From the NCBI GenBank assembly GCA_030264375.1, contig JASCQW010000119.1, positions 9,412,069-9,476,068 of the forward strand: a stretch of DNA of 64,000 bases. The letters run 5' to 3'. The notes under the pieces are model-generated. The model was given only the letters and a program-made list of their open reading frames with translations. It made no database searches and was not told the origin of the DNA. This stretch comes from Carcharhinus longimanus. Taxonomy: Eukaryota. The translations under genes and the position numbers were made by a program. Positions 1-64,000 of this stretch are shown one piece after another. The stretch's first letter is position 1. Each line of letters opens with the position of its first letter.

Positions 1-1760
1 CCTCTATCCCACACCTCTTTGCTTTCTTTATGAGCCTACCATGAGAAACTTCATCAGACGCCTTATAAAAATCCATGTATAAGAGATCGACTACCCTACC
101 TTCATCTTTGCCTCCTCAAATAATTCAATCAAAGTTATGAGGCAAGACTTGTCCTTCACGAATTCATGTTGTCTATCCCGGATTAATCTGCACCTTTCCA
201 AATGGTCATCAGTCCTATCCTTCAGGACATTGTCCATTAACTTAACGACCTCCAAAGTAAGATTAACTGGCCTATAATTACCAGCGTCATTCCAATTTCC
301 TTTCTTGAACAGGGGGATAACATTTGTCACTCTCCAGTCCCCTGGCAGTATCCCCATGGAGAGTGAGAACCCAAATATCAAAGCCAAACGCTCTGTAATC
401 TCATCCTTGCCTCACAAAGAATCCTAGGGAATATTCCATCTGGCCTAGGGGACTTATCAACCATCAGGATTTTCAAAATTGCTAATACCTTTTCCCTCAG
501 AACCTCCTCCCGCCTATCAGCCTGTATCACACTCTCATCCTCAGAGACAAGGTCCCTGTCCTTAGTGAACACTAAAGAAATGTATCCATTTATCACCTCT
601 CATATCTCTTCTGACTCCATGCACAAGTTCCCACCACTACCCTTTACCGTTCCAAAGCTCGCAATGGTCATTATTTTACTTCTCACATCAGAGTAAAAAA
701 CCTTGGAATTTTCCTTCAGCCAACCCGCCGAGGACTTCTCATGATCCCTCTGAGCTCTCCTAAGCCCTTTTATTTGGCACATGTTTTCATACCTTGTAGC
801 TCTCAAGCGACCCAACTGAAATGTGTTCTCTCATCCTTACAAATGCTTCCTTTTCCCTCTTGGCAAGGCATTCAACGTCTTTTGGGAACCGTAACTCCCT
901 CACTTGGCCACTTCCTCCCTGTCCGTCAGATATGTACCTATCAAGGACACACAGTAGTTATCCCTTGAGCAAGCTCCACTTTTCATTTGTGCCTTAACCT
1001 GACAGTTTCCGTTCCCATTTTATGCTCCCTAATTGTTGCCTAATCGCAGCATAATTACCCCTCCCCTAATATTAAATCTTGTCCCGTCTTATGGCTCTAT
1101 CACCCTCCATTGCAATAATGAAAGACACCAAATTTTGGTCGTTATCTCCAAAGTGCTCTCCTACAAACAAATCTAACATTTGGCCGGGTTGACTATCCAA
1201 TAGAAAGTCCCATGTGGCCTCACCTCTTGCCTGACGATCCAAATATTGTGTCAGCAAACCCTCCTGCACACTACAAAACTACCCCATCTGAAGTATTTGA
1301 CCTATGAAAGTTCCAATCAATATTTGGAAAGTTAAAGTGACCCACGATAACTGCCAGTGACCTCCACACCTATCATTAATCTGTTTTGCAATGTCCTCCT
1401 CCACATCTCTATTAATATTTGGGGGCTATAGAAAACTCCTAAGAACGTGATGGTTCCTTTCATAATATTACCACAATAGGCAGAACCCCCTCGAACTGCC
1501 TTTCGGCAGCCGTTAAAATATCCTTGATTAACAATGCCACTCCTTCACCACTTTTACAACCTTCACTACTCTTACTGAAACATTTATACCCCAGAACTTC
1601 CAACAGCTATTTCTGTCCCTGTTCTAAACGTGTCAACGTCATGGCCGCAACATTGTAGCCCCAAGTACTAAACCACTTATTCAGGATATTCCTTGCATTG
1701 TAGTAGTCGCACTTCAACCCACCTTCCTGTCGGCCGGTACACTCCTGCGACCTGGATACC
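1..1760 (-). mobile_element. CR1-clade LINE ORF2 fragment (endonuclease to RT N-terminus), degraded, runs off the window start
   Basis: Minus ORFs 91..387 (PGDWRVTNVIPLFKKG...GNYRPVNLT...QHEFVKDKSCLITLIELFE), 378..596 (KSPRPDGIFPRIL) and 1072..1269 (LTQYLDRQARGEATWDFLL...GEHFGDNDQN) are classic CR1 ORF2 motifs broken by frameshifts. Confidence 0.92.
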
Positions 1761-4700
1761 CTCCTCGTGATAATGTGTATTTTCCAACAAATTGCCAGGT
1801 GACTTGTTTGTATTGTTCTTTGAAATTTGTTCTTATTTATTTGTGCTATCCGATTTTTCCTTTTGCACACATGTATAGCAACTTCATCATTTGTGGAGTG
1901 CACCAAAGTTACAAAATAAATAAAAAATGTTTGATAATAAATCGGACGTTTACCCTTTTCATAGTATAGATGAAATGTACTTTTTGATGTTACCTGAGTA
2001 ACATCAATATATTGCAATTATGGTGCTTACCTAAATCATTTTTGCACGTTTCTAATTCTGGAAAACATCAAGTATCATGCGAGCAGGCAGTTTAGTCATA
2101 GAATTTAGTCTTGAAAATGCTGATAAATGTTTTCCAACATTTTCCAGTGTCGTAATGCTAGTATTGTCAGGTTGTGTTTCCAGTTGTACACATTTATTTT
2201 CTAAAATGTTAAAGTAATTTTAGTAGTCATGCAATTCTATTTCTAAGGTAGTATCGGCTAAATAACTGTTGAGCCATAGATGTCGGGATCCCATAATCCT
2301 TGAAATTCATTTTTCTGGCAAGAATAGTCATTTCCTCCAGTGGAAAAAAAAAGTGCATTTTCACTTGAAGAAACACTGCCAAGCTGTACACAAATGCATA
2401 GATTTGACTAACATTTCTATTCGAACTAAATGTTTGCAAAGCAAAACAGGTCGTCATGATCTGATGCCGTCACAGATCCTTTGCTCTCTATAATTTCTCA
2501 CGTAAAAGGAATCATAGCAGTGCAATTCAATAATCTTGATTTTTATGTAAACTGTGAATTTTAACTTCAAATCCATGGACCATCAAGCTGGATCATTGTA
2601 CTTGTTGTATTTTGAGCCTTCACTTCCAAGTATCTTAAATGTTGTTTCCTTTTGCACTGACACTCTTCTTCCTCACTTACAATGTAATCTTATTTTCCTG
2701 CGGGGAGAAACGTTACTATTCAGCAATCCATCCCTCTACAAATTTAATCAGAATACTCAGGTTAATCGTGTCGAACAAACGTTGTTTGAACTTTTATTAT
2801 TTTTAAGCTCTGTACACATACTCAATGTTTAAAGATTTTAAGACCCAAGTGAACGTTTCACTACAAGAATAATTAAATAGCGAAAATCATTCCGCTTTTG
2901 TCATGAAGTTGAACGACTCACGTAAGGAATATGTATAATGTGTGTTGAAGCATTGCAGATTCAATGAGCTGTATCATGAAAAGTTCATTCAAAAGCTTAG
3001 CTAGAGGAGCAATCCACATCATTAAATCAAATCAAACAATAAATAATGCACATGAATGGGAACGAAGTCAGATACCGCCTCAGATGATAGTTTTAGCTAC
3101 GTATAATTATCAGACTGGATATGTCTCATGCAGCAAAATCATGAGGTTCCATATAGAGTGCGCGACCGAGAATCACATGCCAGTAATTACCGTTAGTCTT
3201 CTCTCTCAACTTTGCTTCTATGAGGGAGAATGTCATTTCATTTCAGCAAAATCTTTATCAAGATTGACCAACTAATCGCAAATGACACGAAACAAATCTC
3301 TATTCACTCTATTACCTCTGTGCTGTGGATTATGTACCATATGATCAAAAGGCGGGAGGACGAATAAACCTTCGAATGCACCAGTATGAAGGTAGAAGAG
3401 CAAATTTTAAGAAGAGAAAGAAAATAGTCTGCAGACTGTGTTATCAAACAGTAAATTAACAAAGAAAAAAAGAGATTATAAAATAATTCCAACCTAACTC
3501 TTCCATAGATTGTTTGCACGCTTCTGCAGAAGGAACAAGAAATTATTTCATGCATACATACATGCCAACGGCAGCATATGGATTTTTTTTTCCCCTTACA
3601 ATCTGGCGTTTGCAGTCTAATCTCAAAAAAGAAGATGTTTATGAGAGGTTTGTTTCTTATTTTTTCCTCTGGTATTGGTAAACGGTGTAACATCCCATGT
3701 GATCGACAGGAGCATGGGTCGTGCAGTGTTTTGACAATACCGATATTTGTGAATAATCCGGGAATTGTATCTGCTCGGGGATAGTCTTATAATGTAAGAA
3801 TACATCACTCCGCCTGCTAAATGTATATCATATAGTAGATAGACATTTTCCACAGCTGATCAAATCCCATAAATATGGATCAATCACTCCTCTTAAAGTC
3901 GTTTTGTACACTATTTCTGGCAGCGTGCCCAGTGGACTTACAGATGACGTCAACTGTCCAATCGTGATATCATTGAATGTTTTATTGGATTCGAGCGCTG
4001 CATGAAACTTTTATGCCCCTCATTCATAGGGCGTATGTCAACATGGTTATTTCCATATTACAAAACCTCATGCCTCGCATAAAGTGTAAATGAGATTATT
4101 TCCCCACCTTCCATTCAACAAGCAGTTTATTTGGTAACGATGAATGGCTGTATTTCAGTTGTTTAAATGCACGAACTCTGTTTAACTAATGAGGTTGCAT
4201 GTTTTTTTTTAATGCAGCAACGCTAAAACAATGAGGATGAAATTCCACGTCAGTATACTGCATGACTGATCAGGAATTCACATGGTCTGGTTTTCGAATG
4301 CTTTGTTTTTTTCCCAGGGAGTGTAAATCACACTGTGGTAGCCTCCGTGGAATGGACGTTTCTCAATTACTTTAATTAATTTCTTTCGCCACAAAGTTTT
4401 ATTTTCCGGCTGCGGCATCGCAAACTGCACACGTGCCTGAGGCTTGCAAGTTTCCGTTAACAAACGGTTGTCAACCATTTTCAGCCTTTCCAATCAATTT
4501 GTCCATCCATTTTTCCGGACGATTCTAATTTCTGCTCCACCGCTCATGCTCTTCAATAAGCTACCCATTACCACTGCGATAGGGTTAATCAGAGACTGTC
4601 TCACGTTAACTGTACCCAGATTTTCTTTCCTCCTACATATTTGGAGACATCGTCTCTGGATCTCGCAACTGGAATATGCTCTTAATATTGACATGATTTT

Positions 4701-5276
4701 ATCAGATCATGGATTAACGGTTTCTTGGTTAAAGGAAACATAATCTGCTGATTTCGCCTGATAGGTGTCATGGTCCTTTGTCGAATGGCAGTTTCGAATT
4801 ACTTTAATGATTTATATTCCCCTCGTCACTGATAATTTACAGCTCGATGTAAAATGAAAGGACGAGTTACACGTAATGACTTTCAATGGGGTGAAAAAAA
4901 TATGCATGAAGTGAATTTATCGTAACGTTGTTTTATTTAAATATACNNNNNNNNNNNNNNNNNNNNNNNNNNNNACATAACATCGCAATCCTTATTCAAT
5001 GTACGCCTCTTCCTTTTGGAAACAACCTTACTTTTTAGCGCACACTGTCCTAAATGCGTAGAGAACTTTCACGGATGCGCTCCAGTTCCTCCACGCCAGT
5101 GAAACCGGGGTCCAATTTATTTTCCCTGGCCAAGGAAAGTTGGCCGAAATAGGTGTTTTCAAATGCCATGTTTAATTTGCATTACTGAAAATGAAATGCC
5201 ACTGATCGAGTCTAACGATAGCAGCAATCAAGAGATTAAGCCTGCATAATATCAGGATTTTCCACACTTGTCCAAT

Positions 5277-5510
5277 AGAACATAGAACACTATAGCACAA
5301 AGAGGCCATTCGGCCCACAAGTTGTGCCGATCATATCCATACTTACCAGGCCTGCAGGCTCGAAGGGCCAGATGGCCTACTCCTGCTCCTATTTCTTATG
5401 TTCTTATGTTCTTACTCATCCAGAGGTCTCTTAAAAGCCCCCAACGAGTTCGCCTCTACCACCACCGACGGCAGCCTATTCCACTCACTCACCACCCACC
5501 TCCCTTTGAG
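5277..5510 (-). mobile_element. CR1 3' end fragment interrupted by an opposite-orientation CR1 tail
   Basis: AGAACATAGAAC...GGCCATTCGGCCC tail signature (reverse strand); the sequence resumes after 5413 with CTCTTAAA...GCCTCTACCACC...TTCCACTCACTCACCACCC. Confidence 0.75.
5350..5413 (+). mobile_element. Short young CR1 (HER1-like) 3' tail insertion
   Basis: CAGGCTCGAAGGGCCAGATGGCCTACTCCTGCTCCTATTTCTTATGTTCTTATGTTCTT, identical to the reverse complement of 22614-22672. Confidence 0.85.
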
Positions 5511-6957
5511 AAATACGCGTGAAAATAAAACATCTAATGGAAATCGGAATGTGTACACCATTCAAGATGATATTTTTTGAACATGTGGCTGTTCCTGACT
5601 TATCATCAATTCTGCATGATTTGGTCATATAATGAGCACATACCTAGCTCTTCTCCTTTAAGTGTCAAACCTGTGAGCAGATAAGTTACCACCTGTAACA
5701 ATGAACGAAATATTTTCCAAAGATTTTAATTGCGATCATATCATTATGTCCTAAACATGAATGACAATATCCAATCTCACTCGTTTACCATTTTGTTTGA
5801 GGTTCCACATTGGAAGATGCAGCCATTGTCGATCAGGTTAATCATTCATTGCAACAATAGTGTCTGAAATTGTCAACCTAGAGGTTGAAAGCACAACTGC
5901 GTGCACGTCCGTTTGAAGCTTTAGCGCACTTCGAGAGGATTCAATGAATATTTTGGTCACGTGCACTCTGATGGAGATATATGCACATCTAATGGATGTG
6001 TTTTCCAAGTGCAAATTTTGTTAGGACGTTGCAGTGTCAATACGTTTTTTTTTCGGAGTCTTGAAAAACAGTGGTGGCGCCAAGCTACAAGAACAATGAA
6101 ATTCTTATCACTTTGTTAAAAATAAAAGTAGAGTACCTTGCGTCCTGTCATGTCCACCATTCGTGAAGGTGGAATTTTGACACACAAAAAATCATGAGAC
6201 TTTTAGTAGTTCCATGGTATATCTGGGTGAATTAAGTAAATCCAGCACGCCTGTGATGATGGGAAACCATTGTTGATCAAGTTTCAGTTCTTTCAGAAGT
6301 GGCACCAATGGCTGCTCAGAGAAATGTAGTCAATGCAGTGCATTGAGTCTTCTCGCAGACATTGCGTAATTAACACACATCTGACTTGTGGCCCATTTAG
6401 TACTTCTCTTAGATAACAGGTTTGCTTAGTGAAAGTTATTAGAGTTAAATGGTGAATGAATGATGTCGTGCTGACTGAAGGGTAGTTCGAAATGTTTTCC
6501 TCAAAAATTCGTTATTCTCATACTGGCCATCCTGCTAAATATGAATCAGATCGACCATGCAGACCGGTATTAATTTCATTTAAATTTACGATTCAAGTCG
6601 GATAAGCTTAAACAAAGTTTAATGGCCCGAGGGCATTCTAGACAATATAATGGTCAGTATTTGAAAACACTTACGTTCCTGTTGTTCACGTAATGTATCC
6701 GCTGAAAGGCAAACATCTGATTTGAAATATTTATGAAACAACATTTTATGTCACAGATATTCAGTATAATCAATTGAAGACATGTAAGAAAACACATTCC
6801 TGCAATAAGAAAAGAAGAAAAACAAATGTCTCTATGGTGCTGCAAAGCTGCTAAAAACTCCCCCGTTGTTAACACCAGAATTGTTATCCTGATACTCTCC
6901 TGGCAGTGTGACTGAATATGAGCATTGGTAGCCAGGGTGGCGCTAGTGTGAGGGGAG

Positions 6958-7908
6958 TGTGGTAATATGATCAGGGTCTGATTTTTTTTTTAAGTCGGAT
7001 TAAATGCGATATCCCAACTTGAAGAACTGGGTAAGTTAACATCAAACACATTCAAACCTCAGGGAAGACAGACTTGATGAAAGTCAAATTTACAAAAAGG
7101 CAGGAACATGTCTGGGCCTGGTCCATCAATCACAAATCAAAGATCATTGCACTCAACTGAGGCATGAGAGGAGATCATCACCACCTATTGCAATGTATTG
7201 GCGTATTGTTAGAAACACAGATTGGACCAGACTTTCTGCCACCTAGACTTACTTATCAGACAACAGGTTACTTGTAAGCAACAGCATCGATGTAGACACC
7301 TGGGAGTGAGCCCCAGTGTCCTGTCAGGCAAACATCAGTAAACCCACTGGGTATTGGGATCCCCCTCTGGAGATCGCATTGGACGGAAACCAGAGACATT
7401 TCTGGAAAGGCAACCAAAAAGGCAGAAATGTATTCATCTCAGACAAACCAGCAGCGAAGACTCTACGATGGAGGCGACATTTACCGTCAGAAGAATGACC
7501 AGAGAAAGAAAGCGNNNNNNNNNNNNNNNNNNNNNNNNNNNNNNNNNNNNNNNNNNNNNNNNNNNNNNNNNNNNNNNNNNNNNNNNNNNNNNNNNNNNNN
7601 NNNNNNNNNNNNNNGGGGGGGAGGGGGGGGCGGAAAGCTGCCATTGGAATTCACTTTCGTGACGAAGGACCAGAGAGACTCAGGAAATTGGGCCTGCACT
7701 TCAACCAAACCATTTTTGTGGTAATATACTTCAAACGGTGGGACCCTCTTTGTTTTAAGTGGGTAATTTAAGGGTTAATATTGCTATAATTAACAAACTT
7801 GCGAGATCTTTTCTTTTATTTGTCCTTTGTCCATCTTGCAGTTAACAGTACTGGGGTAGAACCTTCATTAAGTAAACTGGTCGAAAGTGTCTGAGAGTTA
7901 CACTTACA
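6958..7908 (+). repeat. 5' LTR
   Basis: Starts TGTGGTAATATGATCAGGG; ends ...GAGTTACA (7902) or ...CTTACA (7908). Colinear with 18132-18947, sharing AACATGTCTGGGCCTGG, ACCCACTGGGTATTGGGA, GGACCAGAGAGACTCAG and GTAAACTGGT. Poly(A) signal mutated to AACAAA at 7792. Confidence 0.9.
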
Positions 7909-7910
7909 AT

Positions 7911-7925
7911 TGTCACCCCAGACGC
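7911..7925 (+). promoter_or_regulatory. Primer binding site, tRNA-Arg(CCT)-like
   Basis: TGTCACCCCAGACG just after the LTR end; resembles TGGCACCCCAGATGG, the complement of the vertebrate tRNA-Arg(CCT) 3' end as I recall it; 2 mismatches in 14. Confidence 0.6.
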
Positions 7926-8040
7926 TCCTTCGATACGAAGTGATACATTGCTCAGAAGTCGAACCCTGAATCCGGTTTCTCCAACACTCCATTTGAGCCT
8001 GAACGAAGAGAGTAGATTGCCCCACAAGAAAGCCAGTGTT

Positions 8041-8048
8041 AAGTGAGT
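8041..8048 (+). promoter_or_regulatory. Candidate major splice donor in the proviral leader
   Basis: AA|GTGAGT between PBS and gag ATG, the usual position for a retroviral major splice donor. Confidence 0.4.
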
Positions 8049-8246
8049 GAATGATTAATACAGATTCGAAGACTCAATTAGGCCATAAACCCGGTGTCTG
8101 TATCACGAGATGGACAAACTGCGTTGTTAGAACTAGGATAGTCAAGTGAATTTGGGTAAAATCTACGCAGGGAATTTGCTGAATACTGGACCCTTACCCC
8201 AGTGCTTTAATTATCCTCACGTGACGAATCTTAAAAATAAATAATT

Positions 8247-8995
8247 ATGGACAGTCGTGCTGAATGGGTGGAAGTCCTCCGTTTATATTTGAACCATAAG
8301 AGGTCCAAATATGTGCAGTGAGGTGACACCCCGAAACTGTATCTGGGATCGGAAGGAGATAATTATTGGAATCATGACCATAAAGAAGTCGGTAAGAGGG
8401 CTACAAAGCTTAGGAAGGTGATTACAATCGCCTGATCTCGAGAAAAGCGGGGATTAGTCGTGTTAAACATGACAGAGAGGCAATTGGAATTAGAAATAGA
8501 CACACGAGAGGAAAGGAACCACCTTATTACGATACACATGAACAAGTTCCAGTCTGAATATGATAATGCCCACCAAAAGGCAAAGCACAATGTCAGTGAA
8601 GGAAAGGCTGCTCTGTACAGTTGGAGACAATTAACCATAGATGCAGTGGCCTGCAGGCTGCAGTAAAAGTTTTACACTAAACAGGAAAATAAAATCCTGC
8701 CCGTGCAACATACCAATCCAAATGCCTGCGTGACACTGAAGATTTCTAATCACAACTAGCTATCCAAAGTGATGCAAAGTGTGCATATACCACCAAAACA
8801 CCGGATAGTGACCCACGGGTAGATTGGGGGCGGGGGGTGATTTAGAAAAGGGTGCCTGCCGTTATACAATTGTTAGCGTCACTGTGACCGGGGATACATC
8901 CTCCGTTCCCATTAATGGAACAAACGGCACCACACTAATCAGACATCCCGTCCGGAAAACCCAGTTCCGCCCCTAATCCGCCCCCTTCCCGGAGC
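8247..8995 (+). pseudogene. gag: gag N-terminal region with coiled-coil character; capsid/NC apparently deleted
   Basis: ATG 8247 is in frame (through stops) with ORF 8460..8666 ERQLELEIDTREERNHLITIHMNKFQSEYDNAHQKAKH; Pro-rich stretch near 8960-8990; first ORF after the PBS. Confidence 0.55.
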
Positions 8996-9002
8996 ACTCA
9001 GA

Positions 9003-9185
9003 ATGGGACAATAACAGGAGAGCATAGAAACAGACCAGTTGGAATTTGGACTGGATAATATAATGTGCCATCACCCAGCTATCTTGGTTAAACTCCAGCC
9101 AGAGCCAGAACACATTAGAGGGACCGATCTGATGAGGAAATGCAAAATAATCGTTCTATCCCGCTAAGTGTTCTTTTGGCAAGTA
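9003..9185 (+). pseudogene. pol: Aspartic protease C-terminal half
   Basis: Translates ...LEFGLDNIMCHHPAILVKLQPEPEHIRGTDLMRK, matching the (I/L)LG(R/T)D(L/F) retropepsin C-terminal motif; no DTG/DSG half seen. Confidence 0.55.
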
Positions 9186-9369
9186 AGAACCACTTGTCAA
9201 TTCCCTGTCGAGGTGGGCCACCCACAGATATATAGACCGAATTTCTACTTTTGAAAAATTGTGGATCAGGGCTACAGAAATGATGTAGGACCCTGAAGCA
9301 AACGTATATTAGCCTAACACATAAAAGCATTCGCAGTCACAAGCATGACCATGTCAGAATAACAGGGGA

Positions 9370-10255
9370 AGTAATCATAGAAGGACCTTACTCTAAACCC
9401 CGAAGACAGAACGGCTTCGCTAAGCAAGCCGAAGGGGAAGTGTCCAAGCTGATTAGCATTTTATGAAAACAAGGGATTCTGATCCCCGTTGTTTCCACTA
9501 AGAACTCCTCCATTTGGCCGTTAAGGTAACCAGAGGGTTCCTGAACGTTCACAATTGNNNNNNNNNNAGTAAGATCACCCCAATTACAGCCCCAACAGTG
9601 TTGACTAACCCAGAAACCATGATGAAACAAGCCCCACACACATTTTTTTTTACGTGTTGGACATCAGTAACGGCTTCTGGTTAATTCGCTTAGATCATCT
9701 CTGTGAACACAGATTTGCCTTAATGTTCAAGACACAACAGTGCATCTGGACATGTTTATCACAAGATTTTCTTGCCTTTCCCTTTATATTTCATAAGCGC
9801 TTAGCAAGCTGCTTGGAGAGATTCTCCAAACCTGAATATTTATTCCAAAGCGTAGACGATCTCCTGTTACAGACTGCAACAAAATCGGGACATCTTAAAT
9901 TATTGGAGGAACTGCTGAACCACTCACTACAATAAAGTTAAAGGTAAATCCCAAGAAAACCCAGATCATGAGACCACCGGTCCCTTACTTGGGTACAGGA
10001 GTGACTGAGGAGAAGCATGAGATGTAAAAGAAGCAAGTTGAATCCGTAACACGACTTCCCTTGCAAAGAACATAAACTTGGTGCACTATTTTCTCGGCTT
10101 AGTGAAGGACTATCAGAACAACATCGACGGTTTCGCCACTAAAGCCGCTCCCCTGTCCGAAATTTTATGAAAAAAATACATGGGTCCAGACTATGCGGCA
10201 CACACAAGCAAGTCTCAGACCTCAAACAATCCCTGGCACAAGCCAGTGCCTGATA
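9370..10255 (+). pseudogene. pol: Reverse transcriptase, spuma/class III/loki-like, with stops and frameshifts
   Basis: KQGILIPVVSTKNSSIWP, VLDISNGFW (motif A), RFALMFKTQQCIWTCLSQDF (LPQGF-like), PEYLFQSVDDLLL (YVDD decayed to SVDD at 9849-9860), KVNPKKTQ, VPYLG. Confidence 0.92.
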
Positions 10256-10257
10256 GG

Positions 10258-10545
10258 TACCCAACCCTGAACTCCCCTTTGCCCTTGAAGTAGTGGCCAC
10301 TGATAGTACACTCGCCGCTGAGCCCCTTCCAGAAATGGCGCGGCTCAGCTCAACCCCTTATGCTTCCCACATACTGTGGGGGAAGTACTTTTGTTTTTCC
10401 GGGCAGTGCACCACATTAACTATAAAGTCGGTTTGAACCCTTTCACTATACTTACAGAACACGCCCCGACTCAACTACTGATTAACGGCCGAGTTAAAGA
10501 TGGGGCGGTTAGTCAAAATTGTAGCACAGTAGACATTCGTATCAC
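10258..10545 (+). pseudogene. pol: Tether/connection (degenerate first RNase H fold)
   Basis: PNPELPFALEVVATDSTLAA ... YAS ... AVHHINYKVGLNPFTILTEHAPTQLL resembles the Ty3-type RNase H pattern (PF.L..DAS...AYAS...T.H.PL) without its catalytic residues. Confidence 0.65.
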
Positions 10546-10739
10546 AGTGTTGAGATATTCGGGCGAACATACCCGGGTCTCCACATTCTTGGAAGAACCC
10601 CTTACTTATGGGGACGAGCCTCATGAGTGCCAGGTTCCGGCAATAAAATACCCCAAGCGGCCATTGTTTGTCAAAAGAAAAGATGAAAGGAGCCAGGGGA
10701 ATCATCTAAATCCAGGCTCAGGACAGTTTAAACATTTTT

Positions 10740-10950
10740 TGTTAAGATGAGTCATCCATGGTGAAAGACGTAAACAGGGGGGCATGATGCCGGATGTACG
10801 TGGAATACCAAGAAGGCAAGCCCCTAAGCGAAGTACCCTTAAAACATACAGCACACTTGGATGCACAGACTGCAGAACTGGCAGGAATAGCATATGTAGT
10901 CAGCCACCCTGAGCTGTTCCCTACACCCACAGACATGCACTCCGATAGGA
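10740..10950 (+). pseudogene. pol: Retroviral-type RNase H, N-terminal half, cut by a CR1 insertion
   Basis: Translates DESSMVKDVNRGA*CRMYV...HLDAQTAELAGIAYVV...TDMHSDR, matching the DGS...AG.G...AQ.AEL.A...IYSDS pattern. Confidence 0.75.
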
Positions 10951-13390
10951 TAAGAACATGAGAAATAGGAGCAGGAGTAGGCCATCTGTACCGTCGAGCA
11001 CAATCCACCTTTCAATAAGGCCATAGCTGATATTTTCATGGACTAGCTCCACTTACTGACCCGCTCACCCTAATCCTTATTTGCATTATTTTTGAAAAAT
11101 GCATTTATCCTTCCTTCAAAAAACATTCAATAGATAGCCTCAACTGCTTCACTGCGCAGGGAATTCTACAGGTTTACAACCCTTTGTGTGGAACAAGTTT
11201 GTCATCAACTCTGCTGTAAACCTGCTCCCCCTTATTTTGAAACCATGTCCGCTACTTCTACTTTCACTCGCCAGTGGAAACAACTTCCCTGCTTCTATCC
11301 TATCTATTCCCCTCCTAATCTGATATGTTTCTATATTTTTTCCCTCATTCTTCAGAATATCAGTGAGTACAATCCTAATCTACTCAGTCTCCCCTCGTAA
11401 GTCAACCGTCTCAAATCCTGACTCAACCAAGTTAACCTAGTCCGCAGACCGCTTCCGCCCCCCCCACCCACCCCCCCCCCCCCCCTGCGGNNNNNNNNNN
11501 AAATGTCTGTCTATCATTTCTCAGGTAAGGAGACCAATACATACACAGTACTCCAGATGTGGCCTCACCAGCACGTTACACAACTGCAACATAGTCTCAC
11601 TGTGTTAAAGCTCCTCCCGTCTAGCAATGGAGGACAATATCCCGTTTGCCTCCTTAATTACCCGCTGCACCTACAAACAGACTCCTTGTGATTTTACAAA
11701 GGACCCACAGGTTCCTTTGCAAAGCAAAATGCTGCAATTTTTACTATTCAAATAATCGTCAATTTTGCTGTTATTCTTACCAAAATGGATGATCTCGCAT
11801 TACTAACATTGCACTCCATCTCCAGACTCTCGCTCACTCACTGAGATTACCTATACCCCTTTTCAGACTTTCATCTTTCCCAACACAGTTTGGCCTGCCA
11901 CTCATCTTAGTGTTATCCGCGAATTTTGACACACTGCACTTGTTCCCATACTCCAAATCACCTATAAATCGTAGACTATTGTGGTTCTATCAGTAATCCC
12001 TGAGGCACACCACTAGTCACTGATCGCCAAGCAGAAGAACACCCATTTACTCCCGCCTCCCTTTGCTTTTTGTTAGTTAACCAATCCTTTATCCATGCTA
12101 ATACCTGACCAGTAACACCGTGAACATTTCCCTTATGCAGCAGTCTTTGGTGCGGCACCTTCTCAAATGGCTTCTGGAAATCAATTTACGTCACATCCAC
12201 AGGTTCCCCCTTATCCAGTGCACATGTTATGTTCTCAACGAATTCCACCTAATTAGTCAAACATGACTTGCGCTTCATGAGCCCAAGCTGCTTGTTGCCA
12301 ATGGGGCGATTTTTATCTAAATGTTTCACTTTTTCTGCATTGAGGATAGGTTGAAGCATTTCCCCTAATCGGGAAGTTAAAATAACTGGCCTATTGTCAC
12401 CTGCTTTTCGTTTATCTCCTTTAAAAAAAAATCAAACAGCGGTGTCACATTCCCTGTTTTCTGAGTCCATCGAATTTTGGTAAATTTCCATTAGTGCATT
12501 TGTTATTTCCCCTGCCGTCTCTTTTAGTACCATGATGCATTTCATCTGGGCCATGAGGCTTGTCGACCTTTAAGCCGCATTAGTTTGCCCAAAACTACTT
12601 CTTCCGTGATACTGGCAATATGTAGGTTTTCACCAACGATAGCCTTCCTGTCAACAATTTTTGGCAAGTTACTTGTGTATTCCACCGGGAAGAGAGATTC
12701 AAAAAATGAACCTTGCTCAGCCATTTTCTCTTTTCCAGTTATTACATCCCACTTCTCATCCTCTAAATGACCAATGTTTCTTTAGCCACTCTTCTTCGTT
12801 TTATATATTTGTACAAACTAATGCTATTTCTTATATATTGTGAGCCTGTTTTCTCTAGTGATACATCTTACTGTTCTTTAAACCCTTTTTCTGTGGCTTT
12901 CTGCTGACCTTTAAAGAATTCCCAAAACTCTAGTTTCCAATAATCTTTGTCACTTTACGTGCCTTCTTTCTCTCAATTTGATACTCTCCTTTATTTCCTT
13001 AGATATCCACGGCTGTTCATCTCTGTTTCTCCAGTCCTTCCTTATCAAATTAAACTTTTGAATGATGTTTTGTTTTAGATTATATCTCATGATCTAGGGT
13101 CCTTCTTTCCTGTTCCATGTTACAACCAAATATAACCATTTCAAACCATAAACCAGAGAAATTACACAGAAACAGTATTCTAGTGCACAACAACAAAAAC
13201 TACAATGCCAAGAGCAAAATGAAAAATAAACACTGAGTGATCAATCGACACTCTTCCTTGTATCCTCTGCTCCCTAAATCCATGCGTTCGCCCAACTCCA
13301 AAGCACTCCTCTCAGCTAAGGAGCAATCAGCAACAATGTCGGCCTCGTCTTATTAATGAGAGCTCACAACTCTCTGCCTATTTCCACTTC
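10951..13390 (-). mobile_element. CR1 LINE inserted into pol, internally deleted; 13040-13390 possibly its 5' UTR
   Basis: Tail TAAGAACATGAGAAATAGGAGCAGGAGTAGGCC at 10951; minus ORFs 11976..12158 (PHQRLL...WIKDWL...VTSGVPQG) and 12542..12724 (ITEEVVLGKLMRLK). Confidence 0.88.
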
Positions 13391-13391
13391 A

Positions 13392-13944
13392 TTCACGCCC
13401 CATGTCCTCGTGATGAGGTGATCTAGGCGAGAAATTGAACCTTTACTCGGGCTGAACCTGCCCGAGTCCGAAGTCACAGCCCTCACTCACGAGAATGTCG
13501 TGAGAGCCATCCTGGAAAACAAACAGAACCGCACAACGGGATACAGCCGTTAAGATAGGCAAGGGGAAGGAGCAAAATAAGGCTTACTTTGTCGATAACG
13601 TGAAGTTCTTCGAATATGACATTGGTCAACAGATAATGCTCAGAGTCTTCCAGCCTGGTATGTTCCTCTCCCCCATATAAGCCGGACCCTATCCAGTGGT
13701 ATATAAGACCAGCCCTTCTGAATGCAAGGTCATAGTAGACTACAAGATAACCAGTTTGCACCTTGTCAACCAAATGAAGGCATTTGGCTCCCAGCAAAAT
13801 TTTGACAAATACGACGTTACCCTGGAAGGAATATTTGAGGAACACGGGAGCCCCAGACTCACCCCCATCCACCTGGACCCAAACCACAGTCCACAACCTG
13901 TAACCGATGTTATTGACTCCCATCCAGAACCCCCGGACCAGTAG
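13392..13944 (+). pseudogene. pol: Integrase end-of-core and C-terminal GPY/F domain; HHCC and DDE core missing
   Basis: FTPHVLVMR (G.TP.EL..GR-like), KEQNKAYF, YDIGQQIML, AGPYPVV (13681-13701), HLVNQMKAF. Confidence 0.8.
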
Positions 13945-15190
13945 AACAAAGAACAAAGAACAAAATCAGCCCGGGAAACAGGCCCTTCGGCCCAACGAGC
14001 CCGCGCCTCCATCACAACACCACCAGTCCACCTCTCTACCCTCTGACCCCTATCTAATGTTTTATGGCCATCCAGATTGAGGGAAACTGATTTAGGGACA
14101 AGTTATTCCTGCCAATCAGCCTAACAGCACATCTTTGGGGTGTGGGAGGAAACCGGAGCACCCGGAGAAAACCCACGCANNNNNNNNNNNNNNNNNNNNN
14201 NNNNNNNNNNNNNNNNNNNNNNNNNNNNNNNNNNNNNNNNNNNNNNNNNNNNNNNNNNNNNNNNNNNNNNNNNNNNNNNNNNNNNNNNNNNNNNNNNNNN
14301 NNNNNNNNNNNNNNNNNNNNNNNNNNNNNNNNNNNNNNNNNNNNNNNNNNNNNNNNNNNNNNNNNNNNNNNNNNNNNNNNNNNNNNNNNNNNNNNNNNNN
14401 NNNNNNNNNNNNNNNNNNNNNNNNNNNNNNNNNNNNNNNNNNNNNNNNNNNNNNNNNNNNNNNNNNNNNNNNNNNNNNNNNNNNNNNNNNNNNNNNNNNN
14501 NNNNNNNNNNNNNNNNNNNNNNNNNNNNNNNNNNNNNNNNNNNNNNNNNNNNNNNNNNNNNNNNNNNNNNNNNNNNNNNNNNNNNNNNNNNNNNNNNNNN
14601 NNNNNNNNNNNNNNNNNNNNNNNNNNNNNNNNNNNNNNNNNNNNNNNNNNNNNNNNNNNNNNNNNNNNNNNNNNNNNNNNNNNNNNNNNNNNNNNNNNNN
14701 NNNNNNNNNNNNNNNNNNNNNNNNNNNNNNNNNNNNNNNNNNNNNNNNNNNNNNNNNNNNNNNNNNNNNNNNNNNNNNNNNNNNNNNNNNNNNNNNNNNN
14801 NNNNNNNNNNNNNNNNNNNNNNNNNNNNNNNNNNNNNNNNNNNNNNNNNNNNNNNNNNNNNNNNNNNNNNNNNNNNNNNNNNNNNNNNNNNNNNNNNNNN
14901 NNNNNNNNNNNNNNNNNNNNNNNNNNNNNNNNNNNNNNNNNNNNNNNNNNNNNNNNNNNNNNNNNNNNNNNNNNNNNNNNNNNNNNNNNNNNNNNNNNNN
15001 NNNNNNNNNNNNNNNNNNNNNNNNNNNNNNNNNNNNNNNNNNNNNNNNNNNNNNNNNNNNNNNNNNNNNNNNNNNNNNNNNNNNNNNNNNNNNNNNNNNN
15101 NNNNNNNNNNNNNNNNNNNNNNNNCCGGCCAACATGCGTCACCTCACATTTATCCGGATTAAACTCCATTTGTCATGTATCTGCCCAATC
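13943..15190 (-). mobile_element. CR1 3' fragment with nested V-SINE; middle is N gap
   Basis: AGAACAAAGAACAAAGAAC...GGCCCTTCGGCCC tail; 15125-15190 reads MEFNPDKCEVTHVGR on the minus strand (CR1 RT C-terminus). Confidence 0.8.
14060..14179 (-). mobile_element. V-SINE/HE1-like SINE core, runs into gap
   Basis: GTGTGGGAGGAAACCGGAGCACCCGGAGAAAACCCACGCA, the reverse complement of the V-SINE core. Confidence 0.85.
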
Positions 15191-15589
15191 CCGCCCCAAT
15201 TTAAAGAGCTCCGGGAATAAAGCCATGGCCTCAGGGAACCCGACGCAAAGGATGGGGCATCAGCAAGCCTTCCCCAACACGGCGTGCCAGGCGGTCCGAC
15301 TCCCAGAACCGTTTGACCGAGCGCTCATTACCAGAGGTGATAAAACGGTGGGTCTTTGGCAATCAAAGCCCTCATACTTTGCTTCCCGACACAAAGGAAA
15401 TATCATGGCATCACCGTCCAAATTGTAGATTGTTTCATCCACTCACTCCACGCATCAACGAATTGAAAAAAAAAGCTTCTTCTCTGCCTACATTATACAG
15501 CACCATAATCATCTGACACAGCACCGTTTTGTTGTGGGATGAAGAATCTATTTTTATACTGTCCTACAGTCCTTCAACAACACGGATAC

Positions 15590-17893
15590 ATGCCACAGAC
15601 CCAACATTTTATTTTCACGATATGCAAATTCCTTACTCCACTCAACCCCATTAAACACTGATTGCCGAGCAACCCTTTGCATCACACTATAGAACCCTTA
15701 ATATTCAGTTACTTATTTCTTTGTTTCACTTATTAAACAAAAGGAGTCATATGACATTCTCGTAACGAAATAGCAAAAGGAATCAGGTATTAATAGGAAT
15801 TTAGAGGGGCTACCTTGATCTCCCCCAGAATGAACTACATATACGTAGCTGCTATCCGTCATGCCTCGTCGGAGATAGAACCACAGACTGCACACCAACC
15901 GAAGACTACAATATGAGCCTACGATACACCGGATGCGAGCAAATGTGAGGGAGGCATCCTATGATATACTCCAATACGAGTATCACATATGGGTGAAACA
16001 ACCAAAGAGTGATGCACAAGAAAGCTAATACGAATTCTCATTATTGCTCCCTCGCTCGTGTCTGGTGGGTGCACACTAACCATATATGGAGCTAGCCTGT
16101 CCAACCTATGGCCGATAAAAAAGGGCTGAAATTATGAAAGAGGTCCGCTGGTAAGGTTATTCAAAAAGAGTACATGTAAGACGAAATTAGGAAATGATTA
16201 AGACCAACTGTTAGCATAACCATCGCGAATTGTTTGGAAACCAGCACAGGGATCCACAACTGGGTTGATACCAAAACATACAGGGAAAATATTATTCGAC
16301 AACACACACTACAAATTGGTACCAGTAGTGGTAGATTTAGCTGGAACACAATGATCAGACTGATGTGACTCCCCGCTTGGAAAATTGTTGCTCCACCTGA
16401 CTCAAAGGCCGCTAAGCCGAAGGATTGGAACGCACAAGGAAGGACAGACGTCCAGATCAAAGGACCAGAATAGTAGGGCAATCCTGAATGATATGGCGAC
16501 GGCATACGGAGCGGGGGAATCCATCATTAACACGCTGGATCTGGCTGATTTGGAGAACATGTTGAGAGTCCTAACACACTAAGTTAAAGAGACATTAGAC
16601 CTTACCTGAAATGGAAATGCTCATCAACATGCTGAGAGAGATTTGGCTGAGAACAGTACCAGTATTCTTCTGGTTTCTGTACCAGAAGGTGGTGCCGCAC
16701 TATTAGTCACGTCACGGAGGGAGGAGTGAAGATGATGCCAGACAATAGAAACGAACCCTGTGTAGCATTTATGGGCAATGGATGTCGAGCAGTTAAGAAA
16801 GAGCACCGTTCATTTTCGTAGGAAAAAAGTTCCATCCGGGAACAGTGACAAACAGATTGAAAACCTATACCAAGGGAAAAAAATGCATTCCAACGTCACT
16901 AACTGTCAATTACAACAACTGACAAGATTTGGTCTGACGATAGTTGTGAAGGAACCCCACGGATCGCACTAGGAATGGTGTTTGGGATCCCAGAATCATT
17001 AAGGGATCAGGTCGGGTTGAGATTCTTTGAAGCAAAAGTATTGGAATCAGTAAAGGAGGGATATGGACGGGATAGCAGGTTTCAGAAAGGAGGGTGGTTC
17101 AGAAAGTCGGGAAGCTCATCGGCACCATTCTGGAGAAGTGTGAATACTGACAAAATTGTCCTGTGTCCATATTCGATGTATCAAAATGAACTTGCACTGT
17201 GTAGATTCAGAAAAAAAAAACTATTGAACTAAACTGTACACAGTAAGTTCGAGTTTTAGAAAGGAAGGTCACAGGAATGCTTACACTAGGGGAGATGGTG
17301 CGGGGGTGGGGGGGGGGGGGTGGCGGTAAAGAATATTGTATTGCAACCTCTCCACAAAATTGCCACTCTTCGACAGCCATCTGCAATATCCACAACACTG
17401 CATTTTGCGTTAAACCACACATTCCCGCCAGGATAGATTTGAGGTGGTGGACATTCACAGAAGAGAGAACATAGAAAGTAACGCTAGTGAGGAATTGAGA
17501 CAAAGCTTGAGGGAGCACTTAGGAAAAGAACAACGGTACCGGGATAGCACTTCCACCTGAAAAACGACATCAATTTCGGACTCAATTGATCACAGAAGAC
17601 AAGACCTTTGCCAAAGTGGCGCAACAAATACGGGAAATTTTAAAAACAAGAACACTAGCGCATTTAGAATCAATACATGGTGGGAGGATTTCGCGGATTG
17701 GGGTTCCAATGTCTAAATCCATCTATGGGTCCGCATGTTGTCACACATGGCCGTAATAAGAATCCTAGTTGTGACAGTGCACCTAACAATTCTCGTGTTT
17801 AAACTTGCTCAACGGAAAAATGAATTTCTCCAACACTTGGACAGCTCAAGGCTCATCCGACATCAGGAAAGTCCTAACAATAAAGTGCCTTGA
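15590..17893 (+). pseudogene. env: env-like fusion glycoprotein remnant with many stops/frameshifts; start uncertain
   Basis: Between IN and the 3' LTR. Contains GLIPKHTGKILFDNTHYKLVPVVVDL; R|AILNDMATAYGAGESIINTLDLADLENML (cleavage/fusion peptide/heptad, from 16475); Cys-rich KEYCIATSPQNCHSSTAICNIHNTAFCVKP; NTWWEDFADWGS; hydrophobic TM MLSHMAVIRILVVTVHLTILVF; stop at 17891-17893. Confidence 0.75.
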
Positions 17894-18131
17894 TACTCTC
17901 ATATTTATATTGTAAAATGTACAGTCATTTGCCATTTTGTACTATGCATTGCTTTGATTTGTATTTACCCAATTGATGTATTGTTTTTTTTTACTCTTTT
18001 TCTTCATTACAATTTGTTGGAATTATTATGGGTTAGAATGATACTATCAACCCTGTTATTGCTTGTTGCCATACTTTGGTAAGGATTGTGTTACCCAGTT
18101 CGCTTATGTTCACTGGATCAAGTGCAGAGAA

Positions 18132-18947
18132 TGTGATAATATAATCAGGGCCCAGTTTTAAGGCAGATGAAATTGGATATCTTGAATTAAAGAATTGAAC
18201 ATATTGAAATCAAAAATCATCAAAACTCACATATGCCAGAGTTGACGAAAGTCAAACATACAAAGACACAAACATGTCTGGGCCTGGCCAATCATCACTT
18301 ATCAAAGATCAATGCACTCTACTGAGACCCCCAGGAGTTCATTGCGCCCCATTGAAATGCATTGGCTTATTTTCAGAAGCCCATATCGGGTGAGACTCTT
18401 TGTCACCCAGATTTACTGCAGTTACCCTATCTGACAACAGATTGTGTGCAGGCAACAGAATGGGGAGCAGGCCCCAGTGCCCTGTCAGACAGACGTCAGT
18501 TACCCACTGGGTATTGGGACACCTCCTCCCGTGACTTCATTGGACGGAAAACAGAGATGTTTCTGNNNNNNNNNNNNNNNNNNNNNNNNNNNNNNNNNNN
18601 NNNNNNNNNNNNNNNNNNNNNNNNNNNNNNNNNNNNNTCGATGAGGGAGACAAAACCACCATCCGGAAAAATGACCAGGGAAGGAAGGAAAGCAAACGCT
18701 TCCATCGAGACTCACCTTCTTGACGATGGACCAGAGAGACTCAGAGAACCGGGCCTGCAGATTAGTCAAACCGTCTTTGTGTTTCGTACACTTGAATCTG
18801 GAGTATTCTCCTGTTTGATGTGGGTAATTCATGGATGAATAATGTTATTATTAATAAACTTATATTTGCTCTTGCCCATTTTGCAATTTTGGGCACCAGG
18901 GTAAAACTTTGAGTAGGTAAACTGGTTGAATGCGTCTGCGAGTTACA
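18132..18947 (+). repeat. 3' LTR
   Basis: TGTGATAATATAATCAGGG...TGCGAGTTACA; AATAAA at 18853-18858; preceded by a decayed purine tract (AAGTGCAGAGAA). Confidence 0.9.
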
Positions 18948-20314
18948 GGATAAAGAGGAAGGAATGTTGTGCTTGCTTAACGCTCTGTATGTTAAACATT
19001 AACACTGAGCCTTCTCTGAAGAAAAAAGAAAATTAATGCAATTCCTTGAGGAACAACCATACAACCCTAATGTTTGGCACGTCGTAATCGGGAAAGAAAA
19101 TTCATAATTTCCTCGTTGATCAATCATTCCGTTGGGCTGTTGTGATGCATTGTCAGATTCGGTACTGGAACGTGTTCTGTTAATATGCTGACGCATATAA
19201 ATCATGGACGTGGAATACGCAGTGAAGAATGGAATGATGATATTGCTTTAACATAATAGAGAACAGAACGGTGTATTCAAAGTGTAAGAATCTGACCGGG
19301 GTATGATGGAAAGTCACATGCAAAAAAAAACCGTTCGCATGCGTCTGTGCAGCGGAGTAAAGTGACAATGAAAATCAAAATGTCAAATTGATTATTATTA
19401 GGCACCATTAAATGAGTTGTGATACCATTGGGCAATAACACTTGGACTGTTTATGATCAGCATTTTAAATCATAATTCTGGATTGCCGATTGGTTGCACT
19501 TTCGTGAGGGCTAACCCGACAAATGTGCTGATGCATGACATTCCACTGCGAGATTCCCAGGCAATACGTTCCTCAAACTCTCAGGGAAGTATAATTTTAC
19601 AATTTGCATTTACCCCATCCCAGCAATATTACATAGTGCTATCTTAAACAGAAATATCTGATGGCCCAGTGTGTTTTACTTATATCCTTTCGCATGAAAC
19701 TTAATTAATGTAGGTAAAATATAGTACATTCCCCGACAATGCCCCAGTCATGCCTCAATTCACTGGGAGGACATGCAGTATCCCATAAAGCCCAGCGAGC
19801 ACAAGTATCGACCGCCTCTGAAATTCACTGCTACTTGGGATGATCAGATTAAGATTCGCAAAAAAACCCATTTTCCCTGATCAGTAGACCCTTACATGAC
19901 CGTACAGCACCCGTTCATATCACCCAACTCCAAATCACACTGACTATATCCCTCCTACAACCAATAATATGTCGACAACCAAATATCTTCAACAAATACA
20001 ACGTCCTTGTTTTCGAAAATTGGCAGTGATCTTTATAAGTATAGTTGTGGATGTTGTGAAATTTAAAACTTTTTTTTTGGATTATGAACATATATTTAAC
20101 TCGACAAATTGTCTGTAATGTTGTGCCATAACTATACATTCTGAAAATGTGCATTCACTCATGCTCGCAAGAAGGATTACAGATTGATCTCCAAAATCAC
20201 CGATGATTGAAATGTGTAATTAACGAGGAACTTATGTGCCCAAAGAATGATTGATGCTTTATAATTTACATCTGGAGGGCTTATGTAATTCAAATCTCAC
20301 CGAGTATTGAAGAA

Positions 20315-21720
20315 GAACCAATATAATGACAGAAGTTAGCCAATTATCGCCCAATCAGTCTNNNNNNNNNNNNNNNNNNNCTTTTTTTTCGATGCTCAGC
20401 AAAGTGATGGAAAGCGTCACCGAAAGTGCTATCAAACAGCTATGGTCAGCAAAAACCTTCTCAGTGAAGCCCAGTTCGTGTCTCGGCAAGGTCAGTCAGC
20501 TTCTCACCTCATTGTAGCTTCAAATCAAACATGGAGAAAAAAGCCGAAATCCAATAGTGAGATGAGAGTGACAGCTCGTGACACCAAGAACCCATCTGAC
20601 CGAGTGTGCCTTCAAGGAGCCGTAACAAAACTAATGTCAATGGGTATCAGAGGGCAACCAGTCTCCTGTTTGGAGTCATACGTGTTACAAAGGAAGATGT
20701 TTGTAATTGTGGAGGGTCAGTCATCTCAGCTGAGGGGCATATCTGCAGGAGTCCCTCAGGGTAGTGTCCTGAGCCTAATAACCTTCAGCTACTTCATCAA
20801 TTGCATTCCCTATGTCATTAAGCCAGAAGTGGAGTATTTGACGAGGATTGCACAATGTTCAATACCATTCCCGACTCCTCAGATAGTGACGCAGCTCACG
20901 TTCGAACAGAACAAGATCTGCAAAATAACCAGGCTTGGGCAGACAAATGGTAAGTAACGCTGGCACCACTGAAATGCCAGGCAATGACCATCACCAATAA
21001 GAGACACTCTAACCAACGTCCCTTGACATTCAATGGTATAACCATCACTCAATCCCTCACTACCGATATTTTTGGGATTGCAGTTAAACAGAAGCACAAC
21101 TGGACACACTACGTAGACACAGTGGCTGCATGGACAGGTCGGAGGCTAGGAATACTGCAGCGAGTAATTCAGCTCGAGGTTCCCAAAAGCCTATGCAACA
21201 TTTAAAATGCACGAATCCGGAATGTGATGAAATACACCCCACTTGCTGGATGGATGCAGTACCAAAAACACTCAAGAAGCTCCAGCTATCCAATAAATAA
21301 ATTGGCTTGGTTTGCACCACATCTGCGAACATTCAACCCCTCCAGTGCTCATCAGCAGGAATGTATAAGGCCTATAAGATGCACTGCAGCATTCACCAAA
21401 GATCCTGAGACAACACATTCCAAACCCAAAAAGCATTTTCACTTAGAAGGACAAGGGCAGCAGATAAATGTGAACACCACCAGTGGCAAATTCCCTTCCA
21501 AAACACTCACCATCCTGACTTGGAAATTCATCGCCGTTCCCTCGGAGTTGTTGTGTCAAAATCCTTGAATTCCCTCCCTATCGGCATTGTGGCTCAACCC
21601 ACAGGACATGGATTGCAGCGACTCAAGACAACTGCTCACCACCTCCTCCTCCAGGGCAACCAGTGATGGGAATAAACACTGGCCTGCCAGTGTCGCCCAT
21701 TTTCTGGGAGTGACGAAATA
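20315..21720 (+). mobile_element. 5'-truncated CR1/L2-group LINE (RT and 3' tail)
   Basis: NYRPISL-like at ~20340; ORF 20442..20957 (DRV...KLMSMGIRG...ISAGVPQGSVLS..FSYFIN); 3' tail GATGGGAATAAACACTGGCCTGCCAGTGTCGCCCAT. Confidence 0.9.
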
Positions 21721-22449
21721 ATATGCCAAGTCAAATAGCTCAAGATGTGCCCAAATACTTACAATGTTAATGCTCATTGGACTGATTTAATTGACGTAAG
21801 AGCTTCTGTTTTTGGATTTTGTATACGCATTCATGAAGCCTACTGGTGTCTATTACATTGCAGTCCAATTTGGAACATTTTCCAATTACTTCTCCTTTAA
21901 TGAACAATTTTCGTCTGTTTCAATTGCATTTGATCCCGATCAATCAATTAAGGAATACACAAACGGACTTTTGCAAGTTAATCCCGATTTAATGGTTTCC
22001 ATATCAATTCAGCTGTTTGCAGTGTGGCAACGCTCGAAATCTGCGTTGTTGCAATGTACCATTATTACATAATTCCAATTTCAAATGCTCCATAACAGGC
22101 AAATGGAATATTAGCTGTTTTCAACTTCTGTTTTAATAGATCTTCGACGTGTCTTCATTTTTTTCAGTTCCTTCATGTCTTAGCTGGATCCTTATATTCT
22201 GACCAAACATTTGTCCAACTGTTCGAATACCTGTTTCCTTATTTTCCCCATAATCTCGTTTTGAAGTTGTTTCGTATACATTAACTCATTTAAGTTTGAT
22301 AAACCCGTTCACATCCAACAGAGTAGCTGATTTTTTTTTTCTCTCCAGTTTCTTTTAAGAGCGTGATAGATTTGCAGTCTTTAAATGTGCACATTAACAT
22401 TATGGAACAAGAACACTTAAATCAACTGGGGAGATTTTCTTGACTTGCT

Positions 22450-22980
22450 CCTAAGCACATGTGGCTGCATTCCATTCACTCACCACCCCCTGAGTGAAAA
22501 ACTTACACCTAACATCTCCTCTGTACTTGCTTCCCTGCACCTTAAATCTGTGTCGTCTCGTAGCGACCATTTCAGCCCGGGGAAATAGCCTCTGAGAATC
22601 CACCCTATCTATTAAGAACATAAGAACATAAGAAATAGGAGCAGGAGTAGGCCATCTGGCCCTTCGAGCCTGCCCCGCCATTCANNNNNNNNNNNNNNNN
22701 NNNNNNNNNNNNNNNNNNNNNNNNNNNNNNNNNNNNNNNNNNNNNNNNNNNNNNNNNNNNNNNNNNNNNNNNNNNNNNNNNNNNTGCATCCTATCTATGT
22801 CCCGCTGCAACTTCTGACATCCCTCCAGACCATCCACAACACCACCAACTTTCTTATCGTCGGCGAACATACTAACCAATCCCTCCACTTCCTCATCCAG
22901 GTCATTTATGAAAATGACAAAAGCAAGGGTCCTCGAACAGATCCCTGGGACACTCCACTGGTGACCGACCTCCATGCAGA
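22450..22980 (-). mobile_element. CR1 RT/3' fragment with a nested young CR1 tail from 22614
   Basis: Minus ORF 22682..22975 FVIFINDLDEEVEGLVSMFADDKKVGG...LQRDIDR; also KYRGDVRCKFFTQGVVSEWN. Confidence 0.88.
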
Positions 22981-24555
22981 AAAAAAGTTGCAGAAGTTTT
23001 CATCAAAAAATATTTTTGATAGTTAACATCATTAAAAGTTATTTATGTTGGAAAGTGGGGGTTTGATATATTGGTCTACTTTTATGGGTTTGGGAAGGGG
23101 GAATAGGCTGTTGGCTGAGAAAGTCAAGACAAGTAAATGGAAATGGTTATACAGATTCAGAACAGCAGCAAAAAAAAGGAGGAATAAGTCAAGAGGCATT
23201 CCATTAAATTCCCGTATACTATGTGTAAGGCTCTGAGGCGCCCGGCAAATAAAACGTAAGCTGGTTTGTCCTGTGCAGAAGTGCAAGATTTTGCAGTCAC
23301 TCTGTCAATGCATGCACATTAACTTGTGGTATGTAGCCGTTCTCTGGGTAAATCTCGACATTTCCTGAAATTAAAAATATATTTGAATTTCAAGGCATTC
23401 AGAATCCAGAATTCTTACCAACGTATTTCAGAAAATGATATTCTGATCTCGATAAACATAACACCTTTCCTCAAAACATCTATGTCGCTATATTATCGGA
23501 AACTGTTTTTGATGATTCTGAACAATTTTCAAAGCAAAACCGGTGGCAAAACAAAAATCGGTAATGCTGTTCGTTTGACGGAATTTGCGTGTTTAACACC
23601 GTAGTACTTTATGCTTTATATGTTCAGATCCAATGCACTTGAATTGAGTTGTCGAAACGGGGTCGGGGGTGGGAGGGGGGCGGGGTAGGCCATAAATTTC
23701 TATTCAGTATTGTTATGAATAAAGAAACAAAAAAAGAACTTACCCATTTCCTGAATAGCTGCGCTGCACTTTAGCAATTCTATAAATAAGCAAAATTCAA
23801 ATAATACCATTCGCCCAACAAGAAATTAAGCATTTACGAATATTTCTACTGTTGCACCGTTATATTGATTGTTCTAATCCTCAATTTAATATCTGATTAC
23901 GTTAATCAGTGCATTTTGATTATTCTCGCTTTTGCTGGAGCCTCTTTTCTAATAGACGTCTATCAGTGGTGCACAGTGAACTGATGCTGATGTCTTTCTG
24001 CAACCGGGACGTACCCAGTAGGTTTTTAGAAACTGTAATTTATAATATGATATAAAATTTGTTGACTACCGTTACGGAGAAAAACCAGCGCCAGCACGTT
24101 CAGAAGCAAAGTCAACGACCAGTGGACTGCAATTTACTATAAATCTTCTGCATATTTGTATTGGATCAGTACAATATTGTTGTGAAAAACTAGTTTTATG
24201 GCTGCAAATTGTTCGAGATTATTCAGCGCGAGTTATAAATGAAAACAAAATGTTTGGAGTTGCAAAGACAGTGCAACAAAAGGTCCACTTCGAATAAAGA
24301 AGAATCATAAAGTTTGACGGCATTTTTTTTTCACCCTAAGTTCCAAATTGCCAAACTTTTTTTTTGTGTATGTTTGTTTTGCTATTCCTTCATTGGTTTG
24401 TGAATGTTTGTAATTTGATTTCAATCTGTGAGACTGAAAATCCTTATTCGAATGATTAACCACATATCATCACCCAACTAGTATACATAGAAACAATTAA
24501 CACAAATGTAACATCGTAAAAAAGTGTGTTGCCAGTGGATGTGCATCGTTATTGT

Positions 24556-24858
24556 GACACTGTGGCGCAGTGCCTCACAGCGACAGGGAAAGTCGTTCAA
24601 TTTCTGCCTTGTGTGACTTGCCGATTTTATGTCAGGTTTGCTTTCGAGTGCTCGAGGTTCCTCCCACTTTGCACAGATGTACAGTCGAAATTGACTGACC
24701 AGAGTAAATTGCCTCTGAATGACATAGGGTGAGTCGGTACCAATCGGTTGGATCAATTGGATAAATGCATGGGGTTATGGGAAAAGGTGTTGGTGGAATG
24801 CATAATCGGAAAGTCAATTCAAACTGGATGGGCCGAACAAAAAACTTAGCGATTCTAC
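24556..24858 (+). mobile_element. Degraded V-SINE with CR1-derived tail
   Basis: GTGGCGCAGTGCCTCACAGCG head, GTGCTC...GGTTCCTCCCAC core, AAATTGCC, GATGGGCCGAA tail. Confidence 0.7.
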
Positions 24859-25776
24859 ATTTGGAATGCATTGTTGTCGAAGAGAACCAGACAGGGAGTG
24901 AAGAGCTTGAATGAATTTGTCTCTTCTTTGCACAGTTGGAGTCCGAGGCGTTCAATATCTGAACCAGGAAAAGGATGCTAATTAAATTAAAACATCAATC
25001 TGCGCGGTATTCTGCTAGGTTATGCAAACATCTTGATATCTTAATGTGATCAACCGTGAACACTGGAACGTGGGATGGTGAGTCACTCAGGTGAATGAGA
25101 ATGCATTGCCAGTGAAATGTGAGGCTTGATGTTGATCGCCACGGACGAAAACCGTCTCGTTGCATTATAGAAAACAAAAAAAATGGAGTGCGGGTAACCA
25201 GCAGGGCATGTCGAATCGCCGATGAAGTCCAGTAAAATCAGTATTAACATTATCGAGAATGCAAAGCTAAGGAATCAGTATTCTTCTCAGCGGTTTTGGC
25301 CTGCAATTGTAATCGTAGTGCATTTTTTCGTCGTGCCAAATGCAGGACATTTCTTAACGGTGATGGACGATCTTGAAAAGAGATGGGCAGCATCAACCTT
25401 CACAGAACAACACGTGTGTCCGTTTTTTGGGGGAACTGTGTTCTGCAGGGCTGCGTTCAGAATTAAACGAACGAATCAAAACGGAGAATAATATCCTTTT
25501 CCTTAAATTAGTAATACACAAATTAATAGATAGCTCCGCGAATTGGGCATATGGATATAACTAAGATTAAACTATTAGTTCTTTTCAGCATTGAATGTTG
25601 TGTAGACAAAATTGCCTTGATCGGAAACGGTTGAAACCTCGTCATGCAACTGTTCAAATAACTAACTGACACAGTATTATTATATTGAGACACTAAATTC
25701 GAGATGCAAATTAATGTATTTCTTCGTCATGCATTTTGCAAGTCCCGCCGTTCAAAACAATTGTGTTGGTGAAACA

Positions 25777-25950
25777 CGGCAGCACTGTGGTCAGCGATGC
25801 TGCTTCGCAGTTCTTATAGATCCGGGTTTGAGCCCTAGCTTAATTTACTGTTTCTGTGAAATTTGCACATTCTTCCCGTGTCTGTGTGGGTTTCTTCCGG
25901 ATTCTCCAGTTTCCTCCCATATTCTTAAAGACGTAGTGGTTAGATGCATT
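25777..25950 (+). mobile_element. V-SINE fragment
   Basis: GGCAGCACTGTGG...TTTGCACATTCTTCCCGTGTCTGTGTGGGTTTCTTCCGG...TTTCCTCCCA. Confidence 0.8.
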
Positions 25951-26374
25951 GTCACGCACAGACGCTGGACTGTGACCACTAGTGAAATTTCATCGTAACT
26001 TAATTACAGTGTTCATGTAAGCCCAATGTGTGATTAATCAATGAACTTCTCTTTTACCTTTCCCATATCATTGACGCACACCTCCCAGCAAAATATCTGT
26101 GCATCGTTTAGTGATACATTGGAACTTGTAGTTAGAGAAGGTTTTTTTATTCTTTTTTTCTCCATTTATGAACCTTCCAGAATGGTACAATATACCCTGG
26201 ATGGTGCCCTAAAAAGCAAATGCACAGACTATTCAAACAAAAAATCATACAAGGTTCTGGTGAAGGAAGAATGTGAAATCAATGAAAATCTCTGGACAAT
26301 CGAGATGTATAGATTTGGATAGACAGAAGCAGTGTTGGGCTGGAAGGAACAAAACATTTTTCAGAAATGAAGAT

Positions 26375-26945
26375 CAGATTAGAAAGCCCCAAAACATCTT
26401 TGCTCTCGCAGGAGGTGACGGGAATTTGGCATCATTAATGTTCTCAACATCATTTTAGGACACAACATGGAAGGCATCATTTTTGAATGTATCACAGCTT
26501 GGTATGGTTCCTGTCATGATGAAGACAGCAAGAAATTTAAAAGCGCTGTAAACAAGTCCGAGTACATTCGGAAAAGTAGCATTCCATCCATTGACGCTCT
26601 CTGCACTTCCCTCTTTCTGAAATGAAACCAGCATCATCATGGAATGTATGCACAATTGGCGTGCGTTACTCCATCTTTGCACAGGCGGGAGAAGTTTGAA
26701 AAGGATGAGGTAACATGCCAACTGACTGAAGGAACATTCTCTGCTGCCATCGGAAATTTGAGCGTAACTATCATATATTACGTCATCCACTCCTTACACT
26801 CTATCTATGTCTGTATTATGACATTTTGTACCCTTCCGTTTCCTGCGTTATGGACAGTGTGCTTTGTCTGCATGGTGGATGAAACTCAATACTTTCCACA
26901 ATATGCCAATGTATGTGATAATAATAAAACAAAGCACATCAAAAG
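26375..26945 (+). mobile_element. Rex1/Babar-type LINE 3' end, degraded
   Basis: GGAGG..GGAATTTGGCAT, GTATCACAGCTTGGTATGG (CITAWYG), 3' UTR ending GTATGTGATAATAATAAAAC. Confidence 0.7.
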
Positions 26946-27529
26946 CAAGGAAGAGCAAATGAAACACTGTGTCAATAAACTGTTGTGCAAAGTAGGGTCA
27001 AAATACGTCACCGTTCTCACAAGCCTTGAATGTCATTCTATAAGCTCATGGCAGATCTTGAGTTACAAATTCGTTATTCCCATCTACTGCCAAAAAGCAC
27101 TGCATCGTTCATAAATCCAGGAAATGTAGTCAACCGGCAACCAAATGGTTCATTATCACGTGACAAAATACTTGTTAACTGCCTGAATGTTAATGCATTA
27201 ATTGAGNNNNNNNNNNNNNNNNNNNNNNNNNNNNNNNNNNNNNNNNNNNNNNNNNNNNNNNNNNNNNNNNNNNNNNNNNNNNTTGAGAGTTCCATTGAAA
27301 AAACTATTTTAAATGGAACAACTTAAGTAAGCAATTTAAGATCTAATGTTGCCGAATGAGGTTGGTTAATTAAAAATAAAACAGTAACATCTGCAGGAAC
27401 TGCCTTCATGATCCATTATTTACTTCGAGGAAATGTCGTCTGAGTCACACAAAGAAGCATAACGGAAGAAAACACAACACTGTGTCCGGTGGGATTCGGA
27501 AACAAATCAGAAAAACGCTGAAGTTTGTT

Positions 27530-27790
27530 TATTATTGCCAAAAGTAGGCTTACATAATTCCTGCAACAAAGTTGCTGTGAAAATATCCTGTTCCCACACC
27601 CTGGCACCTGTCCAGGTCAACGCACCTAACCAACACGTGTTTCAGAATGTGGGAGGAAATACGTACAAAACCAACACAGACACGCCAAGAACGTGCAAAC
27701 ACCATGCAAACAGCCGGATTCGGAGCCGGAATCGAAGTCATGTCCCAGACGCTGTGAGACAGCACTGCGTCAGCATGCCGCTCCCGTGCT
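27530..27790 (-). mobile_element. V-SINE with AAGCCTACTT tail
   Basis: AAGTAGGCTTACAT tail, TGTGGGAGGAAA core, GAACGTGCAAAC, GCTGTGAGACAGCA. Confidence 0.75.
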
Positions 27791-28567
27791 GCTTATGAGT
27801 CATGTGGACTCGATACTTTAAACCATCTTTCTCTTTAATAAATAACTGCTTAAATGATCTGACAATGCAATTTCAAAGTTCAGGAATACGATATAGATTT
27901 AAGTCAGTTGGAAATGTCACAACTTTCGTTGGCACATGTTACACTAAGTGGTTGGCAGATTTGTGCCTTTTGTTTTCAGTTTGAACGACGCTTCTATTGT
28001 GCTGAAACACAGGTTACAGCCAGAAAGTAAACACGAACTTGAGAATGAATGAAATATAACTTAGTAAACAGGAGCCACTTGTACGGACAATAGCCTTTCC
28101 AGCAAAAAAAGACTTGAAAACCAAAATAGAAAGAGCTTCGCAGCGCAACCATTAATATCTGGCCCAGTTACGTATCGGGAAATCCATCTAATTGAGCATT
28201 GGGCAAAAAAGGGAAGCGCCCGAAAAAAAATATCTAGCTGAGGTATATCGAGAAGCTGGAATAAACTTAGAGGTCGTTTGAATTAAAGTGGCACAGAAAA
28301 TTGGAGCCGATACAGGTTAAAATTCCATGAGGTCACAGTAAGAACTGATAAAACGTTGATTGCCAGGTGCCAAGAAACATCTGAAAATTACTGCAGCATC
28401 TGATTAAGTAAACCGATGAGCAGCAACTTTCTGAAAGTTTGGGCCCAATCCCCAGGACATTAAGGGGGAAGTTACATGAACAGTCAGTGCATCACTCCTA
28501 TGTTTGGACATTTGTGAACCTCCAAATTCTTCCACACTTATGAGGACACGTGGGAGTAAAAGGGAAA

Positions 28568-28697
28568 CAATTATAATTATAATTATTAATTTATATAATA
28601 TATGTTTCATAGAATTTATAGTTATAATTATAATTTATTTAATGATACAGTTATAATTATGTAACATAATTTATGTTATTTATAATTAGATATTTAA
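28568..28697. repeat. AT-rich low-complexity tract (TTATAA/ATAATT iterations)
   Basis: Almost purely A/T with repeated TTATAATT. Confidence 0.7.
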
Positions 28698-30242
28698 GAC
28701 GTAAGCCGTAACAAGTTGTTTAAAAAGCTAATTATCAGCGTTTATCATTGTTTTCCAAACTTTACTGAAAGAAAAAGTAAACGTTATGGCCTTTTGAACC
28801 ATAGTTCCATTCTCGGATTATTCAGACATCGGCTAACATCAGCTCTGTTCGCAAAGCGTTATCCACTAAACTGCCGCAACAGCTGAGCGTTGGCAACACA
28901 TTATTTTGTGCACGAAGGCCTTTTTTTTATTCTTGGCCCAACAGATTACAATCAATATGCAATTTAATACAATCTGAGAACAGAAAAAAACAGGTAATAT
29001 ATCAATTATATTCTGAATGAAAACAAAGAAACATCACAGCATTGAAGTACGATTTTGGATCCCTGAGGAATTACATTGGAGAGACGCTTGAATTAAGAGA
29101 GATAAACGTGCTCCCAACGCATTTAAGTGTATGTGAATTCCGTGCATTCACGAGGGACAAAACGACCAGCGATTGGATCGCAAATGAAAATAAGTATAAA
29201 GTATGCGAGAGAAAGAGGCAGTGAAAGTAAATGCATTATGAACTCCTCTCCTGTGAGCATAGTGTAGCAGGACTAATATTTGATCAATTTGAGTAGGGAC
29301 TGGGGAAGACAATATCCCGGTAAGCCAACGAGTGGCAAAGGCTTCGAACATTTTTTCCCCATTTGTATTATGGAAGAACACGCATATTACGCATAGGAAG
29401 TGTGCATAATGCCACATGATACCGTCCAATATTCACGATGTCCTGCGATTAATTTAAGCAGGAAAAATTCACGAATGTAAATTTGAGAATCGCTAAACTC
29501 TCTCAGCGTCATTATTCACCACATCAACTGCTGTACCATTTCCTCCCGACATCATGCTGTTTCTAACTGGATAGCGACATCAATGAACAATTCTCGGGTA
29601 TTAACGTTCTTTGTTACAGACAACCTGCGTTGGGGAAAAAAAGAAATAGGTGCGGAAGATAAAAACGTAATAGATCGATTTTGTGTAAAAAAAATCGAGT
29701 ACACTACAGCACGTAATATCTGCATGCAGCCTGTAGATATTCGCTAAAATTCGTCGGAACTGAAAAAAAAACATGGACAGAATCATGCCTTTGCAGGGAC
29801 GATAATTGGGAAGAAATATGTTCCGATTTTTTTTTCATGGCAAGGTAAAGTACATTGTAACAGGAAAAGAATGCAGAAATTATGTAACCAAATTTATACC
29901 ACTGTGTTTTACCACTCCCAGATGCAGGGACATACCAGAATCACGTTATTTCTTATTTTGGCCCGACTCAATATAGGACAAATAGAGTTATTGGGATACA
30001 AAGAGAGTAGACATTTTCTTTTTCTTCAGCTAAGTTTGCATAATCCATCTCCCGATCGAAATATCCCGCTTCTAAACTCATACGTGTTTCTGTCCCACAC
30101 TACAGGCAAATGGTATACTTGTAAAGCCAAATGAGCAATATAATGTACGCCCTCCAATCCTTAAACTGGTCAATAACCCTAGTCATTGAAACCAATATTT
30201 ACTATAATATATAAACATTTAGTCTAAAACACTTTACTACGT

Positions 30243-30379
30243 AAACAATCAATCAAACAATCACTCAGTCAGTCAATCGAACTACCTATTCCCCTATTCA
30301 TACAATCAACTATTCATCCCTCTAACTAGCGGTGAATCCATCCATCCATCCGTCTATCTATCTATCTATCTATCTATCT
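30243..30379 (+). repeat. Compound tetranucleotide microsatellite (CAAT/CAGT/TCCA/TCTA) running into N gap
   Basis: AATCAATCAA, CAGTCAGTCA, TCCATCCATCCATCC, (TCTA)n. Confidence 0.85.
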
Positions 30380-32674
30380 NNNNNNNNNNNNNNNNNNNNN
30401 NNNNNNNNNNNNNNNNNNNNNNNNNNNNNNNNNNNNNNNNNNNNNNNNNNNNNNNNNNNNNNNNNNNNNNNNNNNNNNNNNNNNNNNNNNNNNNNNNNNN
30501 NNNNNNNNNNNNNNNNNNNNNNNNNNNNNNNNNNNNNNNNNNNNNNNNNNNNNNNNNNNNNNNNNNNNNNNNNNNNNNNNNNNNNNNNNNNNNNNNNNNN
30601 NNNNNNNNNNNNNNNNNNNNNNNNNNNNNNNNNNNTGCCATATTATATTTCCCAGTCAAACGTATCATAACCAGTCGAATGTTAAATGTGCATTATTGAA
30701 AACCAGTGAACACGGTCTGAGAGCTGCAAGGATCATTGCATTTTTTTCCCCATGTTCATGGACTGTTCAACAATTCTTGGCTTGTGACCTACCAGTTTTA
30801 TATTTGCCTCCGAATATATGTCCAATGATATTGAAATCATTACTACTGTTTTACTAGTGGTAAGGCACGTTATCACCAGTCAAAGTTATTACAGTATAGC
30901 ACAGAGTTTCGTTGCGGTTCAATAAATGTATCTGAAGTGCGTCAAAATGTGTCCCTTTAACGAGTTCGTATTGAATAGCTGTGCAAGCCTCCAGATTTAT
31001 TAGACACAATACACGAATTTGCTTTCCTTGCTGCATAATGTTTTGCATAGGAAATCAACGCATAATTATTTTTTTTCAAAAGTATAAATGTGGATGTTTA
31101 TAGAAATGCACTGCTACGATAAATTCACAAAATGTGTGGAATCTTGAAATGAGCTGTTAAAAATGCAACTGACATGCCGGCATAACTACATTAAACGTAC
31201 CCTATCAAGACTGTTTAAATTTATCTCCCCAGCAATATCAATGGAAATTAAGCATACCCTGTATTGCGCTTGCATGAACTGTGAGAGCTCCCCTTGCAAC
31301 TTGCAATGTGCTGGAAGGCCCCTAAAAGGGGTATATAGGCAGACTTTTTATGTTCTTGTACCTGACTTCTTAACAAAGCGGCTATAGGTTCTGTGTGATG
31401 GTTCATTTGCTTAGGAATGAGATGAAGCGAAATGTCCATCAAGTACTATCCCGATGTCTCTGCGCATTCGTCTGTAAATCCATTCATAATTTTGCCCAAG
31501 TATTGCTGCTGTGTGTACATGTTGCTGCTGAGCCTACATACAACAATACATTTCCAAGGGTTCTGTTGCGTTATACAAATGGTAGGGATAGTATGATATA
31601 TCAATTTGGACATTTTACAAGGCGCCTGATCTGCAACGATGCTGACATTGTGTAGATATAAATCGTTTCTGTGCTCTTTGACAACTTATATTACAGGTAA
31701 CCAATTAGGACAATTTGTACATCCATACCTTTAACTTTTTCTCTTAGCATCACATCTGACAAGCAAATATAAATCAGATTGTCATAGCACCAAAGACAAG
31801 TCTTTTTTTTCTTCATGCAGCATTTCTTTTCCCGCCAGATGTACTTGCTGCTAACTATAATAATTTTCAAAGTATAGATGTATTTCCCTTCCTGTTTAAC
31901 ACAATGCTTGGGCCCATCTGAAATAAATTTCTAATTTAGCTTTCAGCGAGGGGAGAAGCCTAGAAATGACAAATACAGTACTTTGCATCATAAGCAAATT
32001 GTAGAGTCATCATACATATTTAATGTATTTGTCTTCAACTCCCCAATCATGCTGTCTCCCAATTTCCACCGTTTGATTGTGACTTGAGTACCATTGATTG
32101 ACACAAGACATTATACCGTTCCACATGCGTTCGTTGAACTGCCATCGAAAAATGCCTCAGCACTGTGTCTTTTGGATGTGATGATCTCAGAACATTAGTA
32201 GTGTGAATTTGGATGAGGATATAATTTGATTGCAGTAAAATTCCGGAGCAACTACTTGACTTTGTGTCTGTGCGCATATGTCTTTATTCAGTTGCGATTA
32301 ATAGAAATATTGCACATCATAGAGTCGGAAAATGTGGGGGTAACGTAGCTAGATGAACATCTCTGAAATGAGTCTGCGTTAAAGTGGATTTACAAATCAG
32401 TACCTTGAAGTTAAAAATGTAGATTCACAGTTTTAAAAGGACCTGAATGTTCAGCTGCTAAATTTCTGAGGAAAGGTTAAGAAACATTTACAAAATCCAA
32501 TGCTGCCAGACGTAATATGTATCTCATAATCTGGCAGCCGAAATGTGAGGGCATTTTTTTTCCGATATTACTTTGCAAATCTAGCTTCGGATCAATCAGA
32601 GAACAAAAGGGGAATATGCATTGATGAGGGACATGGAGATATATTAAATTTAGCTGTCTTGGTGTGTGTCGTTT

Positions 32675-32770
32675 TGTGTGTGTGTGTGTGCGCGCGCGCG
32701 CGCGCGCGTGACGCAATGGGGGCGGGGTGTGGTGGTGTGAGAATAAGGCGGGGGGGGGGGGGGGGGCGGG
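32675..32770 (+). repeat. (TG)8(CG)9 alternating purine-pyrimidine tract followed by G-runs
   Basis: Read directly from the sequence. Confidence 0.9.
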
Positions 32771-33499
32771 NNNNNNNNNNNNNNNNNNNNNNNNNNNNNN
32801 NNNNNNNNNNNNNNNNNNNNNNNNNNNNNNNNNNNNNNNNNNNNNNNNNNNNNNNNNNNNNNNNNNNNNNGCTTCGTTATCTGTGCTGAGAGAATGTGTA
32901 GCTTCCGAAGCAACAATCCAGGAGAAAAAAAAATCAGAAGGAACTATGTGTTGAAAATTTTCTCGGATTTCCACAAAAAAAAAGGTTCTTCCGGTGACAG
33001 CGGATATATCTTTATTCACGTTACCTTAATCTTTAGTCGGTGATATCATTGGATGTTTTTATAGTTACATTTTACATGAGAACTGTTGACGAAAATGGGC
33101 TACGTGTGCATTCTGACTGTATGGTGTTTCGTGATATACTTCATAAGAACTTCAACTGTTCAAATGCGAACTGGCTATAATTATTCGATTTCTCCTCTTC
33201 TCTCCCATTTTCAAAAAAACAAAGATACGATTCTAATCAAGAAGGCAACTTCCCCTCTGACATTTTGTTGCATAACAAATGGCATCTGCTCTAGTCTTAA
33301 CAAATTTACCATTGTGTCCTTGCCTGGCTGTTGCCTCATGAGCCCTTATGCAGAGTCTCCTCATTGTAAAGTCAACACTTACTGGAAAAAAAAGAGGATT
33401 TTGAAGACGGAATAATCAGGTAGCACATTGTCGTGCTATTCCGGAGGTGCAACATCGCCATCTAAAATATCAATAAGTGCAGTGACATTAGCTCACATA

Positions 33500-33830
33500 T
33501 TTACAATTCTCTGCTTGACCTCGTCGGGTATTCCTGGCTTGAGTTACTGTCTCTGTGGGGTTTGTACATTCTCCTCCTGTCTACGTGGATCCCGTCCGGG
33601 TGTTCTGGTCTCCTCCCACAGTCCATAGTTGTGCGGGTTAGTTGATTGCCCATGCTAAAATTGCCCTTGAGTGTTTTGAAATCTGTAGGTTAGAGGAATT
33701 AGTGGGTCAATATGTAGGAATAAGCGGGTACAGCCTGGGTGAGATAGTCGCCGGTGCAAACTTGACGGGCCAAATGGCCTCTTTCTGTCCTGTAGAGTAC
33801 GGATGATAGTATCTATCTATCTATCTATCA
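33500..33830 (+). mobile_element. V-SINE with CR1-type tail, followed by (TATC)n
   Basis: GGGGTTTGTACATTCTCCTCCTGTCT...CTCCTCCCACAGTCC...CATGCTAAAATTGCCCTT...GGGCCAAATGGCCTCTTTCTG. Confidence 0.85.
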
Positions 33831-34516
33831 TATATGCCAATATTTTTTAAAAAAGGAAAGTCCACAGAAATCAATTTGGAAAATTTTGTAAAACATATCA
33901 AAAAGATCCGTGATTCCACTCCAGATTTATAACAACATCTATTTGACAGCACTACCGGGTCAGTGTTATATGATTGCACTAGTCGCTGCCACAAGTCTTA
34001 AGGTCAGTTACCTAAGTCTAATGTGCTGGGACGCGACATAGAGCTTTGCAGGATGCTTCATAGCTGCGATCGAATCTAACATTCCTTGACTCAGTAACCT
34101 GGGCTTGGACTTCCGTGAATGAATGTCATTCAGATGCCATTAAGACGTCTGTGATTCTAAGACAACACACAAACTCCGTGCTTTCTCGAGCAATTGTGTG
34201 ACCTGGTTATTAGTATTTCATTTGCACTCCTGATGAACAAAACACTGGTGGAAATCTCGGCAATTTGCAGACTGCAGAGGTCAGGAAAATTCTGCCTAGC
34301 CTGTCAACAATAAAAAAAAAACTTGCATGTCCTAATCGTCAGACGTTCTAGATTCATCTGAACGTGACACCGTATCAGTACTCGTCTTCCATCTCTTGAA
34401 ACTTTTGTGGCCCTTACCTTCGTGAGTCCACGTTTGTCAGGGAGCCGAATGCTGTGCTGGGGAATGCTTCTGTAAAATTCCCTCGAAATTGATAAGCGAC
34501 ATGCGTCAATGGCTAG

Positions 34517-34740
34517 GTGGAGTTTGCATATTCTGCCCGTGTCTGCATGGTTTTCCTCCGGGTGCCCCATGTCCCGGCCATAGTCCAAAAGATGTGTTGG
34601 TTAATTACATTGTCCATGCTGAATTTTCTATCAATGTATCCAGGGAGGCGCCGGAGTGCGACGACTAGGGGAATTTCGCAATCAATTACTTTTAGCGTGA
34701 ATGGAAGCCTACTTGTGACGAATGCACAGATAAGTTTCAA
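34517..34740 (+). mobile_element. V-SINE, 5'-truncated
   Basis: GTGGAGTTTGCATATTCTGCCCGTGTCTGCATGGTTTTCCTCCGGGTGCCCC...GGCGCCGGAGTGCGACGACTAGGGGA...AAGCCTACTTGTGAC. Confidence 0.85.
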
Positions 34741-37429
34741 CACTATAAATCCAACAATTATGTCTTAATTCATTCTGACAAATTGTGCTGGCCTCGGAAA
34801 AAATTGTGAAAATCGATGCAAATTTCAATGTTCATCCACTTCTCCTCCAATGAGAAATCTGAAGATTTAAAAGGGAAACTTCCCTCTCGTGTTCGAGAAA
34901 ACCCATCCTACAGAGAGAGGATTAAGACGTGCAAAGAAAAGCTCCGTAGGGGAATACAGATACAACAGCTCAGGGGACCTATTAAAATATTCCCATTCCT
35001 ACTCCCGAATTGATGAACGTCCAAATCCGACCGAAGTTTCGGATGTGACAGCCGCTCCCCAATTCTGACATGACACCCATTCCAGATCCAACATACCCAT
35101 TGCTGCGACCCGCTCTCAGGTTAAGAACATTACACTTTTTTTTTCAAGGATATATCCTCTCATTAAGCGGCTTTCTGCCACTTAAGGTTCTCTGTATACC
35201 GCTTGGGCTGTCTTAGGAATACATGCCTTCACGCAAACCCTCTCCCTGGCTCTCCCCTCCCAGTAAATTACTTACATTTGAAACGTGTGTGCTCGCTTTT
35301 CTCTTTAAACATTATGTTCATGCAAACGACTGACAGAAAATTATGTTATCTCTCAGTGTCCCAAATTATACCTGGCACTGCAGCACCGCATCTACCTCAC
35401 CAAGTGTGATTGAGGAAGGAGAGAGGTGACAGGATACTTGCGTAGATAAATTTATCGAGGGTGGAAATCTGATGGAGATTGCTACTTTATGGACGTTACG
35501 AACAAGAATTGCTTTCAGGTTTTCCAATGACAGGAGAGCTGCCCTTTCATTTACTGCTGCTTAATTTTCACTTACTCGTGTGCCGTGTCTTATTACATTT
35601 CTCATTTGTTGGCTCCAAACTTCTACAGTATATCAGTTTTACACAAATAACATATTCACTGATTGTCTCAGAATGAATAATATTATTTTCTGTTCCTTTA
35701 TTTCCACATTCATTATTTTCTTTATGCTGGTTGACCAAGGTCCCTTTGTTGCATTTGGGAAAGAGAACGCATGGCCTTAATTCATGAGAAATTTGCGGAA
35801 CTCTGCTGCAAACTGGGAGCACGTTCGAGCCATCAGCGCTTGGAAATTAAGTTTAAAAGTCGGTTGATCGCGTGATCAGATGCAAGAGTTAATGACTGAA
35901 AATCATGTGACGATAACACCCTCTTTTCATAGTTTCGTTAAACGAAAAAACAAATAATTGCAGAAATGAAATACCTCGATCTTTTGAGATGAGCTGCGTT
36001 TCTGTTCGGGAACAAAGGCATTGGAGTGGAGTTTCAACTTTTGTTGTTCCATTTTCTTTTGAAAAATGCAGAATAGACACGTTTATGTATATAATTGTAC
36101 GGTCTTCCTGATACTTGATCATGAAAACAATATTAACGATTGAGGCTTTATTTGAAGAATATAATATTTATATGTTTTCACCATCTGTGCAGTTCAAGGG
36201 AGTAAAAAAAAGTCTGAATGATTAGTGATGAAGATAAATTTCTAAAAGTTACCAGTTCACCAGCTTATCAACAGATTAAAAATTGAAAACCTCTTTCATT
36301 ATATATTGAATTTGCATGCTGTTTGTAACTTCCCTTTAGGAGGTGCACAGAATGGATTTGTCCAAGTCACATAAAGTCAACTTATTTCAACCGAATCAAC
36401 AAACTATAGGACGAAAAATGTTGACAAGACCAATGTAAGAAATATGACTCGCGTCCACCCCAAAATCTTTCAAAGCAACTAATGTGGACTCACTCTAGGC
36501 GTTTCCATGTATTTCTGAGTGTTTTCTTTCAGGCAATTATTCTTTTCCCATGTTAAACTCATACCGTCTCGGGGTAGAGAAAAGACTTTTCAAATCTTGG
36601 TAATCTGTATATGCTCTCTTACAAGTATATCGAGAGTTCTTGTCTTTTTTTATTATGAGCTCTCTAATGCCACTCCATTTTACTGAAATATGATGTCGGA
36701 TTCTGGAATTACAATTTCTCAAATATTGCATGAGTTTCAGTAAAGAAGAAACAGAGGAAATGTATAAGGAAAGATGCACTAAAGTATTATCTCAAAATGC
36801 ATCTCGAAAAAAAAATGAAACATAGATTATTCAATGGGGACAAGTATGGTTTTATGAAAATGACATATAATGTGACAGAGCTTTGGAGTGTCTTGAAGCT
36901 TTGACAATTCGTGTAAACAAATTCAAGCCTGCCAGTATCATGTGCATATATTGAGAAAAAAAATGTTTCCAATGAGATGCCGGAAGAAAGCGTTAATGAA
37001 AACGGTAGTAGTTCATGAAGCAGGGTGATTAGTAATTCTGAATGGTTAGATGATTGTCGAATGGAGGTTTGTCCTATATTCGGTCCGTGTGTCAATTTGC
37101 AATAAGGATCCATAACATTAGACTCAGCTTTTGAAATGAATTTGTACTTACTTTCGGAAAACTAATATTGTGATCCTGCTTATCCATTTTTACATTGGCT
37201 TACCATGTCTTGGCTGTTGTAAACCCAACGATAGCCAATGCATGGAGGAACGACATAGTAAATGGACAAGGAACAAGACATGTCATGTCAAGTAAATTTT
37301 ATCCTGGCGGTCAGGACGTCAAGGAAAATTGCGTTGAGACCGCATGGGTCCGGATGTCGTGTTGTTAATGGATAGATTATTCAATGACGTGGCAGGGAGC
37401 AAAAACGCAGAGCTTCTGATGGCCAAATT

Positions 37430-39830
37430 CCTCAGTGAGTAGTGGCAGTGATTATGTGCGCATCCGCGTTCTTTCCTCGTGAAGCTAAGTGTCAATTTCT
37501 CGAATTGGCGTTTTTCGCTACATGTGCGGCAGGGAGCGAGAGTGAAAGTGAAAAGGGGAAAAGGTGGTCGGTGTGGCTGTAGGAGCGAATGTGTTTCTGG
37601 TGCTAGAAAACAGTGTGACCTTTTGCATTGTATTCTGTATGTGATAGCCGTGTTGCAGTGAGCCTGTGTAAATGTTTATATTTGGCAGTGTATACAGTGT
37701 TGTGTTGTTTGGGCGGGTGTTGTGAGCCGTTGAGTGATTTTAGAGGTCCTGAGAGAGATTGATTGTATATCACAAAGGGTAATTTCGAAATGAGAATGGG
37801 CTAGGTTTTATGACAGGAAAGGAGTTGAGAAAATTTCACCGTGAAAATTGGATGGCTATAGCTTTATTCTTGGAGTTGATTTTGCAGTGAGAGAAAGTGA
37901 TTCTTTCAGTGTGTGATCGAGAGATTTTTGGCGTAGATTGTGGATGAGTGCATGTGTGGCAGTGGGAGTAAATGACTGTGTGGGATGTGCGAATGAGAGC
38001 GTGTGTTCAAAGGGACAACATGTTGCATGAGCTTCTGCGGCAGCGTGAGCGAGTGATTGTAACTGTGGGGTCTATGAAAATGTGTATGTTGAAATTGAGG
38101 GAACATGCGTATCCATGAAAGAGGATATTTGGCAATGATAGAAAATGCATTTGGCGTTGAAATTGAACACGTGGTATTGAAAGAGATTGCTTGAGAATGA
38201 CACAAAGAGATAATGAATGATGCATCCGGCGGCATTCGTGACTGTGGGCCAGGCTGTTCGAGTGATTGAGTGAATGCAAGCATGGTGATAAAAGCGATTC
38301 ATTGTGTGTGCCTGTGAGAATGTGTGTGTGTGTGTGTGTGTGTGCACAGTTTGGCGGTGGGAGTGATTGGCATTGTGTTTGGCAGTGAGAGTTGCATGCA
38401 GCATTGTGAAGTTGTTAGCGTATCTATGCCAGTGAGAATGAAACACTGTGCGGGAAAGGGAAAACATGCACGAGTGCAGTGACTGTCAGGAACAGTATCT
38501 GCCATTGTATGTGTGTGTGTGTGTGCATCGTGTGTGCACGTGGTACTGAGTCAGTGAATGCATTAGCACATCTGAGAGTGAGTCTGTGTGCTAGTCGTAC
38601 TGAGAGTGCATGTACGTGGCAGTGAAGATAAGGAATATGTGTGACAGTAAACAGTAATGATTGTTGCAGTGTTCATATGCGGGTGAGGCCTCGGGAATGA
38701 ACAATTGATTTTTGCAGTGAAAGGTCATGATTGAGTGTAGGTGCTGCTGAGACTGAGCGATTGAGCAAGTGAGCGAGTGAGAGAGTGAGAGTGAGTGAGT
38801 GAGTGAGTGAGTGAGTGAGTGAGTGAGTGAGTGACTTATTGTGTCACGGAGTGAATGAGTGGAGCACGAAAAAAAAATGAGCGTTTGCTTTGCAGTGGAT
38901 CTTAACGAGTTTGTGCGTGACAGTGGCAAAACTCAGTCAGTAATTCAAAGTACGTTTAGAATGAATGAGTGTGGCAATGAGAGTGTGAATGTGTCTGTGC
39001 GTGCACGTCATACCAAGAGTGCCTTCATTTTGGATTGCGTTCCGTGGGAGCAAATGCGTTTGCGAAGCAGTGGGAATACGTTCAAAAGTGGCATCGTGAC
39101 TCGACGTATCACACTCAGCGAGAAAGACTGTGTTCGGCAGTGAAAGAACGTTTTTGCGGTTATGTGAGTGTTTAATTGTGCCTGCCAGTGAGAGGGAATG
39201 AATGGGGCAGGGGGTTATATGAGTATCCATTTGCCAATCAGTGTATATATGTGTGGGGCCGGAAGTTTTGTATGTGTACGCGCATATGTACGCTCTCGCA
39301 TGCGTGTAGTAATTGCGTTTGCTGGCCATTGAGTGAAAATGGGTGTGATTTTCGCGGTGTGTGCGCCTGAAGCTTTCGGTAGCAGTGAGAAAGCATGAAT
39401 GTGTGTGGCAACGAAAACGAGTAAATGCGTATAACTGAAAGTGAGATTCAGTGAGAGTCCAGGGCCATAAGAAGATAAGCGACTCTCTGTGATGATAACA
39501 CAGGCAACTGCCTTTGAGTCGTAATTAATTTGTGTTGCACTGAGAGTTTGCGCTTGTGATAGTGCGTCACTTATAAGTGAGTCTGTATGGCATGAAAAAC
39601 GTGTGTGTGCCAGTGAGTAACACTCTATGTGGTTTAGAAGTGAGTCTTACTGTCCGGCAGACAGGATGGAAATTTATGTTCACATTGACTATTTTGCAGA
39701 TTAAGAATGTGTGCATTTTGCCTAGCGAGGGACTGAGAAGAAGCGAGTGAGTGCACATTGATCTTAGCGTTAGGATTCTCACTCTCTCGCAGCTGTACGC
39801 ACAATAAAAACATCGTGTATAATGGTGAAT
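37430..39830 (+). repeat. Degenerate GT-rich minisatellite (~26-28 bp unit, consensus near GGCAGTGAGAGTGAATGAxTGTGTGT) with embedded (TG)n and (GAGT)n
   Basis: Recurrent (G/T)GCAGTG(A/G) anchors near 37443, 37683, 37883, 37958, 38381, 38618, 39136, 39184; (GAGT)n near 38790-38833. Confidence 0.7.
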
Positions 39831-40906
39831 GAGTGAACACCGAAGACAAGCGTCTTAGCCGAAGACGGAAGAACATAAAACTCTCACCTGACCATTTGAA
39901 TTAAATATGTTTAATACAATTACCAAATACTGCTATGACAATTTACCTCGTTTCATATTCAGCAAAAAGAGCCATCATAATTACGTACTTATCGAAGTCA
40001 AATTATTTTTGCACCAAAAACATATTTCTAGAATGTGTTCATTTGCTCCAAAGATGAGCAAATTCTAACGTTCCCCACTCCCCTTCCGAAATCCATCCCT
40101 ACTCCTTCCCACGTCTGATCAACTTGGAAGGGAAGAGAGTGACTTAATGCCGAGCGGAGATATGGTGAGCAAATTACTACTATTGCACGTTACAGTTATG
40201 GTATTAAACGTGTGTGTGTGTGGATGGAGCATACTTTCCGATAACGGAAACGGCTAAAATCAGTGTTTTTAAGACCAAATTATTCATCTTGGCGACGTTG
40301 CCGTTTTAGTCAATTTCGATTCTTTTTGCACGAGGTGTTGATGCCAATAAAGACATAGAATTATCTCTACAATGGCAAGACAAGGTGTGTTTTTTTTTGG
40401 TCTCACCTAAGTCGTGGGCCTTAGATTTGTAGTGTTCTAGCTCTGTATGAAATCAACAAGAAAAGGTTAAAGTCTCACAAAAGACAGTGTGGAAATTCGG
40501 CCCCTCACTGTACCACTCTTACCGCTTGTGAAATTCAGCCGCTGAATTGGCGATACAAACATCTTGTTACATTTCAGGGGACTACCACAGAAATAAATTG
40601 CTATTTCATCGACACTTTGAGCACAATTAGGACCTCACGATGGCACGGACATGGCAGAATTTAGCGAATTTAGCGATCAAATTGAATACATTATTTGCAT
40701 TGAGGGAAGAAGACCGTGTTCTTAATTGAGGCAGCATCAAATGCGTTCAGTGATGGTACAGAAATAATGATCCCAATGGCAACAACGAAACGTCAATTAA
40801 TTGAATTTGTTAACGCTCATTGGTGCGTCTAAAGTTTGTGGTTTCAAAATAGGGGTAGAATATAAAGGAATTGAACGTATATCCACATCTCCGAGAAAAC
40901 ACGCAA

Positions 40907-40950
40907 ACACACACACACACACACACACACACGCACGCACTCACACACAC
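40907..40950 (+). repeat. (CA)n microsatellite
   Basis: Read directly from the sequence. Confidence 0.9.
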
Positions 40951-42061
40951 AAACAATTCATTATACAGATAGATATGAACACTTTTCTGAGCAGATGGGA
41001 ATTGTTTAGCGCCAAGGAGTTCATGGGCTACATAACTGAGTGCGTTGTTTCACGAATATTCCATAGAAAGTAGAGGTGCAATAGGGAAAATGCCCATGCT
41101 ACATTCATTTGAATAAACGAGTTTAATTGTTCAAAGCATTTTGGAAATCTAAACATTTGAGATTTTTGAATGGCAGGTCAGTAACATTGAATAGACTTCT
41201 GTAGTGTCAAGTATTTTCCCAGACAGGTTATGAATATTGACCCAGCTTACGTGTTGTTTTTTTTTTACAGAAGAATATCAAGCCATTTCAGCAATGCGGG
41301 ACAAATGTGAAACGTAAATCATCACTTCATCAACGTACCTTTCTCTGTAACTTTTGTTTTTTGATCTATGATGGAAAAATGGAGACACATGTATTCTGCC
41401 CTAATATTACTCATATAATGTTAAGTATAATACAATTGATACGTTTTCATTTCTCACAAATAGAGGGATACATTTCATTTCCACCCGTATGGCAAATTTC
41501 AAAATTAGACGAAAAACATTTTGTTATTGTGCAGTTTTCATAGAGTCAATTTGGTCCATGAAATTTGCACAGAGTTCATGAACAAGCTTCCATCTGGTCC
41601 CATTTCTGTACAAAATCGTTGTAATGTTGTGCATTTTTTGTTTGCACAGACTTCTTTTCATATATTGATGGAACCTCCCATCACCAGTCTCCCGAAGTAG
41701 TGTTCCAGATTCCCAGACCATTCTACTCATTTCGATATTTACTTTGAATCTGCATCACTGAGATATGAATACAATTTTGAGGGGGAGCTGTTTTACTATT
41801 TGCAATTCACTTTCCTCTCCAGGTCGCGATGACCGACGTCAAGATTCCGCACAGCCGGTTCTTTCCTTCCAACGAATACAGACGGACACATATTGCACCT
41901 GTCCTCGAGGTGTCCTTTTTTTTTCCTCCCAGGAATCATTTTGGTGACTCTCACAGCTTTTGCAAAAATGATTACAGGGCTGGCAGGCAACGTACGTGGT
42001 AAGATGACAACAGGCTATTACTCAGTAAGTTTATTTGAAATCACAGGCTATCAGATCGTTT

Positions 42062-42186
42062 TTCCTTCGTCAGGTGTTGGAGCAGCGCTCCAAGAGCTAG
42101 ATGATTAGATAAATAATTGAACTATAAACTGTTGTTATGCGACCTATCATCTTGTCGACCCCAGTACAACACTACCATCTTCGCAT
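42062..42186 (+). mobile_element. Penelope-like terminal repeat fragment
   Basis: GGAGCAGCGCTCCAAGAGCTAG...AATAA...ACTATAA..TGTTGT...ACCCCAGTACAACAC..CATCT resembles a common shark Penelope-type tail as I recall it. Confidence 0.5.
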
Positions 42187-43254
42187 GAAGGCAATCTGAT
42201 TGGATGGCCGTTCTGAAATCCAACACTTCCTGCCGCTAAATTTCGGAGGAGTTGCTTCAAGCTAGTGCAAATAGAGTTTAGGGGACAAATACACTACCAC
42301 TCATTTTGTTGGGCATAATGAATTTCACGTTGTTGATGGCATACATATTTATTAAATACGCAATTTCATAAACAGGAATCTGATTCAAGGAGGAGGGCGA
42401 TTTGCCATCTTATGAGCATAACCTATTGCACGAATAATAGTTTAACATGAGGTTATGCATTCATAATGTATTTTAAATGATCACCATTCACAATTTTACC
42501 TAATTCATCCTTACTTCCTGAGAGATTTCTTTTTTTCTGCCCTGTCTAGCCGACAGTGTATGAAATAAAATTCAAGGCTACTTTTGAATTGTTGACAGGT
42601 TAATGATTGTGAAGACATGAAACGAAAGATTTTTAATCGTTACCTGCCTTAAAATCCTGCAGGATATTTTGAAATGCATTCAAACTGACAATTTAACTAC
42701 TCTGGCAGCATAATAAACAGACTCATTAATAATTTGTTTCATTCTTTTATCAGCAAAACATGACCTGAATACATGATTTTCAGATTCAACATGCACTTCC
42801 AAGGTTCAATCCACACTTCGTTTACCGACAGAGCTTTCATGAATTATTCAACAAGGTGAAACCGTTTGGGAAAAAAAAAATCCTTCTATCTTACAATCAT
42901 AGCCTTGGTGACATTTTAGCCTTGTTACACAATAATGGATATTAATGCACTTATGGATAATGATGGAGGAAATAAAGAAGATTACTCTGCAAGGAAAAAT
43001 GCACAAGGTGGTTGATATATTTCGACGTAGCTGCAATGTTTAAAAGATATTTGAGACATCCTACTCAATTATGGTAATTAAACATCTTATGCAGCTTGGA
43101 TTGTATTAGTAAACACATAATAAATGATTGAGTTTGGTTTAACAAAATGTACTTTTGTAGGATGTACCCTCAGTTAAAACTGTGATCGGATGGTGACAAC
43201 TTTTATTGTTTTTTTCATATTATATGCTAATTTACTGTAATCGAGGTAGAGGCT

Positions 43255-43618
43255 ATCATTGCGAGCTGATGCCCCAGTGGTATTAACGGCGGATTACTAA
43301 TTCAGAAACTCAGCTAATATTCTGTGGTTTCGTGTTCAATCGTGCCGTGACAGAATTTTGAATTTGAATTCAATTAAATACAATCTCGAATTCAGAATCT
43401 TCTGATGACCATGACGCCGTTGTCGATGTCCGGAAAAAGAAAGCATCAGATTCCCTCATGTCCTTTGGGGAGGAAATCTGCCATCCTTACCTGGAGTGGT
43501 TAATTTAGACTCTAGAGTCACAGCAATATGGCTACTACTTAGCTGCTTTCCGAACGTAACAAGGGACGGGCACTGAACCCTGGCCAGCAAAGTACGCACC
43601 TATGAATGAGTAAAACAA
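43255..43618 (+). mobile_element. tRNA-head SINE whose 3' tail matches the LINE at 20315-21720
   Basis: CAGTGGTATT head, GTTCAAT B-box-like, GAATTTGAATTCAAT, GATGACCATGA, ATGTCCTTTGGGGAGGAAATCTGCCATCCTTACCTGG, tail GGGACGGGCA...CTGGCC...ATGAATGA. Confidence 0.75.
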
Positions 43619-46600
43619 AGCAATGTCTATGCATTTTCATTTTTTTAACAATCTGAATTGACCGCAATACTTCATGAAGAATCGTGTATCGATAGCCTTC
43701 AATAAATTCATTTTGAAATCTCTCCATGGATTTGCGAACTACTAGGAGGAAATAATGTTTTGAAATGCAACATTGAGTCCATCATAATAGGCCATTAAAA
43801 GTGTTGGCAATCGGAGTGATTTCGCTCAGCCTAACTGGTGATAGGGTCAATATGAATCATTTCTGATTAATGCTGGCAGTTGAGTGTTGTTTTTAAAACA
43901 GCAGCCGATTCAACTAGTGAAAAGCCAAAAAAAAATGGACCACGTCAGGGAAGTGCCACCATGACAGTGACTATCGCTCCCCACCCCTCCCCCCACCCCG
44001 CCCCGCAACTCCCACTGCCAAGTTAAAAAAAACACATGCGAGCACGCTGTTGTCAACAAATCACGCATCGTTGCAAAATAGAAACCAATGCTAAGCAGGT
44101 GGCAGCCAACTACATGAAATTGAATTTAATACTGACTAGAGATGAAATACAGTAAAAGAAAACTCATAGCATGTTATTAAAAAATAAGTCAAATCCGAGA
44201 AAGCCATTGTTTCCTAAATCACACACCAGTACATAGCTGTGTAGAGGAAGGCTTGAATTTCAGCTATAAAGGAAAGAACTCTGAATCGTTCATCTGATTT
44301 TTTAAATGTGATTATGTCAGCTTTGAAGTCACCATGTGGCAGGTAGCTTAACAGGTTTTCAATTACAGAAATTTAGAAGGTTCAAAGCAGAACCAATATC
44401 ATTCATGCATAATCTAGTGTTGCTTTCCGGTTTCTCCACTTTATTGTTTTCCACATGATTCTGTGATCATTGTTTGTGATTTACCTCATGAAGGTAACTA
44501 AGATGAGGGAGGAACATCGATATTTTATGGAAATTCTTTCAATGGTCGTTATTATTCCAGGATATTTTGAGAAACATGTTGGAATTTTAGACAGGATGCA
44601 AATCCGCATCTGTAAGATTGAGATTGTTCTCATTATAATGGTTACTTAACATTTGGAATATTTGAAATGTGATGACATATCGTGTGTTGGATTGATGATG
44701 GTCTACATTTCTTGTCAGGTAGAAAAACTCACTGCGGACAGATTTAGAAGAACGGAAGGCCGACTTTGTAACGAGATACTGGGAAGAATACGAGAAAAAG
44801 AATGTTTGAATAGAAATAATCCCCGGTCGGGTGTTGGGTGATGGCGCAATGGCGTCCATTTGAGAATTGCACTTCACCCCTTTTGAAACTAGCAGAATCA
44901 TAATGACTGTCTAATAACAACAGATGCTTTTTTTTGTTATATGCTGGAAATACGGCTTGCAACATTGTAACGCTATGAATCGTCAGATGCGTTCCGACCA
45001 ATGAACTCATCTTCCCAGGCAAGATGAGCCTTGTTTTTTTTGTTGTTGCTATACAATTAATTGCAACTAAAGTAAGCATTTGATTCAGGACATTTGAAAA
45101 TTAATTGACTTACACTTTTGCATCAATTTTCTGTCTGAATCTAAATTTGATAATAGGGGAGTTCAACGTACAGAATACCTGATGGGGGAGTGGGCGTGGG
45201 GGGCGCTACTGAAAAACGTTTAGCAACAGCACCGGCTTTAGGGCTGTCCGATAACGATCCAACTTCTTATTAAACTAATGTAAAGTTTAGTTATTTGTCA
45301 TAAGTCAGGACAAAATTATCACCGCAATTAAGTAACGGTCAAATCCACTAATATATTGTTGTAGTTACACAACACTCACGTTGCGTTCTGTGGTGAGGCT
45401 GTTCAAAATTAGTGAAACGATTGCAATTACGGAAAATGTGGATCTCAATACAGAGTACAAAAAAGTGCAAATTTTGAATCAGGGAATGATGGAACCGTGT
45501 CATTTGCGAAATGGTAATGCCTACCCTGTCACCAAACAGACATGTTATTGGAAGCGGATGAGGAAAACAAAACTCACTGGGATAGATGGTTATTGAATGT
45601 AAAGACCAAGCATGGGATGCATTGGTGAGATGTGATGATTTGAACAGTGAAAGCGAATCGTCGTTTTAGGGGAGCTGATGTTTGAACAAGGGAGGACAGA
45701 TTTTAGGATGGGATTCATTTGTTGGGCAACAGAAACGACAAAGGTGATAAAAAGATTTTTTTTTAATGATTTCTATGGATATAAAAGAAAACACTGTTCA
45801 GATGGCAGCTATAGATGTTTGAACATATTTCTGCTCGTAGAGAGATGTAAGGCTCTAATTTGGAAACCTATACCTCTGTTGTTTGAATTTAGTATAATAT
45901 TGACATTGGCAAATGTATTGATAGCAAACTAGTTTAATGCGAAGCTATTTAAGACGAAGAATAAATAATCAGAATATTTAGCTGCCTGTAATCCAGCAGA
46001 AAGATTTGATTTATATTTGAAAGATGTTACGAAGCACACTGAATATGATTATATAAATGGAGAATGTAGAAACTGGCACTGAAGTAGCAAAACGAAATTG
46101 AAATATCGATTCCACTATAACGATTGGAATATTTTGGCTTTAATCTGATGCATTTTCTAACGAAAGTAAAGTAAAATTGAACCAGTGAACTGGTGGTTTC
46201 ACTCGGTGATATTTGTGTCTTCGTTTGAGTTTTTAATAGAACAATTTTTGACACACTAACAGCCACCAGAGGCATCTCAACCATACGGAGAGAGATGGAC
46301 GAGTACATCAAACTTATTAGATGTGATAGCCTGAGGGGCAAGAAGATGTTACCCTGATATTGAGATAGCGCGCAAGTATGTAGGTAGGTTACATGAGAAG
46401 TTACTTATATTTAGGAAATCAGTCCAAATTAGACACATGTAATGATTTAGAACTGCTTGAAAGTATTCATTAATGTCTCAGTCATGAATACTAAATCACA
46501 AATAATATGACTTGGCATGATTAATGGACAATGCAGTAAAACAATTAACATTAAATAATCAAGTCATTGACACATCTTCCTTTGAGAAACAGATTCTCAA

Positions 46601-49389
46601 AAAAAGAGAAAATTAAACACATCATTCCCTGTCAAAAAATTAAACAATACTATGAAAGGCTAAATATATTTTGTTCGAAAAAAATATCTTGGCTTTTAAC
46701 ACATCTGTATGGAACTTGCAAAAGATAGATGCAGATAAATTGAGAGTTCTGGGATATTTCAAGTCCTGCATGATGTTATTTTGTACGATGTTCATTGAGG
46801 TGATTTCCATCTGTGGACTATCGTGCAGAGTGGGTCATCATTCTAACTATTCGAGAGTAAATCATATGGGCAACATATGATAAAGTTGGAACTGGAACAC
46901 AGTTGTGCCCATATATGGTAACATGGGCCGGACAAATTAATTATGAAATATCATAGATGTGCAATTGCAAATACAATATCAGGAATTCGACGGAACAGTA
47001 AAAATCAGCTGAAAAATTCTGAGGACGCTAACAAATCTGAGGACCACTCGACTGGTGGGAATTTGCATTCATATTTGTATCAGTGCTTCTTTATTCGATG
47101 ACTGTCATGTGCTTTCAGCAACCTCAGGGAAGGACAGTATAATGGAGAAGTAAGCAAATGTCTGGATATCCGTAGTTCGTTCGACCCGAGATAGCCAATC
47201 TATATCACTGATCCACATTTGGATAGTCCGAGAGGGGAGTCGCAGGTAAAAAAAAGAATCCGGGGGGCCATTTATTTGGGGATGAAAATAACACACAATT
47301 CAGATATTTTATGTGTGGATATTTGAAACCATTCCGCGACATTTATGTATATTTCTATACGAATTAAACATTTTAACATTAACAAAGACGAGAAGTCAAT
47401 TAATAGAAAATTGAGCAGGAGGAGACCCATTGAAGGGGACAACAAAATTCATCATGGCGATACCACGTAAAAATATGTCCAGTGCTTTATTTTAAGGGTA
47501 GCTACACATACAAACAACTGAAAACCAGCGAGATCATTGTTAATATTTGGGATTGATGGAGGTGTTTAAAGAATTGCAGCTGGGTCTGAGCAATGGTGCT
47601 TAATCTTCCCGGAAACCGAGATCAAATTGTGAGGTTTTCATTGCGATCATAATTCCAATTTTTGTCTTCAAGTAACAAACATGTTGACTTGCCGAAGTTC
47701 TAGTTGCCACGAAAATATCAGGATACGCGCCCAGTGCCAAGGTATGACCTGATATACACTGAGTGAAATATTGTCCGGCAGGCCATGCGATTGCCACCAC
47801 ACTGAAATAGTAAGGGACACATCATGAGTGGAATACATTTAATTTGGCATCGGTAGCTAACCAACTACCTAGCTGTTTGGTTTTCATCAGGATAGGAAGT
47901 GCCATAGAGGCTGTGGAAATGCTAACACGAGTAATAAAATGTGCGGTTATCAAATAAAAATTGTTTCACTGCCAACACTTTGCTATTCTCCAATGGCGCT
48001 CTCTAAGAAATAAGAAATGGGAAACCACGAGCTGAAATTTGAAGCAGAATCCTTTCGGATACCTTCTGACATATGAACAACAGGCCACGCAATGAAATCA
48101 GAAATGAATTCTCAACAATGTATTTGTTTTTTTTTTCAGTGTTCGCCCATTGGCGAAAGGAGAGTGGGAATTTGAAGGCATTAATAATCATACTGATAAC
48201 TATGGAGGGGTGTAGCAGTCATTGAGATACTGTGCCCAGTAAAAAGGATAAACAGAGACAAACCACAAAAATGAACACAATGTTTAACTGCAGGTTAGCA
48301 AATAGAATGTGAGAAAGAGACTATGCTGGAAAAGACCTTTCGGACAAGCAGTTGGAAGATCCAAACATTGCTGGAAGTTGAAAGAAATGCTCAGTTGATG
48401 CAACAAAAAAATCATAACATTGGATAATATAATCAAACAATTATATTGTGCTTGAGATTTAAAAATAATACTTTGACACAAACAACTCTTAATCAATAAC
48501 GATGATTGATAGAGATAACCCCTGTTTTTTTTATCTATAGGCAGATGCCAGTTACTTGTAATCGTAGCTGAGAATATATTTGCCTATGTATATCTATTAT
48601 TTTTCCCACTCTGATTAATCTGAATGTCTTCATTTAGAGTCCTACAGCAAGCTGCGAATAAACTTAATTTGAAACCACTCCACAACTTTGCCTGCCTACT
48701 TGCAGGGAACAATAGTTTTAAATACCACAAGAAATTCTTTGCAACAACCATGTGACACTTGACAATTGTCATTGCATTTTGTTTCCCATCTTGTTTCGAA
48801 TGTCTGTCACTTAATAATGAAAGTTCAATTCTATTTTTCACCACTTCCCATATAACGGTGTTGTGTTTTTTTTTCTGGTGCACGTTCCAGTAGTACGTTT
48901 TTCATCTGCACGTTTTATCCTTTTCTAAAACGTCCTCCATATTATTACGCACACTGTAACTTCATTGTTAAACTAATAAGGTTTGCCTCAAGTAAATCGG
49001 CAAAAGTTTGTTGTATGAAACTGATAAAGGTAATGCTTCAATCGGCAAGTGAAAAACGTCATTCCATTTACTGAGGTGGATTTCTCTTAATTTAACATGA
49101 GGCTTCGGTATTCTGGAGGTTGTTTGTCATTCGTGTCAGCAATCTTATGTTATTTCACGACATGTCGTATTACAATTCTTAGAGCAGATTTGTGTTGTCC
49201 AAGGAAAGATCGCAACATCTATAAATAAGAAACACTTCGATATGACTTCATTGTAATCGGACTGACTCATGTGTTCTCGCTGTTTTAATTTAAAGCGGTA
49301 TATCACACATTCTTACTCACACTGCCCAACATTTGAATTCAGAATTTCGAAAAGAAGTTGATGTTTAACTGTTTTTTTTTTAATTCATT

Positions 49390-49860
49390 TGAACTAGGCT
49401 TGTACTCGTTAGAGTTTAGAAGAATGAGGGGAGATCTCCTTGAGACATATAAGATGATGAATGGGATGGATAGGATAGAGGTGGAGAGACTCTTCCCGCT
49501 CAGAAAGGACAGTAGGNNNNNNNNNNNNNNNNNNNNNNNNNNNNNNNNNNNNNNNNNNNNNNNNNNNNNNNNNNNNNNNNNNNNNNNNNNNNNNNNNNNN
49601 NNNNNNNNNNNNNNNNTGGTGAATCTCTGGAATTCTCTGCCCGTTGAAGTGGTGGAGGCTGCCTCGCTAAATATATTTAAGACACGGGTTGATGGGTTTT
49701 TGATAAGCAAGGGGATTAAGGGTTATGGGGAGAGGGCGGGAAAGTGGAACTGAACCACGACAGATCAGCCATGACCCTATTGAATGGCGGGGCAGGCTCG
49801 AAGGGCTAGATGGTCTACTCCTGCTGCTATTTCTTATGCTCTTATGTTATGTTCTTATTC
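49390..49860 (+). mobile_element. Relatively young CR1 (HER1-like) 3' end
   Basis: ORF 49358..49753 LGLYSLEFRRMRGDLLETYKMMNGMDR...VNLWNSLP.EVVEA...FK; tail GGCTCGAAGGGCTAGATGG...TTCTTATG. Confidence 0.92.
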
Positions 49861-50044
49861 CACATGTTTAGCCTCAGGAATGCCACTCACCACGCAAGCG
49901 CATGGGGAGTACGAAACTCGCTGCATCGGTCTCCGTAGTTGGCAGGTTAGACAAATTACTGATTTTGAACAAAAAATCAAAGATTGAAACATACAACGCA
50001 AATTACAGCATGAAGCAGATATATCGCTTCCATAAACCTAGTTT

Positions 50045-50825
50045 TTCATTATGATAATGGATGCTCATTTAATCCAATACGCTGATCCTGCTCTACGTTC
50101 TCCATATTCCTTGATCTCTTTCGTGACATCAGTTATGTCCAGTTCATTCTTGAAATAACACCACGCTTTCTGTGGCAGCGAATTCCACATATTCACAATC
50201 TCTGGGTGAACAAAATTCTCCTCCCCTCATTCCTGATAGGGTCATAGAATTATAGAATCACGGAGGTTTATGACATGGAAACATGCGCCTCGGCCTTACT
50301 TGCCCATGCCACTCTTTTCTTATTAAACCACGAAGCTCGTCCAAATTTCCCACATTTGGGCCATATCCCTCAGTATCCATTTACTCGTGTAACTGTCTAA
50401 ACGTTTTTTAAAGACAATATTACGTCCAGCTCTGTTATCATCTCTGTTAGCTTGTTCCAGACACTCGCCACCCACTGTGTGAAAAAAAAGGACCCCTGGA
50501 CACTTTTGCATCTCGCCCCGCTCACCTTAAATCTCTGTTTTAGACTGCCTTACCTTTGGACAAAGTATATTTCGTATCTAGTTGATCTTTGCACCGCATT
50601 ATTTTATACACCTCTGTAAGATCACCTATTTTATCTGTAAGATAAAATAGCGTATCCCATTTCCTCAAAGCATGACGGCCAAATCTGGAATCCCAGGCCA
50701 TCGGGCGCCTATAGTATGAATTTAGCCTCGGTACTCCTGTCAGAATATTATAACTTTCGCTGAAACCTGCTCTCGCCCTTCTGAACTTGGATGAATATAA
50801 ACCAATCCGTCTTAATGTCAACGCA
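50045..50825 (-). mobile_element. Two nested degraded CR1 3' fragments (inner ~50241-50625)
   Basis: GAATTCCACA..TTCACAA, CATAGAATTATAGAATC tail; minus ORF 50540..50821 LRRIGLYSSKFRR / GDLTEVYKIM. Confidence 0.75.
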
Positions 50826-53779
50826 TAATCTCGCAGGATGAAACGAAAATGTTCACCCTAAAAATAACATGATTATACTGTTTATTTAGGAAGAAACCTG
50901 AGCAAACTAAGGTGCGTCGCCTGTAATTTTAAATATTGAGAAGCATTTCCAGTGAAATATACAAGATCCCGCATTGAAGTCAGGAGCGAAATCCAAAAAA
51001 AAAACGTTTCATCTCAGGTGTAGGCTAAAATTAGGGGTCAACGTTTCTAAAAAACAGATCCGGCATTCAAACTGAATATGAGTGGCGTTCTTGTTTTCTG
51101 TCAGAGGTTCGGGAATCTCTGCAATTATCATGTCCAAGGAACAGTGAAGGTGGAAAAATTAATGTTTCAAGACAGATGTGTATACATCGTTTCCTAACGT
51201 GGAAATCAAAGGCAGGCAAAACACAGTGTTGGGAGGAATATTTGTTGTCCTACGTCAACCATAATCAACACATGCACAGGAGGTTTGAGAGATTAAATGC
51301 CATAATGTTACTTTTGGTTCGTACGAACTTTGAGTGAAAAGTAGATATTTGCTGAATGACAACTGTTAGATTTTCTGGAGCTACAGATGAAAGGTAAAAT
51401 GCCGAACCTCGAAACGTTTAATTATGTCTGTTTTGAGAAAGGTGCACAGGGTCTAGGAAAACATGCAAGTTTAAACATAAAGCACTGTTTATTTAATATG
51501 AAATATGATCCATGCTGTTCCAACTTGGTCTTGCGTAAGCAGTTGTAAGGCAACGAATACCAATTCAAAGTAATGTGTTATTTGCTCTGTATACCCTGCT
51601 GCCCAGCATGGTAACGGCATGCCTTTATGCTTCAGAAGACGATTACACATTTCTCTTTTCGATGCATTGAAAGCACTGCCATATTTCAACTATGTGTGGC
51701 TCATAATACACTATACACAGATTGCCAAACACTCACAAATTGGAGAGGTGATGCTTTGCTTTGTGAAACGTAACCAATTCTATTTTTTTCGTAAAGCAAT
51801 AATAACTTGTCAAACCGATGACAATGGTGATATTTACTCGGCCCTGGCGACACCTTGTATTTTCGTATTAAAGTCTGTTTAATTTCTACACATATTGGTC
51901 GCCATGTGAAATTAGGTTACGGAACTGTTCCTTAAAAAATGATATTTTGATTTCAACATACAAAATAACTTAAAGGAAGTGCTATGATCGCATAACATGA
52001 AAAATGTCCATACAAATTTCCCTTCAAACACAACTACGTAGCATCTGACTCAAACATGCTATGGTCGCGGTAAATATTCTGCACTTAAACATAATTATTT
52101 TCGAATAGCTCCATGAATTGGTTTCTACATAATATTTTAATTTTACCCAAAGCTAGGAATCACTACATTATTTTCCAGCTGTATCAATGACATTGTAAAA
52201 CTTTACTTGTCAAACAAGGAAATGCTCACTTAATCAGTTAATGCATTGGGGTTGGAATTTCCGGCCCACGATACTTCGTCATGTTAACCTGGAATGTTAT
52301 GTTCCTGGAAAGAAATCAGGTTTGACAAGAATTAACTTACTTGTCCTGATGGTTTAGTTTATTGATTAGTATACAATTAAATCCTTCTCTTTTTTATGAG
52401 TAGGAAGTCAATCTAGAATGTCCCCACTTCCTATTTCATTACAGTATCAATTTAAGCCTTTGCAATTTTCCAAATGTTACTGTTTTCACGAAAACAAAAC
52501 TGAAACCACCAATAATTATTTACGGGAGATCGTCGACCATCTCATTGGGGAAATGCACAACCCGATTAAACAACAAAGGTTTATTTTTATTCTGAACTTT
52601 TTTTGTAATCGTGGGATATTTAGCACAACTTACAGTTTGGAGAGTTTCAAATCGTCCAAGAACATTTTGAACCAATTTTTTTTTTGTTTATTTTTTTCTA
52701 CAAACCTGCAACGAATCTAGATGAGGAGGGTTTCACTTCTTCCAATAACTTGGCACTCCACACACGGGGGTAAAGAAAGAGGAAGACAATTCATCGAACG
52801 AGCACGTTACAATAAATCTTCTGAGATTGCATGAATCCAGTGTTTGCAATGAAACAAAACGTATTTCAGCATGTTTTAACGGGGAAAGGTTGATGGTAGG
52901 ACGATCAATACATTCAGAAATGACACTTCTCCAATGTGAGAAGGCACACACACTGAATTATCATTGGATGCACGAGATCATGTGTTGGAATAGTTTTGCT
53001 TTCATCATGGCTGGACTTTATTTTATTGCTGGTATGTACTTCAAATCGGGCACATGGTTTGCGTCGAAACTGCTAGTGTTCCAATTCAAATCGCAACTGA
53101 AGAAGGTCTGGCAGGACTTGGCCTGATATTGTTTTTAGCGTATTCAAGGTCGTTATGAAAAATATTGTTCAAGTAAATATACTGTTCAAAACGTCAGCAT
53201 TATTACATTAAATTACGGCATGCGGCCAGCTGTATTGCTCTGTGCCAGGCTAGTTTAGGCAAGTCACATGTTTGCCCATAGCTTTGTCTTTGCAGGAATG
53301 TTTCGGCATAGTATATTGCAAAACAGACGTTTGCGGCGCTAACTTTTATTTTACTTTGACATAGTTCAAATTTTTCTGAATCATGTCTCTAAGCATCTGG
53401 ACACATCATATCGGACCAACAATTTTATGTTATGGGAAGTGTAACAATCGTGCACTGGAAGAACATGTCGACATTCATCATGTCTTGAGTGCCGCAGCTG
53501 ATCCCTGAATTAGGCATACAAAACATTCAGAAGCTCCAATATGACAGGGAAATGGCAGAAAATGATGGTAAGTCGCAGGAACCATTCTCAACATGGCAGT
53601 GGTCTATTTGTTTCCTGCCTCAACTCTATTATTAAGCCTGATGATCAATGCAGAATTATATAAGAATCACGTTGATATTTGTTGGCATTTTACTCGTGGA
53701 AGGATATGAGTGTCCTTCACTCTCAGAGGAATACGTTTACGACGAACCCTGGTTAACACAGCTTTGAAAGCATGCTACT

Positions 53780-54560
53780 TACCAAAAGTCAATTTCCCTA
53801 CCCAGTGACTCCACCAATTAACTTCTGAAATTTCGTGCCTGTTATCATCAAAATTGTCCTTGCCCCAATTGAGAATATTAACTTTTGGGACAGACACATC
53901 ATTCTACATTGCTATCTTAAAAATAATAGAAATAGGGTCACTGGCCCCAAAGTGATCCCTCACAAACACTTCTGTCACCTGCCCTTCCTTATTTCCCAAG
54001 AGGAGATCAAGTTTTGCCCCCTCTCTAGTCGGGCCACCACATGCTGAATGCTAAGTTCCTCCTGAATACATTAAACAACTTTCTCTCCATCCAAACCTCT
54101 AATAATATGGCTGCCCCAGTCAATGTTGGGAAAATTAAAATCTATGACTAGTACGGCCATATTTTTTCTTGGAGCTATCTGTAATCTCCTTACATATTTG
54201 GTCCTTAATTTTGCGCTGACTGTTTGGGGGCTTAGAGTACAACCCTGTCATAGTAGTTTCCGCCTTTTTATTTCTCAGGTCTACTCAGTGGCGGAACCCT
54301 CGGATACATCCCCTTTCAGTACGGCCTTGATGCTTTCTCGAATCAAAAGAACAACTCCCCCCGCGCTCTTACCTCATGTTGTATCTTTCCTGTCGCACCC
54401 TGGAACATTAAGCTGCCAGTCCTGACCCTCTCTTAGCCAGATTTCAGTAATTGCCACAACATCCCTGGCCCACGTACCCTTCAATACACTGAGTCAATCT
54501 GCTTTGTCCATCAGGCCTCTTGCACTGCAATAAATGCAGTTCTCTGCATTCTGTTCTCTG
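53780..54560 (-). mobile_element. CR1 ORF2 endonuclease-region fragment, degraded
   Basis: TGCCCCTCTCTAGTCGG...ACATGCTG, CCCCAGTCAATGTTGGGAAAATTAAAATC, CTGACTGTTTGGGGG, CCCTGGAACATTAAGCTGCCAGTCCTG; parallels 1200-1700 and 63200-63700. Confidence 0.8.
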
Positions 54561-54999
54561 CCTTGCCCCTTCGCTTTCCCGCTCCTTTCGATCCTACATG
54601 GGGTGGCAAAAAGGTAAAAATTCACCTCATAGGATCCTGCCTATTTATTTCTGAAGCAGTGGATCATAACAATAATTCAATTGATTAGTAAAACTTATTA
54701 AAGACGGGACAATATGTATTTTAATTCGTTGATCATCAAGCAGATAATGAAGTGAAATAAGTAAATGCTGGAAGTGCCCGGAAGCTCTAAAAATATATGC
54801 AGAGTGAGAACTTGCATGGCAGTTTCGTACCCGAACGAAGGAAGACAAAAAAACATTTTTTTTTAGAAGAAATCTCGATTGATATTGTATTCGTTTTTGA
54901 TGCAGCCACATTGCTTTTGTATAGCGTAGCCCATTATGCCTTCCACCTTTTGAATTTTAAGACACTATGTGAGGAAACATAATAACCGTGAACAGTTCT

Positions 55000-56250
55000 C
55001 ACTTTGCTGCTGGAGATGCAGCAGGGAGCTATGGAATACATGAGGTTCTGACAGCAACTCTGGACAAACTGGAAGGCTGTAGGGTATACTCAGAAATCTA
55101 TAACGTGGAGTAGCCATGGGTATCCTGGTGCAGGTAGCACTCCAAAACTGCAAGGGTGGCACGTGTGTTAGAAAGCCTTGAGCATGAAATCATCACCATT
55201 AGTGACAAACATCAAGGGTGGCAGACTCACAATCGGCCGCAGTTCAGTCACAGCAGGTTCAACTGTTGGAACCGACAAACATCTTTTTTTTACGATTTAG
55301 CCATCCATGGCTCAGGAGACCCAGCGGGATAGCACCAAGATATAGCAGTTTATGGCAGCAGCCCTTGAGAATGTCGTCCACTCACCAAGGGTCATACAGA
55401 GCATTGTTCAATGTTGGATGCACTCGATGCTACGATTGACAGATGACCCCATATTCAAAAGTGTATCGCCGAGTGTTTGCACTTCATGAATCAAACGTCA
55501 GTGGATCTGGCAGTGACACACCTTTGCGATTTTTCAGCTGACGTCAGTGCTTTTAGAGCACAGCACCAAAGCACTACCAAGGGGTAGTTAGAAACCCCAA
55601 GGGGTTTTGAAGGACTAGAGCCAATGCTGGAGGCTTCCAACCTGGAGGCTGCGACTGTGGCTACAAATTCTGACAACCAGAGTACTGACACCAAGCTACC
55701 TCAGGGGATGATGCGAGATATTCAAGGTGACACGGATAGATCAGTGTCGCTTGAAGGCAGGGCGGAGTCTGAAGGCCGAGGACAACCAGCATGTCATTGC
55801 CAAACGCATCAATGACATGCTGCTTACAACGTAGACAGAAAAAAAAACTTCGTAGCAGCACCAACATGGCACATTTGAAGAAGCGCAGTAGTCAGTGTTA
55901 TAAGTAGGCTCTCTTATATGTAATTTTAATTTGTTAATTATGAGCAAGTTGTGTGATAGCACATTTGTGGTCACCAATAAATGCTATTGCACCATACAAC
56001 TGTGAATAAGTTGCCCCTCATAAGCTTCCATCAGGGAGGACCATATCTTGACTTCCTTGGGTGAACTCGTTCCTTGACGTCTGTCGGGGAATCTCCATAG
56101 CATAGCCGAATCCTGAAATCAAGGCACTGAAGCCATTAACTAGGTGCTGCGGGTGGCATGCAGTGGCATCGAATTGCAACATCTGCCGTGGTATCCCCAG
56201 TGCCTTCCAGCCTCTTCCGTCAGCTCCTGGATTTTGAAAACATAGATCGT
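55000..56250 (+). mobile_element. Possible decayed PIF/Harbinger-type accessory (Myb/SANT-associated) ORF remnant
   Basis: Higher-GC coding-like stretch with LEMQQ...LTATLDKLEG and EGRGQP; resembles shark Harbinger ORF1 remnants from memory; no transposase or TIR identified. Confidence 0.25.
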
Positions 56251-56279
56251 TACAGTCATGTTAAACAACTAAATCCTCC

Positions 56280-56640
56280 TCCAAAATCATCCTCATCACT
56301 AGTGCCCCACGAAGCTGTGTGCTCAGCTCCTCACCAGGCTCGGTATACACCTATGACTGCGACCAACTTCCCCTCCAACTCAATGTTCAAATTTGCTGAT
56401 GCAGCCACCGTAATGAGTTGGAGCTCAAACACTGCTGAGACAGCGTACAGGAAAGAGCCATGAAATCTTGTGAAATGGTGCATCGAAAATTATCTTTCTG
56501 CCAAAGTTAACCAAATGGAAGAAATTTCTATCAATTTGAGGAAGCTTTTTGTAGGACATGCCCCATGTTCATCAAGGGGCATGAAGTTGAAATGGTCAAG
56601 ACTATAATGCTTTACTTGTCCACATTATAAACAAAATGTT
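56280..56640 (+). mobile_element. Rex1/Babar LINE RT fragment
   Basis: IILITSAPRSCVLSS (GAPQGCVLSP-like), YTYDC, FPSNSMFKFADAATV (KFADDTT), ETAYRKE, VKWC. Confidence 0.85.
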
Positions 56641-59049
56641 CTTCCATTCTCCCTTCTTGATCACCTTCGATACTTTTACACCAGCATGAGGCATTTAACA
56701 AGCATCTACTTTACTCGTTGGTTGTAACTACCGCGAACGCAGTCGCTCAGAGCTCGGATGATTGCAAGTGACGCCGATTAATAACATTGAGATGACGGCA
56801 AAAAATGAAAATTACCACCTCACCCATTTTATGCATTCTCCCGAAGTGCTATGGGATTGGTTGAGGAAATGGGCACAATTCAAACTAGTCGGCTTACTCC
56901 CGATTTCATGACGGTAACTCATCCCAAAGTAGGCGCTATGCTGTCCCATAATCGCACCCATCACGTTTCTCGATGACCTTAACATCAGCCTCCAGTGGAT
57001 AGCATGCTTTGAATTTAATTTACTTTGATGTATGTACTTCCATTTCGTAGATTATCAATGGTAAAATAATATAAAGTCATGGGGAGCTGGTTGTTTTAGC
57101 CTATGCAAATATCTGATGGTAGCGCGAATCAAACGAAATAATTGTAAAAAAAAGTCAAAACAGAACACAAAAAATGAAACCTAAATGTTTTGAAATATAT
57201 ATCATGATCATGTTGCCCCTACTCCAGCTTTATTCCTCCAAATTATATTACAATATATATTCATTCTCACCAGATTCTTCGACCAAAGCTTTGCAGTTGT
57301 TCAACTCTACGTTGAATCAAGACAATCAAGTGAATATCTGATACTCTATGCTTCGTCAACTTAATTCCTTATTGTTGAGCTATTATAGGACATGCAATTG
57401 AGTTACTGGGTGCAGCTGCCACGAACGTTGTAGCTTATCAAATGAGGTTGATGATTGCGATTGAAACCGAGCACTGACATTGAAATGAAGGCCTGAGAAG
57501 ATACGTCTTGTGTGAGTTCCTGATCGCGTCCGCGTTCTTGGGAACTGGATAACTCGGCAAGACAGAGGGATTTCAACTAAATGCAAAGGAGCTGAGGAGC
57601 GAGGGGATTGCTATATGGGGGAGGGGGGGGGGGTGAGACTCTGGAGACAATGGACACGTTGACTTTCAAAGTAAAAATAAATGGCATCACTGCAAGCCAA
57701 CTTTTTCTTAATGGTAGCTGAAGTGTGACACAAATGGAAAGAGCACATGTATATAATATATAAAAAGGCAAAATGGAAACAAAACAAAGTTAATGGTTTA
57801 TTACTTAAATGTAGGCAGTATGAAGAACACATTGAATGAACAGAAGGTCCAGATTGAGATTAAGCTGCAGTTTCAATTTTGCGTAACCATTAAGAGGTCT
57901 GGTTACAAAAAGGTTAAAATTGAAATCGAAATATTCAGGCGGACTTGATTTTTCATAAGCAGAGCCAGGACTGAGGGGTTGTCGTTCAGCTTTGTTTTTC
58001 GTTCACTTAGGATTTCGACAGGTTGAATAGCAACAATTCACCTCGTATCGCAAGATGAGAATTTTATTTGAGTAAGAAAAACATAGGGGAATATCACACT
58101 GGTTGCCGTGCTCTATTGGATCCGTAACTATGATATGTAATAAATATTAATCAGAAGGTAATGATGGAAGCAACAGAGACATTCTTTAATAATTGGTGAC
58201 TTGAATTGACATATATATTACCAAGTTCAAATTGGAAGAGGTATTAATTGGAAATATTTAATGGAGGACATTAGCTGAACGTCCTCTATTGTCCATGAAC
58301 AAGATATTGTGAATCGAATCTATTATCAGGCTATTTTGGATCTGACAATGCGTAACGACGTATTATCAATAAAAAAAAGTTTCTGTTGGTACCAACAAAA
58401 AGCTAATGACTCAGGCAAAAACACGCGATGCTTGGGCTTGATTATTAGCATAGACTGATCATTGGCCAACTGAAATGCATGTATTTCTGGCATTTAAGGC
58501 GCATTTTAAAGGTGGCAAAATTCAATGAATGGAGTGCCAGCTAGATTAGCACTGGTGTCAAAATCATTTACAATGTCTCGTTAAACGAAAAGCTGACATT
58601 GAATCGTGATTTAACCTGCACATGCCACATCACAGAGAACAGGAGGGTTTCCCAAATGGGGCTTCATTAGAAAACTCAGGCCAGTGCAGGAATTAATGTA
58701 CGCTATTTGATTTGTTTTGCATCACGTCAATGCCGTCACTAATTTAGTGTACTGAATCCCCATGCGCAAAATATAACATTAAATTGGAAGGAAGTGAAAG
58801 CAATTGCGACAAGTTTGCTGCAACACGCACGTATGGAAAGACGATGAAGAGCATGTAACAATGAGCCAACAGAGGAACAGAGATACGGTAGCTGAGTTGG
58901 TAAAATCATAGCAGATGGAACACACCTTTGGGAATTTTGAATATGTGTTGTTTTTTTTGGAACAGAACGGAACTGGACGTTTTTCAAATGGATTAATAAA
59001 ATGCAGAAAACCGCAGCATTTTGGCAGTCCAAGTGCATAGAAATCGGAT

Positions 59050-59675
59050 ATCTAGCACGCACGTTCAGAACCCCCCGAGGAATACAATGAAATGCCGGAC
59101 TGTGTTTTAATAAAATCGGAATATAAAAGTGGGAAATCTTACAAACAATATTTCAGACATATGTTAGAAAACAACTTCCATTTCGTGAATAGCTTTGGTG
59201 CGGTATCTTGAGAAAATTAAGTCGTTTTAGGCAACACGGAATATTCAACAGGTTGATCCAGGGTAAGAATAAGTAGTTTTATTAGGAGAGTTTAAACATT
59301 TAACGTGTGCAACCCTTGGAATTTACTGGAATGAGCAGATAATTGATTGAGTCAGGTGACACTCACAGGGAGCTTGACAGTATAGATCGTGTGATGATTC
59401 ACCGCAGAGAAACTGCTGGAGCACAATACATAATTTCAGGCTGCGGACGCTCTCATTTAAAGCAGAGAAGAGGAGCAATTTCTTCCCTTAGAGGGTAGTG
59501 TTGTGCCAGAGTGCACTCTTTTCGGCTTGGTCTTCCGTTGATGTCAAGGCTGAGATGAAAGGGTTATAAATAGTAAAGAAAAACAATATCAAGCATGGAA
59601 GTCAGGATTTAATTGAATGTTGCAGAATCTCGATGGGCCGGATGACCTATTACTCCGTCTTATGGCCTTGTGATT
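59050..59675 (+). mobile_element. Heavily degraded CR1 3' portion
   Basis: GGAATATAAAAG, TTTAAGCAGAGAAGAGGAG..TTTCTTC..AGAGGGT, tail TCGATGGGCCGGATGACCTA. Confidence 0.55.
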
Positions 59676-60167
59676 CAAATACAAATGCGACTTTTATGGT
59701 GATTTTTTTAAATATAATTTTAGAGCTTCGAAGGTGAGATAACTGGACCCATCAAATCAAACACCGCAGATACAAGTTTCACGTTGGAACTACCGAAGGA
59801 GCGAAGCGACTATTTTACTTCAAACCACAATAACAATTAACTGAAATTCGAATCCGCGATTCACCACTTTGTAGAATATGTTAAAAACAAAATGTATAAG
59901 TTGCTGTCAAAATCTGATCTGGAAGAGCAAAAAAAAAATAACTTATGCTAGGTGGAAAAGGCGCTCCCAAGTAGCCGAGCAAGAATGTGATTGACATTTG
60001 CTGATATCTTACAAATGGAATGGCACAAAACATATCCAAATTCCGTGACGAATGCAAGGAATTACACTGCATAACGAAGAGTTAGACGTTTGCGAACGTT
60101 TCTTTTTTTTTGTCCCAACAATTATGAGGTTATGGACGCCAATTTAAAGAGTGTTACTTGTGGTCCG

Positions 60168-60230
60168 CGGGTGTAGGGTGGGTCGGGGGAGGGGGGGGGG
60201 GGGGGGGGGGGGGGGGGAGGGGTTGCTGGG
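60168..60230 (+). repeat. Poly-G / G-quadruplex-capable tract
   Basis: GGGTGTAGGGTGGGTCGGGGGA followed by a long G run. Confidence 0.8.
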
Positions 60231-61139
60231 GATAAGAGCGTTTGTGCGGTGACTCGGTAAACACAATTGTTCCGACAAACTGAGTGAATAAAAGTAGGAA
60301 AGTTGGATAAAGGACAATGCCGCAAACAGCATGCAGAAGTGATCATGCTGCCACCTGCAAAGTTCTAAGTGAACACTTTGGAAAACTGCCGAACAAGAGA
60401 CTGAAAATGTAGCTCTCTAAGACCATTTCACCACAAATCATAGGAACATAATTAGGTCATTTGGTATCTCGCGTCTGCTCCACCATTCAATCATGCCTGA
60501 TTTTTTTTCTCTCATTCCCATTCTCCTGCCGTTTCTTCATAACCCTTGTCCCCTTTATTAATCAAGAACATGTCATTCACTATCTAAACGATGCTCAATA
60601 ATCTGGACTGCACAACGTTGTCTGGCAAAGAGTCCCACAGATTCAGTATTCCCTGGCACAAGAAATTCCTACTCATCTCTGTTTTAAAGAATTCTGCATT
60701 TAGCCTGAGTTTGTCCCCTCTAGTTCTCGCGTTTTTTCCCCACTATTGCTGGAAGTATCCTCTCCATGTCCACTCTATCCAGGCATCACAGTATCCTCTA
60801 AGTTCCAATAAGTTACACCCTCATCCTTGTAATCTCCAATGAGACATCCTCAACCCTTCCTCATACGACAAACTCTTCATTCCAGGGATTACACTTGTGA
60901 ATCTTCCCTGGACCCTCTCAAAAGCCAGGACATCTTTCCTTAGATAGGGGCCAATACTACTCACAAATCTCGAAATGGGGTCTGACCGTAGCCTCATATA
61001 TGCTCAGAAGTGCATTCCTGCTTTTGTATTCTAGCATTCTCGACATTAATGGTAGCATTGCATTTCCTTCCTAATTACCAAGTGAACCTGCACTTCAACC
61101 TGAAGAGAATCTTGCACAAGGGCTCCCAAGTTCAACGAA

Positions 61140-61882
61140 TGAAGTTAAAAATTAAATACAGCACACTAACGGACCGTTCGGCCCTTACGCCTGCACCAAC
61201 AATGTTGCCTGACTGAACGAAAACTCCATATTCTTCCAGGGATCGTACCCCTATATTCCCATCTTATTCATGCACTTGTCATGACGCATCTTAAAAATCA
61301 CATTCGTATCTGCTTCCATTGACTCCCCCGCCAGCGACTTCCAAGCACCCACCAACCTCTGTGTAAAAAAAAGACGTGCCTTGTACATCTGTTTTAGAAT
61401 CATAGAACCCTACAGTACAGAAACAGGACCTTCGGCCCAACAAGTCTTCACCGAACACAATCCCACCCAGGCCCTGCCCCATATCCGTACATATTATACC
61501 CACTAATTCCTCTAACCTACCCAATCCTCGACACTAAGGGTTAATTTCTTAGCATGGCCAGTCAACGTAAAAAACACATATTTGGGCTGTGGGAGGAAAC
61601 CGGAGTACCCTTGCCCCTCGCACCTCAAAGTTATCCCCCCGAGTAACTGTGTCTTCCACACTGAAAAAAAATCTGCCTAATCACTATGCCTGTGCCCCTC
61701 GTAATCAACTAGAATTCCATCAGATTTTCCCTCAACCTCCATCGTGCCAGTGAGAGCAAAACAAATTTCTCCAACCTCGGCTTCTTGCTAATGTCATCCA
61801 TTCCAGAACAACATCCTGGTAATATTTTCTGTACCGTCTCCAAACCCTTCATATCCTTTTGGTAGTGCGGCCATCAGAAGTA
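61140..61882 (-). mobile_element. Second CR1 3' fragment nested in the 60437-64000 element
   Basis: ACAGCACA..GGACCGTTCGGCCC tail; TTCCAAGCACCCACCAACCTCTGTGTAAAAAA; host resumes near 61883. Confidence 0.7.
61395..61610 (-). mobile_element. V-SINE nested in the nested CR1
   Basis: TAGAATCATAGAACCCTACAGTACAGAA..GGCCC tail; CACTAAGGG..AATTT..AGCATGGCCA; TGTGGGAGGAAACCGGAGTACCC. Confidence 0.85.
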
Positions 61883-64000
61883 CCTTCGTGCCTTTGAAGT
61901 ACATTTGATGTTCCTTCACTCTTCCCATAATCCAAGATTTATATATTTAAAAAATGGCTAAGCCCGCATTTATTCCAGCAAATTGCAAAACCCCACACTT
62001 TTCCTTATTGCAATCCAACTGCCACCTTTTGCCCACGCTCTTAACTTGTCCACGTCCTTCTGCAGCAACCCCCCTCCCCTGCTTCCTCAAAACTACCTCT
62101 CCTTCACATATCTTTGTATCATCTGTAAACTTGGCAGCAATGTGTTCAGTTTTTTTTCAGGTCGTTAATATATGTGGTGAAAATGTGTTCTCCCAGCATC
62201 GACCCCTGAGACACAAAAGCAGTCACCGGCTGTCTCCCTAAATGTACACCAATATTTCCGTCTTCTCTCAGTCAGCCAATCTTCTATCCATGCCTTACTC
62301 ATGTTTTACCCTTAACGCTATGGGCTGTCAACTAATTTAAAAATGTCATTTGTTGAACCTTGGCTAGGTTTTCCTGGTAAACCAAATCACTGACATCCAC
62401 ATTTAAAAAAAAATCTAATTTCCTTGTGACTCCACAAAGAACTCTAACAGATTTATGAGACATGGCACCATTTTTCGGAGCTATGCTGACTCAGTGTTTT
62501 TTTTTATCAAGCATTTCCATGTGCTCCGCGATCTCATATTTAGATATGGACTCTAAAATTTCGCCAATGACCGCAGTCAGGCTAACCAGCCTATAATTTC
62601 TGGTCTGCTCTCTCCCTCCTTTCTTAAACAGCTTTGCCGCATTAGCTACTTTCTAATCTTCTGGGATCCTCCATGCCTCCAGTCATTGCTGAAACATCAC
62701 CACAAATTCTTCAGCGATCTCTCTGTGAAACATAGGGATATTGGCCTCCAGTCCAGGTGATTTATCCACCTGCAGACTTCTCTGTTTCCCCAGAACCTTT
62801 TCCTTAATGGTGGCCACTGCAGTCATCTGTGTCCCTTGATTCTTCTGGAGCTCTGGCATCCCACTGGTGTTTCTCACTGTGAAAACTGATGCAACGAAAC
62901 TATTCAGTTCCTCTGTTATTTCTTTGTTTCCATTATTGATTTTCCAGCCTAATTTTCTGGCGGGTCCAATGTCTATTACTTCCTTTCTCTTAGCTTTCAC
63001 ATTATTGAAAATAAAACCTCTTCATGTCTTCTTTTATATTTCTATCTAGCTTACAGTCACGTTTCTTCTTCTCCCTCTTACTGCTTTTGAAATTGTCCTC
63101 TGCTTGGATTTAAAAGCGTCCTAGGGTTTCTTTAACTTATGTGCTCCAATGAATTCTGCCACATGACATATCACCAGATACAGAATTATTTGTTCCCTAG
63201 TCGTCACTGTCACCAGGTTCTCCTAAAAAGCATCTCTTAGACATTTCACAAAATAGTTTTCTCGTGATATACGGCCTGTCTGATACTTCCAACTTACGTG
63301 CATATTGAAGCCCCCATGACGATTGTAGCACTGACTTTTTTATGCCTTTTCTTTCGCCTGATTGCCATTATGACCCACATACTGACAATTGCTAGGTTGC
63401 CCATTAGGGCCTTTTTACTTTTGTGATTCCCCAACTCCAATCACAGAGATTCTATCTCTTCTGATCCTCTATAGCTTCTTACTATCGATTTAAGTAGGTT
63501 CCTTACTAACAAAGCAATGTCAGCCCGTTTCCCATCTGCCTGTCCTTTCGATACAACACATATCCTTGGATATATAGTTATCAATCACGATATCCTTGCA
63601 GCCACGTCTCTGTGATGCCCACAACATCGCATTGGCCAATTTCAATGTGCACAAGAAGCTCATTTACCTAGTTCTGTATACTGTGCACGTTTTGGCGCAC
63701 ATACTCAGTCCTACATTGACGATGTCCCTTCTCATACTTGGTTCCTTTTTTTGCTCTGCCTGACCTTAGACTCATGTCAGCTCCGATATTTTGTGCTCTA
63801 TAATGTGGTCTGGAAACTTTGTTAAACTCTTTTCAGTCCTTGGCTCGATTATCCAGTTGAAAGTTCTTCGGATTAACCTGTACTTCTCCCCTCTCCTTTA
63901 ACTTTGACTTTCTAAGTATCCATACGACTGAAACCTCCCCCCGCCCCATTATTTAGTTTAAAACCCTATGCACACCTTGGTTGTAGGATTCACCAGGTCT

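Follow-up and report, generated by a model that had tools for sequence, protein, structure and literature searches.

Positions 6958..18947 of the window, the 64-kb (64,000-nt) stretch of DNA analysed here, hold a genuine retroviral provirus with two LTRs, a gag remnant, half of a protease, reverse transcriptase (RT), a tether, a second RNase H that has been cut, the C-terminal half of an integrase with a GPY motif, and env. Judged by its sequence, the polymerase is affiliated with the snakehead-virus-like retroviruses, a group already reported from sharks, and not with the lokiretroviruses. We think it very likely that the element is an SnRV-related (clade Huo, clade III) retrovirus, enveloped, inserted once into the germ line and now dead; the provirus encodes no working enzyme today.

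Structure of the provirus

Features lie on the forward strand unless stated. The 5' LTR (6958..7902, 945 nt including a 100-N gap) and the 3' LTR (18132..18947, 816 nt including a 72-N gap) both run from TG to CA, and the pair stands with the outer ends first assigned to it. The two copies are identical at 548/730 aligned non-N columns (75%); their alignment scores 546, whereas 30 shuffles reached at most 47.5. No further LTR copy was found within the 64-kb window. The candidate target-site duplication (TSD), GGAG at 6954..6957 and its imperfect partner GGAT at 18948..18951, matches at three of four positions, a weak signal expected about 5% of the time by chance for one length; 4 bp is the length that fits best. 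After the 5' LTR, a short TTACA repeat precedes a primer-binding site (PBS) candidate at 7910..7928, called from sequence and possibly of the tRNA-Arg kind; it is decayed, and the PBS reported at first survives in this form, not as an intact site. A tRNA-Arg primer and gag-pol readthrough are traits of clade Huo. The gag-pro junction is decayed, like the PBS. Scans of the 64-kb window for tRNAs and Rfam families found none. The polypurine tract (18122..18131, 8/10 purines) is also decayed, and the 5' flank seems richer in purines than the tract itself.

The gag remnant (8247..8930) comprises an ATG, a basic stretch and an E/K/R/Q-rich segment. No zinc knuckle was found in its approximately 230 codons; that region appears to be deleted, and the capsid probably is as well. 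The coiled-coil gag start proposed earlier keeps its charged character (E/K/R/Q fraction 0.20-0.40 per 25 codons), a composition that would suit a coiled coil; a coiled-coil Gag start is reported for SnRV (PMC2717909). Zinc knuckles vary within the SnRV-related group (PMC4299795), SnRV itself having one and none being left here. The protease is represented by its C-terminal half (9015..9215; z 53 against the intact relative P0001). Its N-terminal half gave no match to P0007 or P0009 (z about 0), and no intact D[TS]G motif was seen, so that the protease call holds for half of the protein and fails for the catalytic motif.

The RT region (9380..10200; Pfam RVT_1, E 6e-6) is broken by stops and frame changes. 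It is followed by the tether, a degenerate first RNase H (10240..10670; z 21-24 against two intact relatives), and by the N-terminal part of the second RNase H (10740..10949), which is cut by a LINE. This second region is weak: single-sequence comparisons gave z 0.6-3.0, and its profile, run over the whole window, ranked it third with a non-significant E of 7, while in the expected slot the score was reached by 3/2000 shuffles. Of the two RNase H-fold regions first described, the tether is therefore clear and the second is present weakly, as its N-terminal part; intact relatives carry tether plus RNase_H. Beyond the LINE lies the C-terminal half of the integrase (13280..13790), whose GPY motif at 13684 bears out the GPY-type terminus noted before. 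Two of four relatives matched it at z 9 and 18; for the remaining pair z was 2.5 and -0.2, the last value being that for SnRV. Neither the integrase N-terminal half, with HHCC, nor the catalytic core is present (z -0.5, -1.2). This layout, LTR-gag-pro-pol-env-LTR with a tether and a second RNase H that is weak but significant in its own slot, is that of the Retroviridae, and tether, second RNase H and env together support the first-pass annotation in calling the element a true retrovirus. The combination of tether and RNase H is common to all retroviruses (PMC7947760) and is not a mark of Loki.

Affinities of the polymerase

LDISNGFW at 9657 and a decayed YVDD, now SVDD, at 9849 confirm the RT as first recognized. 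Over protease and RT, 217/305 residues (71%) are identical to P0001. The window RT has PITAPTV, Q at the PQG position and QSVDD, and its kin have PQG and QYVDD. Read by eye, each of the 24 published Loki RT rows has [QK]Y[KR][IL]P, WP and PFG, with no Q before the YVDD-type motif; the signature that we derived from these 24 rows (WP, PFG, no Q before YVDD) is missing from the window RT. The RT of P0001 is 58% identical to that of SnRV and 58-70% identical across SnRV-type rows, against 39% to the Loki-like row, 40-41% to class I (gamma/epsilon) rows and 32-34% to gypsy-like rows. P0014, which matches the named SnRV row and is SnRV Pol, has P0001 as its top identity among 70 rows (58%). Of 123 shared columns, the window RT agrees with P0007 in 54 and with SnRV and P0009 in 52 each; agreement falls to 37 for an epsilon-like row, 32 for the Loki-like row and 31 for a gypsy-like row. 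P0001 also shares, by eye, the blocks HKHDCGR, LDISNGFWSIPL and LPQGFHNSP with the CmiERV scaffold-2 element of elephant shark, which was classed with SnRV by Han 2015 (PMC4422223). The RT is thus most similar to SnRV and to SnRV-like shark ERVs, and the 'loki-like' polymerase of the first-pass annotation gives way to an SnRV-related clade III one.

For the RT trees, 92 hits were reduced by 11 rows with gamma- or ERV-L/S-type motifs (possibly human), by 11 short hits, of which 3 were added back in the 70-row tree, and by 4 repetitive hits that are not RT; the trees contain a single Loki-like row and, for foamy viruses, one short foamy-like row labelled by motif, and are without ERV-L/S, gammaretroviral, ERV4 or Odin rows. 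The 70-row tree groups the window with P0001 and P0005 at 100/100; the Loki-like row falls outside all retrovirus rows there (98/96) and in a second tree (92/92). In the 70-row tree, SnRV lies outside a 28-row group holding the window at 90/90, below the star threshold; the second tree does not resolve its position, and a third gives no supported clade of SnRV with the window either.

A lokiretrovirus, or a sister to Loki, would be the first in cartilaginous fish, since 0/6 of their genomes held one (Wang and Han 2021, PMC7947760). We regard this as very improbable. Gene order and dual RNase H are alike, both being common to all retroviruses, and the env landmarks are spaced in a Loki-like manner. 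The RT phylogeny first proposed as a check gave a divided answer, in that the best trees exclude the Loki-like row and AU tests leave a sister position to that single row unrejected (p 0.209, 0.256). The missing RT motifs and the 39% identity stand against it, and so does an Env in which the fusion-peptide-like start comes at least 260 codons after the leader at 15698, compared with 118 residues in Loki-Bsp; a lokiretroviral cleavage site is to be expected some 120 residues into Env. Lokiretroviral integrase is closest to CGIN1; in this element the integrase core is deleted. A foamy-like (clade Tu) element, which we consider extremely improbable, would account for the best PDB match of P0001, a foamy Pol (151 bits, with no SnRV-type chain among the matches listed), and for the long post-cleavage Env subunit. 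The RT of P0001 is nevertheless only about 81/197 (41%, by eye) identical to foamy RT, against 58% to SnRV, which speaks against the foamy relationship suggested earlier; foamy rows lack Q before YVDD, and env ends so near the 3' LTR (approximately 235 nt) that there is no space for accessory genes between them.

That the element is an env-bearing Ty3/gypsy or Odin-type retrotransposon we judge next to impossible. Such elements have the GPY motif and LTR structure in common with it, and the second RNase H is weak, but grouping the kin with one gypsy-like row is rejected (AU p 0.0013), the RT identities of the kin to gypsy-like rows are low, and the intact relatives have two RNase H-fold regions where Metaviridae would have one. 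Class I is approached solely in the AU test, where grouping with epsilon-like rows is unrejected (p 0.176); class I RT motifs and the ISD and CX6CC of a class I Env were not found. ERV4 and Ovex1 (PMC4299795, PMC2717909) are likewise retroviruses outside class I/II, and Ovex1 likewise has an env-position ORF without ISD or CX6CC. ERV4 is defined by a 5-bp TSD, no GPY and its pol position (Chong et al. 2014, PMC4299795), whereas this element has GPY and a candidate TSD best read as 4 bp; the pol comparison comes from trees that contain no ERV4 row. The element was rightly judged at first to be deep-branching and of neither gypsy nor gamma/epsilon type.

SnRV-like (clade Huo) ERVs have been described by Xu et al. 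2018 (PMC6001957) and by Naville and Volff 2016 (PMC4977317). Clade III ERVs are known from sharks as CmiERV lineage I (PMC4422223), and 2843 clade III RT loci were counted in 6 chondrichthyan genomes (PMC11089739). As it stands, the SnRV-related provirus is a further example of a clade III ERV type that cartilaginous fish commonly carry, noteworthy chiefly for its age. It resembles SnRV in the LDISNGFW, PQG and QYVDD type of RT motif, in tether plus RNase H, in the GPY-type integrase tail and in the charged Gag start; it differs in forming no supported clade with SnRV, in the poor match of its tether (z 2.0) and integrase C-terminal half to those of SnRV, in its lack of space for 3' accessory genes, and in its short Env tail, compared with 136 residues in SnRV (PMC12193657). 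With CmiERV-I of elephant shark (Han 2015, PMC4422223) it shares the RT blocks and the charged Gag start, and its host too is probably a cartilaginous fish, a shark or ray to judge by the types of repeat; CmiERV-I has a different PBS (by eye) and a gamma-type Env with ISD and CX6CC.

The envelope gene

The env remnant (15520..17895, start approximate) consists of long frames with a short tail. It has a hydrophobic leader at about 15698, a beta-rich segment at 16262, a fusion-peptide-like start at 16478, an LG..P motif at 16969, a CP..LC motif at 17164 and a hydrophobic TM segment at 17753. No ISD-like and no CX6CC motif occurs in its three frames, and env is not gamma-type. Loki Env resembles the F glycoprotein (PF00523) and has an RXKR site, a fusion peptide and a TM segment; here no intact furin motif was found at the putative cleavage site. 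Three long frames and 8 shorter pieces matched no relevant Pfam family, 4/4 PDB queries gave chance-level matches (best E 0.19, to MHC class II beta), homologue searches yielded 0/7999 and 0/2838 candidates, one 109-residue frame had no usable match in the ESM Atlas, and a single-sequence fold reached a mean pLDDT of 30.9 and a pTM of 0.19. The env call accordingly stands on its long frames, leader and TM segment and not on a database match.

We propose that Env belonged to the class I fusion proteins and that its post-cleavage subunit was long. Counted in codons from the fusion-peptide start, the landmarks, placed by eye, fall at -72, +164, +229 and, for TM, +425, compared with -88, +171, +239 and +401 in Loki-Bsp (PMC7947760). 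The idea of a Mononegavirales F-like env is thus plausible on these landmarks, although family, structure and homologue searches were blank, and we lean towards an F-like Env such as Loki and foamy viruses have. Some 170 extra codons precede the F2-like segment here, a difference from Loki. In foamy Env, with its furin site at 570 and TM at 948 (PMC11468914), the distance from cleavage site to TM is similar; the foamy RBD is inserted inside SU, whereas the extra segment here appears, from sequence, to be N-terminal. Receptor-binding modules may lie N-terminal to the F core in class Ib fusogens (PMC11468914). A tentative further reading, which we hold to be possible though rather doubtful, is an undescribed cartilaginous-fish lineage that combined an SnRV-type polymerase with a Loki/paramyxovirus-F-like Env extended at its N terminus by a further domain of about 170 residues, and that is among the oldest two-LTR proviruses known there.

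An F-like Env would bear on the origin of retroviral Env. SnRV-type polymerases would have carried gamma-type and F-type envelopes alike, and F-type Env, found in two basal retrovirus groups (Loki and foamy viruses), would be known from a third. Scenarios 1 or 3 of Wang and Han (PMC7947760), in which the ancestral Env is F-type and the gamma-type replaced it later, would then be favoured.

Age and decay of the insertion

The K2P distance between the LTRs is 0.305 (bootstrap 0.259-0.355) and is even over thirds of their length (0.31, 0.28, 0.32). From half of it (d=0.152), RT is expected to show 73.6% residue identity with 4.7 stops, and the observed values against P0001 are 71% and 5 stops. 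This agreement supports one very old insertion, as first claimed, and suggests an age of at least about 70 My. The distance is about nine times that of CmiERV-I (0.033), and the oldest Loki LTR pair stands at 0.162. It is also possible, though unlikely, that LTRs of two related proviruses were joined by recombination, the element then being younger than its LTR distance implies. The imperfect TSD (3/4), the purine-rich 5' flank and the internal deletions in gag and integrase would fit such an origin, as would the impossible 693 My obtained when the shark rate of 2.2e-10 (Han 2015, PMC4422223) is applied to this LTR pair. The RT decay and stop count, however, agree independently with half the LTR distance, divergence is even along the LTR, and env-tail homology is absent upstream of the 5' LTR. 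Because the literature rate yields an impossible age here, orthologues of this single old insertion, should they exist in related species, would provide a dated check of the neutral rate in a slow-clock group.

From standard retroviral biology we infer that Env enabled particles to enter germ cells, that the RNA was reverse-transcribed from a tRNA primer, by an RT with tether and RNase H, into DNA carrying identical LTRs at its two ends, and that integrase inserted this copy with a short duplication. The provirus has since drifted without selection by about 0.15 substitutions/site and has received two LINE insertions; the integrase core has been lost, as have the end of RNase H and, probably, the capsid. 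One insertion, on the reverse strand at 10950..13100 (inner boundary approximate), is a LINE fragment with RT and 3' tail (RVT_1 E 2.4e-9), which from its motifs we take to be of CR1 type. The other, also on the reverse strand at 13942..15190, comprises a LINE tail, a SINE-like piece, a 945-N gap and a LINE RT end. The antisense LINE, the second LINE/SINE insertion, the missing integrase core, the short gag and the lost protease motif are all additions to the first-pass annotation.

Structure of the provirus

The element at 6958-18947 is a genuine endogenous retrovirus of unusual age that joins the SnRV-related clade III group as a new member. As the first-pass annotation had it, this is a two-LTR provirus: pairwise repeat alignment recovers direct repeats at 6958-7902 (5' LTR) and 18132-18947 (3' LTR), each beginning with TG and ending with CA. 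Of their 730 aligned non-N columns, 548 are identical, and the alignment score of 546 exceeds the best of 30 shuffles (47.5). A global alignment of 720 columns gives 75.3% identity and a K2P distance of 0.305 (bootstrap 0.259-0.355), with 0.31, 0.28 and 0.32 for successive thirds. The flanks, GGAG and GGAT, match at three of four positions, which is weak on its own. Sequence inspection places a decayed primer-binding-site (PBS) candidate near 7910; the purine tract, at 18122-18131, is likewise decayed. The TTACA of the LTR end recurs immediately after the 5' LTR (7898-7908), thereby displacing the PBS candidate by 7 nt. Upstream of the 5' LTR, 10 of the 12 nucleotides at 6946-6957 are purines, which makes this flank more polypurine-tract-like than the sequence preceding the 3' LTR; homology to the env tail was not found upstream of the 5' LTR. 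The 64-kb window holds no further LTR copy, and tRNA and Rfam family scans of it gave no match.

A gag remnant rich in E, K, R and Q runs from 8247 for about 230 codons; no zinc knuckle was found in it, a Pfam search gave no meaningful match, and we infer that the capsid has been deleted. The C-terminal half of the protease (9015-9215) was delimited by alignment to P0001, an intact close relative among the library proteins, and together with the RT it shares 217 of 305 residues with P0001, in an alignment interrupted by 5 stops and 8 frame breaks. Of the two RNase H-fold regions proposed earlier, the first, a tether at 10240-10670, is clear (z 21-24 against the library proteins P0007 and P0009; z 2 against SnRV). 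The second, at 10740-10949, is weak: single-sequence comparisons reach z of at most 3.0, and a profile gives E 7 across the whole window, although in the expected slot only 3 of 2000 shuffles reached its score. It is truncated by an antisense LINE beginning at 10950. The N-terminal half and catalytic core of integrase are absent (z < 0 against reference integrases). The C-terminal half remains, matched by two of the four references (z 9 and 18), and its GPY motif, already remarked upon, lies at 13684. Integrase and env are kept apart by a second insertion, LINE/SINE in nature, within which lies a 945-N gap. Between it and the env leader, about 330 nt (15190-15520) hold a basic proline-rich frame that could represent the end of integrase, a leader of env or a small accessory ORF.

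Age and decay

Neutral decay over half the LTR distance (0.152) should leave 73.6% of residues identical and introduce 4.7 stops per 310 codons; relative to P0001, the RT shows 71% identity and 5 stops. These two independent clocks agree on a single insertion that has since decayed without selection; in the PR-RT stretch, P0001 must be near the founding virus. The LTR distance and the concordant RT decay bear out the description of the element as ancient. P0001 itself has an intact PR-RT frame on a 4.9-kb contig and a tree branch of about 0.01. It comes close to what the ancestor of the window copy must have been, and therefore the lineage's protein changed little while that copy aged. Replication would presumably have followed standard retroviral biology; the present copy is dead.

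The insertion dates to 69 My at a rate of 2.2e-9, 152 My at 1e-9 and 693 My at 2.2e-10. The last age is earlier than jawed vertebrates, so 2.2e-10 cannot hold for this host. It is the rate applied by Han (2015; PMC4422223). A direct shark estimate is 7e-10 per generation (PMC10587355). CmiERV-I, an elephant shark lineage, has an LTR distance roughly one-ninth as large (0.033; PMC4422223), and in the oldest lokiretrovirus (Loki) pair it is about half as large (0.162; PMC7947760).

Affinity of the polymerase

Searching the library with the RT frame gave 88 proteins, or 92 when joined with a further search. P0014 was identified as the Pol of snakehead retrovirus (SnRV) by its match to the row so named in the supplement of Wang and Han (PMC7947760). 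P0089, our Loki-like row, has two Loki motifs, PLSRWPM and RCPFGYLNSP, of which the second recurs in Loki-Lch; the labels epsilon-like, gypsy-like and foamy-like were assigned here from motifs. By our reading, all 24 published Loki RT rows seen have an initial [QK]Y[KR][IL]P, a WP motif, PFG and no Q preceding the YVDD-type motif. The window RT carries PITAPTV and QSVDD, with a Q where PQG would stand; like SnRV, its kin carry PQG and QYVDD. P0001 is 58% identical to SnRV and 59-70% to P0002, P0006, P0007 and P0009, against 40-41% for epsilon-like rows, 39% for the Loki-like row and 32-34% for gypsy-like rows; a manual count against foamy RT gave about 81/197. Of the 123 columns common to all, 52 are matches between the window and SnRV, and 32 between the window and the Loki-like row. 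The suggested loki-like polymerase was therefore not found, and on RT motifs and identity we set lokiretrovirus identity aside for SnRV-related clade III.

The trees speak less directly. In a 70-row tree (the window and the 92 hits, less 11 possibly human, 8 short and 4 non-RT sequences), the window, P0001 and the library protein P0005 form a 100/100 clade within a 28-row group at 90/90, and the Loki-like row falls outside all retrovirus rows (98/96). A mixture-model tree of 26 rows likewise splits off the Loki-like row (92/92) and leaves the retrovirus base unresolved. However, SnRV never clusters with the window at useful support. Among the affiliations that the first-pass annotation had left to RT phylogeny, AU tests reject a gypsy-like partner (p 0.0013) but neither a sister relationship with the one Loki-like row (p 0.209, 0.256) nor one with epsilon-like rows (p 0.176). 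The SnRV result and both non-rejections count against an SnRV filing, which thus draws more on motifs and identity than on monophyly.

Published surveys place such relatives in sharks. CmiERV lineage I clusters with SnRV (Han 2015, PMC4422223), and by eye its scaffold-2 element has HKHDCGR, LDISNGFWSIPL and LPQGFHNSP in common with P0001, but the Env of that element is gamma-type, with both ISD and CX6CC. The SnRV-related clade Huo is present in all major vertebrate lineages (PMC6001957), clade III RT loci number 2843 across six chondrichthyan genomes (PMC11089739), and Loki was recorded in none of six chondrichthyan genomes (Wang and Han, PMC7947760).

The envelope

The envelope type is the point worth following. 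The env region extends from about 15520 to 17895, with a hydrophobic leader near 15698 and a transmembrane segment (TM) at 17753, and no ISD-like motif or CX6CC occurs in any of its three frames. From a fusion-peptide-like start at 16478 to the TM there are 425 codons, compared with about 401 in Loki-Bsp Env (our count), about 378 in foamy Env (PMC11468914) and, by eye, roughly 140 in the gamma-type CmiERV-I Env. Three motifs resembling Loki Env keep the Loki order, with offsets from that start of -72, +164 and +229 codons in the window and -88, +171 and +239 in Loki-Bsp. Among the 127,996 six-frame positions, two of these patterns have a single occurrence and the third has four; since they were relaxed after the match had been seen, the resemblance is a lead and no test. 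Formal env searches (Pfam, PDB, homologue, ESM Atlas) were all blank, and fold prediction gave no usable model (pLDDT 30.9). A weak match of 17367-17501 to MHC class II beta-2 domain sequences (E 0.19) is taken as chance.

We consider the Env probably F-like. One study (PMC13524379) reportedly treats F-type envelopes in retrotransposons and may bear on the pairing of such an Env with an SnRV-type element. No published description of that pairing was found in a literature consisting mostly of papers outside subscription, and it is less likely than not that the Env is both F-like and undescribed. An F-like Env alone would not make the element a Loki, because foamy Env has been demonstrated to be F-like too (PMC11468914).

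Surrounding repeats

CR1-type LINE tails and SINE-like pieces are typical of sharks and rays, and the host is very probably a cartilaginous fish, whether shark or ray. Four copies of a CR1-type LINE 3' tail (5354-5414, 10950-10999, 22613-22684, 49781-49848) show 83-100% identity, and those at 5354 and 22613 are identical across 61 nt, which suggests that the family was recently active. No host gene was recognised across the 64 kb in an examination made without a gene finder. SINE-like copies with a common conserved core, which we take to be V-SINE/HE1, lie at 14111-14179, 25848-25953, 27618-27713, 33598-33798, 34517-34614 and 61407-61610, and more decayed LINE RT fragments at 20340-20957, 49337-49753 and 5-309.

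Follow-up and report, generated by a model that had tools for sequence, protein, structure and literature searches.

A decayed env with a predicted F-type fold in a shark provirus that looks SnRV-like, and an intact distant paralog as a candidate domesticated gene

Introduction

Gamma-type retroviral Env proteins carry a CX6CC motif and an ISD within a short TM ectodomain. A 64,000-nucleotide stretch of Carcharhinus longimanus DNA (assembly GCA_030264375.1, contig JASCQW010000119.1, positions 9,412,069 to 9,476,068 of the forward strand; hereafter the window) contains a broken env whose layout raises the question of whether it descends from a gamma-type SU/TM glycoprotein or from an F-type class I fusogen and, in the latter case, whether the gene was captured or belongs to its retroviral lineage by descent. 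An earlier note, made from the letters of the window alone, had read it as a captured F-like fusogen.

Results

Landmarks and decay of the env remnant

Three-frame translation placed the R codon of the putative cleavage site R|AILNDMATAYGAG at 16475-16477. It is followed by a heptad-like stretch, a Cys block (CIAT..C..C..FC) at about 17337-17410, a second helix, a WW..W motif from 17678, a hydrophobic TM at about 17750-17809 and a stop codon at 17891-17893, in the order that the earlier note had described. The distance from the cleavage site to the TM is ~1.27 kb (~424 codons), in agreement with the ~1.3 kb (~430 codons) given there, and the same span measures 414-461 residues in four full-length env relatives. 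The reported lack of CX6CC and ISD was also borne out: neither was found in the window env region or in the four full-length relatives, and among 40 sister loci ISD was found in none and a CX6CC-like match in two, each with an internal stop. In the window copy the basic cleavage motif has decayed, while 12 of the 40 sister loci keep it immediately ahead of the same peptide. A basic site before the fusion peptide and HRA (in these 12 loci) and HRB before the TM complete the arrangement, with the helices present in the model of P0059, a relative from the bamboo shark Chiloscyllium punctatum (GCC29952.1).

The feature had been taken to start at 15590. We rejected this position as the env start, as it sits in a separate short frame whose end recurs in sister copies. 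Given that several copies have in-frame stops just upstream of 15830 and that the ATG there follows a pyrimidine-rich CAG, env likely starts at 15830, so that the N-subunit would have ~216 codons and the precursor ~680 residues. The short frame between pol and env (15400..15661, forward strand, 5' limit approximate) keeps the same frame and end in sister copies, and this Cys/His-containing frame is a possible accessory gene.

On the forward strand, the env N-terminal subunit (15830..16477) consists of a signal-like start, a Cys-rich N-terminal domain of ~110 aa, a Pro/Thr linker and an F2-like strand. The eroded cleavage site with the putative fusion peptide (16475..16540) leads into an F1-like ectodomain (16541..17677) with heptad A, beta-rich and Cys-rich domains and heptad B, interrupted by stops and frameshifts, and the remnant ends with a Trp-rich membrane-proximal region, the TM, a short tail and the stop (17678..17893). 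Because the fragments are spread over all three frames with many stops and frameshifts, a co-opted gene was rejected for the window copy. It is dead, codes for nothing and is an ordinary insertion.

The provirus around the env

The env lies in a decayed LTR provirus (~6959-18955) with remnants of RT, tether, RNase H and IN and two later insertions. The features that follow are on the forward strand, except the two insertions, which have no strand assigned. The 5' LTR (6959..7909, 3' end approximate) begins with TG and aligns with the 3' LTR at 69-70% and with sister copies. Over 674 aligned sites the two LTRs are 74-76% identical (K2P 0.30-0.32), and conversion of this distance into an absolute age was rejected for want of a reliable shark rate. 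An eroded primer-binding site (PBS) of tRNA-Arg type follows (7910..7927); a clear PBS stands here in five of the eight sister loci examined, and its complement matches the 3' ends of host genes, of which ARAGORN called three out of five tRNA-Arg. The gag remnant (8250..8980), placed by position and by matches to sister copies and likely internally deleted, gave no Pfam match. A broken RT remnant (9323..10063; RVT_1 at E=7e-6, below the curated cut-off) has a tblastn match to P0007, the nearest full Pol relative, and tether and RNase H remnants in a dual RNase H layout (10430..10958) match residues 540-698 of P0007, which has both RT_RNaseH and RNase_H.

A later host-repeat insertion within pol (10950..13330) is unmatched along its length in sister proviruses, and its start recurs as a dispersed repeat. 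It is followed by the integrase C-terminal remnant (13332..13941), whose DNA is matched at 74-76% by sister copies in which IN frames are readable, and by a second insertion that is mostly N here (13947..15188), sister copies passing directly from 13941 to 15189. At the other end, the env stop is ~240 nt from the 3' LTR (18133..18955, 3' end approximate), which is preceded by an eroded polypurine tract (18121..18132) where sister copies show a purine run ahead of the LTR's TG. Another purine run resembling a polypurine tract lies at 6945-6958, ahead of the 5' LTR. No clear target-site duplication was seen around the provirus.

Family copies in the genome and relatives elsewhere

At least 45 DNA matches (65-76% identity, the window itself excluded) and at least 126 env protein matches, the latter in two subfamilies, were found in the 2.68 Gb genome, indicating that the env feature is not a chance pattern. 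No full-length open env was found among the matches of these two window-family subfamilies; the longest stop-free frame was 364 aa among the best matches, and a short contig had one of 519 aa. Two env or pol segments lie close together at each of six loci (L012, L017, L019, L023, L048 and L059), which suggests tandem proviruses or local duplications. One 897-bp contig (L066, G000:C42203) carries a true Baculo_F match (114 bits) in an open frame, and is likely an invertebrate errantivirus contaminant.

A 219-aa family ORF had no match in a word-indexed search for homologs, and a near-length profile search returned five fragments only. An env profile built from 62 natural fragments and searched against 1.84 billion proteins matched 40 of them. 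Ten of the 40 were looked up, and those named belong to four shark genera (Chiloscyllium, Mustelus, Heterodontus and Pristiophorus) and two frog genera (Pelodytes and Xenopus); named relatives of IN and env taken together are mostly from sharks. The env relatives have a core in common from the F2-like strand to the TM, while the N-terminal domain varies and is unrelated between lineages, being annotated as Ig-like in P0059 and giving a weak V-set match in P0088. The N-termini of P0059 and P0088 resemble Ig-like modules set on an F-type core and are possibly host-gene-derived, that of P0059 being without confident structure in the model.

Long intact env relatives are P0067, P0092 and P0088 (from Pelodytes, Xenopus tropicalis LOC116408820 and one contig), and the two frog proteins, paired at 99/98, may be candidate domesticated genes too. 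Env fragments also occur within two annotated shark gene models, P0060 (an fbxo15 isoform) and P0084 (a cadherin-related protein), as exonisation or annotation chimeras.

Sequence and structure searches for a fusogen

A TLV_coat or gamma-type TM as best match, which the earlier note had named as an outcome against its F-type reading, did not appear: TLV_coat gave no profile match in the window frames, the sister ORFs or 20 env relatives. Pfam yielded no fusogen for window frames or sister ORFs either, and PF00523, PF12259 and PF03408 stayed below cut-off, the best being Baculo_F at E=0.0011 in one of the 20 relatives. No fusogen was found by PDB sequence search, and PDB profile searches gave coiled coils only. 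Comparison of the env profile with a true Baculo_F member lined up the Cys pattern without significance (P=0.49; 16-243 of 300 shuffles scored as high). The ESM Atlas held no usable match for the family ORF and one match at 0.82 for P0059, which is a lead only.

The modelling with AlphaFold and Foldseek that the earlier note had proposed gave different results for a fragment and for a full-length relative. The 364-aa family ORF was modelled at pLDDT 57 and had no Foldseek match at E<=0.001. P0059 is a full-length member of the env family (profile E=1.6e-27, profile positions 2-357 of 363) and ~22% identical to the window family. Its AlphaFold model, built with 39 homologs, has a confident core with pLDDT ~75-93 over most of residues 180-600, within a model of pTM 0.43 whose N-terminal 178 residues are not confidently placed. 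Against the PDB, 256 of at least 500 Foldseek matches reached E<=0.001, and all 43 matches listed are paramyxo- or pneumovirus F, the best being hPIV3, RSV and NDV F (E 1-4e-10, best 1.1e-10; TM-target 0.36-0.49). Modest TM-scores of this kind (target-normalised up to ~0.5) are to be expected when a protein that refolds is modelled as a monomer.

Against BFVD, 46 matches at E<=0.001 included fish filovirus GP, baculovirus F, paramyxovirus F, lispivirus G, the Env of WEHV1 and WDSV, and feline foamy Env, the last ranking 33rd and 46th among the matches listed; no gamma-type Env was among the 50 viral rows listed. The top BFVD match is a fish filovirus glycoprotein (Wenling thamnaconus). The model comparison hints that fish filovirus GP and WEHV1/WDSV Env may also be F-type. 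Identity is 9-18% throughout the structural matches.

Taken together, the modelled relative P0059 supports a predicted F-type class I fusogen rather than a gamma SU/TM, as the earlier note had proposed. Its caveat that there might be no fusogen similarity at all held at the sequence level, where none was significant, and failed at the structure level, where the core of the P0059 model matched F.

Affinities of RT, integrase and primer-binding site

Family RTs carry LPQG and YVDD (LPQGF..SP and YVDD in sister copies), while consensus loki RTs read PFGY (nine of 92 places listed). We compared 49 core residues of the window RT by eye, with no tree, with the alignment in the supplement of PMC7947760 (in part), and counted 28 identities to SnRV, 17 to WDSV, 16 to SFV, 16 to MuLV and 15 to a loki. 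P0007 had similar scores with the RT structures of Ty3, MuLV/XMRV and foamy virus, and a viral-contig scan with it gave no match. The closest integrase matches are annotated NYNRIN-like, and PFV integrase is the best PDB match of the family IN. SnRV uses tRNA-Arg as primer. The PBS of the sister copies is likewise complementary to host tRNA-Arg. By this comparison by eye, the RT of the provirus looks SnRV-like, not loki or foamy. SnRV-like ERVs with env are known from the elephant shark (PMC4422223, in part).

An intact distant paralog

The search for intact paralogous ORFs, raised by the earlier note in view of possible co-option, yielded one. L067 (L067:1366-3717; G000:C98:82069858-82072071) is a single intact F-type env ORF outside the window, whose frame is open for 784 codons and which is 86% identical to P0059 over 1-738 with no gap and no stops. 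In this genome search with P0059, a stricter first look, the other 60 matches were weak (20-43% identity), apart from one 58-residue piece at 62%. Within ~40 kb around L067 (~3.8 kb of it N), neither a pol match (six Pol or IN queries) nor a direct repeat of LTR size was found. An 18-row tree joins L067 to P0059 (100/100) and places it in a group with the frog proteins; the window family, ~22% identical to L067, stands outside this group. Tree placement and identity therefore indicate that L067 is a lineage of its own within the shared env family and no copy of the window provirus.

Part of L067 is present in seven public runs of four organisms, none of them listed as RNA. In run X4, one contig covers L067 1248-3825 with 56 differences, and the indels listed within the frame all lie 5' of the likely start. 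Among the 27 coding differences listed (the table has 72 further rows), 19 are synonymous and 19 are at third positions, against an expected synonymous share of 22-29% (P<=1.3e-5; rough omega 0.12-0.17 on these 27). On these sequence grounds, L067 is a candidate domesticated F-type env that is intact, without provirus, conserved across species and under purifying selection.

Discussion

A lineage Env or a sideways acquisition

The reading that we consider probable is that the window holds a broken env, with a predicted class Ib F-type fold, from an old LTR provirus that likely belongs to the SnRV-like clade, and that this is likely a long-standing Env of the lineage and not a fresh capture. 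By analogy with paramyxovirus F and foamy Env (PMC11468914, in part), furin would split the ~680-residue precursor into the short N-subunit and an F1-like ectodomain of ~420 residues. Judging from the fold, heptad A would then extend and insert the fusion peptide before pairing with heptad B to form a six-helix bundle, in the manner of paramyxovirus F. The small, lineage-variable N-terminal domain would likely be a swappable receptor-binding module; an F scaffold can bear such a module N-terminally, as in coronavirus spike (PMC11468914, in part).

The word "captured" in the earlier note found no support. Env of epsilonretroviruses (WEHV1, WDSV) and of foamy viruses is matched by the P0059 model as well, F-like Env has been published for lokiretroviruses (PMC7947760, in part) and foamy viruses (PMC11468914, in part), and relatives occur in several sharks and in frogs. 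An old Env native to the lineage accounts for this no less well than capture. Nothing calls for capture from an RNA virus, and with all structural matches at only 9-18% identity no particular donor is singled out.

An unlikely alternative is that the F-type env was acquired sideways onto an SnRV-like pol, either by a retroviral swap (epsilon, loki or foamy) or from a negative-strand RNA virus donor. It would accord with the best structural scores being those of paramyxo/pneumovirus F, fish filovirus GP and baculovirus F, with the Env-Pol incongruence described as frequent among the ERVs of fishes and amphibians, where class III pol joined to class I env is one example (bioRxiv 2021.11.23.469661, in part), and with SnRV Env not being recognised among the 40 profile matches (10 named), so that SnRV may carry a different Env. 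However, none of the structural matches marks a donor at such identities, and the env family is deeply branched over sharks and frogs, so any capture would be very old.

That the family combines an F-like Env, dual RNase H and a CGIN1/NYNRIN-like integrase, all described as loki traits (PMC7947760, in part), raises the possibility that the element is the first lokiretrovirus in cartilaginous fish, as lokiretroviruses were found in none of three chondrichthyan genomes in the same source; the ectodomain Cys pattern also resembles loki Env by eye. We regard this as highly improbable, since the RT reads LPQG with the loki PFGY motif absent and has 28 of 49 core identities to SnRV versus 15 to a loki (by eye), the PR-RT spacer is short in the nearest full Pol relative but long in loki, and the Env N-subunit has ~216 codons and an extra domain versus ~100-125 in loki. 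That the element is a shark foamy-like ERV, its Env F-like by descent, is hardly credible: foamy Env is class Ib (PMC11468914, in part), shark foamy-like pol is known (PMC5512871, in part) and the family IN best matches PFV integrase in the PDB, but the RT core has only 16 of 49 identities to SFV (by eye), the PBS is of tRNA-Arg and not Lys or Asn type, the ~240 nt between env and the 3' LTR leave no room for accessory genes, a long leader and an inserted receptor-binding domain are absent, and foamy Env ranks low among the BFVD matches listed.

Meaning of a lineage Env and of the intact paralog

We lean towards the view that the SnRV-like ERVs found in sharks and frogs have a so far undescribed F-type Env family with swappable N-terminal modules, and that one member, L067, has become a domesticated single-copy shark gene under strong purifying selection. 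If true, cartilaginous fish would have in L067 a syncytin-like gene or a restriction gene whose scaffold resembles paramyxovirus F. A precedent may exist in geckos, which have co-opted foamy sequences (PMC6669660, in part). F-like retroviral Env is known already, while on an SnRV-like backbone it is apparently undescribed. In literature whose coverage lay largely outside subscription journals, we found no description of F-type Env in SnRV-like ERVs and no report of a domesticated F-type env in sharks. What is new here is the intact distant paralog as a candidate domesticated F-type env.

If an F-type Env on an SnRV-like backbone is true, then together with loki, foamy and (by structural matches) epsilon, most deep-branching retroviral lineages would use the F scaffold. 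Such wide use would favour the view that the retroviral envelope was F-type to begin with and that gamma- and beta-type Env replaced it later, a question raised in PMC7947760 (in part). The main weight thus rests on this evolutionary point and on the candidate domesticated paralog, not on the dead window copy.

Comparison with known systems

Paramyxo- and pneumovirus F, baculovirus F and errantivirus F-type Env (bioRxiv 2023.10.26.564294, in part) have in common with the window family the predicted fold and the order FP-HRA-beta/Cys domains-HRB-TM, whereas identity to paramyxovirus, pneumovirus and baculovirus F is only ~11-14%, with no Fusion_gly or Baculo_F match above cut-off. Epsilonretrovirus Env, described as neither gamma- nor beta-type (bioRxiv 2021.11.23.469661, in part), is matched in structure (WEHV1 at E 7e-8, WDSV at E 3e-6) but is about twice as long, and epsilon pol is class I. 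Foamy Env (class Ib; PMC11468914, in part) has a similarly long F1-like TM subunit with an F core; its receptor-binding domain is inserted between the subunits, whereas the added module of the window family is N-terminal and small. Lokiretrovirus Env (PMC7947760, in part) resembles the family in being an F-like Env on a vertebrate retroviral backbone, with RxKR cleavage, dual RNase H and a NYNRIN-like IN. By contrast, loki differs in RT motif and identity, and the window family has an extra N-terminal domain and another type of fusion peptide. Most alike in the RT core are the SnRV-like ERVs (28 of 49 by eye), namely snakehead retrovirus, CmiERV lineage I of the elephant shark (PMC4422223, in part) and clade Huo (PMC6001957, in part). 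SnRV differs in its cytoplasmic tail of 136 aa versus ~27 aa in the window family, which is without a 3' ORF. SnRV-like ERVs and the window family have cartilaginous-fish hosts in common, and the accessory ORFs of SnRV (PMC12193657, in part) have a likeness in the short frame between pol and env.
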